Below are positions 1 to 64,000 of a stretch of 64,000 nucleotides of DNA, one piece after another; position 1 is the first letter of the stretch; each line of letters starts with the position of its first letter. The translations under genes were made by a program, and so were the position numbers. Below the pieces are notes generated by a model. It did no database searches and was not told the DNA's origin. It saw only the letters and a list, made by a program, of their open reading frames with translations. This stretch comes from Candidatus Gottesmanbacteria bacterium RIFCSPLOWO2_01_FULL_43_11b (GTDB taxonomy: Bacteria > Patescibacteriota > Microgenomatia > UBA10105 > UBA927): NCBI GenBank assembly GCA_001780985.1, contig MFJV01000001.1, positions 835,497 through 899,496 of the forward strand. The letters run 5' to 3'.

Positions 1-990
1 AGAAAAGAACTTTTTAAAAATAAAAAAGCACTCATTTTTCCGGCCCTTGTGGGACTTCTTACTATCGCACCACTCATTCGTGTGTTTTCAGATCCAAATA
101 CTTTAACGAGATTACGAGGAACAAGTTCACTTGCCGATGAGACAGCGTTACTTTCAAGAAGCGTTCAAAAACTGGAAGACGATGCTGTAAACGGCAATCC
201 GTGGGGAATAATCTTCGACAACCGTCGGATTGTTTGGGCAAAAACCCTTCTCGACGGATATTTATCTCATTTTTCATTCCGTTGGTTGTTTCTTACGGGT
301 GATAATCCACGTCATCACGCCCCTGGCATGGGACTTGTTTACTTATGGGAATTACCATTCCTGTTGTGGGGAATGTATACTTTATTCCATAATGGAGGAA
401 AGCAATCAAGATTTCTCTTCGGCTGGTTTCTCATTGCTCCGATCGCCGCATCTCCGACAACAGAGCTGCCGCACGCCATCCGCTCCATTGTGTTTCTCCC
501 AACTTTCCAGATTTTTACCGCCATCGGACTTATCGAGCTTAGTAAATATAGAAAAATAATTCTCCCACTATTGGCAATAATTGCATTAAATATTTTCTAT
601 TTCCTTCATCTATATTTCGGGCATACAAATAATGAAGTTTCGCAATTTTGGCAATATGGATATAAACAAGCGGTGGAGTATGCAAAGCTTCATAAGGGTG
701 AATACAAAAAAATAGTGGTATCCACGGAACTGGAGCAACCGCATATGTTTTTCCTTTACTTTTTGAAATACGATCCCGTTCTGTATCTTACAGAGGGGGG
801 GACCGCGTCCGGTGGATTTGAGGAAATGCGGAATAGATTTGATATATACGAATTTCGTCCGATTGACTGGGGGAATGAACTGCGGGACGGATCGACTCTT
901 TATATCGGAACTCCGTATGAAATTGCCGACAGTGTTATTTATACGATTTATTATCTAGATGGGGCAGAGGCCATTCGGATTGCGAAGTGA
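1..990 (+). CDS. GT-C-fold integral membrane glycosyltransferase (PMT_2/ArnT-like), 5' end outside window
   Basis: Frame is open from nt 1 (the ORF-track Met at 49 is internal). Aligns by eye with residues ~200-481 of the next gene, sharing RWLFTG..LxYxWELP..PHAxRS..GGTxSGGF..FEFRPIDW blocks. Tandem paralog. Confidence 0.75.
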   Translation, partial: RKELFKNKKALIFPALVGLLTIAPLIRVFSDPNTLTRLRGTSSLADETALLSRSVQKLEDDAVNGNPWGIIFDNRRIVWAKTLLDGYLSHFSFRWLFLTGDNPRHHAPGMGLVYLWELPFLLWGMYTLFHNGGKQSRFLFGWFLIAPIAASPTTELPHAIRSIVFLPTFQIFTAIGLIELSKYRKIILPLLAIIALNIFYFLHLYFGHTNNEVSQFWQYGYKQAVEYAKLHKGEYKKIVVSTELEQPHMFFLYFLKYDPVLYLTEGGTASGGFEEMRNRFDIYEFRPIDWGNELRDGSTLYIGTPYEIADSVIYTIYYLDGAEAIRIAK

Positions 991-2432
991 ATATGAACAA
1001 ATGGGTATTATTCGGAATACTTGCCCTTGCAACTGTACTGCGGTTCTTCTCATTGTCTTCCGTCCCTCCAAGCCCGTCCCTCGACGAGGTTTCCATTGGG
1101 TATAATGCGTATTCCATTCTTCAAACGGGCAAAGATGAGTACGGGACAGCGTTTCCCATACTCCTTCGAGCCTATGACGACTGGCGGCCAGCACTTTACG
1201 TATACCTTGTCGTTCCGTTCGTAAAGTTATTGGGTCTTACAGTATCGGCAGTACGATTACCATCCGTTATTGTCTCAGTTCTAACTGTATTTCTGACGTA
1301 CGAACTTTCAAAAAAACTACTTAAAAAAGAATCCATTGCTCTGTTTGCGGCGCTACTTTTGGCTATCTCGCCCTGGCATATTTATATTTCCCGACTTGGG
1401 CATGAAGTAAATCTGGGACTTTTTGCAGGCGTTGCGTCTAGCTATTTTTTCATTCAAAAAAAATTCTTTCTGTCTTCACTATTATTTTCACTTGCGCTCT
1501 ACAGTTACCAAAGTCAAAAAATAGTAATACCGGTTGTCTTTATAGGTCTCGCGGTACTCTACCGACGTAAAATTATTCTTCCGGCTATTATTATTCTTCT
1601 TTTACTTATCCCACTTATCAAGACGAGTTTTGCCGAAGGAGCGTTCATTCGATTTCAAGCGACCCGTGCCTCGAAAGAATTCTTTTGGCCAAACTACATA
1701 AGTCATTTTGATCCAAGGTGGCTATTTACCGGTACGGAACGTGAAAATCATAAAGTTCCCAATCTGGGACTCCTGTATTGGTGGGAACTACCGCTCATAC
1801 TCATGGGCCTGTTTAAATTAAATAAACAGAATAGATTTTTTATTCTTCTCTGGATTTTTGCCTCCCCGCTTCCTGCCGCAATTACCACACAGGCACCTCA
1901 TGCAATGCGTTCTTATACAATGCTGCCATATCTTCAAATCATTGGAGCAGTTGGTTTTGTCTCTTTTTGGGAAACGTTTAAGAAATATCGAGTGTTTGAA
2001 GTACTTATTATCGGTTTGAGTATATTTTATTTTGGAAAAAACTATTACGGAGTATTTCCAAAAACGCAATCGGATTCATTTCAGTATGCCCTCACCCAAT
2101 CTATAAACTACGTGACTTCTCACCAACAAAATTATGAGAGAGTCGTATTCTCAAACAAAGATAATCTTTATCAATCATATATGTTTTTTCTTTTTTACAG
2201 CCGATACGATCCACATCAATATCTTCTCTCGGGAGGCACGAAATCCGGCGGTTTTGCAGAAACACACACGTTGGGCAAATTTGAGTTTCGTCCGATTGAC
2301 TGGAAAAAAGATTTTTCATTGAAAAATACGCTTTTTATAGGAAATCCAAGTGATTTTCCTCCTGATGTACCTACACTTGATCAGTTTTCTTATCTAAACG
2401 GAGCTGTAGGAGTCGTTGCGGTTACACCATGA
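987..2432 (+). CDS. GT-C-fold integral membrane glycosyltransferase (PMT_2/ArnT-like), 481 aa
   Basis: About 11-12 hydrophobic helices. N-terminal loop with acidic DE..Y motif (LDEVSIGYNAY, DEYGTAFP). C-terminal soluble region conserved with the upstream paralog. ATGA-type overlap with the next gene. Confidence 0.8.
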   Translation: MNMNKWVLFGILALATVLRFFSLSSVPPSPSLDEVSIGYNAYSILQTGKDEYGTAFPILLRAYDDWRPALYVYLVVPFVKLLGLTVSAVRLPSVIVSVLTVFLTYELSKKLLKKESIALFAALLLAISPWHIYISRLGHEVNLGLFAGVASSYFFIQKKFFLSSLLFSLALYSYQSQKIVIPVVFIGLAVLYRRKIILPAIIILLLLIPLIKTSFAEGAFIRFQATRASKEFFWPNYISHFDPRWLFTGTERENHKVPNLGLLYWWELPLILMGLFKLNKQNRFFILLWIFASPLPAAITTQAPHAMRSYTMLPYLQIIGAVGFVSFWETFKKYRVFEVLIIGLSIFYFGKNYYGVFPKTQSDSFQYALTQSINYVTSHQQNYERVVFSNKDNLYQSYMFFLFYSRYDPHQYLLSGGTKSGGFAETHTLGKFEFRPIDWKKDFSLKNTLFIGNPSDFPPDVPTLDQFSYLNGAVGVVAVTP

Positions 2433-3862
2433 AAATATACCTTTTGTCAGCCATATTGCTCCTGGGATTTTTTTTGCGTGCGCAAGAGACCCTGTCCGGT
2501 AATTTTCTCTTTCTCAAAGACCAGGGAAGAGATATGCTTGCGGTCAAATCTGTAGTTGTTGATAAGAAACCTACTCTCATCGGGCCATACACAGGCTTTC
2601 GGGGTGTTTTTCAGGGGCCTTTGTATTATTACATTCTTGCATTACCATTTGTAGTCTCTGGTGGAGACCCTCGTGGAGTAATGTGGCTCATGTTGACAGC
2701 GAGCATGTTAAGTATTCCTTTCGGGTATATTGTCGGCAAAAAATTCTTTTCTGAAACAACGGGGTTATTTACCGCATTCCTGTTTGCAGTCTCTCCGGCG
2801 GCGGGGGCAGCGGCAACGTTTATCTGGAGTCCGTTTTTTATTTTTCCTCTTGTATCTGCCTGGCTTTATTTTTTCCTCGATTGGGTTAGTTCATTTTCAA
2901 AAAAATCATTTGTCATTATGGTATCGTTTCTCGGGCTTATGTTTCATTTTGAAACCGCGTTTGCCGCTCCGTTTACACTTACAATCTTTATTTTTTGTTA
3001 TTTCTTAGCACGAAAAAATAAGCATTCATTTTCCGTGTTACTCTTTTTTGTAATTCTTGCAATTTTTCTTTCTCCGCTTCTTCTTTTTGATTTTAGACAC
3101 GATCATATTACTCTCAAATCAATAGTAAGTATATTGCAGGGAATGGATGTGGGTTTAGGAGGAGGGGAACCATACGGTAAAATAGTCCGCGACCATATCA
3201 TTCGATTCATACTTAACCTTAAAGCAACATTCATTGCGCAGGATTTAGTAGCAAATATATTTTCATTCGTTTTTCTTTTTTCAGCCGTGTATTACATGAT
3301 TGCCGGGTTATCAAAAAAAATAAAATTACTTGTTCTCATTCCACTGGTTCTCTTTACCATATATTTATTTTTCCCATACCAAATTTGGGATTGGTACGTT
3401 ATCGGATTGTTCCCCATATATTTACTCCTGGGTGGGATATTTTTAACTAACAGACGTTGGCGACTCATGAGTATGATTGTTGTTATTGTACTTCTGAGCA
3501 ACGCCTATGTGAAACTCGATAATTTATACCGTTACCCGGATCATGGAGGAACGGCGAAACTTAGAGGTAAGCTTGAGGCAATAGATGCGGTGTATAAAGA
3601 TGCAAATGGTCAGCCTTTTTCACTGGAAGTTTTTACACCGGTAGTACTTACTGACGCTTACGATTATCTTATTTGGTGGTATGGATTAAAAAAATATTCG
3701 TACACCCCAGAAGATCGTGGAATGCTATATCTTTTGATTGAATCTGACCCATCAAAGCCTTGGAGTTATAATGGATGGATTGAGACTGAAATTAAAATAG
3801 GATCGACAATCGACACATATGAACTTCCGTCCGGATTTATAATACAAAAACGAAAGATATGA
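2429..3862 (+). CDS. GT-C-like polytopic membrane protein (putative glycosyltransferase), 477 aa
   Basis: Hydrophobic multi-TM N-terminal ~350 aa followed by soluble C-terminal ~120 aa. Start overlaps upstream stop (ATGA). Architecture resembles ArnT/GT83 but motifs are weaker. Confidence 0.65.
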   Translation: MKIYLLSAILLLGFFLRAQETLSGNFLFLKDQGRDMLAVKSVVVDKKPTLIGPYTGFRGVFQGPLYYYILALPFVVSGGDPRGVMWLMLTASMLSIPFGYIVGKKFFSETTGLFTAFLFAVSPAAGAAATFIWSPFFIFPLVSAWLYFFLDWVSSFSKKSFVIMVSFLGLMFHFETAFAAPFTLTIFIFCYFLARKNKHSFSVLLFFVILAIFLSPLLLFDFRHDHITLKSIVSILQGMDVGLGGGEPYGKIVRDHIIRFILNLKATFIAQDLVANIFSFVFLFSAVYYMIAGLSKKIKLLVLIPLVLFTIYLFFPYQIWDWYVIGLFPIYLLLGGIFLTNRRWRLMSMIVVIVLLSNAYVKLDNLYRYPDHGGTAKLRGKLEAIDAVYKDANGQPFSLEVFTPVVLTDAYDYLIWWYGLKKYSYTPEDRGMLYLLIESDPSKPWSYNGWIETEIKIGSTIDTYELPSGFIIQKRKI

Positions 3863-5421
3863 AACTACTTATTGTTTTTTCTCTTATTCCGCTTTTCAAT
3901 CTTCTTACACCGGGTCTTCCGGTTACGCACGACGGGCAGGACCATGTTGCACGCATTGCTAATTTTTACCTGTCACTCTCAGAAGGAAATATGATTCCCC
4001 GCTGGGCAGGTAATTTAAACTGGGGGTATGGACACCCGATCTTGATGTTCCTGTATCCGTTGCCTTCCTATGTTGCTTCATTATTCCATGCACTCGGACT
4101 ATCATTCGTTGATTCTACTAAATTGGTTTTTGCCCTTTTTTATGTAGCAAGTGTACTGGCAATGTATGTATGGCTGCGAAATCACTGGGGAAAGATTCCG
4201 GGATATGTTGGCGCAATACTCTATGGTTTTGCTCCTTATCGATTCGTTGATCTTTATGTACGTGGAGCAATCGGCGAACATGTTGCGTTTGTTTTTCTGC
4301 CGCTTGTTCTTTTGGGTTTATACAAAAAATCTCCAATGCTTACAACATTCAGCATGGCCGGGCTCATTCTTTCTCACAATGCAATAAGCCTCATGTTCCT
4401 GCCAATAATTGCACTTTATATTTTGTTTCTGAAACGAGATACTCGCTTCTTATTTTTTGCATGCTACTCCTTGTTCTTGGGTTTTCTTGTTTCTGCATTT
4501 TTTTGGATACCTGCGTTTTTTGAAGGGAAGTATACCCTACGCGACATTGTTACAAAAGGAGAATTTGGTGATCGATTTGTTCCTTGGAGTTGGTTTTTTT
4601 CATCACCCTGGAACTATGGCGGAGGAAATCAACTGACGAAAGAATTGGGGATAACGCAGTGGCTTTCAGTTGTCATTTCACTTTTTTACCTCCGGAAAAA
4701 ACAAAATCGAGTTGTAATTCTGACACTACTTCTGATATTATTTATTGTTCTGTTTCTTATGACCCAGGGATCAGCCTTTATTTGGAATACAATATCACTT
4801 TTGCAGAAATTTCAATTTCCCTGGAGACTTCTTAGCGTTGCAGTATTTATCACATCAGTTCTCGGCGCTTTCGCCGTTGCTCATCTTCCAAAAAAAACAA
4901 TGGTAGCCGTTATATTAGTTGGTTTATCCCTCATGACAACCTCCCACATGTGGAAAGCAAAGGAATACACAGTCAGACATGAATCATTTTACGCGGGTAT
5001 CTATGAGAGCACAACTGACACGGGTGAGAGCAGTCCAATCTGGTCTGTGCGCTTCATGGAAAAAAGAGCGGCCGCCGCTATAGAAGTTATCGAGGGAAAT
5101 GCGGATGTTGAATTGGGTCGACGTACGACAACGTCGAGAGAATATAAAGTAAAAACTCAAACACCGACGAGGCTTGCTGAAAACACGTTATATTTTCCCG
5201 GTTGGCGGATATCGGTAGACGGACAACCAGCTGGAATTGAATTTCAAGATCCGAACTACCGGGGACTCATGACATTTCAGCTCGAGAAGGGAGATCATCA
5301 GGTCATAATAGACTTTGTCGAAACAAAATTACGAATGGCAGCTAATTTAATTTCCGTTGCGGGACTTGTACTTCTTTTATTCTGGTATGCCAAAATTCGT
5401 TCTCATACTGCTTCTGTCTAG
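3859..5421 (+). CDS. PTPS-related/YfhO-like integral membrane protein (putative GT-C glycosyltransferase), 520 aa
   Basis: N-terminal THDGQDHVARI..RWAGNLNWGYGHP motif typical of the 6-pyruvoyl-tetrahydropterin-synthase-related membrane family (PF10131-like). C-terminal beta-rich YFPGWRISVDG region. Paralog at 12090..13592. Confidence 0.7.
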   Translation: MKLLIVFSLIPLFNLLTPGLPVTHDGQDHVARIANFYLSLSEGNMIPRWAGNLNWGYGHPILMFLYPLPSYVASLFHALGLSFVDSTKLVFALFYVASVLAMYVWLRNHWGKIPGYVGAILYGFAPYRFVDLYVRGAIGEHVAFVFLPLVLLGLYKKSPMLTTFSMAGLILSHNAISLMFLPIIALYILFLKRDTRFLFFACYSLFLGFLVSAFFWIPAFFEGKYTLRDIVTKGEFGDRFVPWSWFFSSPWNYGGGNQLTKELGITQWLSVVISLFYLRKKQNRVVILTLLLILFIVLFLMTQGSAFIWNTISLLQKFQFPWRLLSVAVFITSVLGAFAVAHLPKKTMVAVILVGLSLMTTSHMWKAKEYTVRHESFYAGIYESTTDTGESSPIWSVRFMEKRAAAAIEVIEGNADVELGRRTTTSREYKVKTQTPTRLAENTLYFPGWRISVDGQPAGIEFQDPNYRGLMTFQLEKGDHQVIIDFVETKLRMAANLISVAGLVLLLFWYAKIRSHTASV

Positions 5422-6607
5422 TTTTCTGCTATTTTGGCGATTAGGAGACACGCATCTATCCAATTGGGATGAAGCGTGGTATGCGGATGTTTCCAGAACT
5501 ATAGCAGAGAAGGGTAACGTTTTGACCCCAACCTGGAACGGACAACCTTTCCTTGAAAAGCCCCCTCTCCATTATTGGTTGACCGCTATTTCTTACAGAA
5601 TTTTTGGCGATTCAGAGTTTTCAGCCCGGTTTATATCTGCTGTTGCCGGCATTGGCACGACGCTTCTTGCGTATAAATTTGGCGGTTTATCATCGGCACT
5701 CATCTTGCTCTCAACACCGGCATTCCTGTGGCGAGCGCGAACGGGAAATCTCGATAGCCTTCTGACTTTTCTTATTTTTCTCTCTGCCGTTTATCCGAGC
5801 GGAGCAGCATCAGGGCTCGCATTTTTGACAAAAGGTTTTATAGGATTTTTCTACCCGTTGTTTTACCACAGGAGAAGCTTGATTTTGGGTTCAATTATTG
5901 CAGGTGTATGGTTTTTGGTGAGCTACGTTGTCAATGGACAAGTATTCTTACAACAATTTTTTGCACAGCAGGGAGAAAAAATTGGGTCTATACGGTTTTC
6001 ACTTGATTACATCATACATCTCAAAACAGGACTTAAGCTTTGGTTTATTATTTTTTTTCCGGCGATGTATTTTGTAAGAAAAAAACTTAAAAACTTTGTA
6101 TTGTTTGTATGCCTTTTTCTTTTGTTTCTTTCATTTTTGCAGGAGAAGAGCACGTGGTTTCTCATGCCTGTTTATCCTTTTATAGCACTTATTGTTGGTC
6201 GGTGGATACCAAAACGATATCTACTTGCTGTATTGATAATAGCTATTTTTCAGATCATCTACTTTCGTTCGGAATACTTTGTTCCTGATGTTGCAGCTGA
6301 CGAGGCTCGCGTATCTATTGCCTCGCAACAACTTACAAAGGAAGACGATATTATTTATCTAACGCACTATTACTATCCCACGGCAGTCTACTATAGCAGA
6401 CGTAAAACCTATGCTGTCTATGCCGAAAACCCCTCCGTTACCTGGTGGATTTTACCCAAAAGCTCGTGGGGCGAGATACTTGGGGGTAGTCGGATATTTA
6501 TCAATACTACCCGCGATGATCTTAAGGAATTGGAGCGTCAATTTCCTACGATTCGCTTCGAAACGCTTTTTTCTTCAGGTGATAAGCTCCTCGTGAAAAA
6601 GGTATAA
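5357..6607 (+). CDS. ArnT/PMT-family GT-C glycosyltransferase (4-amino-arabinose transferase-like)
   Basis: Motifs NWDEAWYADV and EKPPLHYWL in the first periplasmic loop. Multi-TM. True start may be the internal Met near 5390 (MPKFVLILLL), which still overlaps the upstream gene. Confidence 0.8.
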   Translation: MRDLYFFYSGMPKFVLILLLSSFLLFWRLGDTHLSNWDEAWYADVSRTIAEKGNVLTPTWNGQPFLEKPPLHYWLTAISYRIFGDSEFSARFISAVAGIGTTLLAYKFGGLSSALILLSTPAFLWRARTGNLDSLLTFLIFLSAVYPSGAASGLAFLTKGFIGFFYPLFYHRRSLILGSIIAGVWFLVSYVVNGQVFLQQFFAQQGEKIGSIRFSLDYIIHLKTGLKLWFIIFFPAMYFVRKKLKNFVLFVCLFLLFLSFLQEKSTWFLMPVYPFIALIVGRWIPKRYLLAVLIIAIFQIIYFRSEYFVPDVAADEARVSIASQQLTKEDDIIYLTHYYYPTAVYYSRRKTYAVYAENPSVTWWILPKSSWGEILGGSRIFINTTRDDLKELERQFPTIRFETLFSSGDKLLVKKV

Positions 6608-6617
6608 TAAGATAAGT

Positions 6618-7379
6618 ATGAGTCTTTCGGTGGTTCTTGCGACATTTAATGAGGAAGATCGGATTGGGGAGTGTTTAACGTCAATTAAAGATATTGCTGA
6701 TGAGATTGTGGTTGTCGACGGGAGGTCGACGGATCGGACAGCGGAGATTGCAAAGAGTTTTGGGGCAAAAGTAAAAGTTGTTGAGAATGAGTATATTTTT
6801 CATATTAACAAACAAAAAGCAGTTGATTTAGCCACAAAAGATTGGGTCCTCCAGCTTGACGCGGACGAAATTGTATCAGTCGAACTGTTAAGTGAAATAA
6901 AAACGGCAATAAAAAGTAAGCAATATAATGGTTATTACATTCCCCGTAAAAACTATTTTCTAGGTCACCGGATGAAAAAAGGTGGACAATATCCCGATCC
7001 AGTCATTAGACTCTTTAAAAAAGGAAAGGGCAGATTTCCTCAAAAAAGCGTTCATGAACAAATTATGATAGACGGAAACGTAGGAACATTAAAAAATGAA
7101 CTTCTTCACTATCCATACCAAACTCTTTCAGAATACTGGGAGAAAGCTGTTCGCTACAGTCATTTAACCGCACGAGAAATGGCACAAGCCAACGCAAAAA
7201 AGAATTTAGTTACCGCACTCAATTATTTACTCCTTAAACCCACATTTACATTTCTTAATCTTTTTATCCGCCATCAAGGATTTGTTGACGGAATATACGG
7301 ATTTTTATTTGCGTACTTATCAGGGATTCAATTACAAATAGCGCTCTTTAAATATTTTTATGGAAAAAACCTCGACTAA
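6618..7379 (+). CDS. GT2 family glycosyltransferase
   Basis: VVLATFNEEDRIGECL...VVVDGRSTDRTAEIA...LQLDADE (DxD). Amphipathic, hydrophobic C-terminus. Confidence 0.85.
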   Translation: MSLSVVLATFNEEDRIGECLTSIKDIADEIVVVDGRSTDRTAEIAKSFGAKVKVVENEYIFHINKQKAVDLATKDWVLQLDADEIVSVELLSEIKTAIKSKQYNGYYIPRKNYFLGHRMKKGGQYPDPVIRLFKKGKGRFPQKSVHEQIMIDGNVGTLKNELLHYPYQTLSEYWEKAVRYSHLTAREMAQANAKKNLVTALNYLLLKPTFTFLNLFIRHQGFVDGIYGFLFAYLSGIQLQIALFKYFYGKNLD

Positions 7380-8073
7380 ATCACACTGGAGAGATTACTG
7401 GAATAGATCCGATCACCAACCTGTCGTTACCCATGAGGAGTTGCTTGCCAATTTACTGGCAACAACATCTGTTAAGGGTAAAAAAATATTGGAGGTGGGA
7501 GCAGGAATGGGTGGGGACAGTATCTATTTATCAAAAAAAGGAGCACACGTCACCGTTGTTGATTTTACAAAAGAGGCGCTTGAAAAGATTAATGAAAATG
7601 CAAAAAAAGCAAAAGTAACGATAAAAACTGTTCAGGCTGATGCAAGAAACATGCCCTTTGCAGATAACACATTTGATATTATTTTTCATCAGGGATTACT
7701 CGAACATTTCAAAAATCCCAAAGAACTCCTCATTGAGCAGAAACGCGTTCTGAAATCCGGAGGGTATCTGCTTGTTGACGTACCGCAGCGGTATACCACC
7801 TACACAGTTAAAAAACATCTTCTCATGATATTAGGCAAGTGGTTTGCCGGTTGGGAGAGAGAATTTTCCGCAGGAGAATTGGAGCAATTATTAACAGACG
7901 AAGGGTATAGCGTTGTTCGTTCATACGGATGGGGCTATTATGGGAAGCTCCACAATATCCGTTTCGCTAAATTAGGAGCATGGTATGAAGCTATATGGAA
8001 GTTTATTGAATCGACCCGTATGAAGCTCTATCTCAACTGGTGTATAGGAGTTATTGTTCAAAAGATTGCATGA
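7360..8073 (+). CDS. class I SAM-dependent methyltransferase
   Basis: ILEVGAGMGGDSIYL (motif I) and DIIFHQGLLEHF (Methyltransf_11-like). Confidence 0.85.
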   Translation: MEKTSTKSHWRDYWNRSDHQPVVTHEELLANLLATTSVKGKKILEVGAGMGGDSIYLSKKGAHVTVVDFTKEALEKINENAKKAKVTIKTVQADARNMPFADNTFDIIFHQGLLEHFKNPKELLIEQKRVLKSGGYLLVDVPQRYTTYTVKKHLLMILGKWFAGWEREFSAGELEQLLTDEGYSVVRSYGWGYYGKLHNIRFAKLGAWYEAIWKFIESTRMKLYLNWCIGVIVQKIA

Positions 8074-8516
8074 AATATATTTTCATACTGACTCTTTTTT
8101 TAGTTTTTGCTACTCATGCTTTTGCTTACACTCTCCCTTACCCGTCGTACATGCCCGGACACAAGCTCTACAAAATTTCCCGATTTCTCGATCAGGCTAA
8201 AGCATGGTGGTATTGGGGAGTGAAATCAAAAATAAAGTATCATGCGTCTTTAGCTGACAAATATCTGGTTGAGTCAAAAACACTTTTTGAATATCAACAA
8301 TATCTGCTTGCGGTTGATGCACTCAGAAGATCAAATGAGCAGATTACGGCGATTTCTTCGAGATCAGGGGAACAGATGAAAGCACATACGGACGTCCTCG
8401 AACGCTTAAAACAAATGCTTCCGGAAGAATTTCTCTGGCAACCGGAAAAAGAGACACCTACACGATTGCCGCTACATATACTTCTTGACGAAGCGCTATT
8501 TATTCGAAATGAATAA
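8071..8516 (+). CDS. small secreted DUF5667-like protein (signal peptide + helical domain)
   Basis: Start MKYIFILTLFLVFATHAFA is a signal peptide; the ATG overlaps the upstream stop as ATGA. PGHKLYKISRFLDQAKAWWYW...ADKYLVES block is shared with the paralog at 30141..30689. Confidence 0.6.
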
Positions 8517-9597
8517 ACTTATAATTACTCTTTTGCTTTCCTGGATTGTTTTTTCTCTGGGAAATATTGTATTTAATCCTGTTAATCAATACTTTAACCG
8601 ATACTTCAACGAGAACGTCTATCAGAATTTAGAGCGTTTATACAATAATTCTCAATATAGGCAAAAGAATCCGATATCAGTTATCGCAGATGAAATTGTG
8701 TTTCGATACGCAGCAGCGGCATACATCCGCGGAGCAGACCCGATTCTTATAAACTCAGAACATACTCCATTAGGGAAGTACATGATAGGTTTGTCATTTT
8801 TATGGTTTCAAAACGATGGCGTTGCAATAGTTTTTTTTGCCGTATTATCGCTTTTTACACTCTGGCTACTTGGGAAACAGATATTTAAGGATACAACATG
8901 GGCATTAGTTCCTGTTGCGTTATGGGTAACTGAGCCGCTTTTTCAAAATCAGTTACGCGTTACGCCGCTACTGGATATTATTCAACTTCCATGGATTCTT
9001 TTGGCTTTGTATGCTTTTATAAAAAAACGATTTTTATTGACAGCGATATTTCTTGGCTTAGTTGCTGCAACAAAAAGTGTTGTCCCTTCAATGCTTCTCG
9101 TGTTTTCTTTTTTCCTTTTTTTTGCATTCAAGAATAAAATTCGTGAGTTCTTTCGCTTTGTGCCCTGGTTATTTATTAGTTTTTGTATCTTAGCTCTTTC
9201 CTATACAAGGACGTTTCTTAACGGTTACTCGTTGTGGGATTTTTTGGGTTTTCAAAAATGGATTCTCACTTACCAGCAGAGTAAACTCATTTTCCCGTTT
9301 TCTTTTTGGAAGCTTATGTTTCTCAACCAGTGGCAGACCTGGTGGGGAGATATGGCGGTTCACAAAGCGGAAGATTGGTTCTGGACCTGGCCGATTATCG
9401 TACTCGTTCCTTTTATTCTATTAATCATGAAGAGGAAAAAATTTAACGACGGTATGCTCGTTTTGGTTCTATGGGTTTTTGTTTACGAGATTTTTTTGTC
9501 TTCCGGGATAGTTGTAACCAGATTCCTCTTGCCGCTTATTCCTATTTTATATATCCTATCAGTGCAATTTGTCCGCGAAATTATTCATAGATCATGA
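8509..9597 (+). CDS. polytopic integral membrane protein, unknown function (possible GT-C)
   Basis: Start MNKLIITLLL overlaps the upstream stop by 8 nt. About 9-10 hydrophobic segments. No recognisable catalytic motif. Confidence 0.6.
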   Translation: MNKLIITLLLSWIVFSLGNIVFNPVNQYFNRYFNENVYQNLERLYNNSQYRQKNPISVIADEIVFRYAAAAYIRGADPILINSEHTPLGKYMIGLSFLWFQNDGVAIVFFAVLSLFTLWLLGKQIFKDTTWALVPVALWVTEPLFQNQLRVTPLLDIIQLPWILLALYAFIKKRFLLTAIFLGLVAATKSVVPSMLLVFSFFLFFAFKNKIREFFRFVPWLFISFCILALSYTRTFLNGYSLWDFLGFQKWILTYQQSKLIFPFSFWKLMFLNQWQTWWGDMAVHKAEDWFWTWPIIVLVPFILLIMKRKKFNDGMLVLVLWVFVYEIFLSSGIVVTRFLLPLIPILYILSVQFVREIIHRS

Positions 9598-10646
9598 TAT
9601 TTGCATACATCATCGCACTCGTTTTTTTAACTATTTTTAGTTTCGGCTTTATAGATGCAAATTTCTCGGTGAAAATACTTCCGGCTGTATTTGAATTCAT
9701 TCATTCAAACCGACCGCTGGCAACGTATCTTTATGTTGGGGCAGTAACGTATCTTTTTATTTTTTACTTTTGGATTTTGCGACAAAACAGAAATATTTGG
9801 AAATTGATTTTTATAAGTTGCGCTATTTTGTTTTTTTCATTTCCTGCATTTTCGTACGACATTTTCAATTACATGGCCACGGCAAAAGTTGCGTACTTAT
9901 ATAAAGAGAATCCATACGTAGTGATGCCTATTGAATTTCCGAATGAGCCGATGCTTTCTTTCCTTCATGCTGCCAACAAAGTCGCTCTCTATGGGCCGAC
10001 CTGGATTGCATTGACGTATATACCTCATATTATAAGCGGAGGGAACATACTCGTTTCCATCTGGGCCTTTAAAGCACTTGCCGCAATCTTTTATCTTGGT
10101 GTATGTTGGATTCTTTGGAAGTTGGGTGGCAACAGCGCATTAGCTTTTTTCGCATTAAATCCGTTGGTGATTACGGAGACACTCGTATCAGGCCATAACG
10201 ACATCGTTATGATGTTTTTTGGTTTACTTGCGTTTTACTTTGCAAAAGCGAAACGGTGGTGGTTAGGGTTATTTGTACTTGTTCTTTCGATATTTGTTAA
10301 AGGAGCAACAATTATTTTATTGCCACTTTATTTTTTGAATATTCCCTGGAATAAGAAGTGGTTATGGGCTGCAGCGGGTATGTTTATAGTATTTTTATTA
10401 ACTCCGCTACGAGAAGAACTATATCCTTGGTACTTCATTTGGCCGCTTACCTTTATTGCATTACTCTCCAATACCCATATATTACGGTATCTCTCATACG
10501 GATTTTCCATAGGTCTCCCGCTACGATTTGCACCGTTTATTTATTACGGAGATTGGAGTGGGGTAGTGCCGATCATTAAAAAAATAGTATCTTCCTTACC
10601 ACCTGCCCTTGCACTGTTTTTTTATGCGAAAAAAAGGAATCGTTAA
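9594..10646 (+). CDS. polytopic membrane protein, GT-C-like (DUF2029/GT87-like?)
   Basis: 350 aa, almost entirely hydrophobic. GHNDIVMMFFGLLAFYF..KGATIILLPLYF resembles mannosyltransferase-type GT-C cores. ATGA overlap with the upstream gene. Confidence 0.55.
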   Translation: MIFAYIIALVFLTIFSFGFIDANFSVKILPAVFEFIHSNRPLATYLYVGAVTYLFIFYFWILRQNRNIWKLIFISCAILFFSFPAFSYDIFNYMATAKVAYLYKENPYVVMPIEFPNEPMLSFLHAANKVALYGPTWIALTYIPHIISGGNILVSIWAFKALAAIFYLGVCWILWKLGGNSALAFFALNPLVITETLVSGHNDIVMMFFGLLAFYFAKAKRWWLGLFVLVLSIFVKGATIILLPLYFLNIPWNKKWLWAAAGMFIVFLLTPLREELYPWYFIWPLTFIALLSNTHILRYLSYGFSIGLPLRFAPFIYYGDWSGVVPIIKKIVSSLPPALALFFYAKKRNR

Positions 10647-12093
10647 TCTTACACTTATCATTTTGTTTTTTGTTTTTTCTTTGTGGCTCTTTGGAAAATC
10701 ATTCGGATACGAAAATGGTGAGTTTCGAATAGCAAGACATCAAGTGGGTGATTTTGGTCTGCATTTAGGGCTCATCAGGTCTTTTTCATGGGGTCAAAAT
10801 ATCCCTCCCCAGTCTCCATTCTTCCCGGGTCCCCCGTTACCGTATCATTACGCAACGGATATGGCTGCAGGACTTCTTGAGCGGGTGGGAGTTCGTATAG
10901 ATCATGCCCTTAACGGCATAAGCGTCATATTTTTTACTTTGCTTCTCTTTCTTATTTATAACTTTAGTAATTTACTGTTTGGCTATTCACCCATACAGTC
11001 ACTTATTGCGGTAGTACTATTCCTTTTATCGAGCAATCTCACATTCGTTACATTTCTAAAGCAGAGTACATTTGCCGAAGTATGGCGGCTTCCTGACTAT
11101 ATTTATAAAGGCCCGTTCGATGGATCTGTTATTTCAATATTTTCGACTCTTAACCCACTCCTTAACCAACGTCACCTCATCGTTGGGCTTGCTCTAAGCC
11201 TCCTTATTTTCACGCGTATCCAAAAGCAAAAAATTTCAACGATTGAGCTTATTTTACTTGGCATACTACTGGGAATTTTAACGAGAATTCACACACTCGT
11301 TGCCTTCGGAACCGCTATCGTTGTAACAGGCATGACGATTTACAAAAGCCGTTTCATGATTTTATTGTCTGTAGCTTTTCTTTTTGCACTGCCGCACCTC
11401 CGACTTTTTTTTACAAATGACTCTCGATCACTTGTCGATTTCTTTCGTCCGGGATTTTTAGCCGCCGCGCCGGTTACCATATATTCATGGTTAACTTTTT
11501 GGTGGCAAAACTTAGGATTGACACTTATTTTTCTACCCATAGGTGTTTTCCTTGCCAACAGTAAACAAAAGAGAGTGTTTTTTTCTTTTCTCCTTCTATT
11601 TATTCTCGCGAATATTTTTCAATTCAGTTACCGTATCGAGCACAATCATTCGCTCATCACAATGTTTTTAATTATTTCAAATATGTTTGTCGCATACGCG
11701 ATTATGCGTTTACCCAAAATATGGACAGTCATGTGTTTATTTTTTCTTACTGCATCGGGCATCCTCAATCTTATGGTCGTTAAAAATGATTTCCAATATC
11801 GTGTGGCTGATGCACCCAAGGATACGCTTATCTCCTGGATTTTAGAAAATACTCCAAAGGACTCTATTTTTCTTGCACCACAAAACCTCTATGATCCAGT
11901 TGTGCTTGCAGGGAGAAAAAACTTTTTCGGGGCAACATACTACTCTGAGGTCATGGGCTATGATATTGAAGCGAGACGAGAAGTAGCAGCGACAGGTAAA
12001 ATTGATGATGTGGACTACCTCATCTCCACGGAAAGGGAAGTTGACCGTGAACCTGTATTTACCAATGAAAAATATTGGGTATACAAACTATGA
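10624..12093 (+). CDS. polytopic membrane protein, unknown function (possible GT-C)
   Basis: Probable start MRKKGIVNL; the ORF-track Met at 10609 gives a longer overlap. Conserved-looking loop HLGLIRSFSWGQNIPPQSPFFPGPPLPYHYATD. C-terminal soluble ~100 aa. Confidence 0.55.
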   Translation: MRKKGIVNLTLIILFFVFSLWLFGKSFGYENGEFRIARHQVGDFGLHLGLIRSFSWGQNIPPQSPFFPGPPLPYHYATDMAAGLLERVGVRIDHALNGISVIFFTLLLFLIYNFSNLLFGYSPIQSLIAVVLFLLSSNLTFVTFLKQSTFAEVWRLPDYIYKGPFDGSVISIFSTLNPLLNQRHLIVGLALSLLIFTRIQKQKISTIELILLGILLGILTRIHTLVAFGTAIVVTGMTIYKSRFMILLSVAFLFALPHLRLFFTNDSRSLVDFFRPGFLAAAPVTIYSWLTFWWQNLGLTLIFLPIGVFLANSKQKRVFFSFLLLFILANIFQFSYRIEHNHSLITMFLIISNMFVAYAIMRLPKIWTVMCLFFLTASGILNLMVVKNDFQYRVADAPKDTLISWILENTPKDSIFLAPQNLYDPVVLAGRKNFFGATYYSEVMGYDIEARREVAATGKIDDVDYLISTEREVDREPVFTNEKYWVYKL

Positions 12094-13592
12094 AAAAAAT
12101 ATTCATAGCTATCATTCTTGCACTCGCACTCTGGTTTGCATCACCGTTACTTCGCCCGGGATTCATCCCCACACACGACGGGGAGTTCTCAATTATCAGA
12201 ATTTGGCAGTATTCTAAAATGATGGGAGAGGGATATCTCTTCTCCCGTTGGGCGCCGGATCTTAACAGTGGGTACGGAGTACCGCTTTTTACTTTTTACT
12301 ATCCCTTCCCGTATTTTGTCGGATCCTTATTTCATTTCGCGGGTTTATCTCTCGTTAATTCATTTAAATTAACCCTTGGGTTTTCCTACATTACAGCAAT
12401 TACTCTTTGTTTCTTATGGCTTAAAAAATTATTTAACTTTCAGACTGCCATTATCGGAACGCTGTTTTTCTTAAGTGTTCCGTATTGGTTTGTAAATCTC
12501 TATGTTCGCGGATCTGTCGGGGAAGTGATGGCAATGGCATCACTTATGGCTGTATTGGTCGGGATCGAGTATCAACGAATACGAATTGCAGCATTTGCAC
12601 TTGCCGCTCTTATTATAAGCCACAATATTACCGCATTTATATTTTTGCCGCTTATTGTTGGGTATTCGTTCTTTCGGAAAAAAATCCCCTTTACTTATTT
12701 TGTGTGGGGGTTAGCTCTTTCAGCATTCTTTTGGATACCAGCAATTGTTGAACAGAAGTTTGTTGTTGGTTTATCCAATTTCGACTATCGGGACCATTTT
12801 CCGGAGTTAGCACAACTCCTTATCCCTTCCTGGGGAACAGGATTTTCCAGGCCGGGATGGCCGGCTGATGAAATGTCGCAACAATTAGGAGTTGGTGTTG
12901 TTGCACTTTTGGCTTTGGCGCTCGTGTACTTTAGGAAAATTCTCACTTGGCCGCTCCTTGTAAGTGTCTTAATATTGTTTTTGATGCTTGAGGCTTCCAT
13001 TCCTGTTTGGAATATCATTCCTGCGCTTCAATTCATTCAGTACCCCTGGAGATTATTGAGCGTATTTATTCCTCTCTCGGCATACTTAGGTGCATACATT
13101 GCGGGTCGAAATCGTGTTGTAGCTACCGTTTTAGCTGTTATAACGCTTTTGGTGAGCGTGCGATATGCTCAGCCTGTTATTTATGAATCACGAGGTGACG
13201 AGTATTACCTATCGAAGCGTGAGTTTACTGATGGTACGACGAGTGTAGGAAACAGCTTTTCGACGCTCTGGCTCACGTGGCAAAAAGAACGGCCCGCTCA
13301 AGTTTTTGAAAAGGGCCAAGGTGAAAGTGTGATTGCAAATATTTCGTATTACCCCGGATGGACTGTGGTAGTCGATGGAAGGAAAACAGAAGTTAAGGAA
13401 GCAAACGGCAGAATTCAGTTTGAAGTGCCGCCGGAAGCTCAAAACTATGAACTTCGGTTCCGAGAAACTCCACTGAGACTAGTAAGCGACGGAATTTCGA
13501 TTGTGAGTTTGTTTTGGCTCATAGGTTCGGGTATACTCGTGTCTAGGTATGCACATAGCAATAGACGTCTCTCCTCTCGAAAGCGGGCATAA
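12090..13592 (+). CDS. PTPS-related/YfhO-like integral membrane protein, paralog of 3859..5421
   Basis: PTHDGEFSIIRI..RWAPDLNSGYGVPLF and YYPGWTVVVDGRKTEV mirror the motifs of the first paralog. Start MKKIFIAI overlaps the upstream stop (ATGA). Confidence 0.7.
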   Translation: MKKIFIAIILALALWFASPLLRPGFIPTHDGEFSIIRIWQYSKMMGEGYLFSRWAPDLNSGYGVPLFTFYYPFPYFVGSLFHFAGLSLVNSFKLTLGFSYITAITLCFLWLKKLFNFQTAIIGTLFFLSVPYWFVNLYVRGSVGEVMAMASLMAVLVGIEYQRIRIAAFALAALIISHNITAFIFLPLIVGYSFFRKKIPFTYFVWGLALSAFFWIPAIVEQKFVVGLSNFDYRDHFPELAQLLIPSWGTGFSRPGWPADEMSQQLGVGVVALLALALVYFRKILTWPLLVSVLILFLMLEASIPVWNIIPALQFIQYPWRLLSVFIPLSAYLGAYIAGRNRVVATVLAVITLLVSVRYAQPVIYESRGDEYYLSKREFTDGTTSVGNSFSTLWLTWQKERPAQVFEKGQGESVIANISYYPGWTVVVDGRKTEVKEANGRIQFEVPPEAQNYELRFRETPLRLVSDGISIVSLFWLIGSGILVSRYAHSNRRLSSRKRA

Positions 13593-14568
13593 AGTTCGCG
13601 GAATCGGTTCATATACAGACCAATTGATTAAGGCTTTAAAAGAATACAAAAGTAAACATTCGTATTCTTTTTTTACTCGAGGACAAAAAGTACCCGAAAG
13701 TGCAGATTTGGTCCATTATCCTTACTTCGATCCTTTTTTCTTAACATTGCCACTTATTAAAACTAAACCTACGGTTGTTACGGTTCATGATCTTATTCCT
13801 ATTGCATATGCAAAATATTTCCCCAAAGGACTACGAGGAGAGTTTAAATGGGAAGTTCAGAAACGTTCTCTTATGAAAGCAAAACGCATTATTACAGATT
13901 CGAAGGCTTCAAAGAATGACATTATAAAATTCATAGGATATCCGGAAAGTTACATCGATGTTGTGTACCTTGCGCCTCCGAAAACTTACCAAAAGATAAA
14001 AAGTAATATACAGCTGCCAAAACAATATGTTCTTTACGTGGGAGATGTAAACTGGAATAAAAATATTCCGGGTCTTATTGACGCATATTATATAATTCAA
14101 AAAAAATTCACTGATACAAAACTTGTTCTTGTCGGTAAACAATTCCTCAATACAACGATTAATGAAACACAAAACATTAATAATCTCATTCACAAATACA
14201 ATTTAGAAAAAAATGTTGTAATGCCGGGATTTGTTAAAGACGAGGATTTGCCATCAATCTATAGATCAGCGTCTGTCTATATACAACCATCATTTGCAGA
14301 AGGGTTTGGATTTCCAGTTTTGGAAGCCATGGCAAGCGGATGCCCGGTGGTTTGCACGAACGTCTCGAGCCTTGTTGAAATAGCAGGCCCTTCAGCTACT
14401 GTCAGTCCTAATACTCGTGATATTGCTTCAGGAATAACCAACGTATTAACGTTATCCAAAAAAGAACGGGAAGATATTGTGAAAAAAGGATTAGCTTGGG
14501 TTAAACAATTCACATGGGAAAGAACTGCAAAAGAGACAGTTACCGTTTATGAGAAAGCATTGGAATAA
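13549..14568 (+). CDS. GT4 family glycosyltransferase (Glycos_transf_1)
   Basis: EGFGFPVLEAMASGCPVVCTNVSSLVEIAG is the GT-B C-terminal donor-binding motif. Confidence 0.85.
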   Translation: MHIAIDVSPLESGHKVRGIGSYTDQLIKALKEYKSKHSYSFFTRGQKVPESADLVHYPYFDPFFLTLPLIKTKPTVVTVHDLIPIAYAKYFPKGLRGEFKWEVQKRSLMKAKRIITDSKASKNDIIKFIGYPESYIDVVYLAPPKTYQKIKSNIQLPKQYVLYVGDVNWNKNIPGLIDAYYIIQKKFTDTKLVLVGKQFLNTTINETQNINNLIHKYNLEKNVVMPGFVKDEDLPSIYRSASVYIQPSFAEGFGFPVLEAMASGCPVVCTNVSSLVEIAGPSATVSPNTRDIASGITNVLTLSKKEREDIVKKGLAWVKQFTWERTAKETVTVYEKALE

Positions 14569-15589
14569 TATTAAACCCATTTTGTTTTTGTACGTCGGTT
14601 GGCTGCTATTACTTATTTTAGTACAAAAAATAGCGCCAACACTCTTTTCGCTTCAAAGAGACTTTCTCGGCCCAATCTCTTGGGCAAATTTTGACGGGGT
14701 GCATTACTTAAACATTGCTAAAGCCGGATACAGACAGTATCTGGAGGCTTTCTTTCCGCTGTATCCGATGCTCATCGGGAATAGTGGGCCTATTTTTGCA
14801 CTTATTATTTCCCACATATCGTTTTTTATCGGTTTATTGTTTCTCAAAATGATTGGTGAACAGAAATCTCTTCCCCTTATTCTTCTTTTTCCGACGAGTT
14901 TTTTCTTTGCAGCTGTCTATCCGGAAAGTTTATACCTGGGTTTGGCAGCCGGAACACTCTATGCACTCTCGAAACAAAAGTGGGGATTGGTAGGAGTATT
15001 GGGGATGTTAGCCAGTGCAACAAAAATATTCGGTGTGTATCTTCTCATTCCTGCAATTTTAGAATACATTCCAACGAAGAAAAAAAGAGCAAGAGATATG
15101 ATTGCTATTGGACTTATCCCTCTCGGTTTAGTTGGGTTCATGGTGTATTTGTGGCGTAAGATGGGTGATCCGCTTGCGTTTTTTCACGTACAACCTATCT
15201 TCGGAGCAAACAGAAGCGGAGGAGAGTTAATTTTTCTCCCTCAAGTACTTTGGCGATATATAAAAATATTCATTACAGCTAATCCCGCGACGTTTCAATA
15301 CTCCGTGGCTGTTTTAGAGTTTGTTGCGTTCGTGTTTAGTGTCTATTTACTTTTTGTAGCTTGGAAAAAAATCAGAAAACCATATTTTTGGTATAGCCTT
15401 GCTGTCATAATAACGCCAACTCTTACCGGAACGCTCTCGTCATTTCCGAGATATTTGCTTGCCGCATTTCCTCTTTTTTTCGTGATTAATACATTCCCGA
15501 AGAAAATAAAATACGTTTTCACCGTAATATTTATACTTCTATTTGTTTATTTTGCCTCTGCCTTTTTGAGAGGATATTTTGTAGCATAG
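14549..15589 (+). CDS. PIG-V-like (GPI mannosyltransferase 2 family, GT76-like) GT-C membrane protein
   Basis: N-terminal loop WANFDGVHYLNIAKAGY matches the WDxxxYxxIAxxGY signature of the Mannosyltransf_2 family. About 9 TM helices. Confidence 0.65.
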   Translation: MRKHWNNIKPILFLYVGWLLLLILVQKIAPTLFSLQRDFLGPISWANFDGVHYLNIAKAGYRQYLEAFFPLYPMLIGNSGPIFALIISHISFFIGLLFLKMIGEQKSLPLILLFPTSFFFAAVYPESLYLGLAAGTLYALSKQKWGLVGVLGMLASATKIFGVYLLIPAILEYIPTKKKRARDMIAIGLIPLGLVGFMVYLWRKMGDPLAFFHVQPIFGANRSGGELIFLPQVLWRYIKIFITANPATFQYSVAVLEFVAFVFSVYLLFVAWKKIRKPYFWYSLAVIITPTLTGTLSSFPRYLLAAFPLFFVINTFPKKIKYVFTVIFILLFVYFASAFLRGYFVA

Positions 15590-15598
15590 TATGGTTAT

Positions 15599-16285
15599 AT
15601 GAAAACACTTTCTATCGTCATTCCTGTATATAATGAGTCAAAAACAGTCAATACGCTTCTTCAACGCGTGTTTAGTCAAAGTGTTTTAGGATGGAAAAAA
15701 GAAATAATAGTAGTAGATGACGGATCTACTGATGCGACAAAAACGGTTTTAAAACGCTGGGAGAAGAAATGTACGGTGTTGTATCAGAATAAAAATAAAG
15801 GAAAAGGAGCAGCTTTACGTCTTGGATTTTCCCGTGTGAGCGGGAAAATAGTCATTATTCAGGATGCTGATCTCGAGTATAATCCTGTGGATTACGTAAC
15901 ACTTATTACTCCATTTTCCGACTCCCGAATTAATATTGTCTACGGTTCACGCTTTCTCGGACCGCACCTATCTACTATGTTTCTCTACGCATTGGGAAAT
16001 AAATTCGTGACTTTTGTCACCAATATTCTGTTTAATTCAAATATTACCGATATGGAGACCGGATATAAGGCATTTAGGTATGATGTATTGAAAAAATTAA
16101 ATTTACGCGCAAACCGTTTTGATTTTGAGCCGGAATTTACTGCACAAGCACTGAATGCAGGATATCAAATCTATGAAGTACCCATTTCATACTACGGGAG
16201 AAAATTCAGTGAAGGGAAAAAACTCACCTGGCGGGACGGGGTCATAGCTCTTTGGACACTTATAAAATATCGAATATCTTTATGA
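15599..16285 (+). CDS. GT2 family glycosyltransferase (DPM1-like)
   Basis: LSIVIPVYNE...IIVVDDGSTDAT...IIQDADLEY. Confidence 0.85.
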   Translation: MKTLSIVIPVYNESKTVNTLLQRVFSQSVLGWKKEIIVVDDGSTDATKTVLKRWEKKCTVLYQNKNKGKGAALRLGFSRVSGKIVIIQDADLEYNPVDYVTLITPFSDSRINIVYGSRFLGPHLSTMFLYALGNKFVTFVTNILFNSNITDMETGYKAFRYDVLKKLNLRANRFDFEPEFTAQALNAGYQIYEVPISYYGRKFSEGKKLTWRDGVIALWTLIKYRISL

Positions 16286-17082
16286 AACAGGAATCTCAAC
16301 TACTCTCAGTAATTGTTCCCTCGTATCACCAGGAACGGGTGATCGAACAAAATATACTATCGCTATCGGCTGCACTTATCCGTATAGGAGTTCCGTATGA
16401 AATCATCATTGTTGTAGACGGACGGGATGACAAAACATATGAAAATGCTCTTAAGTTAAAAGACAAGCAAGTCCATGTCGTTGGGTATGAACACAATAGG
16501 GGAAAGGGGTATGCGGTACGGTTCGGGATGGCGAGAGCAAGAGGTAAAATTATTGCATTTATCGATGCCGGCGGAGACATAAACCCAGAGGGAATTTCGA
16601 TATTACTCGAACACTTCCGTTGGTACAATGCGGATATTGTTGTGGGGAGTAAACGTCACCCGGTTTCTAAGATTAACTTCCCATGGTACAGAAAAATTCT
16701 TTCGTGGGGGTATCAACAGTTGGTGCGTGTGCTTTTTGGTTTGAATATCCGCGACTCCCAAGTAGGACTGAAACTTTTTCGAAGAAACGTTCTGGAGGAT
16801 GTTTTGCCAAGGTTACTTGTAAAGCGGTTTGCTTTTGATATAGAAATATTAGCTGTTGCACACTCTCTTGGTTACACACGCATATACGAGGGGCCGGTTG
16901 AACTTGATTTTTCAGGAGCGAGTAGTATTACCTCAACAAAACTGTGGAAAGAAGTATGGAGCATGCTTTGGGATACCATGGCAATCTTTTATAGACTAAA
17001 AATTCTTCACTATTACACAGGGGTAAATCGCCGCCGCTGGATATACGATAAGGAATTAGATTTTAGAATAAACGTAGGATAA
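16282..17082 (+). CDS. GT2 family glycosyltransferase (DPM1-like)
   Basis: Start MKQESQLLSVIVPSYH overlaps the upstream stop (ATGA). IIIVVDGRDDKT...FIDAGGD. Confidence 0.8.
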   Translation: MKQESQLLSVIVPSYHQERVIEQNILSLSAALIRIGVPYEIIIVVDGRDDKTYENALKLKDKQVHVVGYEHNRGKGYAVRFGMARARGKIIAFIDAGGDINPEGISILLEHFRWYNADIVVGSKRHPVSKINFPWYRKILSWGYQQLVRVLFGLNIRDSQVGLKLFRRNVLEDVLPRLLVKRFAFDIEILAVAHSLGYTRIYEGPVELDFSGASSITSTKLWKEVWSMLWDTMAIFYRLKILHYYTGVNRRRWIYDKELDFRINVG

Positions 17083-17105
17083 TTCATGAAAATCCTTGTT
17101 TTCGT

Positions 17106-18200
17106 ATGAAAATCCTCATTCTTAACTGGCGAGATATAAAGCACCCGCTTGCAGGAGGAGCGGAAATTTCAACGCACGAACATGCAAAAGGATGGGTGAA
17201 AGCAGGACATGATGTGACTCTTTTCACCTCATCGTTTCCCGGCGCAAAAGAAAAAGAAATAATTGACGGCATAACGGCAATTCGTCGCGGGAGTCATTAT
17301 ACCGTGCATTTTTTTGCATTTTTATACTACCTATCTCAAGGGAAAAAGTTTGATATGGTGGTTGACGAATTTCACTTTATTCCTTTTTTTACTCCTCTGT
17401 ATGTTCGAAAAAAGAAATTGGCTTTTATTCATGAAACAGCAGAAGAAGTTTGGTTCAAGAATAAAACGTTTCCTCTTAATGTAATCGGATTTATATTGGA
17501 ACCGTTTTCGTTTCTCTTTTACGGACATATTCCATTCATGACTGTTTCGGAGTCAACAAAAAGAGATCTCATGAGATTTCGTATCCCACAACAAAATATT
17601 CATGTAGTCAATAACGGAGTTACACGAATAAGCACAAATGTCAGGAGGGGGGCATATCCAATAGTTATGTACTTAGGAAGGATATCGGACGACAAAGGCA
17701 TCGGTGACGCAATTGATGCATTCGCATTTGTTCAGAAGAGGCACACCAATGCCGAACTTTGGATCGTGGGAAAGGAAGAAAGAAAAGGACAAATACAGGA
17801 ATTAAAACAAAAGTTAAAAGATTTAAACATTGCGCGTTCTGTTGAGTTTTTCGGATTTGTTACCGACAAGAAAAAATTTGATTTACTTGCTCAAGCGTGG
17901 ATACTTTTACATCCCTCAATCAAAGAAGGATGGGGTTTGACGGTGATAGAGGCAGCAAGCGTGGGAACTCCGACGGTTGCCTACAAAACAGCCGGACTTT
18001 CTGATTCTATTCAGCATGAAAAAACAGGAATTCTCGTGAGTGAGAAAAATCCGCAGAAGCTAGCCCTGGCTGTTTCTGTTTTGTGTACAAACAAAAAACT
18101 TTATGAGAAAATGTCATCTTCTGCACGAGTTTGGAGTAAACAATTTAACTGGGGAAAATCAATATCACAAAGCCTGAAACTAATACATAGTCTTGTATGA
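17106..18200 (+). CDS. GT4 family glycosyltransferase
   Basis: EGWGLTVIEAASVGTPTVAYKTAGLSDSIQHEKTGILV. N-terminal GT-B acceptor domain. Confidence 0.85.
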   Translation: MKILILNWRDIKHPLAGGAEISTHEHAKGWVKAGHDVTLFTSSFPGAKEKEIIDGITAIRRGSHYTVHFFAFLYYLSQGKKFDMVVDEFHFIPFFTPLYVRKKKLAFIHETAEEVWFKNKTFPLNVIGFILEPFSFLFYGHIPFMTVSESTKRDLMRFRIPQQNIHVVNNGVTRISTNVRRGAYPIVMYLGRISDDKGIGDAIDAFAFVQKRHTNAELWIVGKEERKGQIQELKQKLKDLNIARSVEFFGFVTDKKKFDLLAQAWILLHPSIKEGWGLTVIEAASVGTPTVAYKTAGLSDSIQHEKTGILVSEKNPQKLALAVSVLCTNKKLYEKMSSSARVWSKQFNWGKSISQSLKLIHSLV

Positions 18201-18967
18201 ACATATTTTTTCAACTATTAAATATTATCTACGCGGTTCTATCCTTTTTTCGCAGAAAAGTTTTTCTTTTAAACATTAAACCTGACGACCTTGTACTTGA
18301 TATAGGTTCAGGAGATAAACCGTTTTGGAGAGCTGATGTATTTGTCGATTTATATACGGAAGATGACCAACAGCGATTCAGTGGGGAGATGGTTTACGAT
18401 AAAAGAAAGATCTTTATTAACGCAAACGTCGAAAAACTACCGTTTGCCGATAAATCGTTTGATTTTGTCTTTTGTTCACACTTGCTGGAGCACGTCGAGC
18501 ACCCAGACCGCGCAATTGCTGAAATTACCAGGGTGGGAAAACGAGGCTATATCGAAGTCCCGAGAGCCATTCTTGATGCTTTAGCCCCATTCCCGCCCCA
18601 CCTTTGGTTTTGTGAAACAGATGGAAAGACTCTTATATTTAAAAGAAAAGGGAAAGAGAAAAATTTTTTTCTTAGATCCATGGAGAATTTCGGCAGTAAA
18701 TATTTCTATTCATCTTTGATGCAATATCTATTCATGAAAAATATCAATGCCGGATTTATTTGCTATTACTGGAAGGACAGTATTGATTTTCGGATTGAGA
18801 AGCCGGAAGGTGAAAAATACCAATATGTTTACAATCCGGCCAAAATTCACAAGAAAAGCGTACTCGTAACCTTTTCACATGCGGTTTATAAGCTTTTCTA
18901 TTTAACTTTGAATGCACTCTATTATAAAGAAAAGAAAATAGACAGGAACAAAATATTGAAGCATTGA
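18197..18967 (+). CDS. class I SAM-dependent methyltransferase
   Basis: VLDIGSGDKPF...FDFVFCSHLLEHVEHPDRAIAEITRVGKRGYIEVP. Confidence 0.8.
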   Translation: MNIFFQLLNIIYAVLSFFRRKVFLLNIKPDDLVLDIGSGDKPFWRADVFVDLYTEDDQQRFSGEMVYDKRKIFINANVEKLPFADKSFDFVFCSHLLEHVEHPDRAIAEITRVGKRGYIEVPRAILDALAPFPPHLWFCETDGKTLIFKRKGKEKNFFLRSMENFGSKYFYSSLMQYLFMKNINAGFICYYWKDSIDFRIEKPEGEKYQYVYNPAKIHKKSVLVTFSHAVYKLFYLTLNALYYKEKKIDRNKILKH

Positions 18968-20238
18968 TGAATAAAACATTTCTACTTATTATCATACTCT
19001 TCGCCGCACTATTTCTTCGGTTTCATAACTATTCCGTTTATCCGCAGAGAGGCGCAACCAGTGACGAATACACGTATGCATTTTTGGGTTTAAGTTTAAT
19101 GGAGAATGGAATTCCTACGTCCTGGTCATATTTTGGGGAATATACGGACCGCCAAGATATGAATATTGATGGCACACTATTCCCGATGGTAACTCCATAT
19201 TTTGATCACCCACCACTTGCAGGTCTTATTATTGGTGGCTGGAGTCGAATCAGGGGGGAAGAAACATTTGCCAAAGTGAAGCTCTCAACTATACGGATAA
19301 TTCCGATTCTCTTTTCAATGGTGTCTGCGGTGTTACTCTATATGCTGGCAAAAAACCTCTATGGCAGTAGAGTTGGACTTTGGTCACTTGCAATTTATTC
19401 AGTTTCCCCGCTTTTTGCAGTAAGTCACAGGGTAGCTGTCTCCGAAAATATTTTGACTACATTCTTCCTTGCTGCACTTACTATTTATAGCGGGTGGAAG
19501 AAACGGGTGTCGACACCCCTGATGGTACAACTCGGAATTCTGTCCGGGCTTGGATTTTGGACGAAAGAGACCGGCGTTGTTATTTTTCTCTCAATTTTTT
19601 TTCTTCTTTTTATTCAGGGCGAGAGATTTAAGATGATTGCACAATTTACGTTAGTTTTTTTGCTTTTTATACTCGCATATATTGCGTATGGGTATGCGTA
19701 TGACGGGCAACTGTTTTGGAAGATTATTGGGCTTCAGTCTGCTCGTGAAATCGGTCCTGCTTCGCTTTGGTATTTAATTTCTACTCCTATAATTATCAAT
19801 AAAGTGTACCATGACGGTTGGTATTATTTCGGGCTTTTGAGCATATTTGTTCTGGCTTGGGAAAAGAAACATGCAGCAGTCTTCATTCCATTTCTTACGT
19901 ATTTTACCTTCCTTATTATATCGCTCACGAAAGAAGGTCAGTCCGGCTGGTATCTAATTCCTTTGTTTCCGTTCCTTGCTATTGCAGCAGGATATACTCT
20001 CGCCACAAGCATTGAACAACGGTCGCTATATTTTTTAATTTTCGTTCTTTTTATCGGACTATTTCTTGTACAGCAACTGTTCATTCCCGCGTTCGGACTC
20101 GTACCCTTCCAATTCCGATTTTTGGTTGGTATACTCATAGTACTGGCCGTAGCGCTCAGGCGCCTTCAATCAGTGTGGGCGGTTGCCTTGATTGTTGGAA
20201 CAGCAGTAGTGACACTTCTCTACGTGCATCCAGCATAA
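18964..20238 (+). CDS. ArnT/PMT-family GT-C glycosyltransferase
   Basis: TSDEYTYAFLGLSL and FDHPPLAGLI motifs. About 11 TM helices. ATGATGA junction with the upstream gene. Confidence 0.8.
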   Translation: MMNKTFLLIIILFAALFLRFHNYSVYPQRGATSDEYTYAFLGLSLMENGIPTSWSYFGEYTDRQDMNIDGTLFPMVTPYFDHPPLAGLIIGGWSRIRGEETFAKVKLSTIRIIPILFSMVSAVLLYMLAKNLYGSRVGLWSLAIYSVSPLFAVSHRVAVSENILTTFFLAALTIYSGWKKRVSTPLMVQLGILSGLGFWTKETGVVIFLSIFFLLFIQGERFKMIAQFTLVFLLFILAYIAYGYAYDGQLFWKIIGLQSAREIGPASLWYLISTPIIINKVYHDGWYYFGLLSIFVLAWEKKHAAVFIPFLTYFTFLIISLTKEGQSGWYLIPLFPFLAIAAGYTLATSIEQRSLYFLIFVLFIGLFLVQQLFIPAFGLVPFQFRFLVGILIVLAVALRRLQSVWAVALIVGTAVVTLLYVHPA

Positions 20239-20244
20239 ATATAT

Positions 20245-21189
20245 ATGAAAACTATTTTGGTTACCGGCGGGGGAGGATTTATCGGATCACACCTTTGTGA
20301 AAAACTCCTGGAGCAAGAATATAAAGTTATTTGTCTCGATAATTTTAGAACAAGCAAAAAACGAAATATTGACGAGTTAATTAATAACCCCAACTTTAGG
20401 CTTATTGAAGCAGACACGAGAGATGTTGGAGTTTCCAATCTTCCATTTTCAGAAAAACTTGACGAAATTTACGATCTGGCTAGCCCGGCATCAGTAACCT
20501 ACATTATGGAACACCCTGTGGAGGTAGCGACGGTTAACGCTATTGGTACCAAGAATATGCTTGATATCGCAAAATCTATGGGAGCAAAGTTTCTTTTTGC
20601 ATCAACATCGGAAGCGTACGGCGATCCTAAAGAACATCCGCAGAAAGAATCGTATTGGGGGAACGTTAATCCTATAGGCGCACGATCCGGTTATGACGAG
20701 GGGAAGCGTTTCGGTGAGACACTAACAATGGCATATCACAGAGAACATGGGCTTGACGGTAAAATTGTACGCATATTCAATACCTATGGGCCAAAGTCAG
20801 ATCCTGATGATACCCGAGTGATTCCTCAGTTTGTTACAAACGCACTACGCAGTAAGCCTCTCCCCATACACGGTGACGGTATGCAAACACGATCGTTTTG
20901 TTACGTCAGCGATATGGTAGACGGTATTATTAAAATGATGAACAGCGACCAAATCGGACCAATAAATCTCGGGAACCCCGACGAGTATAAAATTATCGAC
21001 GTAGCTAAAAAAATAATCTCTCTTACAAGCTCGACTTCAAAAATAGAATTCGTCAATCGCCCTCCCGATGACCCTTCAGTGCGAAAACCAGATATAAGCC
21101 TCGCGAAACAGTTATTAAATTGGGAGCCAAAAATTAAACTTGAAGAAGGATTAGCCTTAACTATTGAATACTTCCGCTCCTTACTTTAA
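20245..21189 (+). CDS. UDP-glucuronate decarboxylase (UDP-xylose synthase family SDR)
   Basis: TGGGGFIGSH Rossmann motif. STSEAYGDPKEHPQKESYWGNVNPIGARSGYDEGKRFGE is the UXS/ArnA-decarboxylase signature. Confidence 0.85.
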   Translation: MKTILVTGGGGFIGSHLCEKLLEQEYKVICLDNFRTSKKRNIDELINNPNFRLIEADTRDVGVSNLPFSEKLDEIYDLASPASVTYIMEHPVEVATVNAIGTKNMLDIAKSMGAKFLFASTSEAYGDPKEHPQKESYWGNVNPIGARSGYDEGKRFGETLTMAYHREHGLDGKIVRIFNTYGPKSDPDDTRVIPQFVTNALRSKPLPIHGDGMQTRSFCYVSDMVDGIIKMMNSDQIGPINLGNPDEYKIIDVAKKIISLTSSTSKIEFVNRPPDDPSVRKPDISLAKQLLNWEPKIKLEEGLALTIEYFRSLL

Positions 21190-22412
21190 TGCGTAAGACA
21201 TTATCATTTCTCACTATCATGGTAGGTGGTCATGGGTTTGCTAATATCGGTGCGTACTTTTACCACCTTTTCATGGGTCGACTTCTGATTCCTTCTGATT
21301 ACGGTGCTCTTCAGAGCCTCATATCTCTTTCTAATATACTGAGCGTTCCGACAGTCACACTTAATACTGTCGTTGCCAAGTTTGTCTCTACCTATGTTGG
21401 CAAGGGCGAAAAAGAGATGATCTCATCTCTCTATTACCAACTTCGCAAATTTCTCTTTATTTTTCTGATTATCGGCGGGGCCCTGTTTCTTCTTTTTTCA
21501 AACCCCATCATGAAATTTTTACATCTTGAAAACTGGGTGAATGTACTTATTTTGGATCTTGCTCTTTTTCTGGGACTTATTAATTTTCTCAATCGTGCAA
21601 CTCTTCAAGGACTATCGCTTTTTGTACCGCTCACGATTACACAATTTATCGAAGCATTCGGCAAACTGATTTTTGGTGTTGTTGCGGTGTTGGCGGGCCT
21701 TCGGGTCCCCGGAGCTTTTGGCGCTTTTGTACTTGTGGTTTTTATATCATACGGCTATATGGTTACTGTGCTTCATAAAAAACTAGGAAAACCCTCTTAT
21801 AGACCATTACCCATACGGGCAATGGGACGCTATGCGATTCCGAGTGCACTCATGACGATTGGTGTAACAGCACTCTATAACACGGATGTTATTCTTGTCC
21901 GGCATTTTTTATCCGCGTATGAAGCGGGATTGTACGCTGCATTATCGGTGCTCGGAAAAATTATTTTTTTCGGAACTGCACCGGTTGTTACGACTATGTT
22001 CCCGCTTGTTTCAGAAGCACATGCACGAGGGGAGCGGTACCATAGAATATTTCTTTTGAGTCTTATGTTTCTTGTAGCAATTGCGGGTAGTGTTACGCTT
22101 CTTTTTACAATACTTCCAACATTTATGATGAAACTTCTTATAGGCAGTCAATATCTTGACGCAGCGGTCTACCTTGCCCCTTTTAGTCTATTTCTTTCTC
22201 TTTGTGCGGTTATTTATCTTTTTGTTAATTTTTTTCTGTCAATTCATCGTACTCGTGCTGTCTACGTTGTCGTTGCGGGTGCCATTGTTCAGGCTGTAGC
22301 ACTATCACTGTTTCACCCGGATATTTCAACGGTGATAACAATATCTCTTTCAGTAACGACTCTGTTAACGGTGATTTTGTCGTTTTACTATATCTCCGTT
22401 GCACGATCCTAA
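21189..22412 (+). CDS. polysaccharide/oligosaccharide flippase (Wzx-like, MOP superfamily)
   Basis: 407 aa with about 12 TM helices. Polysacc_synt-like N-terminal pattern (GGHGFANIGAYFYHLFMGRLL..DYGALQSL). Confidence 0.6.
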   Translation: MRKTLSFLTIMVGGHGFANIGAYFYHLFMGRLLIPSDYGALQSLISLSNILSVPTVTLNTVVAKFVSTYVGKGEKEMISSLYYQLRKFLFIFLIIGGALFLLFSNPIMKFLHLENWVNVLILDLALFLGLINFLNRATLQGLSLFVPLTITQFIEAFGKLIFGVVAVLAGLRVPGAFGAFVLVVFISYGYMVTVLHKKLGKPSYRPLPIRAMGRYAIPSALMTIGVTALYNTDVILVRHFLSAYEAGLYAALSVLGKIIFFGTAPVVTTMFPLVSEAHARGERYHRIFLLSLMFLVAIAGSVTLLFTILPTFMMKLLIGSQYLDAAVYLAPFSLFLSLCAVIYLFVNFFLSIHRTRAVYVVVAGAIVQAVALSLFHPDISTVITISLSVTTLLTVILSFYYISVARS

Positions 22413-22418
22413 TTTTTT

Positions 22419-23603
22419 ATGAGAATTTTATTTATTACCTCAACATTCCCACGGAGTATACACGATGATCAAGTTCCATGGCTGGCAGAATTCGTCCGTA
22501 AATTAAAAGAAAAGGGAGTACAACCGGTTGTTTATGCTCCTTCTTACAAAGGGCTTGCAACACATGAGTTTTTTGGCATTCCGGTTATCCGTTTCCGTTA
22601 CGGACCGAAAGAGCTGGAAATACTCACTCACGAGGAAGGGGCGATCTTTAAACTTCGTCAGAAGCCGTGGTTATTTATTCTTGCATTTTTTTATCTCTTG
22701 TTCGGAATCATCGGAATTTTCCGTCTCTCCCGTCACCATTCATTTGACGTTATTCATGTACAGTGGCCATTTCCGAACGGCATTTTCGGAATTGTTGCCA
22801 AGCGGTTGTTCCGAGCCAAACTTACCCTTACATTTCACGGAGCTGAATTTACTCTCGCTTCCCGCATTCCTCTAGGCGGATTTATCACAAAGACAATAAT
22901 GAAACAGGCCAACGCAATAATTGCAAACTCAACCTATACTAAAAATATGATTCAACACACCATACCCATGGATGTTTCTATTATTCCGTTTGGTTCCGCA
23001 ATTACGGGAACGACACAAGGCTATCATCAAGTACACAGGCAAGCAAAAGTGACGAATATTCTTTTTGTCGGACGATTTATCGAAAAAAAAGGTGTCACTT
23101 ATCTTATTGATGCAGCAGAAATTCTTCGTAAAAGACAGAAGTCGATTTCTCTTTCTATCGTCGGTTCCGGCGATCTAGCAGGGGAAATACGGAGTCAAAT
23201 TCATAGACTTGACTTAGACCAAATTATAAAAGTATATGAAAATCTCGATAAAGAGGAAATCGCTCAATTTTACAGGTGGTCAGACATTTTTGTGCTGCCG
23301 TCAATCGTAGACCGATGGAATGACACAGAGACCTTAGGCGTTGTACTTATAGAAGCAATGACTTTTGGAAAACCAGTTGTAGCATCCCGCGTTGGGGGCA
23401 TACCGGATGTTGTGAAACACAATAAAAACGGAATACTGGTTGCCGAAAAAGATCCGCAAGCGCTCGCTGATGCAATAGAGAAACTTATTCAGGAACCTGA
23501 ACTCCGCAGGAGGTTAGGAAGAAACGGACTGCAATTTGTGAAAAATCACTATAATTGGAAATCCATAATTGACAAAACAAGGCATCTTTATTTTTCACCA
23601 TGA
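22419..23603 (+). CDS. GT4 family glycosyltransferase
   Basis: VGRFIEKKGV..GSGDL.. and IEAMTFGKPVVASRVGGIPDVVKHNKNGILV. Confidence 0.85.
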   Translation: MRILFITSTFPRSIHDDQVPWLAEFVRKLKEKGVQPVVYAPSYKGLATHEFFGIPVIRFRYGPKELEILTHEEGAIFKLRQKPWLFILAFFYLLFGIIGIFRLSRHHSFDVIHVQWPFPNGIFGIVAKRLFRAKLTLTFHGAEFTLASRIPLGGFITKTIMKQANAIIANSTYTKNMIQHTIPMDVSIIPFGSAITGTTQGYHQVHRQAKVTNILFVGRFIEKKGVTYLIDAAEILRKRQKSISLSIVGSGDLAGEIRSQIHRLDLDQIIKVYENLDKEEIAQFYRWSDIFVLPSIVDRWNDTETLGVVLIEAMTFGKPVVASRVGGIPDVVKHNKNGILVAEKDPQALADAIEKLIQEPELRRRLGRNGLQFVKNHYNWKSIIDKTRHLYFSP

Positions 23604-25822
23604 AACAAAGAACTCATTTTATCCTCTTGTCTCTTGTTCTCCTCGCGTCTTTTTTAATTCGGACGATCGGCACGAAACCGGGATTTTGGGCTTACCATCC
23701 GGATGAACCTGCTACCTACGATTCCGCGATATCAATGATAATAAACGGTGACCTAAATCCGCGAAGATTTGATTATCCGGCGGGAGTGCCGTTAATCCAC
23801 ATGGCCGTTTTTCGGTCAATTTTTATTCCAATTAATTTTGTTAAATTAACCATTTCTGAGCCGCAAATGGTTATCTCAGCCCTCAAAAATTTTGAGGATT
23901 TTCCTAAAAACATAAGCGAGGAACTGTTTGGGAGACGCGGAGTAAATGCACTTTTTTGGTCACGCTACATTACTGCAGTCCTTGGAATGCTTTGCGTTGC
24001 TGCGATATACATGCTCTCCGCTATTTTATTCTCTCCTACTGTCGGACTCATAGCAGCATTTTTTCTCAGTTTTAATTATCTCCATGTTCTTCGAAGTCAT
24101 TTGGCTCTCACAGACATTCCCAACACTCTATTTACTCTTATTGCACTCATTGCAATCGCAAAACTTTTGAAGAAAGATTCACCCAAAAATTATTATTTAT
24201 CCGGCATAACCATCGGATTAGCATTCTCGGTAAAATTTCAGCTGTTCCTTATTTTTCCATACTTGCTTGTTCATCTTGTTTGGTCAATACGGAAAAAATC
24301 GTTTGCCAACTTTTTTCGAAAAGAAGTGTTCTTTTCAGCAATACTTGCAATCTTTACTTTTTTAATGATAAATCCATATCTACCGTTCCATTTAAAACCC
24401 GTACCTGTGGCCAGGCGAATTGATAGTTTCATTACAGCTAATGAAATAATAGCGAAGCGATACGCGTTTGGTTCCAACATATTTAATCCCTTCCCGATAT
24501 TTTATCTCTATAAATGGGGGATCGGAAAAGCATTGACGCTTTCAATTCTTGGTGGTGCTGCGTTGATGCTTTTTCAGTCACCGCTCCTTTTCTTTTTGCT
24601 TTTATCTATTATTTTTCCGTTCATGTACGCATTTGTGTACTACGGTGGGGCGGGCGCGGCATTTTATGTGCGTAATTTAGTTGCGATCGTGCCACTTCTT
24701 CTTGTTTTTTCTGCGTATTTCTATAGCAAATTATTTGCGTATGTGGGTAAAAGAGGGATATTGGTAAGTTTAATTCTTATTGGTGTTGCGTGGAGTCAGA
24801 TCACATCCTCAACAAAGCTAAGTTACTATTGGAGTAAACCGTGGTTATATATGCAAATGATTGATTGGGCATCCGATCATTTACCCAAAGATGCACGGTA
24901 CGAAGAAAGTTCAGGGATTGTTATGACGATTTTGAGAGATAAAGGTGGGTTCACTGATATCGACAATAGATGGGGGCGGGAGCAAATGAGCGTCGTATCC
25001 CTGGCTGAAATGGAAGAAGATGGTGCAGATTTCGGCATTCTTGTTTCTAATCAAATTCAAACTAGTTTTATCAGTTGGATGAATCCGTTAAGCTTTAGTG
25101 AGCTTCTTGATTATGATGATGTTTCTTTTAGTTTTCTCGATAACACCTATGTAGGACTATCCGTACATGAAATGCTTCAGAATAATGTTTATGAATTGCA
25201 CTATCCGATTTTTGTGCCGAATAACTTTATTTTTGTAACGAAGCTTCCGCTGAGTGTGGTTACACCTCTCGTGAGACACTACGCTTTCGAATTTAATGAA
25301 GCATCATCCATATGGGATGTAGATGGACTTACAGATAATGGAATGAGGGGTAAGTTTAGATGGAACGAAGGTAGCCTTATCATAGACGGAGCAGTTGGCC
25401 AAACAGCGCGTTTTACCTCACCAGTCTTGTCAGTAACTGAGGGAAAAACATATAAAATTATCGGAAGAGTGAAATATACCGATAACGTGCCAAAAGAGGA
25501 ACGGTCTGCATTTTTGAGAATAGACATGTATGCAAACAATCAAGAAGCGACTACCGAAGAAAAAGGTTCGCTCGTTACCGTTTCCGCACGAAGCTGGGGT
25601 GAACCCGGGTGGAAAGAAGTGAGTGTCCTGACGCCCAAGATTCCTAAAGGAATTAGTGTCATGAAAATAAGCTTTCAGACTCGAGGCAACAGTTCATACA
25701 AAGCATATCTTGATTCCGTGGAAGTTTGGGAAGTTAAACCTGGGGCGGAGCGGTACCCGGAAGTCCCTTATGTTCCCTATACCCTCCCACCACAATATTT
25801 TTACCCCAAGTCAGTTTTTTAA
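23600..25822 (+). CDS. GT-C (ArnT/PMT_2-like) glycosyltransferase fused to C-terminal beta-sandwich carbohydrate-binding-like domain, 740 aa
   Basis: N-terminal YHPDEPATYDSAI motif and about 12 TM helices. Soluble C-terminal ~300 aa (GKTYKIIGRVKYTD..FLRIDMYA..ISFQTRGNSSYKAYLDSVEVWEV) has a CBM4_9-like jelly-roll pattern. Paralog at 55871..58138. Confidence 0.75.
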   Translation: MKQRTHFILLSLVLLASFLIRTIGTKPGFWAYHPDEPATYDSAISMIINGDLNPRRFDYPAGVPLIHMAVFRSIFIPINFVKLTISEPQMVISALKNFEDFPKNISEELFGRRGVNALFWSRYITAVLGMLCVAAIYMLSAILFSPTVGLIAAFFLSFNYLHVLRSHLALTDIPNTLFTLIALIAIAKLLKKDSPKNYYLSGITIGLAFSVKFQLFLIFPYLLVHLVWSIRKKSFANFFRKEVFFSAILAIFTFLMINPYLPFHLKPVPVARRIDSFITANEIIAKRYAFGSNIFNPFPIFYLYKWGIGKALTLSILGGAALMLFQSPLLFFLLLSIIFPFMYAFVYYGGAGAAFYVRNLVAIVPLLLVFSAYFYSKLFAYVGKRGILVSLILIGVAWSQITSSTKLSYYWSKPWLYMQMIDWASDHLPKDARYEESSGIVMTILRDKGGFTDIDNRWGREQMSVVSLAEMEEDGADFGILVSNQIQTSFISWMNPLSFSELLDYDDVSFSFLDNTYVGLSVHEMLQNNVYELHYPIFVPNNFIFVTKLPLSVVTPLVRHYAFEFNEASSIWDVDGLTDNGMRGKFRWNEGSLIIDGAVGQTARFTSPVLSVTEGKTYKIIGRVKYTDNVPKEERSAFLRIDMYANNQEATTEEKGSLVTVSARSWGEPGWKEVSVLTPKIPKGISVMKISFQTRGNSSYKAYLDSVEVWEVKPGAERYPEVPYVPYTLPPQYFYPKSVF

Positions 25823-26323
25823 GTGATTAATAATTTCCTCAAGTACCATATTTTTTGGACGTTCGGCATCAATGGGGATTAGATGAAAGTGTTTGGCAAC
25901 CTCATTGTAGAATTCATGTTTTTTCCCATGGTACTCCTTGGAATGTTCTTTGTCTCTTGTGTATGAGATTTTGTCGGATAGACGTAAATGAAAAGCTATA
26001 TGAGCGATTGGAAAAGCAAAAAACCTCGGTAGTCTGCTTTGCTGTTTATGGGAAATTTTTACGAGCGTATCATAGAGAAACCTATCGAAAATAATAATGT
26101 CGTATTTTCCAATACTTCGCATGTACTGAAAAATAATCTGAATATAATCCTTTAGGTAAATTAGACTTCCAATACTAATTGAAACACCTCCAACTCCTGC
26201 TCCGATATGCGCGACATGAGCCGAGTGTCCTTGTTTTTTAAAATGATCTTTAAGGAGTGCGGCAATAGTCGACTTACCTGATCCGTCAACACCGCTGAGA
26301 GTAATAATTCTAGGTAGCAACAT
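25811..26323 (-). CDS. thymidylate kinase-like P-loop nucleotide kinase
   Basis: Walker A ITLSGVDGSGKST. DRFLYDT corresponds to the Tmk DRY/DRX motif. Start chosen at internal Met (MLLPRIITLSG) to limit overlap; the ORF-track Met at 26389 is also possible. Confidence 0.6.
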   Translation of the reverse strand: MLLPRIITLSGVDGSGKSTIAALLKDHFKKQGHSAHVAHIGAGVGGVSISIGSLIYLKDYIQIIFQYMRSIGKYDIIIFDRFLYDTLVKISHKQQSRLPRFFAFPIAHIAFHLRLSDKISYTRDKEHSKEYHGKKHEFYNEVAKHFHLIPIDAERPKNMVLEEIINHLKN

Positions 26324-27050
26324 AAAGTTTTTTATGGCGCTTCGGATAACACCAGACCCAGTCAATAAAAAAGTATGCAAACATCTCATTTACGATTTGA
26401 CCAAATCCCACTTGAAATATATCAGAGAATAACTTGTTGATGCGTATGGCAAGAAGTTCACTGGCTGCGATTTGGGAGTCATTATTGTTAAGTTTATTAC
26501 GTATTAACTCCAAGCCGGATTCCCAATGAAAACGACCTGCCTGGCTCTTTAAATATCCGTAATCAATTTTATTTTTCAGAATATTCTTTCCATAATATAT
26601 TTCCTCCGGTACTATACACATATTTTCAAACAAAGAATGAACGGCGATGATAAGAAGTTCGTCTTCAAGAGAGGGAAGGAAAACCTGCTGTTCTTTTCTT
26701 TTTCTGCTCCATAGTACGGATGAGTCAAGATAAGGAACTGTGTTCCAGGAAAAATATGCGTGCAGATGAATTTTGTATTTTTGCTGATCGTGAGAAAAAA
26801 AATCTTTATCCCGTTCGCGTATTTTTGATTTGTTGTTGTTCAACTTCCAGTCGTCTATTCGAAGAACGTCCGCAGCCTGAGAGTATTTCTGCGAATTGAT
26901 TACCACTAGATCTACATCATCGTCGTGAGAATACATTTTCATGCACAATGAGTCGATTCCGACCCCCGCCAAACGGTGTTGAAGTTCTGCTGCGAAGACA
27001 AATTTGTCAGAGTATTTTTTTATAGAGCGCTTCATATTTTTTAGCAACAT
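26310..27050 (-). CDS. hypothetical protein, possible nucleotidyltransferase-fold (MNT/LicD-like) enzyme
   Basis: YSHDDDVDLVVI resembles the [S]DxDhhh NTase-fold metal-binding strand. No other recognisable motif. Start ambiguous (44-nt overlap with upstream gene if 27050). Confidence 0.4.
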   Translation of the reverse strand: MLLKNMKRSIKKYSDKFVFAAELQHRLAGVGIDSLCMKMYSHDDDVDLVVINSQKYSQAADVLRIDDWKLNNNKSKIRERDKDFFSHDQQKYKIHLHAYFSWNTVPYLDSSVLWSRKRKEQQVFLPSLEDELLIIAVHSLFENMCIVPEEIYYGKNILKNKIDYGYLKSQAGRFHWESGLELIRNKLNNNDSQIAASELLAIRINKLFSDIFQVGFGQIVNEMFAYFFIDWVWCYPKRHKKLYVAT

Positions 27051-28062
27051 TATGTATGCTGAAATGTTTTTCTGCAGTCATTCTTGCATCGTTTGAATGC
27101 TTTTGGAATGAGTTAAGCGTTTTCATGATGACAGTTAAAAAAGCTTCGGCGGAATTTTGTGAAGGTGTAAGAACACCCGGAAGAATAGTAAGTTCTCCAA
27201 GCGGACCAATACTTGAAATGACAACAGGTGTTGCAGAAGCGAGAGACTCCAATAGAACGAGCGGGTAGTCAAATTTTTCAGTAACCGCAGTTGCCGGAAA
27301 AACAACAAGCTTTGTTTTGCCTAAGAGTTTTGGCATATCTTCGACGACGTCAACAAACGTGACGCGGTCAGACTTTGCATATTTTTGTTTCAATTTTTGA
27401 ACCAATTTTTTTTCCTCAGCTGGTTTGCGTATTGTCCGAAAACCGGTGATTATTTGATAATCGGGTAGGGATATAAGAAGTAAATCGATAAGTTTATTTA
27501 CTATAGCATAACTTTTTTGTCTGTGGAGTTCTCCCAAAAACGCGATGATATTTTCTTTTTTTGTTGCTTTAAAGATTTCCAGAGGTACAGCAGGCGGAAT
27601 TACGCTAGCTCGAATCCCGTTGCCATTAAGTATATTCGCAGTGGTTTGAGAAAAACACACGACTTCGTCGCCAAAAACAGTAAAAGATAACACATGATAT
27701 TTTGAAAGTGCCGAAACTGTCTGGATTATTTTGAACCCTCTGATGATTTTTAGTGTTTTTATCACGAAACCAGTAAGAGGCGTGAACACAAATAAAGAAT
27801 GAAAGTGCTTAACATCAGTCCTCAGTAGGTACCAGAATAATCTGAGCTTGCTTTGGAGTGTTAATGCTTTTGTTATGTGAATTGGGATTTGGGTTACATG
27901 AGAAGGAAGTTTCGGTAAACGTGTTGATGTGGTGAGTAAGAGAAATTGAATATTCGGAATGTGAATGTGCGTTGCGAGATATACGGCGAAATTTTTGCTT
28001 GCTTCGTCCCATGGCGGAGCAATCGGACGAGTTAAAAAGACCATCTTTTTCATTTGCGCCAT
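27007..28062 (-). CDS. GT4-like (GT-B fold) glycosyltransferase, divergent
   Basis: C-terminal VVFPATAVTEKFDYPLVLLESLASATPVVISSIGPLGEL resembles a degenerate Glycos_transf_1 motif. Confidence 0.55.
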   Translation of the reverse strand: MAQMKKMVFLTRPIAPPWDEASKNFAVYLATHIHIPNIQFLLLTTSTRLPKLPSHVTQIPIHITKALTLQSKLRLFWYLLRTDVKHFHSLFVFTPLTGFVIKTLKIIRGFKIIQTVSALSKYHVLSFTVFGDEVVCFSQTTANILNGNGIRASVIPPAVPLEIFKATKKENIIAFLGELHRQKSYAIVNKLIDLLLISLPDYQIITGFRTIRKPAEEKKLVQKLKQKYAKSDRVTFVDVVEDMPKLLGKTKLVVFPATAVTEKFDYPLVLLESLASATPVVISSIGPLGELTILPGVLTPSQNSAEAFLTVIMKTLNSFQKHSNDARMTAEKHFSIHNVAKKYEALYKKIL

Positions 28063-28071
28063 ACCTCAAAA

Positions 28072-28080
28072 TGGTACAAT
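28072..28080 (+). promoter_or_regulatory. extended -10 promoter-like element (TGGTACAAT) in divergent intergenic region
   Basis: 38-bp divergent gap between the 27007..28062(-) start and the 28101(+) start. TGnTAnAAT match lies 20 nt upstream of the ATG. Confidence 0.3.
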
Positions 28081-28100
28081 AAGAACAAGAGTTACACAAC

Positions 28101-30137
28101 ATGAAGAGACTAATTTTCCCGCTCGTCCTATTTTTGACTTATCTTATCCTCGGGATTGTTACAATAACTAATTATGGTATCAATTGGGATGAGCCAGCTC
28201 ATTTTATACGCGGGCAGGTGTTTTTACGCTTTCTTCTTACAGGGAAGAAAGATTATGCAGGTCTTCCCGAAATAGACGCAAAGAGTTACAGGCAGGACTT
28301 TGGATACGAATTTCGTGACCCGAATACTAATTCCACAGTTCGCCGGAGCATCTATCAACACGATGACTATGGCCTTGTGTACTATACCCAGAATGTAGAA
28401 AAACGGGGGAGCCACCCCGCATTCTCAGACGTCATGTCAGCACTTTTTAATTACGTATTATTTGTTAAATTGGGTATCGCACCGGATGTATACTCCTATA
28501 ATTACTATTCAATTTTTGTTGCATCTTTATTGGTAACAGGGATATATATATGGACAAAAAAATACTTTGGTGGATTCGCAGCTATTGTCTCCACTCTCTC
28601 GCTAGCGCTTTTCCCTTTCTTTTGGGCAGAATCACACTACAACATAAAAGACGTGCCGGAGACGGTTTTCTACGCACTGTCCGTGCTTGTTTTTTATGAA
28701 GCAATTACATCCGCCAAAATAAAATACATTTGGTATTTTGCTTTTGTTTTTGCGATGGCATTTGCAACAAAGTTTAATGCTCTCTTTATTCTTCCGACCG
28801 TGCTTTTGTGGTTATTTCTACGGAACTTTTTCCTCTATCGAACGTCATGGAGAGAAATGTTTTCTTTCGTGAAAAAGAACAAAGCCTTTTTGGTTTTTTT
28901 GGTTGTTCCGATTATTGCGGTTGCGCTGTGGGTTCTTTCATTTCCGGCGATGTTGTTCGAGCCAAGACTCATTCCTGCATCATTTTCATATTACAAAACG
29001 ATTGGTACCACCCCGGTGGGAAATGATTGGCGCTATCCGCTCTATTATCTCTTTTATACCACTCCGCCATCTTTACTCATTTTTTCAATTATTGCACTGG
29101 CAGGAGAATTCACAAAAATCGATAGAAAAATAAAGGACATACTTCTCCTTATCATGGTTTGGATTTTTATACCGATTGTTCGAGTGATGATTCCCGGAAC
29201 CGCAATTTACGGCGGAGTGCGCCAAATTATGGAATACATCCCGGCGATTGCTATCTTATCCGGAATAGGAGCAAACAGATTAACCAAAATTCCCAGAATG
29301 TTTATCATTCTCACATTTATTCCTCTCATAGTTACCTTAGTGAAACTTCATCCCAATGAAGCGGTATACTTCAATAGCTTGATTGGCGGACTCGAAGGAG
29401 CAAAAGAACGTAATATTCCCGATTGGGGACAGACATTGGGGAATCCCTATAGGCAGGGAATACTCTGGATCAACCGGCACGCAGAAGAAAATGCACAATT
29501 GTCATTAGGATTTGAACTGTGGGCAAACCTTCCTCATATTTGGGTCCGCAACGACATAACGTACGATAACATTGTTAAAAGCGGACCAGCGCGTTTAGGG
29601 GAATATGTTATGGCAGTCATGAATCCAAGCGATGCGCTTAGTTGGTATCGGATGCAATATTTAGAAACATTTATTGACCCTGTTTATCAAGTGTCAGTAG
29701 ACGGAGTCGTACTTCTTACTGTGTGGAAAAACGATACAGCTCACCTGAAAGAGATGTATCGTACAATGGAAGAGGAAAAAATAGCAGATGTTCCCATCAC
29801 CGGCCACTTTCCCTCGTTTGTTCTTACGCTACCCAAAAAACACAAAATTCTCCGCATTGAATTCAAAAATAAAAACCCGTCCCTATGTCCGGAACCCGCA
29901 CGTCACGAACTTGATGATGTTGTAGGTATTTTCCGTTTCTACAGTGACACTTCAATGTCACGCTTCTTAAAAACGCTTCGAGCCTCATCGTATGATTTTA
30001 ACGGAAAAGTCAGCTACCCGCGACCGAACTTCCTCTTTGCAGCAGAGGAGGGGAGAGCGATCGTCTTTGACGTGGCAATCGACCACCCGTGCTATTCTAC
30101 AATCAGTGGGGCAAACGTCTATGTCGTAAAGGAGTAA
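28101..30137 (+). CDS. GT-C (ArnT-like) glycosyltransferase with C-terminal discoidin/F5-8-type-C-like domain, 678 aa; tandem paralog 1 of 3
   Basis: YGINWDEPAHFIRG motif. About 12 TM helices. IYGGVRQIMEYIPAIAILSGIGA block is shared by all three paralogs. C-terminal ~200 aa beta domain. Confidence 0.8.
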   Translation: MKRLIFPLVLFLTYLILGIVTITNYGINWDEPAHFIRGQVFLRFLLTGKKDYAGLPEIDAKSYRQDFGYEFRDPNTNSTVRRSIYQHDDYGLVYYTQNVEKRGSHPAFSDVMSALFNYVLFVKLGIAPDVYSYNYYSIFVASLLVTGIYIWTKKYFGGFAAIVSTLSLALFPFFWAESHYNIKDVPETVFYALSVLVFYEAITSAKIKYIWYFAFVFAMAFATKFNALFILPTVLLWLFLRNFFLYRTSWREMFSFVKKNKAFLVFLVVPIIAVALWVLSFPAMLFEPRLIPASFSYYKTIGTTPVGNDWRYPLYYLFYTTPPSLLIFSIIALAGEFTKIDRKIKDILLLIMVWIFIPIVRVMIPGTAIYGGVRQIMEYIPAIAILSGIGANRLTKIPRMFIILTFIPLIVTLVKLHPNEAVYFNSLIGGLEGAKERNIPDWGQTLGNPYRQGILWINRHAEENAQLSLGFELWANLPHIWVRNDITYDNIVKSGPARLGEYVMAVMNPSDALSWYRMQYLETFIDPVYQVSVDGVVLLTVWKNDTAHLKEMYRTMEEEKIADVPITGHFPSFVLTLPKKHKILRIEFKNKNPSLCPEPARHELDDVVGIFRFYSDTSMSRFLKTLRASSYDFNGKVSYPRPNFLFAAEEGRAIVFDVAIDHPCYSTISGANVYVVKE

Positions 30138-30140
30138 ACG

Positions 30141-30689
30141 TTATTCCTCTTGGGGTTTCGGCGTAGAAAATTCAAGTTCGAGATTTTTTAATTCTGTCTC
30201 ATTCCTCTGAGAGAATTCCAATATTTTCTGTAGATCAGTCTGTGTATCCGCTGAAGTTTTGCCAATCACACCGATAAGCAATTGTTGATGGTATGGGTAT
30301 GCGTCATGGGCGCGTTTTATAATTATTGTATCGAGCGAACCGGATTCGTCCGCCATTCTCTTGATCTCGTTAACAAATTGTGTCATGTAGTGTTCTCCCC
30401 GAAATGCAGAATGGAGACCAACGGCATTATCGCCCAGTTGAATAACTTTAGCAGCGCCCGTCAGTTCTCTGTCAGCAAGCTCTATATACTTAAGCGCTCT
30501 TTTGGCGGAGTCTTTCGTAAATAGTAAGGAAAGTTTATCCCAGACAAGCTGGAGTTTATAAAACGAGTTATTGGGTAACAGTTTGACTTCAGGCGCTTGA
30601 TAGGTTTGAGGAGTTTGCGCAAAAGCGGCGGGCAAGCCGGAAAAATAGACAATACCGGCAAAGAGAATGAAAAGCATCTTGAATTTCAC
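30141..30689 (-). CDS. small secreted DUF5667-like protein, paralog of 8071..8516
   Basis: Signal peptide MKFKMLFILFAGIVYFSGLPAAFA. LPNNSFYKLQLVWDKLSL..AKRALKYIELADRELTGA block parallels the other copy. Confidence 0.65.
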   Translation of the reverse strand: MKFKMLFILFAGIVYFSGLPAAFAQTPQTYQAPEVKLLPNNSFYKLQLVWDKLSLLFTKDSAKRALKYIELADRELTGAAKVIQLGDNAVGLHSAFRGEHYMTQFVNEIKRMADESGSLDTIIIKRAHDAYPYHQQLLIGVIGKTSADTQTDLQKILEFSQRNETELKNLELEFSTPKPQEE

Positions 30690-30746
30690 AATAGAACAAC
30701 CGTATCATAGCAAACATCATTTATCAAGAGGCACATAAAGACCGCG

Positions 30747-30755
30747 TGGTATAAT
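30747..30755 (+). promoter_or_regulatory. extended -10 promoter element TGGTATAAT
   Basis: Perfect TGnTATAAT lies 13 nt upstream of the ATG at 30769, inside the 79-bp divergent gap, so the mRNA would be near-leaderless. Confidence 0.4.
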
Positions 30756-30768
30756 TCCATGTGTTTGT

Positions 30769-32754
30769 ATGAAGAGACTAGGATTTATTCTCGGTACCTT
30801 GACCGCTCTTTTTTATTTAGCTATCCAGGTAGCGAGTTTGTCAAACTACGGCGTCAACTGGGATGAGCCGACGCATTTTGGAAGAGGGCATGCAATTCTG
30901 CATTTTTTTCTGACAGGGAATAAAGACTACAAACAGCTAACCGAAAAAGAAAATATACGGCGAAGTTTTTATCAGAGCGATGCGTATACATTCAACGTGT
31001 TTGAAAAAAAATTTGCTCAAGCTGCACCTCTAACCGTCGGTAATCACCCCCCACTGAGCGGCTTTTTCGCGGCGATATTCAATAAAATTTTTTATCAAAA
31101 ACTTGCGATACTCGGAGATATAGAATCGTATCACCTCTACAGTATTGTTATAAGCAGTGCGTTTATCGGCATACTTTTTTATTTTGTGCATGACGTGTAT
31201 GGGTTGTTTGCGGCTGTGGTTGCCGCAATTTCTCTGATCACGCACCCTCTTTTTTTAGGTGAAAGCCGTTTTAACATAAAAGACGTGCCGGAAGCTTCGT
31301 ATTTCGGTATTACTTTAGTGTGTTTTTACTACGCCATGACTAAAAAAAATTTAAAATGGTTACTGGCAACGGTGATTTTTTTTGGACTCGGCCTAGCTAC
31401 AAAACTCAATATTCTGTTTGTACTACCGATCATGTTGTTGTGGGGGGTGGTAGCGGGAATAAAGAAAACGAAAATACTTTCGGTACTCATTCTGGTTTTT
31501 TTTGTCGGCGGAATAATTTTTTTTGCTAGTTGGCCAATGCTCTGGGCATCTCCGGTCGTGCGTATTTTAAAAGTGTTGACATACTATAAAACAATCGGCA
31601 CGAACACCCATTTTGATCCGCAATACCTGACCATCTTCCGTCTCAATAGCTATGCGCTGCAATGGATACTTTATAGTACACCGCTCGTGACGTTGTTTTT
31701 TAGTTTTCTGGGTTTCGTTCAGGTCGTACGCAATCGCTCTTCGTTCCTTGTACTCCTGTGGTTTTTAACTCCTATTGCCAGAGTTACGCTTCCCAATACA
31801 AATATCTATGGTGGGGTGCGTCAGATTATGGAATATATCCCACCCATGGCAATACTTTCCGGGATTGGGGCGGCAGCAATGGTTAGTTGGTTAAAAAACA
31901 AAAGAGGAAAATTAAAAACGGTTTTTCAGATGATTATCATTCTTTCTTTTGTTCCGATAACAATGAAAATGATTCAGATGCACCCTAATGAGAGTGTCTA
32001 CTTTAACCCCATTATCGGCGGTCTCAAAGGAGCAGCCCAGCGAGGTATTCCCGGTTGGGGGAACTCACTGGGGAGTACCTACCGTCAGGGAGTAGGTTGG
32101 CTCAATGCACACGCAGAGAAGGGGGCGAAAATTGCGACGGTGTTTGGACTTCGAAGTAATATTCCTCTCATTGATCTTCGACCGGATATCGATTTTCAAA
32201 ACAAGTATAGAAGCGGCATATATAGAGACGGTGAATACATTATTGATGTAACACACGAAGGAACCCAAGAGCATTTATACCTGCGTAAATATCTTGACCG
32301 CTTTCTTGTTCCTGTTTACGAGCTTACTGTTGACAGTGTTCCTCTTCTCAAGATATGGAAAAACGATCTTGAACATACGAAGCCGTTCTATAAAAGTGAG
32401 GAGCGTATTCTCTGGAACGTAAATTCCGTAGTTCAAGACGAAAGGAAAATTGACATTGATATCGGCAAGGTTCTTCAAATTACGCAATTGACCGTTTTCT
32501 ATAACACTCGCACGTTCTGCGCACTCCCCGCTAAGGGGTATGTAGAATATTCCGTTGATAACGAACATTGGCTGCGAGCGGTAAATGATCTAACCTCATC
32601 GCCGCTTTCGTCTTGGTTCAAGCCCCAACCCGAGCCCGGCATCCTCCAATTTCTTTTTGCTGCCGAACCAGTAAGATTTATTCGTCTATTCATACACGAT
32701 GAAACTTCCTGTCTTTTGAGGGGACCTGTCTGGGTTTGGGTTAATTACTTATGA
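30769..32754 (+). CDS. GT-C (ArnT-like) glycosyltransferase with C-terminal discoidin-like domain, 661 aa; tandem paralog 2 of 3
   Basis: YGVNWDEPTHFGRG motif. C-terminal IDIGKVLQITQLTVFYN..GYVEYSVDNEHWLRAV..VRFIRLFIHDE fits the F5/8 type C (discoidin) pattern. Confidence 0.8.
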   Translation: MKRLGFILGTLTALFYLAIQVASLSNYGVNWDEPTHFGRGHAILHFFLTGNKDYKQLTEKENIRRSFYQSDAYTFNVFEKKFAQAAPLTVGNHPPLSGFFAAIFNKIFYQKLAILGDIESYHLYSIVISSAFIGILFYFVHDVYGLFAAVVAAISLITHPLFLGESRFNIKDVPEASYFGITLVCFYYAMTKKNLKWLLATVIFFGLGLATKLNILFVLPIMLLWGVVAGIKKTKILSVLILVFFVGGIIFFASWPMLWASPVVRILKVLTYYKTIGTNTHFDPQYLTIFRLNSYALQWILYSTPLVTLFFSFLGFVQVVRNRSSFLVLLWFLTPIARVTLPNTNIYGGVRQIMEYIPPMAILSGIGAAAMVSWLKNKRGKLKTVFQMIIILSFVPITMKMIQMHPNESVYFNPIIGGLKGAAQRGIPGWGNSLGSTYRQGVGWLNAHAEKGAKIATVFGLRSNIPLIDLRPDIDFQNKYRSGIYRDGEYIIDVTHEGTQEHLYLRKYLDRFLVPVYELTVDSVPLLKIWKNDLEHTKPFYKSEERILWNVNSVVQDERKIDIDIGKVLQITQLTVFYNTRTFCALPAKGYVEYSVDNEHWLRAVNDLTSSPLSSWFKPQPEPGILQFLFAAEPVRFIRLFIHDETSCLLRGPVWVWVNYL

Positions 32755-34745
32755 AAAAACTCTATCGTATCCTGGCGGGATTATTGGTCGGAGGATATTT
32801 CCTTATTAGTGTGGTTACACTACCCCGTTATGGAGTGAATTGGGATGAGGTGAATCATTCAACTCGAGGTCAGGCGTACATTTATTTCTTTCTAACCGGA
32901 AAAAAACAGTATGACCAATCACTTTTTGCTCAGGGCAACCGATACAGCCTCTATCAAATACCCGGATATGACTTCAATCACCAAATAAAAAAAGAGGGAG
33001 GACACCCGCCTCTTTCCGATATTTTATCGTCGCTTTTTAACTACATCTTTTATCAAAAATTAGAATGGTTGGGAGATATCGAGGCATACCATTTATACGG
33101 GGTAGTATTGACGGGTGTGTTTGCAGGATTCATCTATCTGTGGGTTGAGGGTATTTATGGTGGATTTCCCGGCCTCGTATCACTACTTGCATTACTTACG
33201 TATCCGTTATTTTACGGTGAATCTCACTTTAACGTACAAAAAGACATTCCTGAAGCAGCTTACTTAACCATGTGTGCCTTGGTTTTTTACACCGCCTTCA
33301 TTCGCAAATCAACACGATTGATGATTTTAACAGGAATCTTAGCTGGTTTAGCGTTAGGAACAAAATTAAACGTACTCTTTTTGGTTCCGGTTGTTATCCT
33401 GTGGGTGCTTCTCTTGGGGATACGAAAAAGTATTAATCTTTTTAAATTGAAACTATTTCTCATTCCTGTTATTGCATTTGTTATCTACTATATTAGTTGG
33501 CCGTGGCTTTGGCTCGACCCGATTGGGAATATAACCAAGAGCTTGGGTTACTATCAAATGATGGGAATTGTGAGTGAGCCTGCATTGCCGACCTCCTATT
33601 ACATATTGGGACTTAACACGTATGCTATCCAGTGGGTGCTATATACGACACCACTAATCACGCTTTTTCTGTCATGCGCGGGTATCTGGTGGGTGATTCG
33701 TCATGGGGGGAAGGAGAAATCAAAAACAGGTTTTTACATACTTTTATTATTCATCGTTCCCGTTGTACGGGTATCTTTTCCACTCACTTCTATTTATGGC
33801 GGTGTACGACAAATTATGGAATATATTCCGCCTTTAGCGATACTCGCAGGGATCGGAGCAAAATTCCTTACGGATAAGTTTAAAAAATATGGCTTCTTCC
33901 CACAGGTACTTATAATTATCCTTTTTGTTCCCATAACAGCCAAAATGATATCGATGCATCCTAACGAGAGTATCTACTTTAATCCGATTATCGGAGGACT
34001 CAAAGGCGCAGCGGAGCGTAACATCCCCGGTTGGGGAAATTCTTTGGGGAGTACGTATCGACAAGGATTGCGATGGCTTAATGCGAATGCAGAAGAGAAG
34101 TCAAAACTGTCAACAATCTTTGAACTCCGTAGTAATATTCCACCCATTGATATCAGATCAGATTTCGATTTTCAAAATAGATACAGAAGCGGCATATACA
34201 GAGATGGTGAATATGTTATTGGTGTTACGCACAATGGCACACAGGAGTCGTCGTACTACCGAAAGTATTTAGATCGGTTTTTAGATCCGGTGTATGAAGT
34301 ACGCGTGGAAGGAGTAGCGATACTTAAGGTGTGGAAAAATGATTTAGCCCACACGAAGAAGGAATACATGATACCAGACAAGGTCATTTCTAATGTTGTG
34401 GTGACACCCCGAGGCCGATCATTGCTTATTGATCTTGGGGCAGTATACCAATTGACGCAACTTAATCTCTTTTTTTCTCCCAATGAGTGCTCGATGGAAG
34501 AGGGAGGGAGAATTGACGGATCACGAGAGGGGAGTCAATGGGCGAATATTTATCCTGACATATTCGGTAATTTTGGTTCCCGATTTGCCCCCTATGACGA
34601 ACCAGGAAACCTCCAATACCCATTTGCTGCGGATGAGGTTCGGTATATTCGTATAACACACTACCCACTTCGTTCCTGTTTGATGACGACCCCCGTTAAG
34701 GCTTCTGCGCGGGGATATGGCCCCTTAAATCCTTCGACAGAATAA
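32751..34745 (+). CDS. GT-C (ArnT-like) glycosyltransferase with C-terminal discoidin-like domain, 664 aa; tandem paralog 3 of 3
   Basis: YGVNWDEVNHSTRG motif. ATGA overlap with paralog 2. C-terminal LIDLGAVYQLTQLNLFF...VRYIRITHY. Confidence 0.8.
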   Translation: MKKLYRILAGLLVGGYFLISVVTLPRYGVNWDEVNHSTRGQAYIYFFLTGKKQYDQSLFAQGNRYSLYQIPGYDFNHQIKKEGGHPPLSDILSSLFNYIFYQKLEWLGDIEAYHLYGVVLTGVFAGFIYLWVEGIYGGFPGLVSLLALLTYPLFYGESHFNVQKDIPEAAYLTMCALVFYTAFIRKSTRLMILTGILAGLALGTKLNVLFLVPVVILWVLLLGIRKSINLFKLKLFLIPVIAFVIYYISWPWLWLDPIGNITKSLGYYQMMGIVSEPALPTSYYILGLNTYAIQWVLYTTPLITLFLSCAGIWWVIRHGGKEKSKTGFYILLLFIVPVVRVSFPLTSIYGGVRQIMEYIPPLAILAGIGAKFLTDKFKKYGFFPQVLIIILFVPITAKMISMHPNESIYFNPIIGGLKGAAERNIPGWGNSLGSTYRQGLRWLNANAEEKSKLSTIFELRSNIPPIDIRSDFDFQNRYRSGIYRDGEYVIGVTHNGTQESSYYRKYLDRFLDPVYEVRVEGVAILKVWKNDLAHTKKEYMIPDKVISNVVVTPRGRSLLIDLGAVYQLTQLNLFFSPNECSMEEGGRIDGSREGSQWANIYPDIFGNFGSRFAPYDEPGNLQYPFAADEVRYIRITHYPLRSCLMTTPVKASARGYGPLNPSTE

Positions 34746-35466
34746 AAATAAATGTGGGAAGAAATGGTTCAAGCATTCGTAAAACAGGAAGCGGCATATA
34801 TTTGGTAATTTCTGATACAGAATAGAGTTTCGTAAAAGAAAATCTTTTTGGATCACTGAGGATTTTTGTCGTGTAATCGGAAATTACGAAATTCTTAAGT
34901 AATTTTTTAAGTTCCCAGTACGTTTTGTAATGAGCGACGTAATAAGGTTTGCGATGCAGTAACCAAAACAGTTTGATTGCAACTAAGTCCGGAAGATTAT
35001 GGAGGAAGGGGATATGGTAGCGTGATTCAATGGGGTAAAGCGTATTGCCTCCGGAAAAATAGCAGCACCCTCGCGGTTTGAGAACGCGAAAGATTTCGTT
35101 CATAAGCTTTCTATCATTAGGTACATAGGAATACACTTCATTACAGATAATCACATCAAACGACTCATCGGGAAAGGGGAGATGTAAACCGTTCGCCTGA
35201 AAAAAACGGAGATTCTTTTTTTTGAAATCTTTTCTTGCAAGTGAAATTGCGTTTTTGTCTATATCTACACCGATCATTGATTTTACGGATGATGAAAGAT
35301 AATAAGTTATCGCGCCACTTGAGCAACCGACATCAAGTGTGTGAGCAGCGTTCAGTCTGCTTCCTAAAAAATCTTCAAGAACTGCCTGGATTTGTTTCGC
35401 TACGCGATGTCTGTCTTTAGTATCTAGGACTCGTGCATCGGTTGAAGAATATGGAAGTCTTTTCAT
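34696..35466 (-). CDS. class I SAM-dependent methyltransferase
   Basis: TLDVGCSSGAITYYL and FDVIICNEVYSYV. 3' end overlaps the convergent upstream gene by 50 nt. Confidence 0.8.
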   Translation of the reverse strand: MKRLPYSSTDARVLDTKDRHRVAKQIQAVLEDFLGSRLNAAHTLDVGCSSGAITYYLSSSVKSMIGVDIDKNAISLARKDFKKKNLRFFQANGLHLPFPDESFDVIICNEVYSYVPNDRKLMNEIFRVLKPRGCCYFSGGNTLYPIESRYHIPFLHNLPDLVAIKLFWLLHRKPYYVAHYKTYWELKKLLKNFVISDYTTKILSDPKRFSFTKLYSVSEITKYMPLPVLRMLEPFLPTFIFILSKDLRGHIPAQKP

Positions 35467-36695
35467 AATGACTGTAAGAGGTGTTCAACATCCTGTTTCA
35501 TTCCCAAGAGTTCAAATTTTTCATCATAGGTCTTTTTTGCATTTGATCCAAGCTTCATTGCTAATTGTTTATCTTTAAGGAGTCGAACGATTGCTTGAGC
35601 GAGAAGGATAGAGTTATGGGGTGGAACGAGCAGACCTGAATATTCATGTTTTATATCCTCAGGAATCCCGTCACAGTCAGTGGAGACAATAGGTGTAGCT
35701 TGGCTCATAGCTTCAATGACTGACAAAGCGCTGCTTCCTTCTTCAACCGTCGGCAAGACGTAAACAGAAGATTTTCGCAAAATCGTATGAATGTCAGCAA
35801 CTGCACCGGGAAAGATAACAGAAGAAAGCTGTAATTTTCTCGCCAATCGTTTATTAGCATCCCGAAGAATACCCGCGCCTATAATAAGACACTCACAGTC
35901 GATTTGCTTTTTCACCAACACGAGTGCGTGAAGTAAATAATTAATACCTTTTCTTGGATCTTGCCGACAAATACTTGTTACGATTGGTTTACGGGAATCA
36001 AATGCTTTTTGCATCCGTTTTGATACGGGTGTTCTGATTTCTTTTTTAAATACTTCGACAAAGTATCTCATGCGAATAAATTTATTCGTGTTAATCTGGG
36101 ATTCAGATTTGAGAATTTCTTCGGTGGATTTGTAATGGGTAACTATTTTTTCTGACATTGAAATAACAAGGGTTGATAAAAAACTATAAATTCGGGCAAT
36201 GATGTAATAGACAAACAAATATTTCAGTTTTGTTGATATACCGTAATCCCTTATTCTTGCCGCCAAAAGCGACCCTCTCATTTCGTGAAGAAATGTTGTA
36301 AAGTAGCTTGATATAAGTACTACTTTTTTTCCGTAAACTATTTTTAAAAGTGCTCCTGAAAGTCCCCAAGGGCCTATTCCCCAGATAATTATGCGGTTAT
36401 TTTTGTATGATCGAAAAATAGCGATAAGTTCTTTAAAAAAGAAATAACTGTAAAGGGGCAACGCAGCAAGTTCTATATTTCGTATAAGCGGCAGATGATT
36501 TAGCCAACGCGACTTTATAAAGTGAATAGTTGCGATATCCCGTTTTTCTATCTTTTTTATATCTGCAAATGTCAGAAGGTGCACCGGATGGCCGGTTGCC
36601 GATATGATCTTAGCGATATTCCGTGCATATGAAGCATACCCACCGGTAGAGGTATACGGGGATTTACCGCCGATGACGACGACGGGTAATTTCAT
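35463..36695 (-). CDS. GT4 family glycosyltransferase
   Basis: EEGSSALSVIEAMSQATPIVSTDCDGIPEDIKHEYSGLLVP. Confidence 0.8.
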   Translation of the reverse strand: MKLPVVVIGGKSPYTSTGGYASYARNIAKIISATGHPVHLLTFADIKKIEKRDIATIHFIKSRWLNHLPLIRNIELAALPLYSYFFFKELIAIFRSYKNNRIIIWGIGPWGLSGALLKIVYGKKVVLISSYFTTFLHEMRGSLLAARIRDYGISTKLKYLFVYYIIARIYSFLSTLVISMSEKIVTHYKSTEEILKSESQINTNKFIRMRYFVEVFKKEIRTPVSKRMQKAFDSRKPIVTSICRQDPRKGINYLLHALVLVKKQIDCECLIIGAGILRDANKRLARKLQLSSVIFPGAVADIHTILRKSSVYVLPTVEEGSSALSVIEAMSQATPIVSTDCDGIPEDIKHEYSGLLVPPHNSILLAQAIVRLLKDKQLAMKLGSNAKKTYDEKFELLGMKQDVEHLLQSL

Positions 36696-37782
36696 GGATA
36701 GCGTAGGATACCATTTCTATTTGTTTTTTTGTAATAGCTAACCCGGAGGGCAGGTAAAGACCTCGGCGGGAAATTTCATCAGAAACAGGGAAACGCTCAT
36801 TGCCTAGATGATATTTACGAAGAGCTGGTTGGCAATGGAGCGGTATAAAAAAAGTTCTTGTATCAATGCCTTTCTTTTTGAGTTTGTCCATGAGTTCATC
36901 ACGGCTTATACCGAAAGAAGGTTCAATGAGAATAGAGTACATCCAGTAAACATTTCTCGCCCATGGTTTTTTGGGGGGTAATGAAATGCCTTCTATATCG
37001 GAAAGCAATCGATTATAGAGATCAGCCATCCATAACTTTTTTTCTATAAATTTATCTACTTCTTCAAGTTGCGCAAGGCCTAAAGCAGCCTGGAGATTGG
37101 TGAGTCTGTAGTTAAATGCGATTTCTTCATGGAGAAATCTTCGTTTTGGTGAGTGAGCAAGATCTTTGAGCATCCGTGCCCGAGTAGCAAGTTTTTCGTC
37201 GTCTGTAACAACCATGCCTCCCTCGCCGGTTGTTACGATTTTATTTGCGTAGAAACTAAAACAGTTGATTTTTCCGAAAGAACCAACCATTTTCCCTTTG
37301 TAAAGAGCCCCATGGGCTTCTGCTGCATCCTCCACAACTGCCAATTTGTACTTTTTTGCAAGAGAAATGAGAGGATCCATATCAACCGGGTGCCCATAAA
37401 TATGAACAGGTATGATCACTTTTGTGTGTTTGGTAATTTTTCTTTCTATTTTTTTCACATCAATGTTCCATGTATCCCGCTCCACGTCGACAACAACAGG
37501 TTTTGCTCCGGTATAACAGATTGCATCAGCGCAGGCGAACATTGTGTGGTCGGGAACAATTACCTCATCACCCGGACCAGTACCGAGGGTAGCGAGAGCC
37601 AGATGAAGTGCGGTCGTTCCGTTGGTTGTTGTGATTGCATATTTAACTCCGATAAATTTTGCGAATGCTTCTTCAAACTTAGTTATGTAGGAGCCGGCAG
37701 AAGAAATCCATCCGGTTTTGATGCAATCGGAAACGTATTTGAGCGCGTTTTTGGCAATCAACGGCTGATTAACGGGAATCAT
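36664..37782 (-). CDS. DegT/DnrJ/EryC1/StrS-family PLP-dependent sugar aminotransferase
   Basis: GDEVIVPDHTMFA..VDVE..DAAEAHG..CFSFYANKIVTTGEGGMVVTDD, with the catalytic Lys present (NK). Confidence 0.85.
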   Translation of the reverse strand: MIPVNQPLIAKNALKYVSDCIKTGWISSAGSYITKFEEAFAKFIGVKYAITTTNGTTALHLALATLGTGPGDEVIVPDHTMFACADAICYTGAKPVVVDVERDTWNIDVKKIERKITKHTKVIIPVHIYGHPVDMDPLISLAKKYKLAVVEDAAEAHGALYKGKMVGSFGKINCFSFYANKIVTTGEGGMVVTDDEKLATRARMLKDLAHSPKRRFLHEEIAFNYRLTNLQAALGLAQLEEVDKFIEKKLWMADLYNRLLSDIEGISLPPKKPWARNVYWMYSILIEPSFGISRDELMDKLKKKGIDTRTFFIPLHCQPALRKYHLGNERFPVSDEISRRGLYLPSGLAITKKQIEMVSYAIHEITRRRHRR

Positions 37783-38182
37783 GGTGGTCTAGGTATCTTT
37801 TTGCTTTTTCATAACCCGGATAGGGGCCTTGTTTCACTTCAAAAATGACTGTATCCTCGAGCATCTTAAATCCGTGTCCGCCTGCTGCTAAAAATATTTT
37901 ATCTCCCCCGGATAGCGTTACTTTGTGAACACGTTTTCCGTTTGGCGCATAGAGATCGACAATGAGTTTTCCTCTTTCAACCACTAAAACCTCCTGTGTT
38001 GCCCGTACGGTTTTTACCGGTTCATTATGCATATGCGGTCGTATAGTTTCACCGGACTTTTTAACAATCGTACCTATTTGGAATGGGGCAGTGGAAGGAG
38101 AGTAAAACGTGGTTTTAGAGGGAGTCTTGTTACCCCGAATAATAATTGCGAGTAACAGCCGACGGTAATAAATTTTAGACAT
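37769..38182 (-). CDS. small cupin-fold protein (possibly WbuC-like), no clear ketoisomerase motif
   Basis: About 137 aa from the internal Met MSKIYY. GETIRPHMHNEPVKTVRATQEVLVVERGKL..KIFLAAGGHGFKMLEDTVIFEV fits a generic cupin metal-site pattern. Sits immediately upstream of, and overlapping, the DegT gene. Confidence 0.55.
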   Translation of the reverse strand: MSKIYYRRLLLAIIIRGNKTPSKTTFYSPSTAPFQIGTIVKKSGETIRPHMHNEPVKTVRATQEVLVVERGKLIVDLYAPNGKRVHKVTLSGGDKIFLAAGGHGFKMLEDTVIFEVKQGPYPGYEKAKRYLDHHDSR

Positions 38183-39080
38183 AATCTTGTTTTTTTCGTG
38201 ACATCGATGTGACGAGTTCCGCAATAAGCCCTACGGAAATAAGCTGGACTCCGATGACCATGAGGAGTATGCCGGCAAGGAGTAACGGAATATGATGGCC
38301 AACACTTCCGGTAGTAACGCGTATATACGTAACATATGCGTTCATCACAAAACCGATAGAGGTAAGAAGAAATCCATAAAGACCAAAAAAATGAGCAGGC
38401 TTACCTTCGTAATGGGTAAGGAAGAGCACAGTAAGCAGGTCTATTACGGCTCTCCAGCTCCTTCCCAGACCAAATTTTGATTTGCCGAACTTTCTCTTTC
38501 GATGAGCAACCGGAAGTTCCGTAACTTTGTATTTAAGTTTCGCAGCAAGTATAGGGATAAACCGGTGGAGTTCACCATGAAGATTAAGGGATTTTGCAAC
38601 ATTTCCCGTCATGGCTTTGAGGCCGCAATTATAATCATGGAGCGGAACTCCTGAAAGAAACCGAGTTCCGACGTTAAATAGGTAGCTTGAAATTTTCTTT
38701 TCGACACTGTCTTTTCTTTCTTTCCGCCACCCAACAACCAGATCGTACCCGTCGTTAAGTTTCTCTATTAGTTTTATTATTTCTTTTGGATTATCCTGCA
38801 GGTCAGCATCAAGGGTGACGACAACATTCCCTTTTGCTTGTGAAAATCCGTATGCGAGCGCTTCGGACTTGCCAAAATTTGCGCGGAAGTGGAAAACGCG
38901 AACGTGTTTATTTTTCCGTGCAACGGATTCTAATGCTATTTTCGTTTTGTCAGTTGATCCGTCATTAACAAAAAGTATTTCATACGGTTCTCTTACGGTT
39001 TTGAGGATCGCGAAGAGCTCATCGGTTAGATGCGGAAGAGATTCCGCTTCATTTTTGACAGGAATAACAATACTTATCAT
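38175..39080 (-). CDS. GT2 polyprenol-phosphate glycosyltransferase (GtrB/ArnC/DPM1-like) with C-terminal TM anchor
   Basis: Start at internal Met MISIVIPVKNE. ILFVNDGSTDKT..VTLDADLQD..GLKAM, then two C-terminal TM helices (LLAGILLMVIGVQLISVGLIAEL). Confidence 0.8.
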   Translation of the reverse strand: MISIVIPVKNEAESLPHLTDELFAILKTVREPYEILFVNDGSTDKTKIALESVARKNKHVRVFHFRANFGKSEALAYGFSQAKGNVVVTLDADLQDNPKEIIKLIEKLNDGYDLVVGWRKERKDSVEKKISSYLFNVGTRFLSGVPLHDYNCGLKAMTGNVAKSLNLHGELHRFIPILAAKLKYKVTELPVAHRKRKFGKSKFGLGRSWRAVIDLLTVLFLTHYEGKPAHFFGLYGFLLTSIGFVMNAYVTYIRVTTGSVGHHIPLLLAGILLMVIGVQLISVGLIAELVTSMSRKKQDYV

Positions 39081-39130
39081 ATCGTGCTCGAGTATAGAGA
39101 AAACGCAAGGGCAAGTCAACGAATTGAGGG

Positions 39131-39973
39131 TTATTTTCGGGTTCGACCAATAAATAACCATCCAAGAGACACATGAAGAATACATGTCTCTAAGCCCACT
39201 GCGATAGCCCGTGTTACGGAAAATTTTTTAAGGAAATTAAGACCTTGAAGTACGTCTGCAACAACAACAATAACTTTTCCCCGTTCTTTATCCAAGCCGG
39301 ACATTTTATAGGATTTTAGGAAATCAAGCGTGATATCCTCAACAGTAAAGAAGTTCTGTACCATTTGACGAAACTGTTTGTAACTTGGAAGGCGAATATT
39401 GTGGTATGAGTCTCCTCTTCCTAACAGTCGTACGTAGCTGTCTGCAATTTTTGCGGGCAGATAAGACAAGAAGGGGAGTTTAAAATGCGGTTCAATCGGC
39501 CACCATTTATTTGCTGTGGTGATATGCAGTATACCGTCTTTTTTAAGTACTCTGTGTATTTCTTCGAGCATGCGCAACGGTTTATTTACGTGTTCAATAA
39601 CCTCAATTGATGTAACAATGTCAAACGTATTTGAGGGATACGGAATTTTTATCCCGTCGTATTTTTTTACCACTGCGGATATTCGAAGCAACCGCAACAG
39701 CTCCTTCGTTGCTTTTACCTCTCCGTCTCCCACATCGAGTGCTACGGAGCTAGGAAATGTTTGAGCAATTGCACTAAATGTAAGGCCGGTCCCGCAACCG
39801 AGATCCAGTACTTTTGCCCGTTTCGTTTTATACTGGAGGAGTGTATTGACAACTCTTTCTGCTTTAAGCGGTGCAACGCGGGAGTACCCGCGAGCCCAGT
39901 TTTGATTTTTAGCATACTGACTATATTTCCGAATATGGGTATAACTCACTGCGGGGGTTAATTTTACTCTCAT
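39131..39973 (-). CDS. class I SAM-dependent methyltransferase
   Basis: VLDLGCGTGLTFSAIA and FDIVTSIEVIEHV. Confidence 0.8.
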   Translation of the reverse strand: MRVKLTPAVSYTHIRKYSQYAKNQNWARGYSRVAPLKAERVVNTLLQYKTKRAKVLDLGCGTGLTFSAIAQTFPSSVALDVGDGEVKATKELLRLLRISAVVKKYDGIKIPYPSNTFDIVTSIEVIEHVNKPLRMLEEIHRVLKKDGILHITTANKWWPIEPHFKLPFLSYLPAKIADSYVRLLGRGDSYHNIRLPSYKQFRQMVQNFFTVEDITLDFLKSYKMSGLDKERGKVIVVVADVLQGLNFLKKFSVTRAIAVGLETCILHVSLGWLFIGRTRK

Positions 39974-39994
39974 AGCGTGCTATCATAGCAGGAT

Positions 39995-41200
39995 ATGAGA
40001 CTGAATGCACTCATTTCTCTTATACATTCTAAAAAGGCAGCAATAGGCGTTATTGGCCTTGGTTACGTCGGTCTTCCGCTTGCTACGTTAATTGCCCGAA
40101 AAGGATTTCGCGTAACGGGTTTTGTACGCGATCCAAGTAAAATTAATCAAAAAAAAATACGAGTTGCTCACATAGATTCAGACGAACTTAATGAACAGGA
40201 TATATATATTATTTGTGTTCCAACCCCGGTATTCGAAAATAAAAAGCCGGATTTAGGTGCAATCAGAAGCGTTGCACAGCGGCTTTCCCTGGTGCTTCTG
40301 GATGGAAAGCTCATCATCAATGAGTCGACGGTTGCGCCGGGAACGACAAGAGAGGAGTTTGGATCGTTAGGAGGAAAATATTTTTTGGCATGTTCACCTG
40401 AGAGAGTAGATCCCGGAAATAAAGATAAAACTGTGCGAACCATATCTAAAGTTGTCGGCGGAGTTAATCCTGAGAGTTTAGCACTTGCCAAAGTACTCTA
40501 CGAAAAAGTTCTTGATGCACCTGTTGTAAGCGTTTCGTCTCTCGAGGCAGCTGAAATGGTCAAAATGCTTGAGAACACATACCGTGCGGTCAACATAGCC
40601 CTGGTCAATGAGTTTGCCAGACTTAGTGAAAAAACAGGACTTGATGTTGTTGAAATAATCGAAGCAGCAAAAACGAAATGGTCATACCATGCCCATTACC
40701 CGAGTGTCGGAGTCGGTGGTCACTGCATCCCTGTTGATCCCTGGTATCTTGTTGACTTTAGCAAAAAGAAAAACGTGAACCTCACCCTCATTGAACAGAG
40801 TTTAAAGGAGAACGATGCAATGGCACAGGTTGTCGCAGATAAAGTAATCTCTCAGTATAAAAAAGGAGCGACAGTTCTTCTGTATGGACTCACGTATAAA
40901 AAAGACGTCAAAGATATCCGTGAAAGTCCTGTTATTCGTCTGGCTAGGATTTTACAGAAAAACAATATTCGATTTGTGGCTTATGATCCGTTATTAAACG
41001 AACAGGAAATAAAAGCATTTGGTTTTACGCCGGGAAAACTTAAAACTTCGGATATTTTTATTGTCGGTACAGATCATAAACAACTTTCAGGGGATTTTAA
41101 AAGATGCGTAGACAATAATACAATAATTATTGACGGCAGGAATTTTTTCCGAATAAAGGTTGGCAAATCCGTTCTCGGGGTTGGTCGGTCGCTTGTATGA
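39995..41200 (+). CDS. nucleotide-sugar dehydrogenase (UDP-glucose/UDP-ManNAc 6-dehydrogenase family)
   Basis: N-terminal IGVIGLGYVGLPLA Rossmann motif. Catalytic GGHCIPVDPWYL. C-terminal UDP-binding domain. Confidence 0.85.
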   Translation: MRLNALISLIHSKKAAIGVIGLGYVGLPLATLIARKGFRVTGFVRDPSKINQKKIRVAHIDSDELNEQDIYIICVPTPVFENKKPDLGAIRSVAQRLSLVLLDGKLIINESTVAPGTTREEFGSLGGKYFLACSPERVDPGNKDKTVRTISKVVGGVNPESLALAKVLYEKVLDAPVVSVSSLEAAEMVKMLENTYRAVNIALVNEFARLSEKTGLDVVEIIEAAKTKWSYHAHYPSVGVGGHCIPVDPWYLVDFSKKKNVNLTLIEQSLKENDAMAQVVADKVISQYKKGATVLLYGLTYKKDVKDIRESPVIRLARILQKNNIRFVAYDPLLNEQEIKAFGFTPGKLKTSDIFIVGTDHKQLSGDFKRCVDNNTIIIDGRNFFRIKVGKSVLGVGRSLV

Positions 41201-42648
41201 AACCTCTCGTTTCCGTCATTATTCCCTCTTTTAATTCCGCATTGACCATCGGCGTTACCCTTATGAGTTTAAAAAATCAGACATATAAAAACACTGAGAT
41301 TATCGTTGTCGATAAGGGATCAACCGACCTAACGCAAAAAATCTCGGGGAAATTTACAAAAAATGTTTTCACTCACGGACCGGAACGGGCAGCACAAGTG
41401 AATTTTGGGGTAAGGAAGGCTAAAGGGAAATACCTTTACCGAGTAGACTCTGATTTTATCGTTGAACCGGAGGTTATCGAGCAGTGTGTAAAAAAATGTG
41501 AAGAGGAGCGTCTTGACGGAATAGCCGTGCATAATACATCCGCGGAGGGATTAGGTTTTTGGTCAGAAGTAAGGAAAGTCGAACGGAACACATATCGGGA
41601 CGATCCGCTTATTGTCGCGGTGAGATTCTTTACAAAAAATTCATGGAAAACTATCAGCGGATTTGATGAAACCCTGTTCGGACCCGAGGATTACGATTTT
41701 CATAATCGATTTGTCAGCTCCGGATTCCGGTGGGGGAGAGTAAAAGCAATCGAACGTCACCTTGGTGAGCCAAAAAGCATTAAAGATATTTGGAAAAAGC
41801 ATTTTTTTTACGGAAAGCAAATGGTTGGGTATTACCGCAAACATCCCCGTACGGCTTTATTTCAATTTAATCCTGTGAGAGTAAGTTTTGTCCGAAACCT
41901 TGGAGTCTTGCTTTCTTCTCCCACGATTTTTGTCGGGCTTATCATTATGCAGATAGTTAAGTTTACTGCCGGCGGTTTGGGTTTTCTTACAGCTGTCGTT
42001 GTACGTGATGAAAGTCGACTAAGGATTATGTCAACTAAGAGGAAAGTTATCCGATTATACCGCGGCTTAGGTTGGGTAACTTTTTTTACCCGGGTAAGAT
42101 TTTGGACCGGATCCTTCGAGGAGATGGACCGATATATTTCACCCTCAGGTACGATTCTCGATTTGGGTTGTGGCTATGGTATTTTTGCAAACTATCTCGC
42201 ACTTTCTTCTCCCCGACGAAAAGTAATCGGAGTTGATTTGGACAAAGATAAGTTGCGGTATGCCGATAGGGGTATAAAGAACGCAAAATTTCTCTATGGT
42301 GACGCTACGCGTATGCGTGTGCCAAATTTAAAAGGTATAACAATACTCGATGTTCTTCACCACTTAGATTCTTATAGCATGCAGGAAAGTCTGATTAAAG
42401 CATGTACTTCCATGCTTGTTAAGAACGGAAAACTCATTGTGAGCGAAGTTGACAGTAAACCCTTTTGGAAACTTATACTTGCAAGACTCGCGGATTCCCT
42501 GTTGTATCCGGGGCAACCAGTGTATTATGGACATCGCAACCGACTTTTCCCGCTTTTGCAAAAATATTTTGGCGCGGGTAATGTAAGGACATATACGCTC
42601 CATTACAACCCCTTTCCTCATAGGCTTTACATATGTCAAAAAAAATAA
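41197..42648 (+). CDS. bifunctional GT2 glycosyltransferase - TM segment - class I SAM methyltransferase fusion, 483 aa
   Basis: N-terminal VSVIIPSFNS..IIVVDKGSTD..DSD..EDYDF (GT2). Hydrophobic stretch in the middle (FVGLIIMQIVKFTAGGLGFLTAVV). C-terminal ILDLGCGYGIFANYL..ILDVLHHL (methyltransferase). Confidence 0.75.
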   Translation: MKPLVSVIIPSFNSALTIGVTLMSLKNQTYKNTEIIVVDKGSTDLTQKISGKFTKNVFTHGPERAAQVNFGVRKAKGKYLYRVDSDFIVEPEVIEQCVKKCEEERLDGIAVHNTSAEGLGFWSEVRKVERNTYRDDPLIVAVRFFTKNSWKTISGFDETLFGPEDYDFHNRFVSSGFRWGRVKAIERHLGEPKSIKDIWKKHFFYGKQMVGYYRKHPRTALFQFNPVRVSFVRNLGVLLSSPTIFVGLIIMQIVKFTAGGLGFLTAVVVRDESRLRIMSTKRKVIRLYRGLGWVTFFTRVRFWTGSFEEMDRYISPSGTILDLGCGYGIFANYLALSSPRRKVIGVDLDKDKLRYADRGIKNAKFLYGDATRMRVPNLKGITILDVLHHLDSYSMQESLIKACTSMLVKNGKLIVSEVDSKPFWKLILARLADSLLYPGQPVYYGHRNRLFPLLQKYFGAGNVRTYTLHYNPFPHRLYICQKK

Positions 42649-43337
42649 AACAGAAACTTCCCAGTTTTACAATAGCAATACCAGCATACAATGAGGAAGA
42701 AAGTTTACCCTGGGTGCTCAACGATACGCTTCGTCACGCACCTGTTTATTTTTCGGATTTTGAGATAGTCGTTGTGGACGACGGAAGTTCTGATAATACA
42801 TCAAAAATCGTACGTCAGTATACATCAAAAGATAAACGGATCCGTTTAATTCACCAACCCAACAGCGGATACGGCAACGCTATGCTTCGGGGAATTCGTG
42901 CCGCCCGAAAAGATTTTGTTGCGTATATGCCCGCTGATGGGCAGTTTCTTGTCCGGGATATGCGTCATTGTTTCCCTCATATGAGGAACGCAGACCTGAT
43001 TTTGGGATATCGCGGGCCCAGAGTAGACTATTCTGTCTATAGACATATTTTGTCACAAAGCTATCTTTTTCTCCTGCGTTTATTGTACGGACTCAGATAC
43101 AGAGACGTGAACTGGCTGACAATTTGGAGAACACGGGACGTGCAAAAAATGTCCGTTACTTCCCGGGGGATATTTTTGCTTGCAGAAATTGTGATTCGTT
43201 TTAAGAGGAAAGGGCTTAGAATTGTAGAAGCGCCGTCATTTTATAGACCACGGCGGGGAGGGCGCGTGAAAAATACGAAATTTAGAATTGTCCTTCGTAC
43301 GCTTTTGGATGCGCTCCTGTTTCGCCTCGCTCATTGA
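42633..43337 (+). CDS. GT2 family glycosyltransferase (DPM1-like)
   Basis: FTIAIPAYNEEESL..IVVVDDGSSDNT..YMPADGQ. Confidence 0.85.
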   Translation: MSKKIKQKLPSFTIAIPAYNEEESLPWVLNDTLRHAPVYFSDFEIVVVDDGSSDNTSKIVRQYTSKDKRIRLIHQPNSGYGNAMLRGIRAARKDFVAYMPADGQFLVRDMRHCFPHMRNADLILGYRGPRVDYSVYRHILSQSYLFLLRLLYGLRYRDVNWLTIWRTRDVQKMSVTSRGIFLLAEIVIRFKRKGLRIVEAPSFYRPRRGGRVKNTKFRIVLRTLLDALLFRLAH

Positions 43338-43370
43338 TGGTACGAGTTTTTCCTGCTACTATACGAAGAT

Positions 43371-43754
43371 ATGAAATATATAAAAACAGTGAAACCATTT
43401 TATATTGACGAGCGCGGGGAAATGTCTCATTTGCTGCCGGGCACTGTTAAAATAGCGAGTGCAATTGTTATTAAGTGTAAAAGAGGTACTATTCGTGCTA
43501 ATCATTACCATAAGCACGATACGCACTTTTCTTATATGCTTAAAGGCTCCATGGAATATGTGCACAAGGATTTAAAGAAAAAAAACTCAAGAAAGCAATC
43601 GTTTACCGTACGGGAAGGCCAAATTGTTATGACGCCACCCATGTTTGGTCATGCGATGAAATTTCTTGAGGATAGTGTGTTTTTAGCCCTTACGACTGAG
43701 CCGCGAAGCAGGAGCGAGTACGAAACGGACACTGTCCGAATGGAGCTTCTATGA
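43371..43754 (+). CDS. WxcM/FdtA-like cupin (NDP-4-keto-6-deoxyhexose 3,4-ketoisomerase family)
   Basis: 127 aa. RGTIRANHYHKHDTHFSYMLKGSMEY matches the RGxHxHK motif of FdtA/WxcM cupins. Confidence 0.7.
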   Translation: MKYIKTVKPFYIDERGEMSHLLPGTVKIASAIVIKCKRGTIRANHYHKHDTHFSYMLKGSMEYVHKDLKKKNSRKQSFTVREGQIVMTPPMFGHAMKFLEDSVFLALTTEPRSRSEYETDTVRMELL

Positions 43755-44995
43755 AAGGAGCAGTGCATAAAAGAACGACATGTCGAGCATGCAAAAACAC
43801 AAAGTTAACAAAGGTATTGTCTTTAGGACCGACGCCTCTTGCAAATGCTTTTCTCACAAAAGAAATGCTCGACAAAGAGGAAATGTTTTATCCACTTGAT
43901 GTCTATTTCTGTCAGAATTGCCATTTTCTTCAACTCGGTCATGTGGTTAGGCCGGAAATTCTTTTTAAAAATTATGTCTATGTTTCAAGCACGTCGCCCG
44001 TATTCGTTGAACACTTTCATGACTTCGCGCATGATCTTATACAACGGTTTGACTTGGATCAAAAATCGTTGGTTGTTGATATCGGCAGTAATGACGGAAT
44101 ACTTCTTAAACCCCTTAAAGAACATAACCTTCGTACACTGGGTATCGAGCCTGCGCAAAATATTGCGGCAAGAGCGAATAAAGACGGTATCAAAACCATT
44201 GCAAAATTTTTTACTACCGCTCTTGCACGGTCTATAGGTAAAGCATACGGTCAAGCATCGGTTGTGACTGCCAATAACGTATTTGCACATATTGACAATC
44301 TGGACGAAGTTATTGAAGGAACAAAAATTCTTCTTAAAAAAAACGGCGTTTTTGTCGTTGAGGCGCCGTATTTGGTAGATTTTCTTACCAAAAACTATTT
44401 TGATCTTGTCTATCACGAACACCTTTCGTATCTTTCGGTGAAACCGCTCCAAACACTCTTTCACCGATTTGACATGGAGATTTTTGATGTACAAAAAGTT
44501 CCGGTCCACGGAGGATCCATTCGCGTTTTTGTAAAGGGAAAAGGTGCGGCTTACAAACAAACAGCGCGTCTCAGTCATTTCCTAAAACTTGAAAAAAGGA
44601 TGCGCCTTGATAGAGTAGAGACATATTTTACCTATGCGGACAAGGTGCGAATTAACAAAACAAAACTCATTGCTCTCCTGACCAAACTTAAACATCAGGG
44701 GAAATCTATTGCCGGCTACGGTGCTCCCGCCAAAGGAAATACACTGCTCAATTACTTCGGAATCGGTACGGATTATATCAATTACATTATCGACGACAGC
44801 CCGTATAAACAAGGATTATATTCACCCGGGAAGCATATTCCCGTGGTAGCTTCCGCTATGTTAGCCAAGCAAAAACCTGATTACCTTCTTCTTCTTGCCT
44901 GGAATTTTGCCAAACCCATAATGGAAAAACTCCAAGACTATCAGCATCAGGGGGGAAAGTTCATAGTCCCTGTTCCAAGACCCAAAACTGTCTAA
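43751..44995 (+). CDS. NDP-hexose C-methyltransferase (TylC3/NovU-like; Zn-ribbon + SAM MTase + C-terminal domain)
   Basis: N-terminal CRACKN...CQNCHF zinc ribbon. VVDIGSNDGILL motif I. 414 aa three-domain layout typical of sugar 3-C/5-C methyltransferases. Confidence 0.75.
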   Translation: MKGAVHKRTTCRACKNTKLTKVLSLGPTPLANAFLTKEMLDKEEMFYPLDVYFCQNCHFLQLGHVVRPEILFKNYVYVSSTSPVFVEHFHDFAHDLIQRFDLDQKSLVVDIGSNDGILLKPLKEHNLRTLGIEPAQNIAARANKDGIKTIAKFFTTALARSIGKAYGQASVVTANNVFAHIDNLDEVIEGTKILLKKNGVFVVEAPYLVDFLTKNYFDLVYHEHLSYLSVKPLQTLFHRFDMEIFDVQKVPVHGGSIRVFVKGKGAAYKQTARLSHFLKLEKRMRLDRVETYFTYADKVRINKTKLIALLTKLKHQGKSIAGYGAPAKGNTLLNYFGIGTDYINYIIDDSPYKQGLYSPGKHIPVVASAMLAKQKPDYLLLLAWNFAKPIMEKLQDYQHQGGKFIVPVPRPKTV

Positions 44996-45002
44996 TAATT
45001 TT

Positions 45003-46064
45003 ATGCACCCGATTATTCGTCAGGATATACGTCAAATTATCAAAGATATAAAAAAAGAAGCAAGACTGATGGAAGGAAAAACACTTCTTATATCAGGTGG
45101 TGCCGGTTTTTTGGGAAGTTACATTGTCGCGACTATTTCTCTTTTAAACACAAGTCTTTTTAAATCTCCATGTAGGGTTATTGTTGTCGACAATTACATT
45201 ACCGGTAAAAGAAAACGGGATTTAGAATCTCTAGACGACAAAAATATAGAATTCATAACTCATGATATAACCAAACCAATAATTATTGATAAAACAATTG
45301 ACTATATTATTCATGCGGCGGGTTTGGCGTCGCCGGTATATTATAGGAAATTTCCCCTAGAAACCATCGAGGCAGCAATTTTTGGCGCAAAGAATCTTTT
45401 GGAATTGGCAAGGAAAAAGAAAGTTAAAAGCTTTCTCTTTTTTAGTTCAAGCGAAATTTACGGGGATCCTGATCCCAATTTTATTCCAACACCGGAAACA
45501 TACCGCGGTAACGTCTCTCCAATTGGTTCCCGCGCTTGTTATGATGAATCCAAAAGACTGGGAGAAACCATTTCTATAACGTATTTCGACAAATACAAAG
45601 TACCGGTTAAAATTGTACGACCATTTAATGTGTATGGACCCGGAATGAGGCCCGATGATTATCGGGTAATTCCTACCTTTTTAATGAGGGCGCTCGAAAG
45701 AAAACCTTTACCGGTCCATGATGAGGGTAATCAGACGCGAACATTCTGTTACATAAGCGACGCGACGACGGCATTTTTAAAGGTACTTCTTTCTCACAAA
45801 TCGGGAGAAGTGTATAACGTCGGCAGTGATGATGACGAAATAAATATGATGAGTCTCGCTCAAATTGTTGCGGACGTCTCACCGAAAAAAGTAGAAATAA
45901 AAAGAATTCCGTATCCGGAAAACTACCCTAAAGATGAGCCGCGCAGACGCCGCCCCGATCTTTCTAAAATTAAAAATATTCTCAACTACCGGACACGCGT
46001 GAGTCTGAGAACCGGACTCGCCCGTACGCTCCGATGGTTTGCAAGCCAGTTAGAAAAGCAATAG
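45003..46064 (+). CDS. UXS/ArnA-type NAD-dependent sugar nucleotide decarboxylase/dehydratase SDR
   Basis: ISGGAGFLGSY. SSSEIYGDPDPNFIPTPETYRGNVSPIGSRACYDESKRLGE is the UXS-like signature. 40-aa N-terminal extension. Confidence 0.75.
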   Translation: MHPIIRQDIRQIIKDIKKEARLMEGKTLLISGGAGFLGSYIVATISLLNTSLFKSPCRVIVVDNYITGKRKRDLESLDDKNIEFITHDITKPIIIDKTIDYIIHAAGLASPVYYRKFPLETIEAAIFGAKNLLELARKKKVKSFLFFSSSEIYGDPDPNFIPTPETYRGNVSPIGSRACYDESKRLGETISITYFDKYKVPVKIVRPFNVYGPGMRPDDYRVIPTFLMRALERKPLPVHDEGNQTRTFCYISDATTAFLKVLLSHKSGEVYNVGSDDDEINMMSLAQIVADVSPKKVEIKRIPYPENYPKDEPRRRRPDLSKIKNILNYRTRVSLRTGLARTLRWFASQLEKQ

Positions 46065-46068
46065 TCAT

Positions 46069-46971
46069 ATGCCGCGCACAATACTTGCACTTATCGGTCA
46101 TGGACAGTGGGGTAAAAATTACCTTACGACTGCTCAAGAAATTCCTGAATGCCATATTAAATACGTTTGTTCAAGAGACTACAAAAAACTCCTCCGATAT
46201 AAAGAGATCGACGGGATTATTATCGCCACACCTCCGTCAACACATTTCGATATTGCAAGCTTCTTTCTCCTTCATGCAATGCCTCTCCTTATTGAAAAAC
46301 CTTTAACCACAGGATATCAAGATGCATTAAGACTTTTGAGAATGCACAAAGAGAGCGCGCCAGTCGTGTTGGTTGGACATATTTTTTTCTACAACCCGGC
46401 CTTTTTAAGGCTGAAAACCTTAGTGCCTCACATCGGGACACTGGTCTCCATAGATAGCGAGGGAACAAATTTTGGTCCAATGCGCAGTGACGTATCTGCG
46501 TTATGGGATTGGGCCCCTCATGAAATTTCTATGGGGATGAGTCTTATGGGAGCATCGCCTTCGGCGGTTCAAGGGTGGTCTCTTCGAACAAAAATATCCG
46601 GACGCGAAACAGACGATATGGTATATATGAAACTTGTCTTTGGAAAAATTTCTATGTTTTCAAAAATCGGTTGGTTGTCACCGATAAAAACACGACGTTT
46701 TACCGTTACAGGGACACATGGCGCTATCATTTTTGATGATATGCACCCCGTCCGTAAATTGAAACAGTTAAGTGGAGCTTTGCGTGCTGTTATTTCTTAT
46801 CCTTCCTACGAAAAAACAGCGCCGCTCGAAAATCAATTGCGTGAATTCATTTCGTGTATCCGCTTGAAGCGAAAACCCCGCACAGACCTTGCACACGGGG
46901 TCGAGTGCGTACGCGTTATCGATGCGGTTGAACGGTCAATACGGCAAAAAGGCAAATATATCTCTCTTTGA
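46069..46971 (+). CDS. Gfo/Idh/MocA-family NAD(P)-dependent sugar oxidoreductase
   Basis: ALIGHGQWGKNY N-terminal Rossmann motif. EKPL motif (LLIEKPLTT). Confidence 0.75.
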   Translation: MPRTILALIGHGQWGKNYLTTAQEIPECHIKYVCSRDYKKLLRYKEIDGIIIATPPSTHFDIASFFLLHAMPLLIEKPLTTGYQDALRLLRMHKESAPVVLVGHIFFYNPAFLRLKTLVPHIGTLVSIDSEGTNFGPMRSDVSALWDWAPHEISMGMSLMGASPSAVQGWSLRTKISGRETDDMVYMKLVFGKISMFSKIGWLSPIKTRRFTVTGTHGAIIFDDMHPVRKLKQLSGALRAVISYPSYEKTAPLENQLREFISCIRLKRKPRTDLAHGVECVRVIDAVERSIRQKGKYISL

Positions 46972-47835
46972 ATATTTGTGGATTTCGTCGAGTGCTTCCT
47001 GCCACGTATGAAAGGTAACTCCGAGAATTCGTCTCGTTCTACGAGACACAAATCCTCCGATACGGGTTCGCGGAGCCTTTGATGATTTCTTAAGATACCG
47101 TTCCATAGAACCCTTTTTCAAGGAATAATTTTTTACAAAATAGCAATCAAATTCCCATCTTGAAACAGGCGGCCCGCAACCCACATGGTAGATTCCGGTG
47201 ATACGTTTTTGGGCAAGCTTAAAAAGAACATTACTTAAATCCGGAATGTAGGTCGGTGTAAATTGCTGATCGGCAAACAGTGAATGTCCCATATGAATCT
47301 CTCTAACAGTTTTACGGATAAGATCCCGCGGGGAGGCGATATTACCGAACGGATGTGAAATTCGTACAATCGCGTACCGATTGTTTCTGTCTACAATACT
47401 TTTTTCTGCTGTCAATTTTGTGACACCATACCAGTTAATATCATTATAGTTAGATGCAACCGGGTCAGATTCATTGTAGGGTCCCGGTTCGTTTCGAGTT
47501 CCAGGAAACACTGCATCTGAAGAGATTTGAATAAAAAAAGCACTATAGTCAATTGAGAGGTTATGGAGCGTTTGTACTGCCTCAACATTGAGACGCCAGA
47601 CCGGTCCAAACTGTTTGCCGCGGGATTTCTCGATGGCGTCAATAGCGGTTGTGGCTGCAAAATTAATAATGACATCCGGATGGAATTTTTTAATATAGGA
47701 GTTAACAGTACGCGGATGGGTAATATCGAGGTGTTTATGTGAAGGAGTAAAAACTTTGAACGGTTTATCGGCAAAAAAGGAATGAACAGATGATCCGACC
47801 AATCCACTTGCTCCTATGAGAAGGATTGTTTGCAT
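46936..47835 (-). CDS. RmlD-like NDP-4-keto-sugar reductase (dTDP-4-dehydrorhamnose reductase family SDR)
   Basis: ILLIGASGLVGS..DIT..DVIINFAA. 299 aa. 3' end overlaps the convergent gene by 36 nt. Confidence 0.7.
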   Translation of the reverse strand: MQTILLIGASGLVGSSVHSFFADKPFKVFTPSHKHLDITHPRTVNSYIKKFHPDVIINFAATTAIDAIEKSRGKQFGPVWRLNVEAVQTLHNLSIDYSAFFIQISSDAVFPGTRNEPGPYNESDPVASNYNDINWYGVTKLTAEKSIVDRNNRYAIVRISHPFGNIASPRDLIRKTVREIHMGHSLFADQQFTPTYIPDLSNVLFKLAQKRITGIYHVGCGPPVSRWEFDCYFVKNYSLKKGSMERYLKKSSKAPRTRIGGFVSRRTRRILGVTFHTWQEALDEIHKYSKRDIFAFLPY

Positions 47836-48980
47836 TAAATAGAGTTGACAACGTTTATGATGTGGTGAATCTCTTTCGTCGTTAACCTAGGATAGAAAGG
47901 AAGTGATATCGTGCTGCCTCCAATTTTTTCGGCACCTTTAAATGTCCCGCGTTTATAACCATATTTCTTTTTATAATATGAGAGAAGATGTAATGGTTTA
48001 AAATGCACAGAGATGCTGATACCGCTATTCTGGATGGCATTGATATATGTATCCCTCCTTTTCGGGTCGACCCAGATTGTATAGAGATATCGGGCATGGA
48101 GTGATTTTGCAGGAAAAGAAGGCAGACGGATTGCTGGATTTTTAGAAAATGCCTTATCGTACATTCGGGCAATCCTTTCCCGTTTGTGAAGCAGTGAGTT
48201 GATTCGTTCGAGCTGGTGGAGGAGGAGGGATGCTGCAATGTTGGTCATATTGGCTTTATACCCTAAAAATTCTAAGTCGTTTGGCTCGTAGCGCTTCACG
48301 TAGCGGTCGACGGCATTTTTGCTCATACCATGGATCCGTGCCCGAATGAACCACTCAAAAGCCTTCTTGTTGTTGGTTGTAATAGCACCGCCTTCCCCGG
48401 AAGTAATAGTTTTTGTTGCATAAAAACTAAAACAGGCAAAATCCGACAAACCACCAACGCGAATTCCATCTCTTTTTCCTTCAATACAATGTGCGGCATC
48501 TTCGATAACTTTCAATCCGTGTTTCTTTGCGATTGCATGAATTTTTTTCATATCGCACATAAGCCCATACAAATGAACAACTAATATGGCTTTTGTTTTT
48601 TTTGTAATAGCGGATTCGATAAGATTCGCATCAAGGTTACCCGTAGATTCTTCGACATCGACGAATACCGGTTTAGCGCCGCAGTGTTCAATGACATTAC
48701 TAGAGGCAGCAAACGTCATAACCGTGGTAATAACCTCATCACCCGGACCGATTCCGAGGTACTTGAGCGCCAAAAACAGCGCATCCGTGCAGCTGCTCAC
48801 TCCGACGCAGTATTTCGCACCAATGTAACGGGCAAATTTCTTTTCAAATTCTTTAACGACTTCTCCTGTAGTTAAGAATATTGAGTTAAGTACTCTGATG
48901 CACTCTTTTATATCCTTATTGTTTAGATTATGCCGATAAAATTCAATTTTTTTTCTTTTCATGTGCTGCAGTGACGACAA
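47835..48980 (-). CDS. DegT/DnrJ/EryC1-family PLP-dependent sugar aminotransferase
   Basis: GDEVITTVMTFAAS..VDVE..DAAHCIEG..CFSFYATKTITSGEGGAITT, with the Lys present. Start may be the internal Met MKRKKIEFY at 48962. Confidence 0.85.
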   Translation of the reverse strand: MSSLQHMKRKKIEFYRHNLNNKDIKECIRVLNSIFLTTGEVVKEFEKKFARYIGAKYCVGVSSCTDALFLALKYLGIGPGDEVITTVMTFAASSNVIEHCGAKPVFVDVEESTGNLDANLIESAITKKTKAILVVHLYGLMCDMKKIHAIAKKHGLKVIEDAAHCIEGKRDGIRVGGLSDFACFSFYATKTITSGEGGAITTNNKKAFEWFIRARIHGMSKNAVDRYVKRYEPNDLEFLGYKANMTNIAASLLLHQLERINSLLHKRERIARMYDKAFSKNPAIRLPSFPAKSLHARYLYTIWVDPKRRDTYINAIQNSGISISVHFKPLHLLSYYKKKYGYKRGTFKGAEKIGGSTISLPFYPRLTTKEIHHIINVVNSI

Positions 48981-49857
48981 TTGTTCCCGATTTATGCATT
49001 AAACTTCCTGCGATCCAAAAAAGTATAACGATGGGGGAGCCCACTGTCAACCAAAATATACTCCAGAATGCGTCCTTCGGTCGAAACGTAGCATCATGGC
49101 CGCGCCTTATGAATCTATGAAGCGCTCCCTGAGATCCGGTTGAGGCGTTAATAAATGTTTGGAGGAGGCACGGCAGATGGTGCTCCGGTGACCAGTAATC
49201 GATGGATTCTACTTTAAATCCATATTGTTTTAGGAGAAGTTCTATCGATACGGGAGTATTTTCCCAAATGTGAAACTTCGGGGTATGGAACCAGTGACTA
49301 CCAAAGACATAGTATTCCAGACAATCAATATTTGGAACGCCGATAACCAATCGGCCATGTTTAGGAATAAGATTCTTTTTGGATGCTGCAATGTAGTCCC
49401 AAGGGTTGGGAACATGTTCGAGTACGTGCCAAAAAGAAATGACGTCCGCATTCAAATTATTCTTTTTAAGAAATTCTTCATCGGTTAATGTTGCAATGCC
49501 GGCGTCCTTCATGAGACGGCGGGCGGACGCGGAAACTTCAACACCGATCTTTTTTTCCGCCCGGACAGTTTTGAGGAAACTGCCGTCACCTGCACCTACA
49601 TCTATCCAGAGCTTTTTTTGTTCTGTTCCTACGTAGAGAGACCGAATAAGATAAAAGAAGGTAGATACGGGCTTCAAAAGTTTAGAAGCGAGAGGAGATG
49701 TCCCTTGATAATACTTTTCCTCGTATGTCGGGATCACGAAACGTTTTACCCATGCAAGCCGGCAGACAGAACAATGCAAATATAGAGGGAGATGGGGGAG
49801 TTGTTGCCCTTTGTTTTTACAGAAGGGGCATCTAGTGCGTTCTATAATACTTTTCAT
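48943..49857 (-). CDS. SAM-dependent methyltransferase with N-terminal Cys4 zinc ribbon
   Basis: CPFCKN...CSVC followed by WIDVGAGDGSFL and VISFWHVLEHV. Start taken at internal Met MKSIIERT. Confidence 0.75.
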   Translation of the reverse strand: MKSIIERTRCPFCKNKGQQLPHLPLYLHCSVCRLAWVKRFVIPTYEEKYYQGTSPLASKLLKPVSTFFYLIRSLYVGTEQKKLWIDVGAGDGSFLKTVRAEKKIGVEVSASARRLMKDAGIATLTDEEFLKKNNLNADVISFWHVLEHVPNPWDYIAASKKNLIPKHGRLVIGVPNIDCLEYYVFGSHWFHTPKFHIWENTPVSIELLLKQYGFKVESIDYWSPEHHLPCLLQTFINASTGSQGALHRFIRRGHDATFRPKDAFWSIFWLTVGSPIVILFWIAGSLMHKSGTIVVTAAHEKKKN

Positions 49858-50563
49858 ATTGAAACCGAAACCACAGGTACCAGATATAAAAAAATTCATT
49901 CATACCCCATATTGCCTTTTTAATAAAAGTACCGACAAACGACGAAGTACCCACACGCGCGCGAAAATTCACAGGAATCTGAATATAATGTACTTTCCTC
50001 ATGACCGCGACAAGAATCCATTTAATTGAAAATATCCAGTCGCCTCCTCTTACTTCTTTTTCAATACGTCTCCAGGCAGTCCTATGGGTGAGGCGAAGGG
50101 TACATCCGAGATCAGTTAAAAGCGGGCAAAAGAAAAGCCACGTGGCCATTTTTGCAAGCCAAATTGCAAGTATTTGCTTAACAGAAGTCATGTCTGAACC
50201 TTTGTGGATGAGTGAAACGTGTGTTCTGGATCCCAAAACTAAATCAAAATCGTCACTATATGAAAGCAGTTTGATGATGTCATTGCCGTCGAAGGTACCG
50301 TCTGGTTCCGCGACAATAAGAAGATCTGCATATGTAGAAGAAAGGCCTTTTCGAATTGCATGTCCATACCCCTGACGTTTTTCATATACTATTTTCGCTC
50401 TCGTTTTTTTTACTTCTTCAACCGTTCCTTCTTCGGCATTATTATCAACGACAATAAGTTCATCAACATACCCGGAGCGGTCAAATTCACGAATGACGCT
50501 CTTGATGGATTTTTTTTCCCGGAATGTAGGGAAGATAACCGCGACTTTTTTTCCGTGCCACAT
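49832..50563 (-). CDS. GT2 polyprenol-phosphate glycosyltransferase-like (DPM1/GtrB-like) with hydrophobic C-terminus
   Basis: VAVIFPTFREKKSI..LIVVDNNAEEGT..IVAEPDGTF. Hydrophobic C-terminal ~60 aa. Confidence 0.8.
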   Translation of the reverse strand: MWHGKKVAVIFPTFREKKSIKSVIREFDRSGYVDELIVVDNNAEEGTVEEVKKTRAKIVYEKRQGYGHAIRKGLSSTYADLLIVAEPDGTFDGNDIIKLLSYSDDFDLVLGSRTHVSLIHKGSDMTSVKQILAIWLAKMATWLFFCPLLTDLGCTLRLTHRTAWRRIEKEVRGGDWIFSIKWILVAVMRKVHYIQIPVNFRARVGTSSFVGTFIKKAIWGMNEFFYIWYLWFRFQYEKYYRTH

Positions 50564-50564
50564 A

Positions 50565-52028
50565 TTATTTGATTCGCGTCTCTATTACACAGCTACAGGC
50601 TTTGTCGAAGCGAAGTCTGATAACGTGATCATATTTTGGAACTTGTTCTTTCCAATCATGATAGACAGTACTATCCGTAGTATATGTTACTTCGTTTCTC
50701 CCAATAACCTGAGTAAAGAAAGAACCTTCTTGCCCTGCAAACTCAGGAGACTTCACAACGACCAGAGTGTTTGGAGAGAGTGAATTCCGCTTTTCGACAA
50801 TATAGGAATAAAGTGCTTTTGTGGGTCTGTTCCACACAAACGTACGGCGCATAATATTTTCTAAGAGAGTTACACTCGCGAAATAGTAAATAACAAGGAG
50901 AATAATTCCTAGGTAAAGTCGGAGCCCTTTGTGTTGCAGGAAGAAATACCAAAGAGCAATTGCCCAAAATATACTCAAGAAAAATGTAGGAAAATATAAA
51001 TACCTGTTGGAATCTGCGATGATAATTTCAGGAAGCTTCACATACGCGTTAAGGAAAAAAATGATGGTTACTGCGGTAAGGCAGGTTACAAGGAGAGCCC
51101 GAAATTTTGGAAGCCTGGTAAAAAGTATGAGGAATACGATCGGATAAAGAAGAAATACGTAAGGTAAACTTTTGATTGCCAATTGAGCACTAAACCGTAC
51201 AAAGGCAGCTGACGTTGAGAAATAGCTTACGAGCGGTGCGTAATCAGACCAAAACACAAGCTGGAGCGCCATTGCCCGAACATAGTTATATTTTTGAGGA
51301 TTCAATAAAAACTCAGGGAGGGTCCATTTTGGCCCCCAGCCACCGTAGGATAACTGTTGCGCTGCGACAATTGCTGTGCTCAGCAACAAAAACGATGCTC
51401 CGATAAATATTCCCCTCCGCAGATTGCGATTGTTGGATTTGAATACAAACCACCAGAAAGGATACAAGGCAAATGCAGGAGTGAGCAGGAGTTCCACATG
51501 TCCAAGTCCTATTCCCACAACATACAAAATTAAAGAAAGTCCGTACTGTATATTCTTTCCTGTCGTAAGAAATAAATGGAGGAATAGGAAACTAATAATC
51601 ATAAATGGTACATTAATGACCCGTTCCAAAAAAAAGCAATAGCAGTGTGTACCATATGTATCCCACGTCCCGAAGTAATTAACACTGGCAATGAGCGACG
51701 CGCTAAAAGCCAGAATTCGTGACCGGGTGACTGTTCGCACGAGAAGATAGAACAAGACGTCGATAAGCAAAATGACACCCAGTTCAAACCATAAGTAAAG
51801 ACTTATGGTTGGTCCGAATAGTTTTGCCAGTATCGGGGCGAGAAGAGCTTTCCCGACTTGAATTGCGGTCAGCGCGTATTGCTGACTCCAATACTGTTTT
51901 TGTATGTTTTCGAACATAAAGAGGAATGCGTCGGTTCGGAGAATAGTCTGCGGGAGAAGCCGCCATGCATACAGGGTCAATACAATAAGAAGGATAACTA
52001 ATATAACATCCGGAAAAAATTTTTTCAT
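50565..52028 (-). CDS. large polytopic membrane protein, unknown (possible GT-C or polymerase-like)
   Basis: 487 aa with at least 12 hydrophobic segments. No soluble domain or catalytic motif recognised. Confidence 0.55.
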   Translation of the reverse strand: MKKFFPDVILVILLIVLTLYAWRLLPQTILRTDAFLFMFENIQKQYWSQQYALTAIQVGKALLAPILAKLFGPTISLYLWFELGVILLIDVLFYLLVRTVTRSRILAFSASLIASVNYFGTWDTYGTHCYCFFLERVINVPFMIISFLFLHLFLTTGKNIQYGLSLILYVVGIGLGHVELLLTPAFALYPFWWFVFKSNNRNLRRGIFIGASFLLLSTAIVAAQQLSYGGWGPKWTLPEFLLNPQKYNYVRAMALQLVFWSDYAPLVSYFSTSAAFVRFSAQLAIKSLPYVFLLYPIVFLILFTRLPKFRALLVTCLTAVTIIFFLNAYVKLPEIIIADSNRYLYFPTFFLSIFWAIALWYFFLQHKGLRLYLGIILLVIYYFASVTLLENIMRRTFVWNRPTKALYSYIVEKRNSLSPNTLVVVKSPEFAGQEGSFFTQVIGRNEVTYTTDSTVYHDWKEQVPKYDHVIRLRFDKACSCVIETRIK

Positions 52029-53128
52029 ACGGCGTAGAAAGATGCAATTGTTTTGTACACAAATTGGATTTCTTTCTTGGTAATCTCCGGAAACATGGGG
52101 AGAGATAAAATTGCTTTACTCCGTTTTTCCGTGACGGGATACATACCCGGTTTATACCCTCTTTTCCTGTAAGGTTTTTGTAAATGAATGGGTATCGGGT
52201 AATGGATAACCGTAGAAATGCCGTAGGACTCAAGGTATTTTTGCAGCCCGTCTCTATTTTCACACGTAATCATATAGAGATGATAGATGTGGTAGACGTA
52301 AGGCATTTCAATTGGCGTTTTGACCTGTTTTATTCCTGATAACAGATTATTGTAGAGTAAAGCTGCCTGGCGTCTATTTTTGTTCCATTGCGAAAGCAAT
52401 GGAATTTTTGCTGAAAGTATTGCAGCCTGGAACGTATCGAGCCGGCTTTTATACCCAAATTGCGTATGAATATATTTTTTTGTTGAGCCATCGTTTCGTA
52501 ATTTAAGTGCAGAATCACGAATTTTTTTACTATCGGTAACTATAGCGCCGGCATCACCGAATGAACCGAGGTTTTTCCCAGGGTAAAACGAAAATGTGCC
52601 TGTCTCGGTATACGGCAATATTTTGTTTTTATAACGGGCTCCGTGCGCCTGGCATGCATCTTCGATAATGGAAAGTCTGTATTTTTGTGCAAGTTTGACA
52701 ATAGGATCCATGTCAGCGGACTGACCGCATAAATGCACCGGCATAATTGCTTTTGTGTTTTTGGTAATTGCCTTTTCTATCTTTGAGACATCAAGATTCC
52801 CACTTTTGGGATTAATATCAACAAAGATGGGAACTGCACCTATTTGTGAAATCATCATCGCGGGAGAAAAATAGCTGTTTGGGGCGGTAATGACTTCGTC
52901 TCCGGGACTTATTCCATATGCCAACAGAGCAAAAAGGATTGCATCCGTACCTGAGTTAAGCCCGACACAATATTTTTTACCGCAAAAATCTGCGAATTGA
53001 CGCTCAAAACGTTCAACCGGTTTTCCTTCGACAAAAATGGAATCTTTTAATGTCTGATTAAAGACGTGAGAAAATGCTTTTCGATAACGCCTGTTTTGAC
53101 GTTGAAGATCAACAAATGCGATTTTCAT
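52025..53128 (-). CDS. DegT/DnrJ/EryC1-family PLP-dependent sugar aminotransferase
   Basis: Start at internal Met MKIAFVDL (CAT at 53126..53128). GDEVITAPNSYFS..DACQAHG..TFSFYPGKNLGSFGDAGAIVT, with the Lys present. Confidence 0.85.
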   Translation of the reverse strand: MKIAFVDLQRQNRRYRKAFSHVFNQTLKDSIFVEGKPVERFERQFADFCGKKYCVGLNSGTDAILFALLAYGISPGDEVITAPNSYFSPAMMISQIGAVPIFVDINPKSGNLDVSKIEKAITKNTKAIMPVHLCGQSADMDPIVKLAQKYRLSIIEDACQAHGARYKNKILPYTETGTFSFYPGKNLGSFGDAGAIVTDSKKIRDSALKLRNDGSTKKYIHTQFGYKSRLDTFQAAILSAKIPLLSQWNKNRRQAALLYNNLLSGIKQVKTPIEMPYVYHIYHLYMITCENRDGLQKYLESYGISTVIHYPIPIHLQKPYRKRGYKPGMYPVTEKRSKAILSLPMFPEITKKEIQFVYKTIASFYAV

Positions 53129-53192
53129 AAAGGATTCTTGTCGTGTTATACTACCATACCCTATCTGTGCCGAAAAGAAGAATGTTTGATCT

Positions 53193-53828
53193 ATGAAACC
53201 AAAGAACGTGATTTTTTGGGGCGGAACAGGGCAAGCGAAAGTTGTGCGCCCCATTATTGAAGCATACGGTGGAAAACTTGTTGCTGTTTTTGATGATAAT
53301 CCAAAGCTTCCGCCGCCATTTCCTGATGTCCCCTTATTTTATGGGAAGAAAGGCTTTGAAAAATGGATGAAATCACACGTACCCCGACGATTGGGGTTCT
53401 GTATCACTATAGGTAACCCACATGGCCGCGTGCGGGTGAAGTTTCATAACTGGCTCGTTGGGATCGGATTAACGCCGGTAACTGTCATACATCCGACTGC
53501 CTTTATTGCCGATAATGCCGTTATTGGTGACGGTTGCCAGTTTATGGCCGGAGCTTCTGTGGGTGTCCAGGCGCAGCTGGGAAAAGAATGCATTATTAAT
53601 ACTAACGCGAGTGTTGACCATGAATGTGTGCTTGGCGATGGCGTGGGAGTAGCACCCGGTGCGACGTTATGCGGAGAAGTAAAAGTCGGAATTAATGGTT
53701 GGATTGGTGCGGGTGCTACCGTTTTACCGCGAATTACGATTGGTGCTGACAGTATTGTTGGCGCCGGTGCAGTCGTTATTCGAGATGTTCCCTCCGATGT
53801 TACCGTCGTTGGTGTTCCGGCAAAATGA
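53193..53828 (+). CDS. PglD/NeuD-family hexapeptide-repeat sugar N-acetyltransferase
   Basis: N-terminal Rossmann-like VIFWGGTGQAKVV. C-terminal left-handed beta-helix repeats (IGDGCQFMAGASVG..VGVAPGATLCGEV..IGAGATVLPRITIG..VGAGAVVIRDV). Confidence 0.8.
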   Translation: MKPKNVIFWGGTGQAKVVRPIIEAYGGKLVAVFDDNPKLPPPFPDVPLFYGKKGFEKWMKSHVPRRLGFCITIGNPHGRVRVKFHNWLVGIGLTPVTVIHPTAFIADNAVIGDGCQFMAGASVGVQAQLGKECIINTNASVDHECVLGDGVGVAPGATLCGEVKVGINGWIGAGATVLPRITIGADSIVGAGAVVIRDVPSDVTVVGVPAK

Positions 53829-54414
53829 GGGTTTTCTTTGCGATAATTGTCGGATATTTGTACAGCCAGTAAAATTTTTTAATAACAAACGAGCGTTCTA
53901 TCGTTAATTGTTTCCGGAAAATTTTCTTAATTTCAGGAAGTTCGCGAAAGTTTTCCCCTTCATCTATTTTTTCCAAAACGGCACTTAATGGACCCAGGTC
54001 AGGCTTACTATCAAAAAGAATTATTCTTTTAAAACGGATATTTTTTGTTAAGTTTGATAAAACCGTTTGTAGTTGTACATCAGTCATATGATGAATAACA
54101 TTCATAAATAAAACAATATCGAATTTTTTATTCAGCGGCTGTAAATTTTGGGCATTCAAAAATAAAAAATTTCTTGCCGGACTGCCAAAGTGTTTCCGTG
54201 CGTATTGTATATAAGATAAATTATTATCGACTCCTACATAGTATTTTGGGCGGATGAATTTCATTATTGTTCCGGGACCACATCCTATTTCCAAGATAGA
54301 ATCATGCGGATACTTCTCAATGAGGCGTTTTGCTACATGCGGGAAATCCATGTCTAATATCTGGATGACATTATATATCCCGGGGATGTTCAAGAGTTGA
54401 GTTTTTAGGTTCAT
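53800..54414 (-). CDS. class I SAM-dependent methyltransferase
   Basis: ILEIGCGPGTIMKFI and FDIVLFMNVIHHM. Confidence 0.75.
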   Translation of the reverse strand: MNLKTQLLNIPGIYNVIQILDMDFPHVAKRLIEKYPHDSILEIGCGPGTIMKFIRPKYYVGVDNNLSYIQYARKHFGSPARNFLFLNAQNLQPLNKKFDIVLFMNVIHHMTDVQLQTVLSNLTKNIRFKRIILFDSKPDLGPLSAVLEKIDEGENFRELPEIKKIFRKQLTIERSFVIKKFYWLYKYPTIIAKKTLILPEHQRR

Positions 54415-55133
54415 TTTTCGCGTCGCCTAAATTGCAAAATGGCAATAATATAGCGGAGTGAATCATGAAATGGCTTTACTGTCGAGGTCTTTTTTACGTT
54501 TCGTATAAATTGAACAGGAAGTTCAACGATTCGTAAACGAGATTGATATGCTCTTGCAACTAGTTCGGTATCCCAAAACCAATGAGGATCCCGGACGGCA
54601 CTAAGAACGCGCAGAATTTTTTGTCTTTTAAAAAACTTATAACCGGCCTCCGTATCGTGGATAGGGAGGTGTAAGAGTCGGCGTACCATCATCGCATAGC
54701 CTTTGCTCAGGAGTGTACGCAGAATATTCTGAAAAGAAAAATCTACAGTGTAATAGCGTTTTGCGACGACAATGTCTGCCCGATTTTCCATAATGAGGTG
54801 TGTGAAAGAGGGTATATACTTTGGAGAAACTTCCAGATCGATATCGATATACCCAACGATGGTTGAGGAAGACATCCTTATTCCCTCTGTCACAGTTGCG
54901 CCCCTACCCCGGTTGTGAGCGTGCATGAGAAATGTAATATTTTTTTGCTTTTTTATTATCTGTTTTACCAACTGCGGAGTTTGATCGGTACTTTTGTCAT
55001 CGATAATGATAAGAGAAAAGTCATTGTAAAAAAACTTCTTCATGTACGCTATAATGCGTGGTAAGCTTTTTTGAATATGTTCTGCTTCGTTATAACAAGG
55101 GAGAATAAGGGTAACGAGGCGGGAAGAAAGCAT
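54411..55133 (-). CDS. GT2 family glycosyltransferase
   Basis: VTLILPCYNEAEHI..LIIIDDKSTDQT..YIDIDLE. Confidence 0.85.
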   Translation of the reverse strand: MLSSRLVTLILPCYNEAEHIQKSLPRIIAYMKKFFYNDFSLIIIDDKSTDQTPQLVKQIIKKQKNITFLMHAHNRGRGATVTEGIRMSSSTIVGYIDIDLEVSPKYIPSFTHLIMENRADIVVAKRYYTVDFSFQNILRTLLSKGYAMMVRRLLHLPIHDTEAGYKFFKRQKILRVLSAVRDPHWFWDTELVARAYQSRLRIVELPVQFIRNVKKTSTVKPFHDSLRYIIAILQFRRREK

Positions 55134-55155
55134 ACACTACATAGTACCAAATAGT

Positions 55156-55884
55156 ATGGAAAAAAAATACTATTCTGTCCTTTATCATCACCAAAATACA
55201 TTTTGGTGGTATAAGGGAATGAAGGATATTAACATTCGGTTAATCAAGAAATTTCTTCCCCGGGGAGAAAACCGCATTCTTGATGCAGGATGCGGTGCGG
55301 GTGCCGCATTACCGTATTTATCACAATTCGGGAACGCTGTTGGCATTGATGCTTCATCTGACGCAGTACGGTACGCCAAAACAATCGGAAAAGCGATGAA
55401 GGGGAACATCATGCATTTGCCGTTCAAAAATGAAACATTCGATATGGTTTTCTGTTTCGGGGTTCTCTACCATAGATGGGTAATTGACGACAATGTTGCA
55501 ATTGCTGAATTCCGGAGAGTTCTAAAAAAAGGCGGTTTCTTATACAGCCAGGAACCGGCATATCATTGGCTCATGGGTAACGAAGATGAAATTTCACAAG
55601 GGAAACATCGCTATACGCTACCGGAAATGCAGAAAAAACTGAAACAGAAGAAATTCAAAATTCTCAAAGCCACATACGTAAACACCATTCTTTTACCTCT
55701 GGCTATTTTGCGCCGACTGCCAAACATTTTGGGTTTTCGGGAAAAGAAAAAGGAAAGCGACATTTTTACTTTACCGCCGATAGTTAATGCTCTTTTTTAT
55801 ATAATACTGCGCATAGAAGGATTACTTCTTCAATATGTGAACTTTCCGCACGGTATGTCGATCATTTGCATTGCAAAAAAGTAA
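55156..55884 (+). CDS. class I SAM-dependent methyltransferase
   Basis: ILDAGCGAGAALPYL and FDMVFCFGVLYH. Confidence 0.8.
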   Translation: MEKKYYSVLYHHQNTFWWYKGMKDINIRLIKKFLPRGENRILDAGCGAGAALPYLSQFGNAVGIDASSDAVRYAKTIGKAMKGNIMHLPFKNETFDMVFCFGVLYHRWVIDDNVAIAEFRRVLKKGGFLYSQEPAYHWLMGNEDEISQGKHRYTLPEMQKKLKQKKFKILKATYVNTILLPLAILRRLPNILGFREKKKESDIFTLPPIVNALFYIILRIEGLLLQYVNFPHGMSIICIAKK

Positions 55885-58138
55885 GTCACGCCATATCAAT
55901 ATGATGAAAAAAAGAACGTCTCCGATTTCGTATCTTGTTATAATTATTATGATAATTGCTCTTGTTGTTCGATTCGTGGGAATCAAACCCGGTTTTCCTC
56001 CACTCCACGCAGACGAACCTACAAGCTACAGTACTGCGATCTATATGAATTTGCACAACTTTGAACCTGACTACTTTTTTTATGGTGCCGGAATGCCCTT
56101 GATTCACGCGATATTATATAGAACGATCATAATTCCCATACGATTGATAGACTTATTTATCAGGCAACCTCAAAGTTTGGTCTCTTTCATTTCGACAAGT
56201 ACTGATTTTTTCGTGCGGTACGGGGTAGCAATTTTTGGCCGTCGGGAAGTCTACGCAATGTTTTGGTCCCGTGCGATTGCCGCTCTTTTCGGGAGTGCTA
56301 CCGTACTTCTTGTGTATTTCACAGGCAAGCGATTATTTAATAAATCAGTCGGATTATTTACAGCATTTTTTTTAGCGGTTAATTATCGGCATGTACTCGG
56401 AAGCCACTTTGGTCTTCCCGATATACACAATAGCTTTTTTGCGGTTCTTTCCCTTTATGCAGCCTCACTCATTTTAGAGAAACGGACCATATTGCGGTAC
56501 GTATTTGCCGGTGTTAGCGCCGGATTGAGTTTTTCCATCAAATATCAGCCATTCGCATTCTTTCCTTTACTTGTTGCCCATACATATTGGACAGTAAAAC
56601 AACGTCAGCTATTTACCTTTATCGGCGCACATGCGTGGATTGCAGTTATCAGTTTCATCGTAACGTTTCTTGTCATTAACCCGTATTTTCTGTTTAATGT
56701 GTCGAAAGTAATATCTCAAAACGCTCCGTCTTATCAAACTTATCAAATCGGTGAACTCATGCTCCGTCCGTATGGTTATTTCTATCTTTTTCATTGGGGC
56801 ATTGGGGAGCTTCCGTCCGTTATTGTCGTGTTAGGAGCGCTCTTGATGCTCTGGAAAAAAAGACTGAATTTTTTACTGATAGGCTCCTATGCTTTCATTT
56901 TTTTACTGTTTATGACGTACGTGAGCGGTGGGGGTATATACACAAGAAATTATATTCCGCCGATACCATTCCTTATGCTCTTTGCCGGTTATGGATTGTG
57001 GAGTTTGGTTTCCGTACTTCCCAAGCATGGTTTCGGACAACATATTGCTATTTGGGTTCTGCTGATACTGATAAATTTTTATCCGATAAAAAACGTCATT
57101 GTTTTGGACATGAACTACCTTAAGCCTTGGGGCCCGACTGTTTTAGAGGACTGGATAGATAAAAAACTTCCCGAGGAAATTCGTCTTCGTGCACACCAAT
57201 TATTTCTTAATGACAAAGGAACAAACGCATTGAAACGCAAAAACGTGACGTTTCTTAATTGGGATTGGCGGGACAGTAAAGGTGCCAATTCACTTACCGA
57301 ATTTGTTGAAGAAGGCACGGATTTTGTTATCATCCGCCTTTCTTTGCTCCAACTCCAGACATACGGGTGGAGACAATTTCCTAAAAAAGAGTGGTTTTTT
57401 AAGTACAACAGCGTACCATATGATTATATTCTGAATAGTTATTACGGGTTAACTCTTCGCGAATTGCTCCCATATACGGTTTCTGAACTATACAAGCCAT
57501 GGCAGGCTCCCGAGCATGGTTTTCTCGTATTTAAAATCCCGCGTAAAGTAAATACACGTGGTCGTTCTGTTGACCGTCAAACTTTTCTTACCGATGATGC
57601 ATTGTGGCGAAGTGTTAATCCATTTGATTTAGGCAGCTATGAGTTTTCCTGGTTTGGTGAAGGGTTTAGGACACCGGGGTCAATACGCATTGAGGGAGAG
57701 TCGGGAGACAGTACGGCCCGATTATCTTCCGAACCAATAATCATAGAACCAGGACAACACTATACGGTGACAGGATGGTTGCGCAACACTGAAACAAAGG
57801 CTAATCCGGATCAAGAAAAAGAGCCGGATGGATTTTTACGTATAGACTTTTATGCAGATGGTAACACAAATGTACCGATAAGCTTGGGAGTCGGATTATC
57901 AGCAAGAGTGCTCCCTGATAACATATGGCATCAGGTGCAGGTGAGCACTGTAGCACCCGCGGGAGCGCGAGTTATGACGATCAGCTTTCAGAAGAAAGAT
58001 CCTATACTTCCTTATACAACATTCGTTGATGATATAGAGGTTTATGAATCCCAACCTCCTCCCGAACAATGGTTGCAGATCCCGTATATAAAATCGACGA
58101 TACAATGGAAAGATGTTTTTTATCCCGGATTTCTCTAA
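55871..58138 (+). CDS. GT-C (PMT_2-like) glycosyltransferase fused to C-terminal CBM-like beta-sandwich domain, 755 aa; paralog of 23600..25822
   Basis: LHADEPTSYSTAIYM motif and about 12 TM helices. C-terminal GQHYTVTGWLRNTE..FLRIDFYADGN..MTISFQKKDP..FVDDIEVYES parallels the other copy. Confidence 0.75.
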   Translation: MQKSKSRHINMMKKRTSPISYLVIIIMIIALVVRFVGIKPGFPPLHADEPTSYSTAIYMNLHNFEPDYFFYGAGMPLIHAILYRTIIIPIRLIDLFIRQPQSLVSFISTSTDFFVRYGVAIFGRREVYAMFWSRAIAALFGSATVLLVYFTGKRLFNKSVGLFTAFFLAVNYRHVLGSHFGLPDIHNSFFAVLSLYAASLILEKRTILRYVFAGVSAGLSFSIKYQPFAFFPLLVAHTYWTVKQRQLFTFIGAHAWIAVISFIVTFLVINPYFLFNVSKVISQNAPSYQTYQIGELMLRPYGYFYLFHWGIGELPSVIVVLGALLMLWKKRLNFLLIGSYAFIFLLFMTYVSGGGIYTRNYIPPIPFLMLFAGYGLWSLVSVLPKHGFGQHIAIWVLLILINFYPIKNVIVLDMNYLKPWGPTVLEDWIDKKLPEEIRLRAHQLFLNDKGTNALKRKNVTFLNWDWRDSKGANSLTEFVEEGTDFVIIRLSLLQLQTYGWRQFPKKEWFFKYNSVPYDYILNSYYGLTLRELLPYTVSELYKPWQAPEHGFLVFKIPRKVNTRGRSVDRQTFLTDDALWRSVNPFDLGSYEFSWFGEGFRTPGSIRIEGESGDSTARLSSEPIIIEPGQHYTVTGWLRNTETKANPDQEKEPDGFLRIDFYADGNTNVPISLGVGLSARVLPDNIWHQVQVSTVAPAGARVMTISFQKKDPILPYTTFVDDIEVYESQPPPEQWLQIPYIKSTIQWKDVFYPGFL

Positions 58139-58148
58139 TCAATAAAAT

Positions 58149-59312
58149 CTACTCGAATAGGCGAACGTAGATCTTTTTATAATCGTATCTATCCGCAAGA
58201 TTCTTCGCATTTATTTGGTACGAGTTGTAGCGGGAGAGAATTGTACCAATAGCACGGACAAATTCTTGTTTCCTGGTGTAGTTAAATACTATGCCGGCAC
58301 GGGAGCGACGGATTTCGCCGGCAAGACTTATGGGTGTGACGATGACCGGAATTCCCAGACTTAAGTAATCTTTAATTTTTGAGTTATCCGTATAGTAAGA
58401 CACATTGCTTTCTTCCGGTACGTAGGGCGCGATGCCTATATGCCATTGTTTCTGAATGTTTTTTACTTTTTGATAATCCGGAATATATCCGTAGAATTTG
58501 ACCGGAACCTGCGATTTTCCGGCTTTTTCCCGGAAGTATTGTTCATCAGGGCCGGAACCAATTATTTCACATGTAAGATTTGGGAAGAGCTCGTGTATCC
58601 TTTGAGCATTATCAAAGAAAATATCCAAACCCTGTGTTTTTTTGAGAACACCCAAAAAGCCAATAATTGGCGCAGTAAGATCGCGTTTTGATTTACGTAG
58701 CGGGTTGACGCTCGTTCCTATGGGTACTACCAAGGTGTCATGTTTGGGAAGCGCGTTGATTTTCATTCTCAGTTCCTGAAGTTTTAGGTGAAGAAACGCA
58801 ACAGTATCGGATTCTTGGGATGCTTTCTTGTCAAATTGCCAATAGTTCCACCGAACGAGACTGACAATTTTATTGGGATGCGAGGGAGGATAGTAATCCC
58901 AGACCCAAAAGATCGTTTTTTTTACAAAACGGTATTTTTTTAAAAGATTGCCCACCCAGGCGGTAAAAGCGTTGACTGTGAAATATATATCGTATGGTCC
59001 GTACTGATTTTTGAGTCGGATAACGTAATACCAAATTTGCAAAAGATTTAGAAACGACCGGATAGGAATAAGAAGGAAAACTGTCGATGGCGTTGTTCGA
59101 ATGGGCAAATCTAAGAGTGCGTATGTTTTTATTAATTTCCCGTTCTTATATATTGATAGTGTTCCAGGTTTATGTACTGCTCCCAAGTGGTGGAAGTTAA
59201 ATGAGAAAAGCAGAATGGTTTTAAACTTTGTCCGCAGATAATCAAGAATTCTCCCCGCATTTTCATAGGGGGAAAAATTAACGTAGATGATGGTTTTATA
59301 TTGTCTAATCAC
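58149..59312 (-). CDS. GT-B fold (GT4-like) glycosyltransferase, divergent
   Basis: C-terminal half IIGFLGVL..GLD..IIGSGPDEQYF..WHIGIAPYVPEESNVSYYTDNSKIKDYLSLGIPVIVTP resembles a degenerate Glycos_transf_1 domain. Confidence 0.5.
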   Translation of the reverse strand: MIRQYKTIIYVNFSPYENAGRILDYLRTKFKTILLFSFNFHHLGAVHKPGTLSIYKNGKLIKTYALLDLPIRTTPSTVFLLIPIRSFLNLLQIWYYVIRLKNQYGPYDIYFTVNAFTAWVGNLLKKYRFVKKTIFWVWDYYPPSHPNKIVSLVRWNYWQFDKKASQESDTVAFLHLKLQELRMKINALPKHDTLVVPIGTSVNPLRKSKRDLTAPIIGFLGVLKKTQGLDIFFDNAQRIHELFPNLTCEIIGSGPDEQYFREKAGKSQVPVKFYGYIPDYQKVKNIQKQWHIGIAPYVPEESNVSYYTDNSKIKDYLSLGIPVIVTPISLAGEIRRSRAGIVFNYTRKQEFVRAIGTILSRYNSYQINAKNLADRYDYKKIYVRLFE

Positions 59313-59316
59313 ACAA

Positions 59317-60306
59317 TTATTCTTTACGTAAAAGTTGAAAACGCAACCATTCGTAGATTATGAGCAACGCCATGACAAAACTTACCGGTATATGTAATAC
59401 CATAACAGAATCATGTTTTTTATGAACGAGAGAGATAGCTGAAATTGTCGGGCCAATAATACTTAAAGCGTAAGGGATAAAAAGTATTTTCCTCATACGC
59501 CTGGTTCTATTCATGAACCGTTCCCGATTGGCAAAACCCATCCCTTTGATAACAACAAAAAGATTATTTCGAATTCTCATGCGGTATTTTTGGATAAAAC
59601 TTTTCCACCCGCCGACATGATAGTGATAAAGAGGTGCATTCGGTACATAGGCAATTATGCCGCCTTCCATAATTAGTTTGATTCCCGAAAGAATGTCATC
59701 ACTCCAACCCATCGATTCACGCTTGAAAGTAGCGACTGTTCCCACCCCTTGGGATAAACCGAACAAAGGGTGATTTTGCGCAGTAAACTTATAGAGAAGA
59801 TAGTCTTTGGTGATTTTGAGTGGTTGATACAGACGCCTGTAATCTTTGGGGTTAGCGGCATTTTGGTAGATAAACCAAGTGAAGGGATCAGTAAAGAGAT
59901 GGCCGAGATATCTATTGAGTGGATGAGAGCCAGGCGGCGGCTCTGTTTGCGGCAGTAGCCCTTTTACTGTCTTGAGATTTTCAAGATATGGTTTGACCAT
60001 AGATGAAAGCCAATTTTGAGATCCCAGGACGTTATCAGCATCGGTAAAAAAGAGAAGTTCTCCTTTGGCAACCCCCGAGGCTCTTGCTTTTCCCGGTTCA
60101 TGCCACGTTTCCGGATTAGGAATTACCCTAGCTCCAAAAGATTCGGCTACTTTTTGAGTTTTATCCGTTGAACCACCGTCAGCTACAACAATTTCTATCT
60201 TGTTTTGCGGATAGCGTTGACTGCGAATTGCCGAAAGACAGCGCGGCAAAATATCGGCAGCATTGAGCGTCGGGATGATAAATGTTACCCGTGGTTTCTT
60301 ATTCAT
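59317..60306 (-). CDS. GT2 glycosyltransferase with C-terminal TM helices (polyprenol-phosphate sugar synthase-like)
   Basis: VTFIIPTLNAADIL..IVVADGGSTDKT..FFTDADN. Two C-terminal hydrophobic helices. Confidence 0.8.
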   Translation of the reverse strand: MNKKPRVTFIIPTLNAADILPRCLSAIRSQRYPQNKIEIVVADGGSTDKTQKVAESFGARVIPNPETWHEPGKARASGVAKGELLFFTDADNVLGSQNWLSSMVKPYLENLKTVKGLLPQTEPPPGSHPLNRYLGHLFTDPFTWFIYQNAANPKDYRRLYQPLKITKDYLLYKFTAQNHPLFGLSQGVGTVATFKRESMGWSDDILSGIKLIMEGGIIAYVPNAPLYHYHVGGWKSFIQKYRMRIRNNLFVVIKGMGFANRERFMNRTRRMRKILFIPYALSIIGPTISAISLVHKKHDSVMVLHIPVSFVMALLIIYEWLRFQLLRKE

Positions 60307-60346
60307 GGACTGCTTTGTAGAGCCATTGTATAATGCGCATTATATT

Positions 60347-61528
60347 ATGATTCCGCTTATTAAATCTACGTTTCATCAAGAGAAAAGCACAAAAGAAAAA
60401 ATTAGTCAGTTTATTCGGAAAAACTCTCACCTTAGTATGGCGGACGAATGTGCTAAATTTGAAAAAAACTTTTCTAAATACCAGGAAAGAAAGCATTGTG
60501 TAATGGTCAACAGCGGTAGTTCAGCCAATCTGGCTATCATCCAAGCTCTCCTTAACCTGGGAAAAATTAAAAAAGGAGACATGGTAGGATTTTCAGCGCT
60601 GACCTGGTCAACGAACGTCATGCCGCTCATTCAGCTCGGGTTGACGCCAATTCCTATTGATATTGAACTATCGACTCTGAACGTTTCTTCACGAACATTA
60701 CTTGCTGCAATAAAAAAATATCCTCTGCGTATGCTTTTTTTGACCAATCTTCTGGGGTTTTGTGATGACATAGACGTTATTCAACGTGTCTGTCAAAAAA
60801 GAAACATACTCCTTATTGAAGATAACTGCGAATCACTGGGTACGATTTACAAGAAGAAAAAATTGGGAAATTATGGATACGCGAGCACGTTTTCATTTTA
60901 TGTGGGACACCACATGTCAACTATCGAAGGCGGGGCCATCTGTACTGACAACGAGAGTTTGGCGACTATGTTACGGATTGTGCGGGCTCATGGTTGGGAT
61001 CGAAATCTTTCTTTTGTAAAACAAAAAGAAATTAGAAACAAATTCAAAGTTAATTCAACTTTTTATTCCCGCTATACGTTCTATGAACTGGGGTATAACT
61101 TTAGACCTACGGAAATAAGCGGATTTATCGGTAATGTCCAATTGAGATATATAGAGAAAATTATTAGTCGGCGGCAGGCAAATTTTTTACGTATGGCAAT
61201 ACCAATTTATCAAAAAACTGACCGGTATTATCCGATTCGATTTGAGCACATCGAACGGTTGTCTAACTTCGCCGTCCCGGTAGTGTGCCGTTCTGCAGCG
61301 ATTCGGGACGAGTTGGTTAGGCGTTGCGAGAGGGTGGTAGAAATTCGGCCAATCGTCGGAGGGGATATAACAAATCAACCGTTCTACAAGAAATACATGG
61401 GACAGTATGCTCAGACTTTTAGACATTCAAACGCCCGAATGGTTCATGAACGAGGTCTTTATTTTGGTAACAACCCGCAGCTAACTAAAAAAGATATGGA
61501 TACGATAGTTAAAATTTTCACAAGGTGA
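60347..61528 (+). CDS. ColD/E1 (RfbH/DdhC)-like PLP/PMP-dependent NDP-4-keto-6-deoxyhexose 3-dehydratase (DegT fold, His in place of Schiff-base Lys)
   Basis: DegT-family layout. Active-site block TFSFYVGHHMSTIEGGAICT has His-His where the three other DegT genes in this window have a Lys (ANK / ATK / PGK). Start MIPLIK at 60347. Confidence 0.7.
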   Translation: MIPLIKSTFHQEKSTKEKISQFIRKNSHLSMADECAKFEKNFSKYQERKHCVMVNSGSSANLAIIQALLNLGKIKKGDMVGFSALTWSTNVMPLIQLGLTPIPIDIELSTLNVSSRTLLAAIKKYPLRMLFLTNLLGFCDDIDVIQRVCQKRNILLIEDNCESLGTIYKKKKLGNYGYASTFSFYVGHHMSTIEGGAICTDNESLATMLRIVRAHGWDRNLSFVKQKEIRNKFKVNSTFYSRYTFYELGYNFRPTEISGFIGNVQLRYIEKIISRRQANFLRMAIPIYQKTDRYYPIRFEHIERLSNFAVPVVCRSAAIRDELVRRCERVVEIRPIVGGDITNQPFYKKYMGQYAQTFRHSNARMVHERGLYFGNNPQLTKKDMDTIVKIFTR

Positions 61529-61532
61529 CGCT

Positions 61533-62513
61533 ATGCGAAATTTTTGGAAACGACAAAAGGTGCTGGTTACCGGCGGCGGGGGGTTTATCGGAAGCCATCT
61601 TGTAGAGAAACTGGTGGAAAAAGGTGCACGGGTGACGGTCGTTGATGTGAACAGGAAACAGACGGAAGAAAATCTGTCCGGAGTGACGAGTAAAGTACGA
61701 TTGATAGCAGGGGATTGTCGGAAGAAACAGGTCATAGAAACAGCTTGTTCCGGGCAAGATATTGTCATGAATTTGGCAGCCAGAGTTTCCGGGATTGAGT
61801 TTAACCGACAGCATCAAGCAACGATGTTTCGGGATAACCTTCAGATTGCCACCGCAGTTATTGAAGCGGCCAGGATAAACCATGTCAAACGATTTTTAGT
61901 AGTATCGTCTGCGTGCGTATATTCACTACAGTGCTCAATTCCCACACCAGAAAGTGAAGGATTTATGGGAGAACCCGAAACAACAAATGAAGGGTATGGA
62001 TGGTCAAAACGCATGGCAGAAAAACTTGGAATGTATTACGCGCAGGAATTCGATATGAAGGTGGCTATTGTTCGCCCCTACAACAGTTATGGACCGCGTG
62101 ATCATTTTGACCCGAAGATCTCGCATGTCATCCCGGCACTTATCAAACGAATATTTGATGGTGAGAATCCAATTGTGGTCTGGGGGAGCGGAAGGCAAAC
62201 CCGGGCGTTTCTCTATGTTGATGATCTTGTCCGGGGTCTGATGCTAGCGGTCGAGCGTTATCCACAAGCCGATCCGGTGAATTTGGGTACAAATGAGGAA
62301 GTTACCATTGCCGAGCTTGTCAACAAAATAAAACTACTCATTGATCCTAAACGAAAAGTAAGATTTGACACCACAAAACCCGATGGGAGTCCCAGGCGTA
62401 ATTGCGATAACTCAAAAGCCATACAGCATTTGCATTTTAAATCCCGTATACCACTCTCCGTAGGGCTAAGACACACCATTTTTTGGTACCGAAAATACGT
62501 ATCACCCAAATAA
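61533..62513 (+). CDS. NAD(P)-dependent sugar nucleotide epimerase/reductase (extended SDR)
   Basis: VLVTGGGGFIGSHL and YGWSKRMAEK (YxxxK). 326 aa. Directly downstream of the 3-dehydratase-like gene. Confidence 0.75.
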   Translation: MRNFWKRQKVLVTGGGGFIGSHLVEKLVEKGARVTVVDVNRKQTEENLSGVTSKVRLIAGDCRKKQVIETACSGQDIVMNLAARVSGIEFNRQHQATMFRDNLQIATAVIEAARINHVKRFLVVSSACVYSLQCSIPTPESEGFMGEPETTNEGYGWSKRMAEKLGMYYAQEFDMKVAIVRPYNSYGPRDHFDPKISHVIPALIKRIFDGENPIVVWGSGRQTRAFLYVDDLVRGLMLAVERYPQADPVNLGTNEEVTIAELVNKIKLLIDPKRKVRFDTTKPDGSPRRNCDNSKAIQHLHFKSRIPLSVGLRHTIFWYRKYVSPK

Positions 62514-62538
62514 AACGGTCACCTTCCTCTGCTATAAT

Positions 62539-63270
62539 TTGTCTATGAAAAAAATAGTTGAATGGATACTTACTGCGAAGGTGTTAACTTTTCCCAGAAG
62601 ATATTTAGTAAGAATTATCGCACGTGCCATGTCGGTTAGCAGAATAGGAGCGTTATATGTTCTTAACCTCCAGGATCCGGAAACTGCTAAAGCAGTTAAT
62701 TTAATAGCACACATCAAAAGAGAAACAACGATGCTTTTGAGTGACTTTTGTGCCTACCAACTCTATACGACAGTGAAAAAAACGAGAAAAGTTAAAGGCG
62801 ATATTGCTGAAGTTGGTGTCTATAAAGGAGGGTCAGCAAAGCTGATTTGTGAAGCTTCGCCCCACAAGAAGATTTACTTATTCGACACGTTTAAGGGATT
62901 ACCCGAATTATCAATAAACGATAAATCTTCTCATTTTAAAAAAGGTGACTATGCTACCTCGTTTGAAATTGTTAAAACTTATTTGAAAAAGTATAGGAAC
63001 GTTATTTTTTGTAAAGGGTTTTTTCCTGCTACGGCCGACTTTGTGAAGAAAAACAAATTCTCTTTTGTACATATTGATGTGGACCTTTATGAAGCAACAT
63101 TTAATTGTTTGAAATTTTTTTATCCCAGGATGAATAAGGGAGGGGTAATTCTGGGTCATGATTATCCCGGAGCACCGGGGGTCAAAAAGGCGTTCGATGA
63201 TTTTTTTAGGGATAAACCGCAAACAATCTTTGAGATACCCGGAACGGGACAATGTTTAATCTCGAAATGA
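62539..63270 (+). CDS. TylF/MycF-family sugar O-methyltransferase
   Basis: GDIAEVGVYKGGSA..LFDTFKGLPE..HIDVDLYEAT..GGVILGHDY matches the macrocin O-methyltransferase family pattern. Confidence 0.8.
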   Translation: MSMKKIVEWILTAKVLTFPRRYLVRIIARAMSVSRIGALYVLNLQDPETAKAVNLIAHIKRETTMLLSDFCAYQLYTTVKKTRKVKGDIAEVGVYKGGSAKLICEASPHKKIYLFDTFKGLPELSINDKSSHFKKGDYATSFEIVKTYLKKYRNVIFCKGFFPATADFVKKNKFSFVHIDVDLYEATFNCLKFFYPRMNKGGVILGHDYPGAPGVKKAFDDFFRDKPQTIFEIPGTGQCLISK

Positions 63271-64000
63271 AACTTAAATACTTTGCGATTATTGTTCTTT
63301 TGTTTTCCTTTTTCGGATTAACACTGACAAGCAGCGTATCAGAATCCCCGGTTACGGACGAACCCGGCCACATTAGCACCGGATTGCTCTACTTAAAATA
63401 TGGTGATCTCACATTCAACTCCGGCTCTCCGCTTCTTGCAAACATTCTTTCCGCTCTTCCGCTTTATACAATGTCGTCTCTCACAATACCCATGGACGTT
63501 CAATATTTTCAAAATGGCTATTTACACTCCTTTGCTAAAGATTTTTTCATGATGAATAAAGCTAGGGTAGATCAAATACTACTTTTGTCACGATTGCCCA
63601 TAATGCTTGCCGGCATGCTTCTTGGACTCGTCATTTTCATCTGGACCAAAAATTGGTACGGATTTTTCCCGGCATTACTTGCGCTTGGTTTGTATGTTGG
63701 AGAACCTAGTTTTCTTGCTCATGCACATTACGCAACAACGGATGTTCTCTTTGCCTTGATGTTTACCACAACAATCTTCTTTTTAGAGCGATACCTTTCT
63801 CAAAAACGCAATTATTATTTGTTTTTATTTGCCGCTTTATTTGCTTTAAGCCAGCTTGTAAAGATCACTGCGATTTTTCTTTACCCTCTTTGTTTTCTTA
63901 TCTTTGCCATGTACTCAAGGAAAGCCGACGTTCTTGAAAAAATTTTCGAGGCAACACGGAGGGTTTTTGTGCTGGCCGTCTTTTCTCTGTTAGCCATCAA
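63267..64000 (+). CDS. GT-C (PMT_2/ArnT-like) glycosyltransferase, 3' end outside window
   Basis: Not in the supplied ORF track because no stop occurs before the window end. My own translation from the ATG at 63267 (ATGA overlap) gives MKLKYFAIIVLLFSF..TDEPGHISTGLLYL..GEPSFLAHAHYATTDVLF with no stop through nt 64000. Confidence 0.7.
   Translation, partial: MKLKYFAIIVLLFSFFGLTLTSSVSESPVTDEPGHISTGLLYLKYGDLTFNSGSPLLANILSALPLYTMSSLTIPMDVQYFQNGYLHSFAKDFFMMNKARVDQILLLSRLPIMLAGMLLGLVIFIWTKNWYGFFPALLALGLYVGEPSFLAHAHYATTDVLFALMFTTTIFFLERYLSQKRNYYLFLFAALFALSQLVKITAIFLYPLCFLIFAMYSRKADVLEKIFEATRRVFVLAVFSLLAI

What the first reader, a model, noticed from the sequence alone, without database searches (positions are those of the whole stretch)
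28101..34745. Tandem triplication of GT-C glycosyltransferases fused to discoidin-like lectin domains
Three consecutive 660-680 aa paralogs share the YG(V/I)NWDEP(T/A)HF loop, the IYGGVRQIMEYIPP(M/L/A)AIL block and a C-terminal ~200 aa beta domain. That domain has the hallmarks of an F5/8 type C (discoidin) carbohydrate-binding fold (IDIGKVLQITQLTVFYN..GYVEYSVDNEHWL..VRFIRLFIHDE; LIDLGAVYQLTQLNLFF..VRYIRITHY). A GT-C catalytic core covalently linked to a lectin-like domain suggests acceptor-glycan recognition built into the transferase, for example for processive or ordered elongation. The C-terminal domains are the most diverged parts, consistent with sub-functionalisation toward different acceptor glycans.
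Basis: partly seen in the sequence, partly recalled or inferred. Interest (0 to 1): 0.7.

Follow-up and report, generated by a model that had tools for sequence, protein, structure and literature searches.

The report
Membrane glycosyltransferase paralogs with discoidin-like tails
Three related membrane sugar-transferases of an ultra-small (CPR) bacterium each carry an outward-facing, discoidin/CBM32-like module at their C-terminus; this is a design already known from mycobacterial and enterobacterial enzymes, so it is a solid but fairly ordinary find.

Summary
- 32 of 60 family tails hit PF00754.
- All top-50 Foldseek PDB hits are CBM32 or discoidin folds.

- The genes are not strictly consecutive. 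A minus-strand gene separates A and B.
- The "200-aa beta domain" is two domains.
- The paralogs are old. Each has orthologs in other Gottesmanbacteria-like genomes.
- Sugar binding is unproven, and no binding pocket is conserved.

The source is Candidatus Gottesmanbacteria. The family is common in Microgenomates, and in about two-thirds of 70 related loci it is linked to an ArnC/GtrB-like polyprenyl-phosphate glycosyltransferase. The most likely function is extracytoplasmic addition of a lipid-phosphate-linked sugar to a surface glycan, with the tail targeting the acceptor. GT-C enzymes with CBMs are already known (EmbC, AftD, GT136 ORF12). Verdict: new member of a known kind, modest interest.

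The parts
28101..30137 (+). Paralog A, 678 aa: GT-C membrane glycosyltransferase with alpha/beta domain and a divergent discoidin-like tail (tail about 29742-30134)
   Evidence: ORF. PMT_2 E 1.1e-8, 35.9 bits against a 26.1-bit cut-off. Family HMM 712 bits; tail HMM E 5e-16. Keeps all invariant family residues except W601, which is S.
30141..30689 (-). Intervening gene on the opposite strand: 182-aa protein with a signal-peptide-like N-terminus and a weak DUF5667 match. It is a conserved neighbour of the family.
   Evidence: ORF. DUF5667 E 9.4e-5, below the cut-off. The same FAM / DUF5667 / FAM arrangement occurs in L001-L003, and a homolog lies next to the ArnC-like gene in six other loci.
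30769..32754 (+). Paralog B, 661 aa (= NCBI A3A79_04855, 'hypothetical protein'): the GT-C glycosyltransferase that was modelled
30835..31116 (+). B first extracytoplasmic loop (residues 23-116) with the candidate catalytic motif NWDEPTHFGRG. D32, H36 and R39 are invariant; H93 is also invariant.
   Evidence: Invariant columns in 116 sequences. The position after TM1 is as in GT-C enzymes (established knowledge; PMC11127046).
31975..32388 (+). B alpha/beta extracytoplasmic domain (residues 403-540; HPNE...YFN..GGL.GA...WKND). It is the most conserved part of the family.
   Evidence: DSSP of the model. Identity B-C 74%; family mean 52.8% against 42.9% overall. Invariant residues: P406, G418, A422, G435, E489, Y490, Y508, N532.
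32401..32751 (+). B C-terminal beta-sandwich (residues 545-661): short F5/8 type C / CBM32-like module with the invariant Cys pair C584/C648
32751..34745 (+). Paralog C, 664 aa (= A3A79_04860). It overlaps B by 4 nt. The discoidin-like tail is about 34350-34742.
   Evidence: ORF. P0029. PMT_2 E 3.4e-10 and weak F5_F8_type_C_2 E 0.06 at residues 557-602. Tail HMM E 3e-33.
38175..39185 (-). ArnC/GtrB-like GT2 with C-terminal TM helices: candidate polyprenyl-phosphate-sugar synthase that supplies the donor
   Evidence: Glycos_transf_2. Near full-length PDB matches to ArnC (E 4.5e-46), GtrB sll0501 (2e-34) and DPMS (4e-16). 51 of 70 related loci hold a full-length ArnC/GtrB-like GT2, 46 of them a close ortholog (E <= 1e-89), and about 20 are directly adjacent and convergent.

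Best explanation
A, B and C are three anciently diverged paralogs of a Microgenomates-wide family of GT-C-fold (PMT_2 / ArnT-PMT-ALG-like) integral-membrane glycosyltransferases.

Architecture. Each has 11 TM helices with the N-terminus inside. The catalytic acidic motif (D32/E33, with H36 and R39) lies in the first outside loop. After TM11 comes a conserved outside alpha/beta domain, and then a terminal ~115-aa F5/8 type C / CBM32-like beta-sandwich.

Proposed mechanism (inferred):
1. The linked ArnC/GtrB-like GT2 loads a monosaccharide onto polyprenyl phosphate at the cytoplasmic face. The sugar's identity is unknown. An amino or pentose-derived sugar is possible, given the neighbouring Ugd-, UXS- and DegT-like genes.
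2. The lipid-P-sugar is flipped across the membrane.
3. Each paralog transfers that sugar outside the membrane onto a cell-surface acceptor. The acceptor is most likely the glycan made by the surrounding Wzx/GT2/GT4 genes.

The conserved TM core plus alpha/beta domain would do the chemistry. The hypervariable discoidin-like tail would tether or orient the acceptor polymer. The paralogs could then share one donor but decorate different sites or glycans, as serotype-specific Gtr enzymes do.

Shown: gene structure, paralogy, fold assignments, homology of the tail to F5/8 type C, conserved linkage to the ArnC-like gene, and retention of all invariant residues in all three copies. Inferred: topology, donor class, acceptor class, and any sugar binding by the tail.
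For: - Invariant residues D32, H36, R39, H93, E165, N169, K171, D172, K212, N214, R338, Y347 and R351 are kept in A, B and C.
- Tail. 32 of 60 family tails hit PF00754 and 21 of 60 hit PF22633. The tail profile hits factor V C domains and CBM32 in the PDB at E about 1e-3. In a library of 1.84 billion proteins it hits multi-F5/8C proteins, including GH81- and GH116-domain proteins, at E 1e-15 to 1e-9; Pfam confirmed these.
- Outside location. There are 11 hydrophobic helices, K/R-rich predicted inside loops, and an invariant Cys pair flanked by paired single-residue beta-bridges in the model.
- Partner. The ArnC/GtrB-like GT2 is identified and is linked in 46-51 of 70 loci. The recurrent cassette is Wzx>GT2>GT4>(MT)GT4>FAM>ArnC<.
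- Old paralogy with conserved synteny. The A, B and C clades each contain L001/L002/L003 genes, and B-C adjacency is kept in L002.
- Precedent. The CBM after TM11 of the GT136 enzyme ORF12 binds the unmodified O-polysaccharide, and CBMs occur in EmbA/B/C and AftD (PMC11127046). One AftD CBM resembles CBM32 structure 4A45 (bioRxiv 10.1101/2019.12.22.885152).
Against: - There is no biochemical data for any family member.
- The window's own tails do not reach Pfam significance alone (B and A give no hit; C gives E 0.06).
- The tail is shorter (~105-115 aa) than typical CBM32 or discoidin modules (130-160 aa). Family-wide, it shows no conserved pocket residues, and its strands and loops are about equally variable (2.53 against 2.72 bits).
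- Three to four natural family members lack the tail, so it is not needed for the core function.
- No GtrA/SMR-type flippase ORF was found in the window.
- Discoidin-fold modules can also bind lipids or peptides.
- The model's coordinates could not be inspected, so neither the distance from the tail to the active site nor the disulfide geometry was measured.
- The ArnC-like gene is 3.4 kb from C in this window, not adjacent.
Confidence: 0.6

Rival explanations
1. The enzymes are protein O-glycosyltransferases, PMT-like or like the actinobacterial Pmt. They glycosylate secreted, S-layer or pilin proteins as these emerge. The discoidin-like tail binds the protein substrate, or an already glycosylated protein, rather than a polysaccharide.
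For: - The Pfam family is PMT_2, and B has a near-threshold PMT hit (21.1 against 22.7 bits).
- The 11-TM layout and the D-E motif in loop 1 are as in PMTs.
- A secreted DUF5667-like protein gene is a conserved neighbour and could be an acceptor.
- Discoidin folds such as neuropilin b1 bind peptides (hits).
Against: - There is no MIR domain.
- ALG12 and ArnT score higher than the PMTs.
- The family is embedded in a conserved Wzx/GT2/GT4 glycan-assembly cassette.
- Most fold neighbours of the tail are bacterial CBM32 sugar binders.
Confidence: 0.2
2. The tail is not a ligand-binding lectin at all. It is a structural module (spacer, oligomerisation or stabilising cap for the alpha/beta domain) that drifts freely, and acceptor specificity lies wholly in the core and the alpha/beta domain.
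For: - Only structural-looking residues are conserved (C584, C648, W601, F630), and strands and loops have similar entropy.
- The tail is a truncated version of the fold.
- Tail-less natural variants exist.
- The CBM of GT136 ORF12 was dispensable for activity in vivo and in vitro (PMC11127046).
Against: - The tail is retained in nearly all full-length copies found in the 70 loci; three to four lack it.
- Its closest fold neighbours are sugar-binding CBM32 modules.
- The CBMs of EmbC, AftD and ORF12 do bind acceptor glycans (PMC11127046; bioRxiv 10.1101/2019.12.22.885152).
Confidence: 0.15
3. The enzymes transfer a pre-assembled oligosaccharide en bloc from a polyprenyl-diphosphate carrier (oligosaccharyltransferase- or ligase-like), or they act as processive polymerases (Emb-like), rather than adding single sugars.
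For: - The best Foldseek E-values are to STT3, PglB and AglB.
- The locus encodes a Wzx-like flippase and many cytoplasmic GTs that would build a PP-linked glycan.
Against: - The alignment shows no WWDYG-type OST motif in the periplasmic domain.
- The gene most tightly linked across genomes is an ArnC/GtrB-type polyprenyl-monophosphate sugar synthase.
Confidence: 0.08

Closest known systems
GT136 ORF12 of Citrobacter youngae O1 (three-component periplasmic ribofuranosylation; PMC11127046)
   Same: - It is a GT-C enzyme with a beta-rich CBM placed after TM helix 11.
- Its essential residues are an Asp/Glu near residue 31-34 after TM1, a His near 106, and Arg/Tyr near 349-350. These resemble D32/E33, H93 and Y347/R351 here, but the similarity is by position only and no alignment was made.
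- It works with a lipid-P-sugar synthase and a flippase.
- Its CBM binds the unmodified acceptor glycan.
   Different: - The ORF12 CBM is described as immunoglobulin-like, not F5/8 type C.
- The donor synthase there is a PRPP-dependent phosphoribose synthase, not an ArnC/GtrB-type GT2.
- The host is a Gram-negative bacterium with an O-antigen.
Mycobacterial arabinofuranosyltransferases AftD and EmbA/B/C
   Same: - They are GT-C cores with appended extracytoplasmic CBMs that bind the acceptor glycan.
- One AftD CBM has a CBM32 structure (4A45) as its structural homolog (bioRxiv 10.1101/2019.12.22.885152).
   Different: - They are much larger (more than 1000 aa, 13-16 TM) and carry several CBMs.
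- The donor is decaprenyl-P-arabinose.
- Their fold scores are lower than those of ALG12, ArnT and PMT.
- They are not PMT_2 family members.
ArnT (GT83) with ArnC, and GtrB with serotype-specific Gtr GT-C enzymes
   Same: - The partner GT2 is homologous to ArnC and GtrB over nearly its full length.
- Several GT-C paralogs sharing one lipid-P-sugar donor but differing in acceptor site is the Gtr paradigm (PMC11127046).
   Different: - A sequence search of the PDB found no ArnT match at E <= 10.
- This family has 11 TM helices rather than 13.
- It has an extra alpha/beta domain plus discoidin-like tail.
- The acceptor cannot be lipid A, assuming (from general knowledge, not tested here) that CPR bacteria lack an outer membrane.
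- No ArnE/F- or GtrA-type flippase was found nearby.
Protein O-mannosyltransferases (PMT, GT39)
   Same: - They belong to the same Pfam clan member, PMT_2.
- They have 11 TM helices and an Asp-Glu motif in loop 1.
- They carry a lectin-like accessory domain (MIR beta-trefoil) on the outside (PMC7759382).
   Different: - The accessory domain here is C-terminal and of the discoidin type, not a MIR domain in loop 5.
- PF02366 scores below its cut-off.
CBM32 / F5/8 type C (discoidin) modules of bacterial glycoside hydrolases
   Same: - The beta-sandwich fold is the same.
- The S.DG..W and ARYIR-type strand motifs are shared.
- Profile-level sequence homology holds in both directions.
   Different: - The module here is about 25-30% shorter.
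- It has a different, family-specific Cys pair.
- It shows no conserved Ca or sugar-binding residues.
- It is attached to a membrane transferase rather than to a hydrolase.

Membership tests
GT-C fold glycosyltransferases (Pfam PMT_2 PF13231; ArnT/PMT/ALG-like class) | Sequence match to the family model above the curated cut-off | tested here: met
   PMT_2 scores 35.9, 47.6 and 40.8 bits for A, B and C against a 26.1-bit cut-off.
GT-C fold glycosyltransferases (Pfam PMT_2 PF13231; ArnT/PMT/ALG-like class) | Polytopic membrane core with the GT-C fold | tested here: met
   [not shown]
GT-C fold glycosyltransferases (Pfam PMT_2 PF13231; ArnT/PMT/ALG-like class) | Conserved acidic residue(s) in the first extracytoplasmic loop after TM1 | tested here: met
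   D32 is invariant in 116 sequences. E33, H36 and R39 are present in A, B and C.
GT-C fold glycosyltransferases (Pfam PMT_2 PF13231; ArnT/PMT/ALG-like class) | Uses a polyprenyl-phosphate-linked sugar donor; transferase activity | not testable with these tools
   Support is indirect only: conserved linkage to an ArnC/GtrB-like GT2.
F5/8 type C (discoidin) / CBM32 domain | The window's own sequences match PF00754 or PF22633 at significance | tested here: not met
   A and B give no hit. C gives PF22633 at E 0.06, 14.4 bits against a 27.8-bit cut-off.
F5/8 type C (discoidin) / CBM32 domain | Family-level (profile) homology to F5/8 type C | tested here: met
   32 of 60 homologous tails hit PF00754 (best E 1.2e-7) and 21 of 60 hit PF22633. 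The tail profile finds factor V C domains and CBM32 in the PDB. It also finds Pfam-confirmed multi-F5/8C proteins at E 1e-15 to 1e-9 in 1.84 billion proteins.
F5/8 type C (discoidin) / CBM32 domain | Galactose-binding-domain-like beta-sandwich fold | tested here: met
   [not shown]
F5/8 type C (discoidin) / CBM32 domain | Carbohydrate (or other ligand) binding through the loops at one end of the sandwich | not testable with these tools
   No pocket residues are conserved family-wide.
Three-component extracytoplasmic glycosylation systems (GtrA/GtrB/Gtr*, ArnC/ArnEF/ArnT, CsbB/GtcA/YfhO) | Polyprenyl-phosphate sugar synthase (GT2 with C-terminal TM helices) encoded nearby | tested here: met
   The gene at 38175-39185 (-) matches ArnC at E 4.5e-46 and GtrB at 2e-34. 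It is linked in 46-51 of 70 related loci.
Three-component extracytoplasmic glycosylation systems (GtrA/GtrB/Gtr*, ArnC/ArnEF/ArnT, CsbB/GtcA/YfhO) | Dedicated small flippase (GtrA / SMR / MATE) | tested here: inconclusive
   The window has no ORF of 200 aa or fewer with two or more hydrophobic helices. A Wzx-like gene (21189-22412) and several unassigned polytopic ORFs exist.
Protein O-mannosyltransferase (PMT, GT39 proper) | PF02366 above its cut-off and a MIR domain in the large lumenal loop | tested here: not met
   PF02366 scores 21.1 bits against a 22.7-bit cut-off in B and is absent in A and C. There is no MIR hit.
ArnT (GT83 proper) | Detectable sequence similarity to ArnT; 13 TM helices | tested here: not met
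   phmmer against PDB sequences gives no ArnT match at E <= 10. There are 11 helices. Similarity is at the fold level only.

The most novel reading that the evidence does not exclude
This Microgenomates-specific family would be a new CAZy GT family. In it, paralogous GT-C enzymes share one lipid-linked donor, made by the ArnC-like partner and possibly an amino sugar. Each paralog is steered by a fast-evolving, miniaturised CBM32-like module to a different site on the envelope glycan. That would give these ultra-small, host-dependent bacteria a combinatorial, serotype-like surface-glycan code, within a 64-kb island that holds a dozen or more GT-C genes.
Probability: 0.15. Interest if true: 0.55.

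Novelty: new member of a known kind. Interest (0 to 1): 0.3.

Why it matters
No CPR envelope glycan or CPR GT-C enzyme has been characterised, to my knowledge, and full-text searches found nothing. This family occurs across Microgenomates, often in several copies, and is consistently paired with a lipid-sugar synthase. It therefore looks like a core part of how these bacteria decorate their surface.

The high-confidence model gives clear constructs for testing: the tail alone, the tail-less enzyme, and tail swaps. The principle of a GT-C enzyme with an appended CBM is already established for EmbC, AftD and GT136 ORF12. The gain is a new family and a new lineage, not a new concept.

Tried and rejected
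- NCBIfam found no model for any of the GT-C proteins or the intervening gene.
- A sequence search of the PDB with full-length B gave nothing relevant.
It was replaced by a scan of the tails alone.
- A search for a small GtrA-like flippase ORF in the window found none.
- PDB searches with the 151-aa ORF at 37769-38224 and with the C-terminal 230 aa of the 740-aa GT-C were uninformative.
- Literature searches returned nothing on this family. The terms tried were GT-C + discoidin, CPR + GT-C, CBM32 + GT-C, and Patescibacteria + PMT_2.
- A recent tandem triplication was considered and rejected. The NJ tree places A, B and C in separate clades together with genes from other genomes.
- I looked for loop-specific hypervariability in the tail as a sign of a diversifying binding face. 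Strands and loops are about equally variable, so that argument is not available.


Full report
**Observation**

The window encodes three + strand ORFs at the stated coordinates: A 28101-30137 (678 aa), B 30769-32754 (661 aa) and C 32751-34745 (664 aa). They are unmistakable paralogs. Overall identity is B-C 50%, B-A 36% and C-A 35%, and a family HMM scores them at 712-923 bits.

Four details need correction.
- The genes are not strictly consecutive. A 182-aa minus-strand ORF (30141-30689) lies between A and B. It has a signal-peptide-like N-terminus and a sub-threshold DUF5667 match. B and C overlap by 4 nt.
- Paralog C departs from the first quoted motif (YGVNWDEVNHS), and A from the second (…EYIPAIAIL).
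- The "C-terminal ~200 aa beta domain" is two domains (see Anatomy).
- The trio is not an isolated or recent triplication (see Family, distribution and age of the paralogs).

**Source**

B is 100% identical to a "hypothetical protein A3A79_04855" of Candidatus Gottesmanbacteria bacterium RIFCSPLOWO2_01_FULL_43, on a contig of about 1.02 Mb. C is its neighbour A3A79_04860. This is a CPR (Microgenomates) genome.

**Anatomy**

All three proteins match Pfam PMT_2 above its gathering cut-off. An AlphaFold2 model of B, built on a 116-sequence alignment, is very confident (pLDDT 94.6, pTM 0.93).
- Foldseek against the PDB returns only GT-C enzymes at the top: STT3, PglB, AglB, ArnT and ALG12, at E 2e-9 to 4e-7.

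Eleven helices of the model are hydrophobic enough to span the membrane. With the N-terminus (MKR) inside, the first long loop (residues 23-116) is outside. It carries the invariant D32, together with E33, H36 and R39, and further along the invariant H93. Everything after residue about 403 is then also outside. Predicted inside loops are K/R-rich.

Other residues invariant across the 116 sequences lie at the outer ends of helices. They are E165, N169, K171, D172, K212, N214, R338, Y347, G348, G349, R351 and E355. All are retained in A, B and C, so all three copies look catalytically competent.

The soluble C-terminal part of about 260 aa consists of two domains.
1. An alpha/beta domain (B residues 403-540) is the most conserved part of the protein. 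Identity is B-C 74%, against a family mean of 52.8% for this domain and 42.9% overall.
2. A beta-sandwich (residues 545-661) is the most diverged part. Identity is B-C 32%, B-A 18% and C-A 16%, with a family mean of 25.8%.

**Is the tail discoidin-like?**

Yes, on three independent lines of evidence.
1. Pfam. Of 60 family tails scanned singly, 32 hit PF00754 (F5/8 type C; best E 1.2e-7) and 21 hit PF22633. Three full-length homologs already carry a precomputed PF00754 assignment. The window's own tails are too diverged to pass alone: A and B give nothing, and C gives E 0.06.
2. Profile searches. A profile of the tails finds factor V C domains, BF3579 and CBM32 modules in the PDB at E about 1e-3 to 2e-2. 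In a library of 1.84 billion representative proteins it finds 275 proteins at E <= 1e-3. Besides family members of 650-720 aa, which carry the match at their C-terminus, these are large multi-repeat proteins. The six checked by Pfam carry 2-6 F5/8 type C domains each; one of them also has a GH81 domain and another GH116 domains.

The module is short (~105-115 aa against 130-160). It has a family-specific invariant Cys pair, C584/C648. In the model these cysteines sit next to single-residue beta-bridges at 585 and 647.

Apart from the two Cys, only W601 and F630 are conserved, and strands and loops are about equally variable. The fold is therefore established, but sugar binding is not.

**Family, distribution and age of the paralogs**

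At least 467 database proteins match B at E <= 1e-3; the best 120, which are the ones listed, all score E <= 1e-143. A scan of one genome per species found 70 loci. Those with informative organism names are Gottesman-, Levyi-, Davies-, Woese- and Blackburnbacteria and other Patescibacteria. Many MAG titles read "uncultured Gammaproteobacteria", which is probably a placeholder.

Nearly all copies carry the tail. Three or four lack it: L021 9974-11632, L040 6056-7774, L067 9956-11590, and a split copy in L005. About 24 loci hold two or more copies within 10 kb.

A neighbour-joining tree of 89 full-length copies gives this grouping:
- A groups with L003_5412, L003_7886 and L001_6154.
- B groups with L001_9935 and L002_9980.
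- C groups with L002_12022 and L003_9986.

B-C adjacency is kept in L002, and the arrangement FAM > DUF5667 < FAM > FAM is kept in L003. The three genes are thus old, orthologously maintained lineages within a Gottesmanbacteria-level expansion. That fits division of labour and argues against a recent duplication.

**Context and mechanism**

The whole window is a glycan-biosynthesis island.
- It has GT4 and GT2 transferases, three DegT aminotransferases, SDR epimerases/dehydratases, methyltransferases and a Wzx-like flippase.
- It has a Ugd-like dehydrogenase and a UDP-glucuronate-decarboxylase-like enzyme (E 8e-61 to human UXS1).
- It has at least nine further GT-C-type membrane proteins of other families (PMT_2, YfhO/PTPS-related, GT87-like).

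The most informative neighbour is the GT2 at 38175-39185 (-), which has C-terminal TM helices. It matches ArnC (E 4.5e-46), GtrB (2e-34) and archaeal Dol-P-Man synthase (4e-16) over nearly its whole length. It is therefore a polyprenyl-phosphate glycosyltransferase.

A full-length homolog of this GT2 lies within 10 kb of the family gene in 51 of 70 related loci. In 46 of them it is a close ortholog (E <= 1e-89). In about 20 it is directly adjacent and convergent. The recurrent cassette is Wzx > GT2 > GT4 > (MT) GT4 > FAM > ArnC-like < GT2-MT >.

This is the signature of the "three-component" extracytoplasmic glycosylation systems: a lipid-P-sugar synthase, a flippase, and a GT-C (reviewed in PMC11127046). 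The Gram-positive CsbB/GtcA/YfhO version is from my own knowledge. No small flippase ORF was found in the window.

My best explanation follows. The ArnC-like enzyme charges polyprenyl phosphate with a sugar of unknown identity, and the charged lipid is flipped. A, B and C each transfer the sugar outside the membrane to a surface acceptor, most likely the glycan built by the surrounding cassette. The conserved core plus alpha/beta domain would do the catalysis, and the variable discoidin-like tail would tether the acceptor.

Rival explanations:
- Protein O-glycosylation.
- A purely structural tail.
- En-bloc or processive transfer.

**Comparison with what is known**

GT-C enzymes with appended acceptor-binding CBMs are established.
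- EmbA/B/C and AftD carry them. One AftD CBM has the CBM32 structure 4A45 as its structural homolog (bioRxiv 10.1101/2019.12.22.885152).
- In the GT136 enzyme ORF12 of Citrobacter youngae, a beta-rich CBM follows TM11. It binds the unmodified O-polysaccharide yet is dispensable for activity (PMC11127046).
- PMTs carry a lectin-like MIR domain (PMC7759382).

The present family matches the general design but is not a member of those families.
- PF02366 is below its cut-off and there is no MIR domain.
- There is no sequence match to ArnT.
- It has 11 TM helices rather than 13.

I found no paper on this family, or on GT-C enzymes in CPR bacteria, in the searchable library.

**Verdict**

The finding is real and its structural interpretation is correct. 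It is best filed as a new, uncharacterised member (a CPR-specific family) of a known kind of enzyme architecture. The lectin function, donor sugar and acceptor remain inferences. Interest is modest (0.3). The most novel reading still open is a combinatorial surface-glycan code, generated by paralogous GT-Cs with fast-evolving mini-CBM32 modules sharing one lipid-linked donor. It has low probability (about 0.15) and moderate interest (0.55).

Noticed in passing
window 987-25822, 50565-52028, 55871-58138, 63252-64000: The 64-kb window is unusually rich in GT-C-type membrane proteins besides A, B and C. PMT_2 hits lie at 987-2432, 2429-3862, 5357-6607, 18964-20238, 23600-25822 and 55871-58138. 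YfhO/PTPS-related hits lie at 3859-5421 and, weakly, at 12075-13592. There is a weak GT87 hit at 9594-10646. Unassigned ORFs with 7-10 predicted TM helices lie at 8485-9597, 10609-12093, 14549-15589 and 50565-52028. A truncated GT-C starts at 63252. That makes a dozen or more in a genome assembled into a contig of about 1 Mb.
   Followed up: partly
window 23600-25822 and 55871-58138: A second GT-C paralog pair (740 and 755 aa, 33% identical over the full length, E 2e-116) has its own ~330-aa soluble C-terminal region. The end of that region looks beta-rich and CBM-like (…GKTYKIIGRVKY…VMKISFQ…). Pfam and a PDB sequence search gave nothing for it, and no structure was predicted.
   Followed up: partly
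window 30141-30689 (-); L001-L004, L044, L056, L060, L064, L070: The small DUF5667-like protein gene, which has a signal-peptide-like N-terminus, is a recurrent neighbour either of the GT-C family genes or of the ArnC-like gene in related genomes. It could be an extra component or an acceptor of the system.
   Followed up: partly
window 36664-46064: The gene set resembles the Arn pathway. It has a Ugd-like dehydrogenase (39995-41200), a UDP-glucuronate decarboxylase-like SDR (45003-46064, E 8e-61 to UXS1), a DegT aminotransferase (36664-37782; best PDB match perosamine synthetase 6e-97, ArnB 2e-58) and the ArnC-like GT2. The lipid-linked donor might therefore be an amino or pentose-derived sugar. 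The set is not uniformly conserved in related loci.
   Followed up: partly
[not shown]
   Followed up: no
L021 9974-11632, L040 6056-7774, L067 9956-11590, L005 14145-15800, L064 13219-15157: A few family members in other genomes naturally lack the discoidin-like tail. Two others, in L005 and L064, are split into two ORFs, which may reflect frameshifts or pseudogenes.
   Followed up: partly
record titles of loci L002, L003, L005, L011 and others: Many MAGs that carry this Microgenomates-type locus are titled 'uncultured Gammaproteobacteria bacterium', and one is titled 'Woesearchaeota archaeon'. These are probably placeholder or mis-assigned taxonomy in the public records.
   Followed up: no
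window 41197-42648: This is a fusion protein of a GT2 domain and a SAM-methyltransferase domain (483 aa). In many related genomes a homolog is the conserved gene immediately beyond the ArnC-like gene (cassette FAM > ArnC < GT2-MT >).
   Followed up: no

What the first reader, a model, noticed from the sequence alone, without database searches (positions are those of the whole stretch)
41197..42648. Rosetta-stone fusion: GT2 glycosyltransferase, TM segment, SAM methyltransferase
A single 483-aa ORF carries a complete GT2 domain (DxD, EDYDF), a hydrophobic segment and a class I methyltransferase domain. Elsewhere in the window GT2 or GT4 genes are repeatedly followed by separate methyltransferase genes (6618 then 7360; 17106 then 18197; 54411 with 53800/55156). 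The fusion supports functional coupling of sugar transfer and sugar methylation, meaning O-methylated sugars in the product glycan.
Basis: seen in the sequence. Interest (0 to 1): 0.6.

Follow-up and report, generated by a model that had tools for sequence, protein, structure and literature searches.

The report
Glycosyltransferase–methyltransferase gene fusion, real
A single gene in an uncultured groundwater bacterium (Candidatus Gottesmanbacteria) joins a sugar-adding enzyme and a methyl-adding enzyme that are separate neighbouring genes in its relatives; the fusion is genuine and shows that the two work together, but fusions of this kind are already known, so it is a solid, fairly ordinary finding.

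Summary
The 483-aa ORF at 41197-42648 exists as described. It has a GT2 domain (DSD 84-86, EDYDF 164-168), a hydrophobic segment (~234-269) and a class I SAM methyltransferase (277-483), with all motifs intact. It is not an artefact: about 17 diverged orthologs (55-64% identity) from other metagenomes share the architecture. More distant GT2-methyltransferase fusions of 451-523 aa also exist.

In relatives the two halves are separate genes in the same operon. They may overlap co-directionally (285 + 211 aa), be split by an acyltransferase gene, or lie on opposite strands. Fused forms are not monophyletic, so fusion or fission recurred.

A WecC/Cap5O-like nucleotide-sugar dehydrogenase is translationally coupled upstream in both fused and unfused loci. 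This suggests an N-acetyl-hexosaminuronic acid donor.

Functional coupling is well supported. "O-methylated sugar" remains an inference. "TM segment" is doubtful: a single membrane pass would put a SAM-dependent domain outside the cell. The in-window GT/MT adjacency is real but not above chance (P = 0.11).

GT plus methyltransferase fusions are already characterised (WsaE, PBCV-1 A064R, Klebsiella O7 ORF6). Verdict: new member of a known kind, modest interest.

The parts
39995..41200 (+). Nucleotide-sugar 6-dehydrogenase (401 aa), WecC/Cap5O-like. Its TGA stop overlaps the ATG of the fused gene (ATGA).
   Evidence: Pfam UDPG_MGDP_dh N, central and C domains. NCBIfam TIGR03026 scores 332 bits, above its cut-off of 190. 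The best equivalog-type scores are UDP-ManNAc dehydrogenases (227 and 173 bits) and TviB (168), ahead of UDP-Glc dehydrogenases (<=122); all are below equivalog cut-offs. PDB: 4r16 at 182 bits and Cap5O at 155 bits, against <=95 bits for UDP-Glc dehydrogenases. The gene lies directly upstream with a 4-bp overlap in fused loci L003 and L005 and unfused loci L007-L010 and L012-L014. The overlap was read.
41197..42648 (+). Fused GT2 / hydrophobic element / class I methyltransferase ORF (483 aa, stop included).
   Evidence: AlphaFold2 model has mean pLDDT 95.3 and pTM 0.77. GenBank EKD87575.1 / OGG24493.1, UniRef A0A1F6AJ95, Candidatus Gottesmanbacteria.
41197..41886 (+). GT-A fold GT2 catalytic domain (residues 1-230). 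Includes D39, the DxD motif D84-S-D86 (41446-41454) and E164-D165-Y-D167-F168.
   Evidence: PF00535 E 1.6e-24. These residues are invariant in 73 homologs and in all 17 fused proteins. Foldseek probability 1.0 to WrtF, TarP, RmlT, K4CP and TarS. The best PDB sequence match is the K4CP second GT2 domain, E 6.6e-18.
41896..42003 (+). Conserved hydrophobic membrane-association element (residues 234-269). Invariant residues: P242, G247, M251, K255, F256, G259, G260, G262, F263. Stand-alone GTs end just after it.
   Evidence: Hydropathy. Eisenberg <H> 0.6-0.7 with low hydrophobic moment, and net +6 charge on both flanks. Predicted as part of one helix spanning 242-287. Insertion-scale score +2.6. 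Alignment of C-termini.
42004..42024 (+). Short fusion linker (residues 270-276, RDESRLR). Unrelated in sequence and length to the linkers of other fused subgroups.
   Evidence: Junction alignments.
42025..42645 (+). Class I SAM-dependent methyltransferase domain (residues 277-483). Begins at retained in-frame Met277, which aligns with the start of stand-alone orthologs. Motif I is D322-L-G-C-G-Y-G328 (42160-42180); also D349, D369, H388-H389, D433.
   Evidence: Pfam. Stand-alone orthologs of 204-223 aa reach 64% identity. Residues are invariant. AlphaFold2 model of the domain alone has pLDDT 96.1 and pTM 0.92. Foldseek matches class I methyltransferases.
42633..43337 (+). Downstream GT2 (234 aa, DPM1/PpgS-like, no hydrophobic tail). 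Overlaps the 3' end of the fused gene by 16 bp. Conserved partner gene.
   Evidence: Pfam and NCBIfam. A 234-236-aa GT2 directly follows the MT gene in L011, L012, L013 and L014.

Best explanation
This is a genuine, naturally occurring fusion of two neighbouring genes of a conserved cell-surface-glycan operon in a Candidatus Gottesmanbacteria (Microgenomates, CPR) genome. One parent is an inverting-type GT-A/GT2 glycosyltransferase of about 275 aa that ends in a conserved hydrophobic membrane-association element. The other is a class I SAM methyltransferase of about 205 aa. Shown: both domains are complete and conserved. The separate versions lie in the same operon in relatives. The two genes have been joined or separated several times. 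Inferred: the protein sits on the cytoplasmic face of the membrane and takes a nucleotide sugar made by the translationally coupled WecC/Cap5O-type dehydrogenase, most likely a UDP-N-acetyl-hexosaminuronic acid. It adds that sugar to a membrane-bound glycan intermediate, and the attached methyltransferase then methylates the new sugar or its neighbour, on a hydroxyl or possibly the carboxyl group. Fusion guarantees 1:1 stoichiometry and proximity of the two steps. Because SAM is only available in the cytoplasm, the hydrophobic element is more likely a monotopic or re-entrant anchor, or a lipid-substrate-binding element, than a membrane-spanning helix.
For: Architecture and motifs. Real fusion: about 17 diverged full-length orthologs, and at least 9 more distant GT2-then-MT proteins of 451-523 aa confirmed by Pfam. 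Orthology of the halves to separate neighbouring genes: the MT domain matches adjacent stand-alone MTs at E 1e-39 to 1e-49, against E >= 2e-7 for all other MTs in those loci. L014 carries dehydrogenase, GT285, MT211 and GT2-234 with a 23-bp GT/MT overlap. L012 and L013 carry GT279 plus MT204/206; 279 + 204 = 483. The junction maps to the end of the stand-alone GT and the start of the stand-alone MT. Recurrent fusion or fission: monophyly of fused forms was found in 0 of 200 bootstraps. The window pairs with unfused L011 at 82%, and fused P0014 nests inside an unfused clade at 69-82%. Linkers differ between subgroups. Dehydrogenase coupling: ATGA overlap, conserved in 10 loci. Glycan-acceptor type rather than polyprenyl-phosphate type: the nearest sequence and fold relatives are K4CP, PmHS2, WrtF, TarP, RmlT and TarS. 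ArnC/DPM1-type models are absent from the listed top 25 NCBIfam hits, although they match the neighbouring GT2s strongly. Cytoplasmic orientation of both ends: net +6 charge on both flanks, a marginal insertion score, and invariant MT motifs in all fused copies.
Against: No biochemical data exist for any member. Neither the donor sugar nor the methyl acceptor can be read from sequence or fold. The dehydrogenase scores below every equivalog cut-off, so its exact substrate is unknown. AlphaFold2 predicts the hydrophobic element as one continuous, uniformly hydrophobic helix, which on its own looks like a single-pass TM. One unfused locus (L010) lacks the orthologous MT and instead has a GT-C gene right after the GT, so coupling is frequent but not obligatory. 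The trees are neighbour-joining trees on 29 taxa with weak backbones.
Confidence: 0.6

Rival explanations
1. Artefactual fusion. Two overlapping co-directional genes, as in L014, were merged by a one-base sequencing or assembly error near the junction.
For: In the orthologous split loci the GT and MT genes overlap by 11-23 bp in different frames, so a single indel would fuse them. The contigs carrying the identical protein are 100% identical to the window and come from the same population, so they are not fully independent.
Against: About 17 diverged clusters from unrelated samples and assemblers are fused in the same way. In the window, the conserved GT tail motif KFTAGGLGF and the MT N-terminus share one frame, with no homopolymer run at the junction. 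There are two separate GenBank depositions. The full-length model is confident through the junction, with pLDDT at least 78.
Confidence: 0.03
2. The GT half is a polyprenyl-phosphate sugar synthase, working like DPM1, GtrB or ArnC. The methyltransferase modifies the lipid-linked monosaccharide on the cytoplasmic face. The product is then flipped and used by one of the many GT-C (PMT_2) enzymes of the island.
For: The window encodes at least 7 GT-C-like proteins and no recognisable Wzm/Wzt. In L010 a PMT_2 gene directly follows the GT. In L008 and L009 a Pfam-less multi-TM protein lies between the GT and the MT. The membrane element has an invariant Lys255 that could meet a lipid phosphate. Modification of a polyprenyl-phosphate-linked sugar has a precedent in ArnD (own knowledge).
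Against: The GT domain shows no specific match to ArnC, DPM1, PpgS or GtrB models or structures, whereas the neighbouring 301-aa and 234-aa GT2s do (ArnC E 7e-56; PpgS E 4e-11). Its best relatives extend glycans or teichoic acids. It has one ~35-residue hydrophobic element rather than the two C-terminal TM helices of GtrB and ArnC.
Confidence: 0.2
3. The methyltransferase is a chain-terminating cap enzyme, as in WsaE, WbdD or Klebsiella O7 ORF6. It methylates only the non-reducing end of a finished polymer to stop elongation and mark it for export.
For: This is the established role of methyltransferase domains fused to GT2 modules in WsaE (PMC2943079) and Klebsiella O7 ORF6 (PMC11231755).
Against: Pfam finds no Wzm/Wzt ABC transporter, coiled-coil ruler or kinase module in the 64-kb window or in the protein. 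The protein carries a single GT module, not a polymerase pair. Several ORFs remain unannotated, so absence is not proven.
Confidence: 0.12
4. The hydrophobic segment is a true single-pass TM helix, so the methyltransferase domain is extracytoplasmic. It would then be inactive, or would use an unknown external methyl donor.
For: AlphaFold2 predicts one continuous helix 242-287. Eisenberg analysis places residues 234-262 in the TM-like region, with high <H> and low moment. Stand-alone GTs look tail-anchored.
Against: No extracytoplasmic SAM pool is known (established knowledge). All SAM-binding and catalytic residues are invariant in 17 fused proteins that diverge to 46% identity in this domain, which argues for an active domain. 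Both flanks are strongly positive. The insertion score is marginal.
Confidence: 0.05

Closest known systems
WsaE of Geobacillus stearothermophilus NRS 2004/3a (S-layer glycan; methyltransferase plus two rhamnosyltransferase domains)
   Same: One polypeptide combines a SAM methyltransferase with GT modules, and the methyl group goes on the sugar the enzyme helps to add (2-O-methyl-rhamnose) (PMC2943079).
   Different: WsaE is soluble, has its methyltransferase at the N-terminus and has two GT domains. It works in an ABC-transporter pathway as a chain terminator. The window protein has one GT, a C-terminal methyltransferase and a membrane element, and no ABC transporter was found nearby. Sequence relatedness was not tested.
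Chlorovirus PBCV-1 A064R (GT - GT - methyltransferase)
   Same: Same domain order, GT first and class I SAM methyltransferase last. In vitro, the methyltransferase methylates O-2 of the rhamnose added by the preceding GT domain (PMC9614988).
   Different: A064R is a viral, soluble, three-domain protein. Its GT domains are of other families (GT-A resembling family 34, and a new family). It has no membrane element and no dehydrogenase partner.
Klebsiella pneumoniae O7 ORF6 (methyltransferase - kinase - coiled coil - GT2 - GT2)
   Same: GT2 modules and a class I methyltransferase in one polypeptide for glycan assembly at the inner face of the membrane (PMC11231755).
   Different: ORF6 has more than 1400 aa and carries kinase, carbohydrate-binding and coiled-coil modules. 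It installs a terminal methyl-phosphate and depends on an ABC transporter.
Haloferax volcanii AglM / AglG, AglI, AglE / AglP
   Same: A nucleotide-sugar dehydrogenase, GT2 enzymes that add hexuronic acids to a lipid-linked glycan, and a SAM methyltransferase that modifies one of those uronic acids (PMC3871713). This is the same logic as dehydrogenase, GT and MT here.
   Different: The Haloferax proteins are separate and archaeal, use a dolichol carrier and make a methyl ester. The window dehydrogenase is of the WecC/Cap5O type rather than the AglM type. No sequence link between the MT domain and AglP was tested.
E. coli K4 chondroitin polymerase K4CP, C-terminal A2 (glucuronosyltransferase) domain
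   Same: Best solved-structure sequence relative of the GT domain: 45 bits for the second domain against 20 bits for the first. Site A2 adds GlcUA (PMC2889854).
   Different: Only about 22-24% identity. K4CP is a two-domain polymerase without a methyltransferase or membrane element. Other equally close fold neighbours use fucose, GlcNAc or rhamnose donors.

Membership tests
Glycosyltransferase family 2 (GT-A fold, Pfam PF00535) | Match to PF00535 above the gathering score | tested here: met
   87.2 bits against a cut-off of 23.3, residues 6-122.
Glycosyltransferase family 2 (GT-A fold, Pfam PF00535) | GT-A fold | tested here: met
   AlphaFold2 model pLDDT 95.3. Foldseek probability 1.0 to the GT2 structures WrtF, TarP, RmlT, K4CP and TarS.
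Glycosyltransferase family 2 (GT-A fold, Pfam PF00535) | DxD metal/nucleotide-sugar motif and a downstream acidic catalytic motif | tested here: met
   D84-S-D86 and E164-D165-Y-D167 are invariant in 73 homologs. Catalytic activity itself cannot be tested here.
Class I SAM-dependent methyltransferases | Pfam class I methyltransferase models above the gathering score | tested here: met
   Methyltransf_25 44.5 bits (cut-off 27), Methyltransf_11 39.1 (21.2), Methyltransf_31 35.3 (27), Methyltransf_23 33.9 (27).
Class I SAM-dependent methyltransferases | Glycine-rich motif I (D/ExGxGxG) and an acidic residue after strand 2 | tested here: met
   D322-L-G-C-G-Y-G328 and D349 are invariant or at least 95% conserved.
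Class I SAM-dependent methyltransferases | Seven-stranded Rossmann-like fold | tested here: met
   Domain model pLDDT 96.1. Foldseek probability 1.0 and TM 0.6-0.7 to many class I methyltransferases.
   Only generic hits were found: UbiG, BioC, CmoA, RedM and phosphoethanolamine N-methyltransferases. PF00891 O-methyltransferase scores 20.7 bits, below its cut-off of 22.3. The product cannot be tested here.
Characterised bifunctional GT/MT glycan enzymes (WsaE, A064R, Klebsiella O7 ORF6) | GT and SAM methyltransferase domains in one polypeptide | tested here: met
Characterised bifunctional GT/MT glycan enzymes (WsaE, A064R, Klebsiella O7 ORF6) | Association with a Wzm/Wzt ABC exporter and a chain-terminating role (WsaE, ORF6) | tested here: inconclusive
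   Pfam found no ABC transporter in the 64-kb window at E <= 1e-8. About 12 ORFs have no Pfam hit, and the rest of the genome was not seen.
Characterised bifunctional GT/MT glycan enzymes (WsaE, A064R, Klebsiella O7 ORF6) | Sequence homology to those proteins | not tested
None of them appeared among the PDB sequence or fold hits.
Polyprenyl-phosphate glycosyltransferases (DPM1 / GtrB / ArnC / PpgS type GT2) | Specific match to family models | tested here: not met
   The listed top 25 NCBIfam hits of the fused protein include no ArnC, PpgS or dolichyl-phosphate hexose transferase model. The neighbouring GT2s match ArnC at E 7e-56 and PpgS at E 4e-11.
Polyprenyl-phosphate glycosyltransferases (DPM1 / GtrB / ArnC / PpgS type GT2) | Two C-terminal transmembrane helices (GtrB/ArnC type) | tested here: not met
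   There is one hydrophobic element of about 35 residues.
TIGR04283 arsenosugar-biosynthesis glycosyltransferase (best NCBIfam hit) | Score above the curated cut-off | tested here: not met
   66.3 bits against a cut-off of 182.
UDP-N-acetyl-D-mannosamine dehydrogenase (WecC/Cap5O), for the upstream partner | Score above equivalog cut-offs | tested here: not met
   227 bits against 750 (archaeal model) and 173 against 459 (WecC). Only the subfamily model TIGR03026 is passed, at 332 against 190. It is closest to this group by PDB, but membership is not established.

The most novel reading that the evidence does not exclude
The invariant hydrophobic element (P242...K255-F256..G259-G260.G262-F263) may not be a transmembrane helix. 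It could be a new monotopic, lipid-substrate-binding module. The repeated fusions to a SAM-dependent domain would then act as a natural topology reporter for it. In this reading the dehydrogenase, GT and MT trio makes a methylated N-acetyl-hexosaminuronic acid on a lipid-linked intermediate. The many GT-C enzymes of this island then deliver that residue to the cell surface of CPR bacteria, whose envelope glycans are essentially unknown.
Probability: 0.15. Interest if true: 0.5.

Novelty: new member of a known kind. Interest (0 to 1): 0.3.

Why it matters
The fusion gives a reliable functional link for a widespread, uncharacterised pair of genes in Microgenomates (Levybacteria, Gottesmanbacteria and relatives). 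Public records name the fused protein only "glycosyl transferase" and the stand-alone methyltransferases only generically. It predicts that the stand-alone GT and methyltransferase act on the same intermediate, with a uronic-acid-type donor from the coupled dehydrogenase. It also gives a testable constraint on the topology of the conserved hydrophobic tail. This is useful for annotating CPR surface-glycan islands. It does not open a new class of mechanism, because GT/methyltransferase fusions are already documented experimentally.

Tried and rejected
1. Donor and acceptor from structure. Foldseek of the full model against the PDB returned GT2 enzymes with fucose, GlcNAc, rhamnose and GlcUA donors at similar scores. 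Foldseek of the methyltransferase domain alone returned only generic class I enzymes. Neither supports a specific assignment.

2. K4CP as evidence for a glucuronic acid donor. It is the best PDB sequence hit, to the GlcUA-adding A2 domain (PMC2889854), but only at about 23% identity. I keep it as a weak hint. I could not verify from the literature held which PmHS2 domain is the glucuronosyltransferase.

3. The genome-contig scan with the single protein found only distant GT2 matches, because its peptide patterns were too specific. Taxonomy therefore rests on source names.

4. The afdb50 fold library was not available.

5. In-window GT/MT adjacency as evidence of coupling was rejected as non-significant (P = 0.11).

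6. Paralogs of either half in the window: none closer than 35% identity over about 100 aa. The 204-aa methyltransferase at 53800-54414 is not a paralog of the fused domain (27% identity, E 8.5e-8).

7. The hexapeptide acyltransferase that separates the GT and MT genes in L011 is not the ortholog of the window's hexapeptide gene at 53193 (29% identity). No simple relocation story emerges.

8. A first bootstrap run with Biopython's distance calculator timed out. It was redone with a numpy implementation.

9. Internal translation start at Met277: the AAGGA sits only 2 nt upstream of the ATG, which is poor spacing. I did not pursue it.
Full report
OBSERVATION. The ORF at 41197-42648 (+) is present and encodes 483 aa. 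Pfam finds a GT2 domain: PF00535, residues 6-122, 87.2 bits against a cut-off of 23.3. It also finds a Glyco_transf_7C-like stretch at 142-186. Several class I SAM-methyltransferase models match residues ~311-427, all above their cut-offs. A hydrophobic stretch covers residues ~234-269.

IS THE FUSION REAL? A search of 5.8 billion proteins found about 17 other clusters of 477-484 aa. They match end to end at 55-64% identity and come from unrelated metagenome assemblies. Two of them were inspected in their contigs (L003, a 1.07-Mb contig of GCA_040960095.1; L005, 90 kb), and both sit in the same gene neighbourhood. The exact window protein is deposited twice: EKD87575.1 and OGG24493.1 (UniRef A0A1F6AJ95, Candidatus Gottesmanbacteria). 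It is named only "glycosyl transferase". The contigs that carry it are 100% identical to the window, so they add little independent support. The diverged orthologs are the decisive evidence against an assembly artefact. The exhaustive 50%-identity representative library adds at least nine more distant GT2-then-methyltransferase proteins of 451-523 aa, confirmed by Pfam.

WHAT WAS FUSED. More than 100 stand-alone proteins of about 275 aa match only the N-terminal 55% of the query, at 62-80% identity. About 100 stand-alone methyltransferases of about 205 aa match only the C-terminal 200 residues, at up to 64% identity. Several are named Levybacteria or Gottesmanbacteria by their sources.

Their gene contexts show the same two genes in one operon in several arrangements:
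- Co-directional and overlapping by 23 bp in different frames, with identical flanks to the window: L014 has epimerase, dehydrogenase, GT285, MT211 and GT2-234.
- Co-directional and overlapping by 11-17 bp: L012 and L013 have GT279 plus MT204/206, though their GT is a divergent relative at 36% identity.
- Separated by a hexapeptide acyltransferase gene (L011).
- The methyltransferase on the opposite strand, directly downstream or behind a Pfam-less multi-TM gene (L007-L009).

The neighbouring methyltransferases are true orthologs of the fused domain (E 1e-39 to 1e-49). Every other methyltransferase in those loci scores E >= 2e-7. One locus (L010) lacks the orthologous methyltransferase and has a GT-C gene after the GT.

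The junction is clean. Stand-alone GTs stop 4-10 residues after the conserved motif KFTAGGLGF. Stand-alone methyltransferases start where the window protein retains an in-frame Met277. 279 + 204 = 483.

HISTORY. In bootstrapped neighbour-joining trees of the GT domain, the methyltransferase domain and both together, monophyly of the fused proteins was never recovered (0 of 200). These trees used 17 fused proteins and 12 unfused pairs. The window protein pairs with the unfused L011 locus (82%, concatenated). Fused P0014 nests within an unfused clade (69-82%). Linker sequences and lengths differ between fused subgroups. Because the split genes overlap, a single indel can fuse them, and a nonsense or frameshift mutation with re-initiation can split them again. 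At least three transitions are implied. The direction is not resolved, and the tree backbones are weak.

BOTH DOMAINS LOOK ACTIVE. D39, D84, D86, E164, D165 and D167 in the GT are invariant in all 17 fused proteins and at least 95% conserved in the wider alignments. So are D322, G324, G326, G328, D349, D369, H388, H389 and D433 in the methyltransferase. AlphaFold2 models are very confident: full length pLDDT 95.3 and pTM 0.77; methyltransferase alone pLDDT 96.1.

CONTEXT AND LIKELY SUBSTRATE. A nucleotide-sugar dehydrogenase gene ends in the ATGA that starts the fused gene. The same dehydrogenase-then-GT junction with a 4-bp overlap is seen in all ten related loci examined, fused or not. The dehydrogenase passes only the general subfamily model TIGR03026. 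It is clearly closer to UDP-N-acetyl-mannosamine/hexosamine dehydrogenases than to UDP-glucose dehydrogenases. NCBIfam gives 227 and 173 bits for the former against 122 or less for the latter. The PDB gives 182 bits (4r16) and 155 bits (Cap5O) against 95 or less. The inferred donor is therefore an N-acetyl-hexosaminuronic acid.

The GT's best solved relative by sequence is the GlcUA-adding A2 domain of chondroitin polymerase K4CP (PMC2889854). This is weak supporting evidence, because fold neighbours use various donors. Those neighbours (WrtF, TarP, RmlT, K4CP, TarS) all extend glycans or teichoic acids. ArnC/DPM1/PpgS-type models do not match this GT, although they match the adjacent 301-aa and 234-aa GT2s. 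A glycan acceptor is therefore favoured over polyprenyl phosphate. The methyl acceptor cannot be read from sequence or fold.

THE "TM SEGMENT". By hydrophobicity and hydrophobic moment the element looks TM-like, and AlphaFold2 draws one helix from 242 to 287. However, a single pass would put a SAM-dependent domain outside the cell, and that domain is under obvious purifying selection in all fused copies. Both flanks carry net +6 charge. On an additive insertion scale (values recalled from Hessa et al. 2005) the best 19-mer scores +2.6. Genuine TM helices of neighbouring membrane proteins score -3 to +1. The element also holds nine invariant residues, including a mid-helix Lys, which is more than a passive anchor needs. 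I infer a monotopic or re-entrant membrane-association or lipid-substrate element with both ends in the cytoplasm. This is an inference, not a result.

All cited GT/MT neighbour pairs are real. The window is one dense glycan island: 14 GT2/GT4 genes, about 10 methyltransferases, at least 7 GT-C-like proteins and 4 DegT aminotransferases. In that setting, 7 adjacencies against 4.4 expected is not significant (P = 0.11). The cross-genome conservation carries the argument.

COMPARISON WITH KNOWN SYSTEMS. Three fusions of GT modules with a SAM methyltransferase have been characterised biochemically. WsaE has MT-GT-GT and makes a 2-O-methyl-rhamnose cap (PMC2943079). PBCV-1 A064R has GT-GT-MT and methylates O-2 of the rhamnose it adds (PMC9614988). 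Klebsiella O7 ORF6 has MT-kinase-coiled coil-GT2-GT2 (PMC11231755). The window protein works like these in principle. It differs in having a single GT, a membrane element, a coupled uronic-acid-type dehydrogenase and no detected ABC exporter. It is a new, uncharacterised member of a known kind.

VERDICT. Novelty is a new member of a known kind. Interest is 0.3.

Noticed in passing
window 1-64000: The whole window is one glycan-biosynthesis island. It holds at least 7 GT-C-like membrane proteins: PMT_2 at 5357, 18964, 23600, 30769, 32751 and 55871, and a YfhO-like protein at 3859. It also holds 14 GT2/GT4 genes, about 10 methyltransferases (including a TylF-type at 62539-63270) and 4 DegT aminotransferases. 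Pfam finds no Wzm/Wzt transporter.
   Followed up: partly
window 987-3862, 8485-13592, 14549-15589, 21189-22412, 28101-30137, 50565-52028: About a dozen large ORFs (346-678 aa) have no Pfam hit at E <= 1e-8. The 487-aa ORF at 50565-52028 looks multi-TM and has a counterpart in L005 (18109-19626). Similar Pfam-less multi-TM proteins sit between the GT and MT genes in L008 and L009. They may be undescribed GT-C or polymerase families.
   Followed up: no
window 43371-46971: A cassette of a 127-aa cupin, a C-methyltransferase (Methyltransf_13/14, 414 aa), an SDR dehydratase-like protein (353 aa) and a GFO/IDH/MocA oxidoreductase (300 aa). At least its cupin / C-methyltransferase / SDR core recurs downstream of the GT-MT genes in L003, L005, L007, L011 and L012. 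It suggests a C-methylated (branched-chain) sugar pathway in these CPR bacteria.
   Followed up: no
L012 5172-6615; L013 5178-6621: Here the methyltransferase ortholog (58% identity) is paired with a GT only 36% identical to the window's GT. That GT still ends in the same tail motif (EFAAGGLGY), which suggests GT displacement with retention of the tail element and the partner methyltransferase.
   Followed up: partly
L011 1609-2244: In the window's closest unfused relative, a hexapeptide-repeat acyltransferase gene lies between the GT and MT genes. It is not orthologous to the window's own hexapeptide gene at 53193-53828 (29% identity).
   Followed up: yes
proteins P0102, P0241, P0243, P0246 (560-592 aa); P0380 (489 aa); P0324 (1125 aa): The same GT family also occurs with two matched stretches in proteins of 560-592 aa, probably tandem GT-GT (not verified). 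The same methyltransferase family occurs as an MT-MT fusion (P0380) and inside a 1125-aa protein (P0324). Both modules are therefore frequent fusion partners.
   Followed up: partly
window 30141-30689 (-); L003 8111-8668; L005 8093-8635; L009 3146-3715; L014 2291-2875: A small DUF5667 gene (180-194 aa) recurs close to the dehydrogenase-GT pair in several loci. The window ORF at 30141-30689 (182 aa) has no Pfam hit at 1e-8 and may be its counterpart; this was not tested.
   Followed up: no
window 42022-42027 (Met277): The fused gene keeps the ancestral methyltransferase start codon in frame, preceded by AAGGA only 2 nt upstream. A separately translated methyltransferase is conceivable but unlikely at that spacing.
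   Followed up: no

What the first reader, a model, noticed from the sequence alone, without database searches (positions are those of the whole stretch)
43371..44995. WxcM/FdtA-like cupin plus TylC3-like C-methyltransferase: branched-chain (C-methyl) sugar module
A 127-aa cupin with the RGxHxHK motif of NDP-sugar 3,4-ketoisomerases is translationally coupled (ATGA overlap) to a three-domain sugar C-methyltransferase with a zinc ribbon, a SAM domain and a C-terminal domain. C-methylated sugars are typical of antibiotic glycones and rare in surface glycans.
Basis: partly seen in the sequence, partly recalled or inferred. Interest (0 to 1): 0.55.

Follow-up and report, generated by a model that had tools for sequence, protein, structure and literature searches.

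The report
Conserved branched-sugar cassette: cupin plus C-methyltransferase
Two overlapping genes, a small FdtA-like cupin and a sugar C-methyltransferase, are the core of a four-gene cassette found across uncultivated bacteria and archaea; it probably makes a methyl-branched surface sugar, most likely a pentose, whose identity is unknown.

Summary
A 127-aa cupin (43371-43754) overlaps by ATGA a 414-aa methyltransferase (43751-44995). The methyltransferase has all three domains of sugar C-methyltransferases, is 41% identical to MtmC, and keeps the zinc cysteines and catalytic Tyr/His/Tyr-Glu-His.

The cupin is only partly "FdtA". It scores below Pfam's FdtA cut-off (21.2 vs 23 bits), and its motif reads RANHYHK, not RGxHxHK. 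Its predicted fold nevertheless matches the 3,4-ketoisomerases FdtA/QdtA best. FdtA's Arg15, His49, His51 and His95 are all kept, and RmlC is not matched. It belongs to a separate, unnamed family.

The real unit is larger than the finding. In 74 of 80 related loci (CPR bacteria, DPANN and Thaumarchaeota, Elusimicrobia, Omnitrophica, Alphaproteobacteria) a C-methyltransferase lies within 5 kb of the cupin. In 62 there is also a UDP-xylose-synthase-like decarboxylase, and often a GFO oxidoreductase. Natural cupin/C-methyltransferase fusions exist in both orders.

I read it as a cassette making a C-methyl-branched nucleotide sugar, probably a pentose from UDP-glucuronate, for surface glycosylation. 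The product, the methylated carbon and the cupin's exact reaction (ketoisomerase or epimerase) are inferred, not shown. I rate it a new variant of a known kind, of moderate interest.

The parts
43371..43754 (+). 127-aa single-domain cupin from an unnamed family related to FdtA/QdtA. The conserved residues are D13, R15, G16, R42-A-N-H45-x-H47 and H94.
   Evidence: ORF. Pfam: FdtA 21.2 bits, below its cut-off of 23; Cupin_1 25.8; PF14667 29.8. The AlphaFold2 model has pLDDT 92.5. Foldseek ranks QdtA, FdtA and FdtD first, with TM 0.72-0.77. hhalign places H45/H47/H94/R15 on FdtA H49/H51/H95/R15. These residues are kept in 80/80 loci.
43751..43754 (+). ATGA stop/start overlap between the cupin and the C-methyltransferase.
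   Evidence: Read directly from the sequence. The same 4-nt overlap occurs in 17 of 48 adjacent pairs elsewhere.
43751..44995 (+). 414-aa NDP-sugar C-methyltransferase of the TylC3/TcaB9/KijD1/MtmC type.
   Evidence: PDB: MtmC 4rv9 E=1.3e-101; KijD1 and TcaB9 about 1e-82. It is 41% identical to MtmC over 410 aa without gaps.
43781..43966 (+). Zinc-ribbon domain, residues 11-72, with Cys11, Cys14, Cys54 and Cys57.
   Evidence: PF08421 82.8 bits. Cysteine positions. All four cysteines are present in 72 of 75 cassette homologues.
44018..44482 (+). Class I SAM-binding domain, residues 90-244. It contains H180 and Y221/E223/H224; Y77 lies just upstream.
   Evidence: PF13489 54.3 bits. These residues align with the PYxSS Tyr, the AH(I/ID) His and the Y-x-E-H motif of KijD1 and MtmC. 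They are conserved in 74/75 homologues.
44501..44977 (+). C-methyltransferase-specific C-terminal domain, residues 251-409.
   Evidence: PF08484 199.4 bits, covering profile positions 1-160 of 160.
45003..46064 (+). 353-aa extended SDR of the UDP-glucuronate decarboxylase (UDP-xylose synthase) family. It is the likely source of the 4-keto sugar.
   Evidence: Human UXS1 2b69 E=8e-61 (209 bits), against 112 bits for the next family. Motifs: SSSE at 148, YDESK at 180, QTRTF at 244. An orthologue of at least 40% identity lies within 5 kb of the cupin in 62/80 loci.
46069..46971 (+). 300-aa GFO/IDH/MocA oxidoreductase, a candidate ketoreductase of the cassette.
   Evidence: PF01408 and PF02894. Best NCBIfam match is UDP-GlcNAc 3-dehydrogenase, 98.7 bits, below its cut-off. 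Best PDB match is 3c1a, E=3.5e-33. Present within 5 kb in 39/80 loci. A 241-243-aa classical SDR takes its place in the Thaumarchaeota and Omnitrophica loci read.
42633..43337 (+). 234-aa GT2, a polyprenyl-phosphate glycosyltransferase-like protein, 33 nt upstream of the cupin. Context only; possibly the carrier-loading step.
   Evidence: PF00535 96.5 bits. Weak matches to ArnC, PpgS and dolichyl-phosphate hexose transferase models. 61-62% orthologues lie upstream in L007 and L009.
39995..41200 (+). 401-aa nucleotide-sugar 6-dehydrogenase, first gene of the same-strand run. It is a possible source of the uronic-acid substrate.
   Evidence: TIGR03026 331.9 bits, above its cut-off of 189.8. It is not conserved next to the cassette in most loci.
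46936..48980 (-). Convergent pair: an RmlD-like reductase (46936-47835) and a DegT/ArnB/PseC-like aminotransferase (47835-48980). These are possible alternative finishing enzymes and are not part of the conserved core.
   Evidence: PF04321 153 bits and PF01041 396 bits. A DegT homologue adjoins the cupin in only some loci: L008, L012, L021, L037, L059.

Best explanation
The two genes are the core of a conserved cassette, cupin - C-methyltransferase - UXS-like decarboxylase - (GFO or classical-SDR reductase), that makes a C-methyl-branched nucleotide sugar for surface glycosylation.

Proposed route. Every step below is inferred from homology and gene linkage; none was assayed.
1. The UXS-like enzyme oxidises and decarboxylates a UDP-uronic acid, most simply UDP-glucuronate, to a UDP-4-keto-pentose.
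2. The zinc-ribbon/SAM enzyme removes the proton next to the ketone and transfers a methyl group from SAM to that carbon. By analogy with MtmC, TcaB9 and KijD1 this carbon is C-3.
3. The small cupin uses the FdtA-type histidine set (H45, H47, H94, with R15) to move protons on the same enolisable keto-sugar. It acts either as a 3,4-ketoisomerase or as an epimerase, and so sets which keto isomer or stereoisomer is methylated or reduced.
4. The GFO oxidoreductase (a classical SDR in some lineages) reduces the remaining ketone.

In this window the product would then be loaded onto a polyprenyl phosphate by the adjacent GT2 and transferred by one of the many GT-C enzymes of the island. That is an Arn-like logic, and it is also inference.
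For: C-methyltransferase identity:
- Three Pfam domains.
- MtmC E=1e-101 at 41% identity; KijD1 39%.
- Zinc cysteines and Y77/H180/Y221/E223/H224 conserved in 72-74 of 75 homologues.

Cupin:
- High-confidence model.
- The best structural matches are all NDP-sugar 3,4-ketoisomerases, covering the whole length.
- FdtA R15/H49/H51/K52/H95 align to R15/H45/H47/K48/H94, which are invariant in 80 loci.
- Pfam FdtA is hit by 27/41 family members, RmlC by 1/41.

Linkage:
- C-methyltransferase within 5 kb in 74/80 loci from at least eight phyla of bacteria and archaea.
- UXS-like enzyme within 5 kb in 62; all three genes in 60; plus GFO in 33.
- Tight or overlapping junctions.
- Natural fusion proteins in both orders: P0152 (cupin then C-MT), P0197 and P0218 (C-MT then cupin).

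UXS assignment:
- 209 bits to human UXS1, against 112 bits for any other SDR.
- Catalytic S-S-E, Y-x3-K and Arg all conserved.
- A UXS-family enzyme can release the 4-keto-pentose, as shown for EvdS6 (PMC10338323).

Context:
- The 64-kb window is one glycosylation island. It has GT2s, at least nine PMT_2 GT-C proteins, sugar aminotransferases and methyltransferases, and no antibiotic-type genes.
Against: - No enzyme was assayed, and the product is unknown.
- The cupin fails Pfam's FdtA threshold. Foldseek scores for RmlC-type epimerases (E 3e-7 to 1.5e-6) are close to those for ketoisomerases (6e-8 to 2e-7), so the reaction type is not resolved.
- If methylation is at C-3 of a 4-keto sugar, the product has no C-3 proton and cannot be ketoisomerised. 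The cupin would then have to act first, or the methyltransferase would have to act on another carbon. Either way one step is unprecedented.
- Canonical UXS keeps its 4-keto intermediate bound.
- The Thaumarchaeota loci read (L030, L049, L064) replace the UXS-like enzyme by an unrelated extended SDR, so 'pentose' cannot hold for every cupin/C-MT pair.
- I found no C-methyl pentose made this way in the literature searched. That may mean it is new, or that the inference is wrong.
Confidence: 0.55

Rival explanations
1. The cassette and route are the same, but the cupin is an epimerase rather than a 3,4-ketoisomerase. It would play the part of NovW or TylK/EvaD, at C-3 or at the carbon on the other side of the ketone, before or after methylation, as in the noviose, mycarose and epivancosamine pathways.
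For: From established knowledge: in every characterised C-methyl sugar pathway the cupin partner of the C-methyltransferase is an RmlC-type epimerase (NovW with NovU; TylK with TylC3; EvaD with EvaC). RmlC-type epimerases (1wlt, ChmJ 4hn0/4hmz, 1ep0, WbcA, StrM) follow the ketoisomerases closely in Foldseek. The profile search of PDB sequences ranks an archaeal RmlC homologue (E=0.01) slightly above WxcM-like proteins (E=0.09). CapF's cupin domain, a C-3 epimerase as I recall it, is also matched.
Against: The window cupin has no PF00908 hit, and only 1/41 family members has one. The motif is H-x-H as in FdtA, not the H-x-Q of RmlC. hhalign covers 102 columns with FdtA but only 42 with RmlC. 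At 127 aa its size fits FdtA (139 aa), not RmlC (about 180 aa). In a pentose, C-5 is not a stereocentre, so a 5-epimerase would have nothing to do.
Confidence: 0.3
2. This is a classical TylC3-type pathway. The methyltransferase would act on an NDP-4-keto-6-deoxyhexose made by another dehydratase of the island, and the neighbouring UXS-like gene would belong to a separate pathway (UDP-xylose or Ara4N-like).
For: All solved relatives (MtmC, TcaB9, KijD1) use dTDP-4-keto-6-deoxyhexose derivatives. The window holds two more extended SDRs (20245-21189 and 61533-62513) with sub-threshold dehydratase/epimerase scores. The Thaumarchaeota cassettes read lack the UXS-like gene.
Against: The UXS-like gene lies within 5 kb of the cupin in 62/80 loci, usually directly after the methyltransferase (about 1.3 kb from the cupin end), across unrelated phyla. 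No RmlA or RmlB equivalog was seen in the window; no NCBIfam cut-off was reached.
Confidence: 0.12
3. The methyltransferase methylates C-5 of the UDP-4-keto-pentose, with NovU-like regiochemistry. That would rebuild a 4-keto-6-deoxyhexose, which is exactly the native substrate type of FdtA-like ketoisomerases. The product would then be reduced at C-3 by the GFO enzyme.
For: NovU-type members of this family methylate C-5 next to a 4-ketone (established knowledge). FdtA-like residues are fully conserved in the cupin. As I recall them, the characterised GFO-family NDP-sugar oxidoreductases act at C-3; the best NCBIfam match here is a UDP-GlcNAc 3-dehydrogenase.
Against: It is a costly detour compared with a 4,6-dehydratase, and there is no precedent. 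The closest solved relatives are all C-3 methyltransferases.
Confidence: 0.06
4. The cupin is a metal-dependent enzyme or binding protein unrelated to nucleotide sugars (oxalate-decarboxylase or dioxygenase-like) that merely sits next to the methyltransferase.
For: The best PDB sequence hits are oxalate decarboxylases (33 bits, E=6e-7). The canonical cupin metal positions are occupied by His (H45, H47, H52, H94).
Against: Linkage to the methyltransferase is conserved in 74/80 loci, and gene fusions exist. H52 is Gln in 15/80 homologues. The N-terminal D-x-R-G motif shared with FdtA and RmlC is invariant. Foldseek's first 36 matches are all NDP-sugar cupins.
Confidence: 0.04

Closest known systems
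NDP-sugar C-methyltransferases TylC3 / EryBIII / EvaC / TcaB9 / KijD1 / MtmC (C-3) and NovU (C-5)
   Same: Same three-domain architecture (zinc ribbon, SAM domain, PF08484 C-terminal domain). 41% identity to MtmC and 39% to KijD1 over the full length. The four zinc cysteines and the Tyr / His / Tyr-x-Glu-His catalytic set are conserved.
   Different: It comes from a CPR bacterium's glycosylation island, not an actinomycete antibiotic cluster. It is linked to a UXS-like decarboxylase rather than to a 4,6-dehydratase and 2,3-dehydratase. The substrate nucleotide and the methylated carbon are untested.
FdtA / QdtA / FdtD / WlaRA / Tyl1a NDP-4-keto-6-deoxyhexose 3,4-ketoisomerases (Pfam PF05523)
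   Same: Same size class (127 vs about 139 aa). It gives the best Foldseek matches (TM 0.72-0.77, rmsd 2.4-3.4 A). The D-x-R-G N-terminal motif, R-x-x-H-x-H-K and the third His align with FdtA D13/R15/G16, R46/H49/H51/K52 and H95.
   Different: Only about 20% identity. It scores below Pfam's cut-off (21.2 vs 23 bits; true FdtA scores 183 bits). The motif has Ala-Asn where FdtA has Gly-Phe. The gene partner is a C-methyltransferase, not an FdtB/QdtB aminotransferase plus acyltransferase. The likely substrate is a pentose.
Noviose (NovT-NovW-NovU-NovS) and mycarose (TylA2...TylC3-TylK-TylC2) pathway logic
   Same: The same four roles are present: an SDR that makes the 4-ketone, a cupin that moves protons next to it, a SAM C-methyltransferase and a ketoreductase.
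   Different: The keto-generating enzyme is a decarboxylase of the UXS family. The cupin is FdtA-sized rather than RmlC-type. The reductase is a GFO/IDH/MocA protein or a classical SDR rather than an RmlD or extended SDR. The comparison rests on established knowledge of those pathways, not on a test here.
UDP-xylose synthase family, including keto-releasing members (ArnA C-terminal domain, RsU4kpxs, EvdS6)
   Same: 209 bits to human UXS1, with catalytic Tyr-x3-Lys, Glu and Arg conserved. EvdS6 shows that a family member in a branched-sugar pathway can release the UDP-4-keto-xylose (PMC10338323).
   Different: The cassette-linked enzymes carry Ser in place of the Thr of the T-S-E triad in about 62/63 homologues, plus a roughly 25-residue N-terminal extension. 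Whether they release the ketone is unknown.
Coxiella burnetii CBU_0691 and the proposed virenose pathway
   Same: A TylC3-like C-methyltransferase placed in a surface-glycan (LPS O-antigen) pathway rather than an antibiotic one (PMC3539893).
   Different: That pathway is proposed from dTDP- or GDP-4-keto-6-deoxyhexose. The term 'cupin' does not occur in that paper's main text, and the pathway it proposes names no UXS-like partner.

Membership tests
NDP-sugar C-methyltransferase (TylC3/TcaB9 type) | N-terminal zinc ribbon with four cysteines (PF08421) | tested here: met
   82.8 bits against a cut-off of 31.3. C11, C14, C54 and C57 are present.
NDP-sugar C-methyltransferase (TylC3/TcaB9 type) | Class I SAM-binding Rossmann domain | tested here: met
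   PF13489 54.3 bits against a cut-off of 27.
NDP-sugar C-methyltransferase (TylC3/TcaB9 type) | C-methyltransferase-specific C-terminal domain (PF08484) | tested here: met
   199.4 bits against a cut-off of 23.5, covering the full profile 1-160.
NDP-sugar C-methyltransferase (TylC3/TcaB9 type) | Catalytic residues equivalent to TcaB9 Tyr76, His181, Tyr222, Glu224, His225 (numbering from memory of the Holden-lab papers) | tested here: met
   Y77, H180, Y221, E223 and H224 align with the same motifs in KijD1 and MtmC. They are conserved in 74/75 cassette homologues.
NDP-sugar C-methyltransferase (TylC3/TcaB9 type) | SAM-dependent C-methylation of an NDP-keto-sugar; regiochemistry | not testable with these tools
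   Needs an enzyme assay and NMR.
FdtA/WxcM 3,4-ketoisomerase (PF05523) | Score at or above Pfam's gathering threshold | tested here: not met
   21.2 bits against a cut-off of 23. 27/41 family members hit at E<=0.01, best 1.2e-7. Authentic FdtA scores 183.3 bits.
FdtA/WxcM 3,4-ketoisomerase (PF05523) | Catalytic His pair (FdtA His49/His51), plus His95 and Arg15 | tested here: met
   hhalign pairs H45/H47/H94/R15 with them. They are invariant in 80 loci. The FdtA sequence used was verified as 100% identical to 2pa7.
FdtA/WxcM 3,4-ketoisomerase (PF05523) | Small single-domain cupin fold superposable on FdtA/QdtA | tested here: met
   Model pLDDT 92.5. Foldseek ranks 1-21 are all ketoisomerases; FdtA 2pa7 gives TM 0.77 and rmsd 2.5 A. 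RmlC-type hits are close behind.
FdtA/WxcM 3,4-ketoisomerase (PF05523) | Conversion of an NDP-4-keto sugar to the 3-keto isomer | not testable with these tools
   Needs an enzyme assay.
RmlC-type NDP-sugar epimerase (PF00908) | Match to the family profile | tested here: not met
   The window protein has no hit at E<=0.01. 1/41 family members hits at E=0.0015. A recalled RmlC sequence scores 257 bits on that profile.
RmlC-type NDP-sugar epimerase (PF00908) | About 180-200 aa, with the His-x-Gln motif and a catalytic Tyr in the C-terminal half | tested here: not met
   The protein is 127 aa with an H-x-H motif. hhalign aligns only 42 N-terminal columns with RmlC.
UDP-xylose synthase / UDP-glucuronate decarboxylase (for the neighbour at 45003-46064) | Full-length similarity to UXS well above other extended SDRs, with catalytic (T/S)-S-E, Y-x3-K and Arg | tested here: met
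   209 bits to human UXS1, against 112 bits for the next family. S-S-S-E, YDESK and QTRTF are present. Thr is replaced by Ser.
UDP-xylose synthase / UDP-glucuronate decarboxylase (for the neighbour at 45003-46064) | Decarboxylation of UDP-GlcA; release or retention of the 4-keto intermediate | not testable with these tools
   Needs an enzyme assay.

The most novel reading that the evidence does not exclude
A widespread, uncharacterised pathway makes a C-methyl-branched pentose, or amino-pentose, from UDP-glucuronate through a released UDP-4-keto-pentose. It occurs in CPR bacteria, DPANN and Thaumarchaeota, Elusimicrobia, Omnitrophica and some Alphaproteobacteria. A new family of FdtA-like mini-cupins works hand in hand with the C-methyltransferase and is sometimes fused to it. 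The sugar reaches the cell surface by an Arn-like polyprenyl-phosphate/GT-C route. This would be a sugar class and a cupin/methyltransferase partnership not yet described.
Probability: 0.3. Interest if true: 0.65.

Novelty: new variant of a known kind. Interest (0 to 1): 0.45.

Why it matters
Surface glycans of CPR bacteria and DPANN archaea are almost unknown, although these episymbiotic cells depend on surface contact with hosts. This cassette predicts a methyl-branched sugar in at least 295 species-level genomes, mostly uncultivated lineages. That would move C-methyl sugars from an antibiotic curiosity to a recurrent component of environmental cell envelopes.

It also offers three practical things:
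- a compact four-protein system that could be reconstituted in vitro
- a new cupin family for studying how ketoisomerase and epimerase chemistry diverged
- possible enzymes for making branched UDP-pentoses

Tried and rejected
- Sequence search of the PDB with the cupin, alone or as a family profile, put oxalate decarboxylases first. I rejected this as functional evidence: it reflects the generic cupin metal motif, and gene linkage and fold point to NDP-sugar cupins.
- Pfam's top cupin hit is PF14667 'Polysacc_synt_C' (29.8 bits, just above its cut-off; 41/41 family members). I could not establish what that model describes. Papers use the accession for Wzx flippases. E. coli WzxE does not match it, and neither FdtA nor RmlC does. 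From memory it might be the CapF C-terminal cupin, and CapF is indeed a weak match. I put no weight on it.
- The NCBIfam WbuC cupin model scores 16.9 bits against a cut-off of 42, so the cupin is not a member.
- Promoter and terminator scans of 39000-49500 were no better than shuffles. There are no tRNAs or Rfam hits in the window.
- Literature searches for a C-methyltransferase plus UXS cassette, or for a C-methyl pentose, found nothing relevant beyond EvdS6 and the virenose proposal.
- I looked in the UXS-like enzyme for the residues that control keto release in EvdS6. Only a conservative Thr-to-Ser change was found, which predicts nothing.
- The 80 fetched loci contain no fused cupin/C-MT ORFs. 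Fusions were found only in the 1.8-billion-protein library, and their contigs could not be inspected.
Full report
**Observation**

The cupin is at 43371-43754 (+, 127 aa) and the methyltransferase at 43751-44995 (+, 414 aa). They overlap by the four bases ATGA.

The methyltransferase carries the three expected Pfam domains, far above their cut-offs:
- PF08421 zinc ribbon, 82.8 bits
- PF13489 SAM domain, 54.3 bits
- PF08484 C-methyltransferase C-terminal domain, 199.4 bits, full profile

The motif is R-A-N-H-Y-H-K, not RGxHxHK.

**The methyltransferase**

Its closest solved relatives are the sugar 3-C-methyltransferases:
- MtmC (4rv9), E=1.3e-101
- KijD1 (5t6b), E=1.9e-82
- TcaB9 (3ndi), E=8.6e-82

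It is 41% identical to MtmC over 410 residues without a gap, and 39% identical to KijD1. The four zinc cysteines (C11, C14, C54, C57) are present. So are Y77, H180 and Y221/E223/H224, which sit in the same motifs as the catalytic residues of those enzymes. These residues are kept in 72-74 of 75 homologues from related loci. Membership in the TylC3/TcaB9 family is therefore met on every feature that can be tested by sequence. The substrate and the methylated carbon cannot be read from sequence.

**The cupin**

Pfam gives only weak hits:
- PF14667, 29.8 bits
- Cupin_1, 25.8 bits
- Cupin_2, 23.0 bits
- FdtA PF05523, 21.2 bits, below its cut-off of 23

There is no RmlC (PF00908) hit. For comparison, authentic FdtA scores 183 bits on PF05523 and a recalled RmlC sequence scores 257 bits on PF00908. 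Across 41 family members, FdtA is hit by 27 (best E=1.2e-7) and RmlC by one.

Sequence searches of the PDB are dominated by oxalate decarboxylases. Sugar cupins (archaeal RmlC, WxcM-like, WlaRA, Cap5F) appear only at E=0.01-0.2.

An alignment of 41 homologues shows these invariant residues: D13, R15, G16, R42, A43, N44, H45, H47, G59, Y63, H94, M96, F98, R112 and Y117.

An AlphaFold2 model built from that alignment is confident (pLDDT 92.5). Foldseek against the PDB puts the 3,4-ketoisomerases QdtA, FdtA and FdtD in ranks 1-21, with HCAN_0198 and WlaRA further down the list. For these, E is 6e-8 to 1e-6, TM is 0.69-0.77, and coverage is full-length. RmlC-type epimerases follow at E 3e-7 to 1.6e-6, and CapF at rank 49.

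I recalled the FdtA sequence from memory and verified it as 100% identical to 2pa7. A profile-to-sequence alignment with it pairs D13/R15/G16 with FdtA D13/R15/G16. It pairs R42/H45/H47/K48 with R46/H49/H51/K52, and H94 with His95. The alignment with RmlC covers only 42 N-terminal columns.

From memory of the Holden-laboratory work, His49 and His51 are FdtA's catalytic pair, and Arg15/His95 distinguish FdtA-type from QdtA-type enzymes. The title of PDB entry 4zu7, a QdtA double mutant beginning Y17R (the listing cuts the second change off at 'R97'), is consistent with this.

In 80 related loci D13 (Glu in one locus), R15, G16, R42, H45, H47 and H94 are kept. H52, the fourth canonical cupin metal position, is Gln in 15 of them.

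My conclusion is that the cupin is homologous to, and most resembles, the FdtA-type ketoisomerases in size, fold and active-site residues. It is nevertheless a separate, unnamed family and fails Pfam's membership threshold. Whether it isomerises or epimerises is not resolved.

**Source and distribution**

The identical cupin protein is encoded on a 180-kb groundwater metagenome scaffold (ANAN16 scaffold_85). That scaffold carries the same neighbouring genes as the window across the 20 kb fetched.

Close homologues are annotated as Levybacteria or Patescibacteria. A scan of one genome per species found relatives in 295 genomes. A search of 1.84 billion representative proteins found 678 with E<=1e-10.

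**Context conservation**

I compared the window's neighbouring proteins with the best 80 loci using tblastn. These loci come from:
- CPR bacteria: Levybacteria, Roizmanbacteria, Sungbacteria, Magasanikbacteria, Paceibacteria, Saccharibacteria
- Woesearchaeota and Nanoarchaeota
- Thaumarchaeota
- Elusimicrobia
- Omnitrophica
- Tectomicrobia
- Alphaproteobacteria, such as Magnetovibrio

Counts out of 80 loci:

| Feature near the cupin | Loci |
|---|---|
| C-methyltransferase within 5 kb | 74 |
| C-methyltransferase directly downstream, same strand | 48 |
| Orthologue (>=40% identity) of the next window gene, 45003-46064, within 5 kb | 62 |
| All three genes together | 60 |
| All three plus a GFO oxidoreductase | 33 |

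Among the 48 adjacent pairs, 17 have the same 4-nt overlap, 6 have other overlaps and 22 have gaps of 0-20 nt.

Fusion proteins exist in both orders:
- P0152 (561 aa): cupin followed by the full C-methyltransferase
- P0197 (543 aa) and P0218 (564 aa): C-methyltransferase followed by the cupin
- P0239 and P0249: fragments of the second kind
- P0196: the cupin joined to a generic class I methyltransferase

I could not inspect the contigs behind these fusion proteins. The two orders and the several independent clusters argue against a calling artefact.

**The neighbours**

The 353-aa protein at 45003-46064 belongs to the UDP-xylose synthase (UDP-glucuronate decarboxylase) family. It scores 209 bits (E=8e-61) to human UXS1, against 112 bits for the next SDR. 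It has the S-S-E, Y-D-E-S-K and Q-T-R motifs at the positions of UXS1's catalytic T-S-E, Y-x3-K and Arg. The Ser-for-Thr change is shared by about 62 of 63 cassette-linked orthologues.

The 300-aa protein at 46069-46971 is a GFO/IDH/MocA oxidoreductase. Its best named match is UDP-GlcNAc 3-dehydrogenase, below cut-off. Its best solved relative is the uncharacterised 3c1a.

In the three Thaumarchaeota and two Omnitrophica loci I read, a 241-243-aa classical SDR sits between the cupin and the methyltransferase, and no GFO gene was found within 5 kb. In the Thaumarchaeota loci the upstream extended SDR is not UXS-like.

The cassette therefore always offers four roles: an SDR able to create a keto-sugar, the cupin, the C-methyltransferase and a reductase.

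**Mechanism (inferred)**

This is the logic of the noviose (NovT/NovW/NovU/NovS) and mycarose pathways, known from the literature, with three substitutions:
- a decarboxylase instead of a 4,6-dehydratase
- an FdtA-sized cupin instead of an RmlC-type epimerase
- a GFO or classical SDR instead of an RmlD-like reductase

EvdS6 shows that a UXS-family enzyme can release UDP-4-keto-xylose. Its paper proposes that sugar as the likely precursor of the branched sugar eurekanate (PMC10338323).

The most economical reading has four steps:
1. UDP-GlcA is converted to a UDP-4-keto-pentose.
2. The carbon next to the ketone is C-methylated.
3. The cupin moves protons on the same enolisable intermediate.
4. 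The remaining ketone is reduced.

There is a chemical constraint. Once C-3 is methylated it carries no proton, so a 3,4-ketoisomerase could not act afterwards. Either the cupin acts first, or it is an epimerase, or the methyltransferase targets another carbon. Each option contains one unprecedented step, so the product cannot be named.

As I recall, characterised GFO-family NDP-sugar oxidoreductases act at C-3. That would favour a 3-keto intermediate and hence a ketoisomerase, but I did not test this.

**Wider window**

All 64 kb form a glycosylation island:
- at least nine PMT_2-type GT-C membrane glycosyltransferases
- a YfhO-like and a GT87-like protein
- many GT2 and GT4 enzymes and class I methyltransferases
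- five DegT-family enzymes and a NeuD/PglB/VioB-type acetyltransferase
- an RfbH-like / Fcl-like / TylF-like trio at the right end

The cupin is preceded on the same strand by a nucleotide-sugar dehydrogenase, a GT2-methyltransferase fusion and a small GT2 resembling polyprenyl-phosphate glycosyltransferases. Together with the UXS/ArnA-like decarboxylase, the ArnB-like aminotransferase on the opposite strand and the ArnT-like GT-C enzymes, this recalls the Ara4N pathway. That comparison is an analogy, not a result.

No antibiotic-type genes and no RmlA/RmlB equivalogs were seen.

**Comparison with the known, and novelty**

The methyltransferase is a new member of a known family. The cupin founds a distinct family next to FdtA. 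The cassette as a whole, with its UXS-like entry enzyme and cupin/C-MT fusions, is not described in the literature I could search. The closest surface-glycan precedent is the proposed role of CBU_0691 in Coxiella virenose synthesis (PMC3539893). I rate it a new variant of a known kind.

**Verdict**

The methyltransferase call is right. The cupin is FdtA-like in fold and residues but not a Pfam member. The module is larger than described and probably pentose-based. It is not rare in this corner of the tree of life.
- Interest is 0.45. The enzymology is familiar. What stands out is the conserved, cross-domain cassette, its fusions and its unknown branched-sugar product in poorly known organisms.

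Noticed in passing
window 1-64000, e.g. 987-2432, 2429-3862, 5357-6607, 18964-20238, 23600-25822, 28101-30137, 30769-32754, 32751-34745, 55871-58138: The whole window is one glycosylation island. It holds at least nine paralogous PMT_2-type (ArnT/PMT-like GT-C) membrane glycosyltransferases. It also holds a YfhO-like protein (3859-5421) and a weak GT87-like protein (9594-10646; 24.9 bits, just below Pfam's cut-off of 25). That is an unusually large set for a small-genome CPR bacterium.
   Followed up: partly
window 60263-63270 (+): There is a second deoxysugar-type module at the right end. It comprises an RfbH-like PLP/PMP enzyme (209.7 bits, cut-off 423), a GDP-fucose-synthase-like SDR (198.9 bits, cut-off 500) and a TylF-like O-methyltransferase (76.5 bits).
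   Followed up: no
window 36664-37782(-), 47835-48980(-), 52025-53254(-), 60263-61528(+), 53193-53828(+): Four DegT-family aminotransferase/dehydratase paralogues were scanned; the first is LegC-like at 369.7 bits against a cut-off of 420. There is also a NeuD/PglB/VioB-family sugar acetyltransferase, at 193.4 bits above its cut-off of 160.8. Together these suggest that several amino-sugar pathways sit side by side.
   Followed up: no
window 41197-42648 (+): A single 483-aa protein fuses an N-terminal GT2 glycosyltransferase to a C-terminal class I SAM methyltransferase. Orthologues at 51-59% identity lie upstream of the cupin cassette in L007 and L009.
   Followed up: no
window 10609-12093, 12075-13592, 21189-22412, 50565-52028(-), 8485-9597, 49-990, 37769-38224(-): Several long ORFs inside the island have no Pfam match at the thresholds used: 1e-3 for 10609-12093, 12075-13592, 50565-52028, 8485-9597 and 37769-38224; 1e-6 for 21189-22412; 1e-8 for 49-990. 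50565-52028 and 37769-38224 also carry no Pfam family in the gene calls of the source scaffold.
   Followed up: no
proteins P0152, P0197, P0218, P0239, P0249, P0196 (metagenomic; not in the window): Natural fusions of this cupin family with the three-domain C-methyltransferase occur in both orders, and there is one fusion with a generic class I methyltransferase. Their contigs could not be inspected.
   Followed up: partly
window 43371-43754; Pfam PF14667: All 41 cupin family members match Pfam PF14667 'Polysacc_synt_C' (best E=6.8e-10). Papers use that accession for Wzx flippases, yet the protein is an all-beta cupin. E. coli WzxE, FdtA and RmlC do not match the model. What that model really describes stayed unresolved.
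   Followed up: partly
window 45003-46064 and orthologues in L007-L086: Cassette-linked UXS-like enzymes carry Ser instead of Thr in the catalytic T-S-E triad (S-S-S-E in about 62 of 63), plus a roughly 25-residue N-terminal extension. In EvdS6 the T126A change abolishes the reductive step; the effect of Ser is unknown.
   Followed up: partly
L030, L049, L064 (Thaumarchaeota); L061, L077 (Omnitrophica): A variant cassette has the order extended SDR - cupin - classical 241-243-aa SDR - C-methyltransferase. In the Thaumarchaeota loci the first SDR is not UXS-like (motif SSKNVYG, about 25% identity), so the sugar there may not be a pentose.
   Followed up: partly
window 46069-46971; PDB 3c1a: The nearest solved relative of the cassette's GFO oxidoreductase is 3c1a, deposited only as 'putative oxidoreductase' (E=3.5e-33). 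It may be an orthologue whose function this cassette could explain.
   Followed up: no
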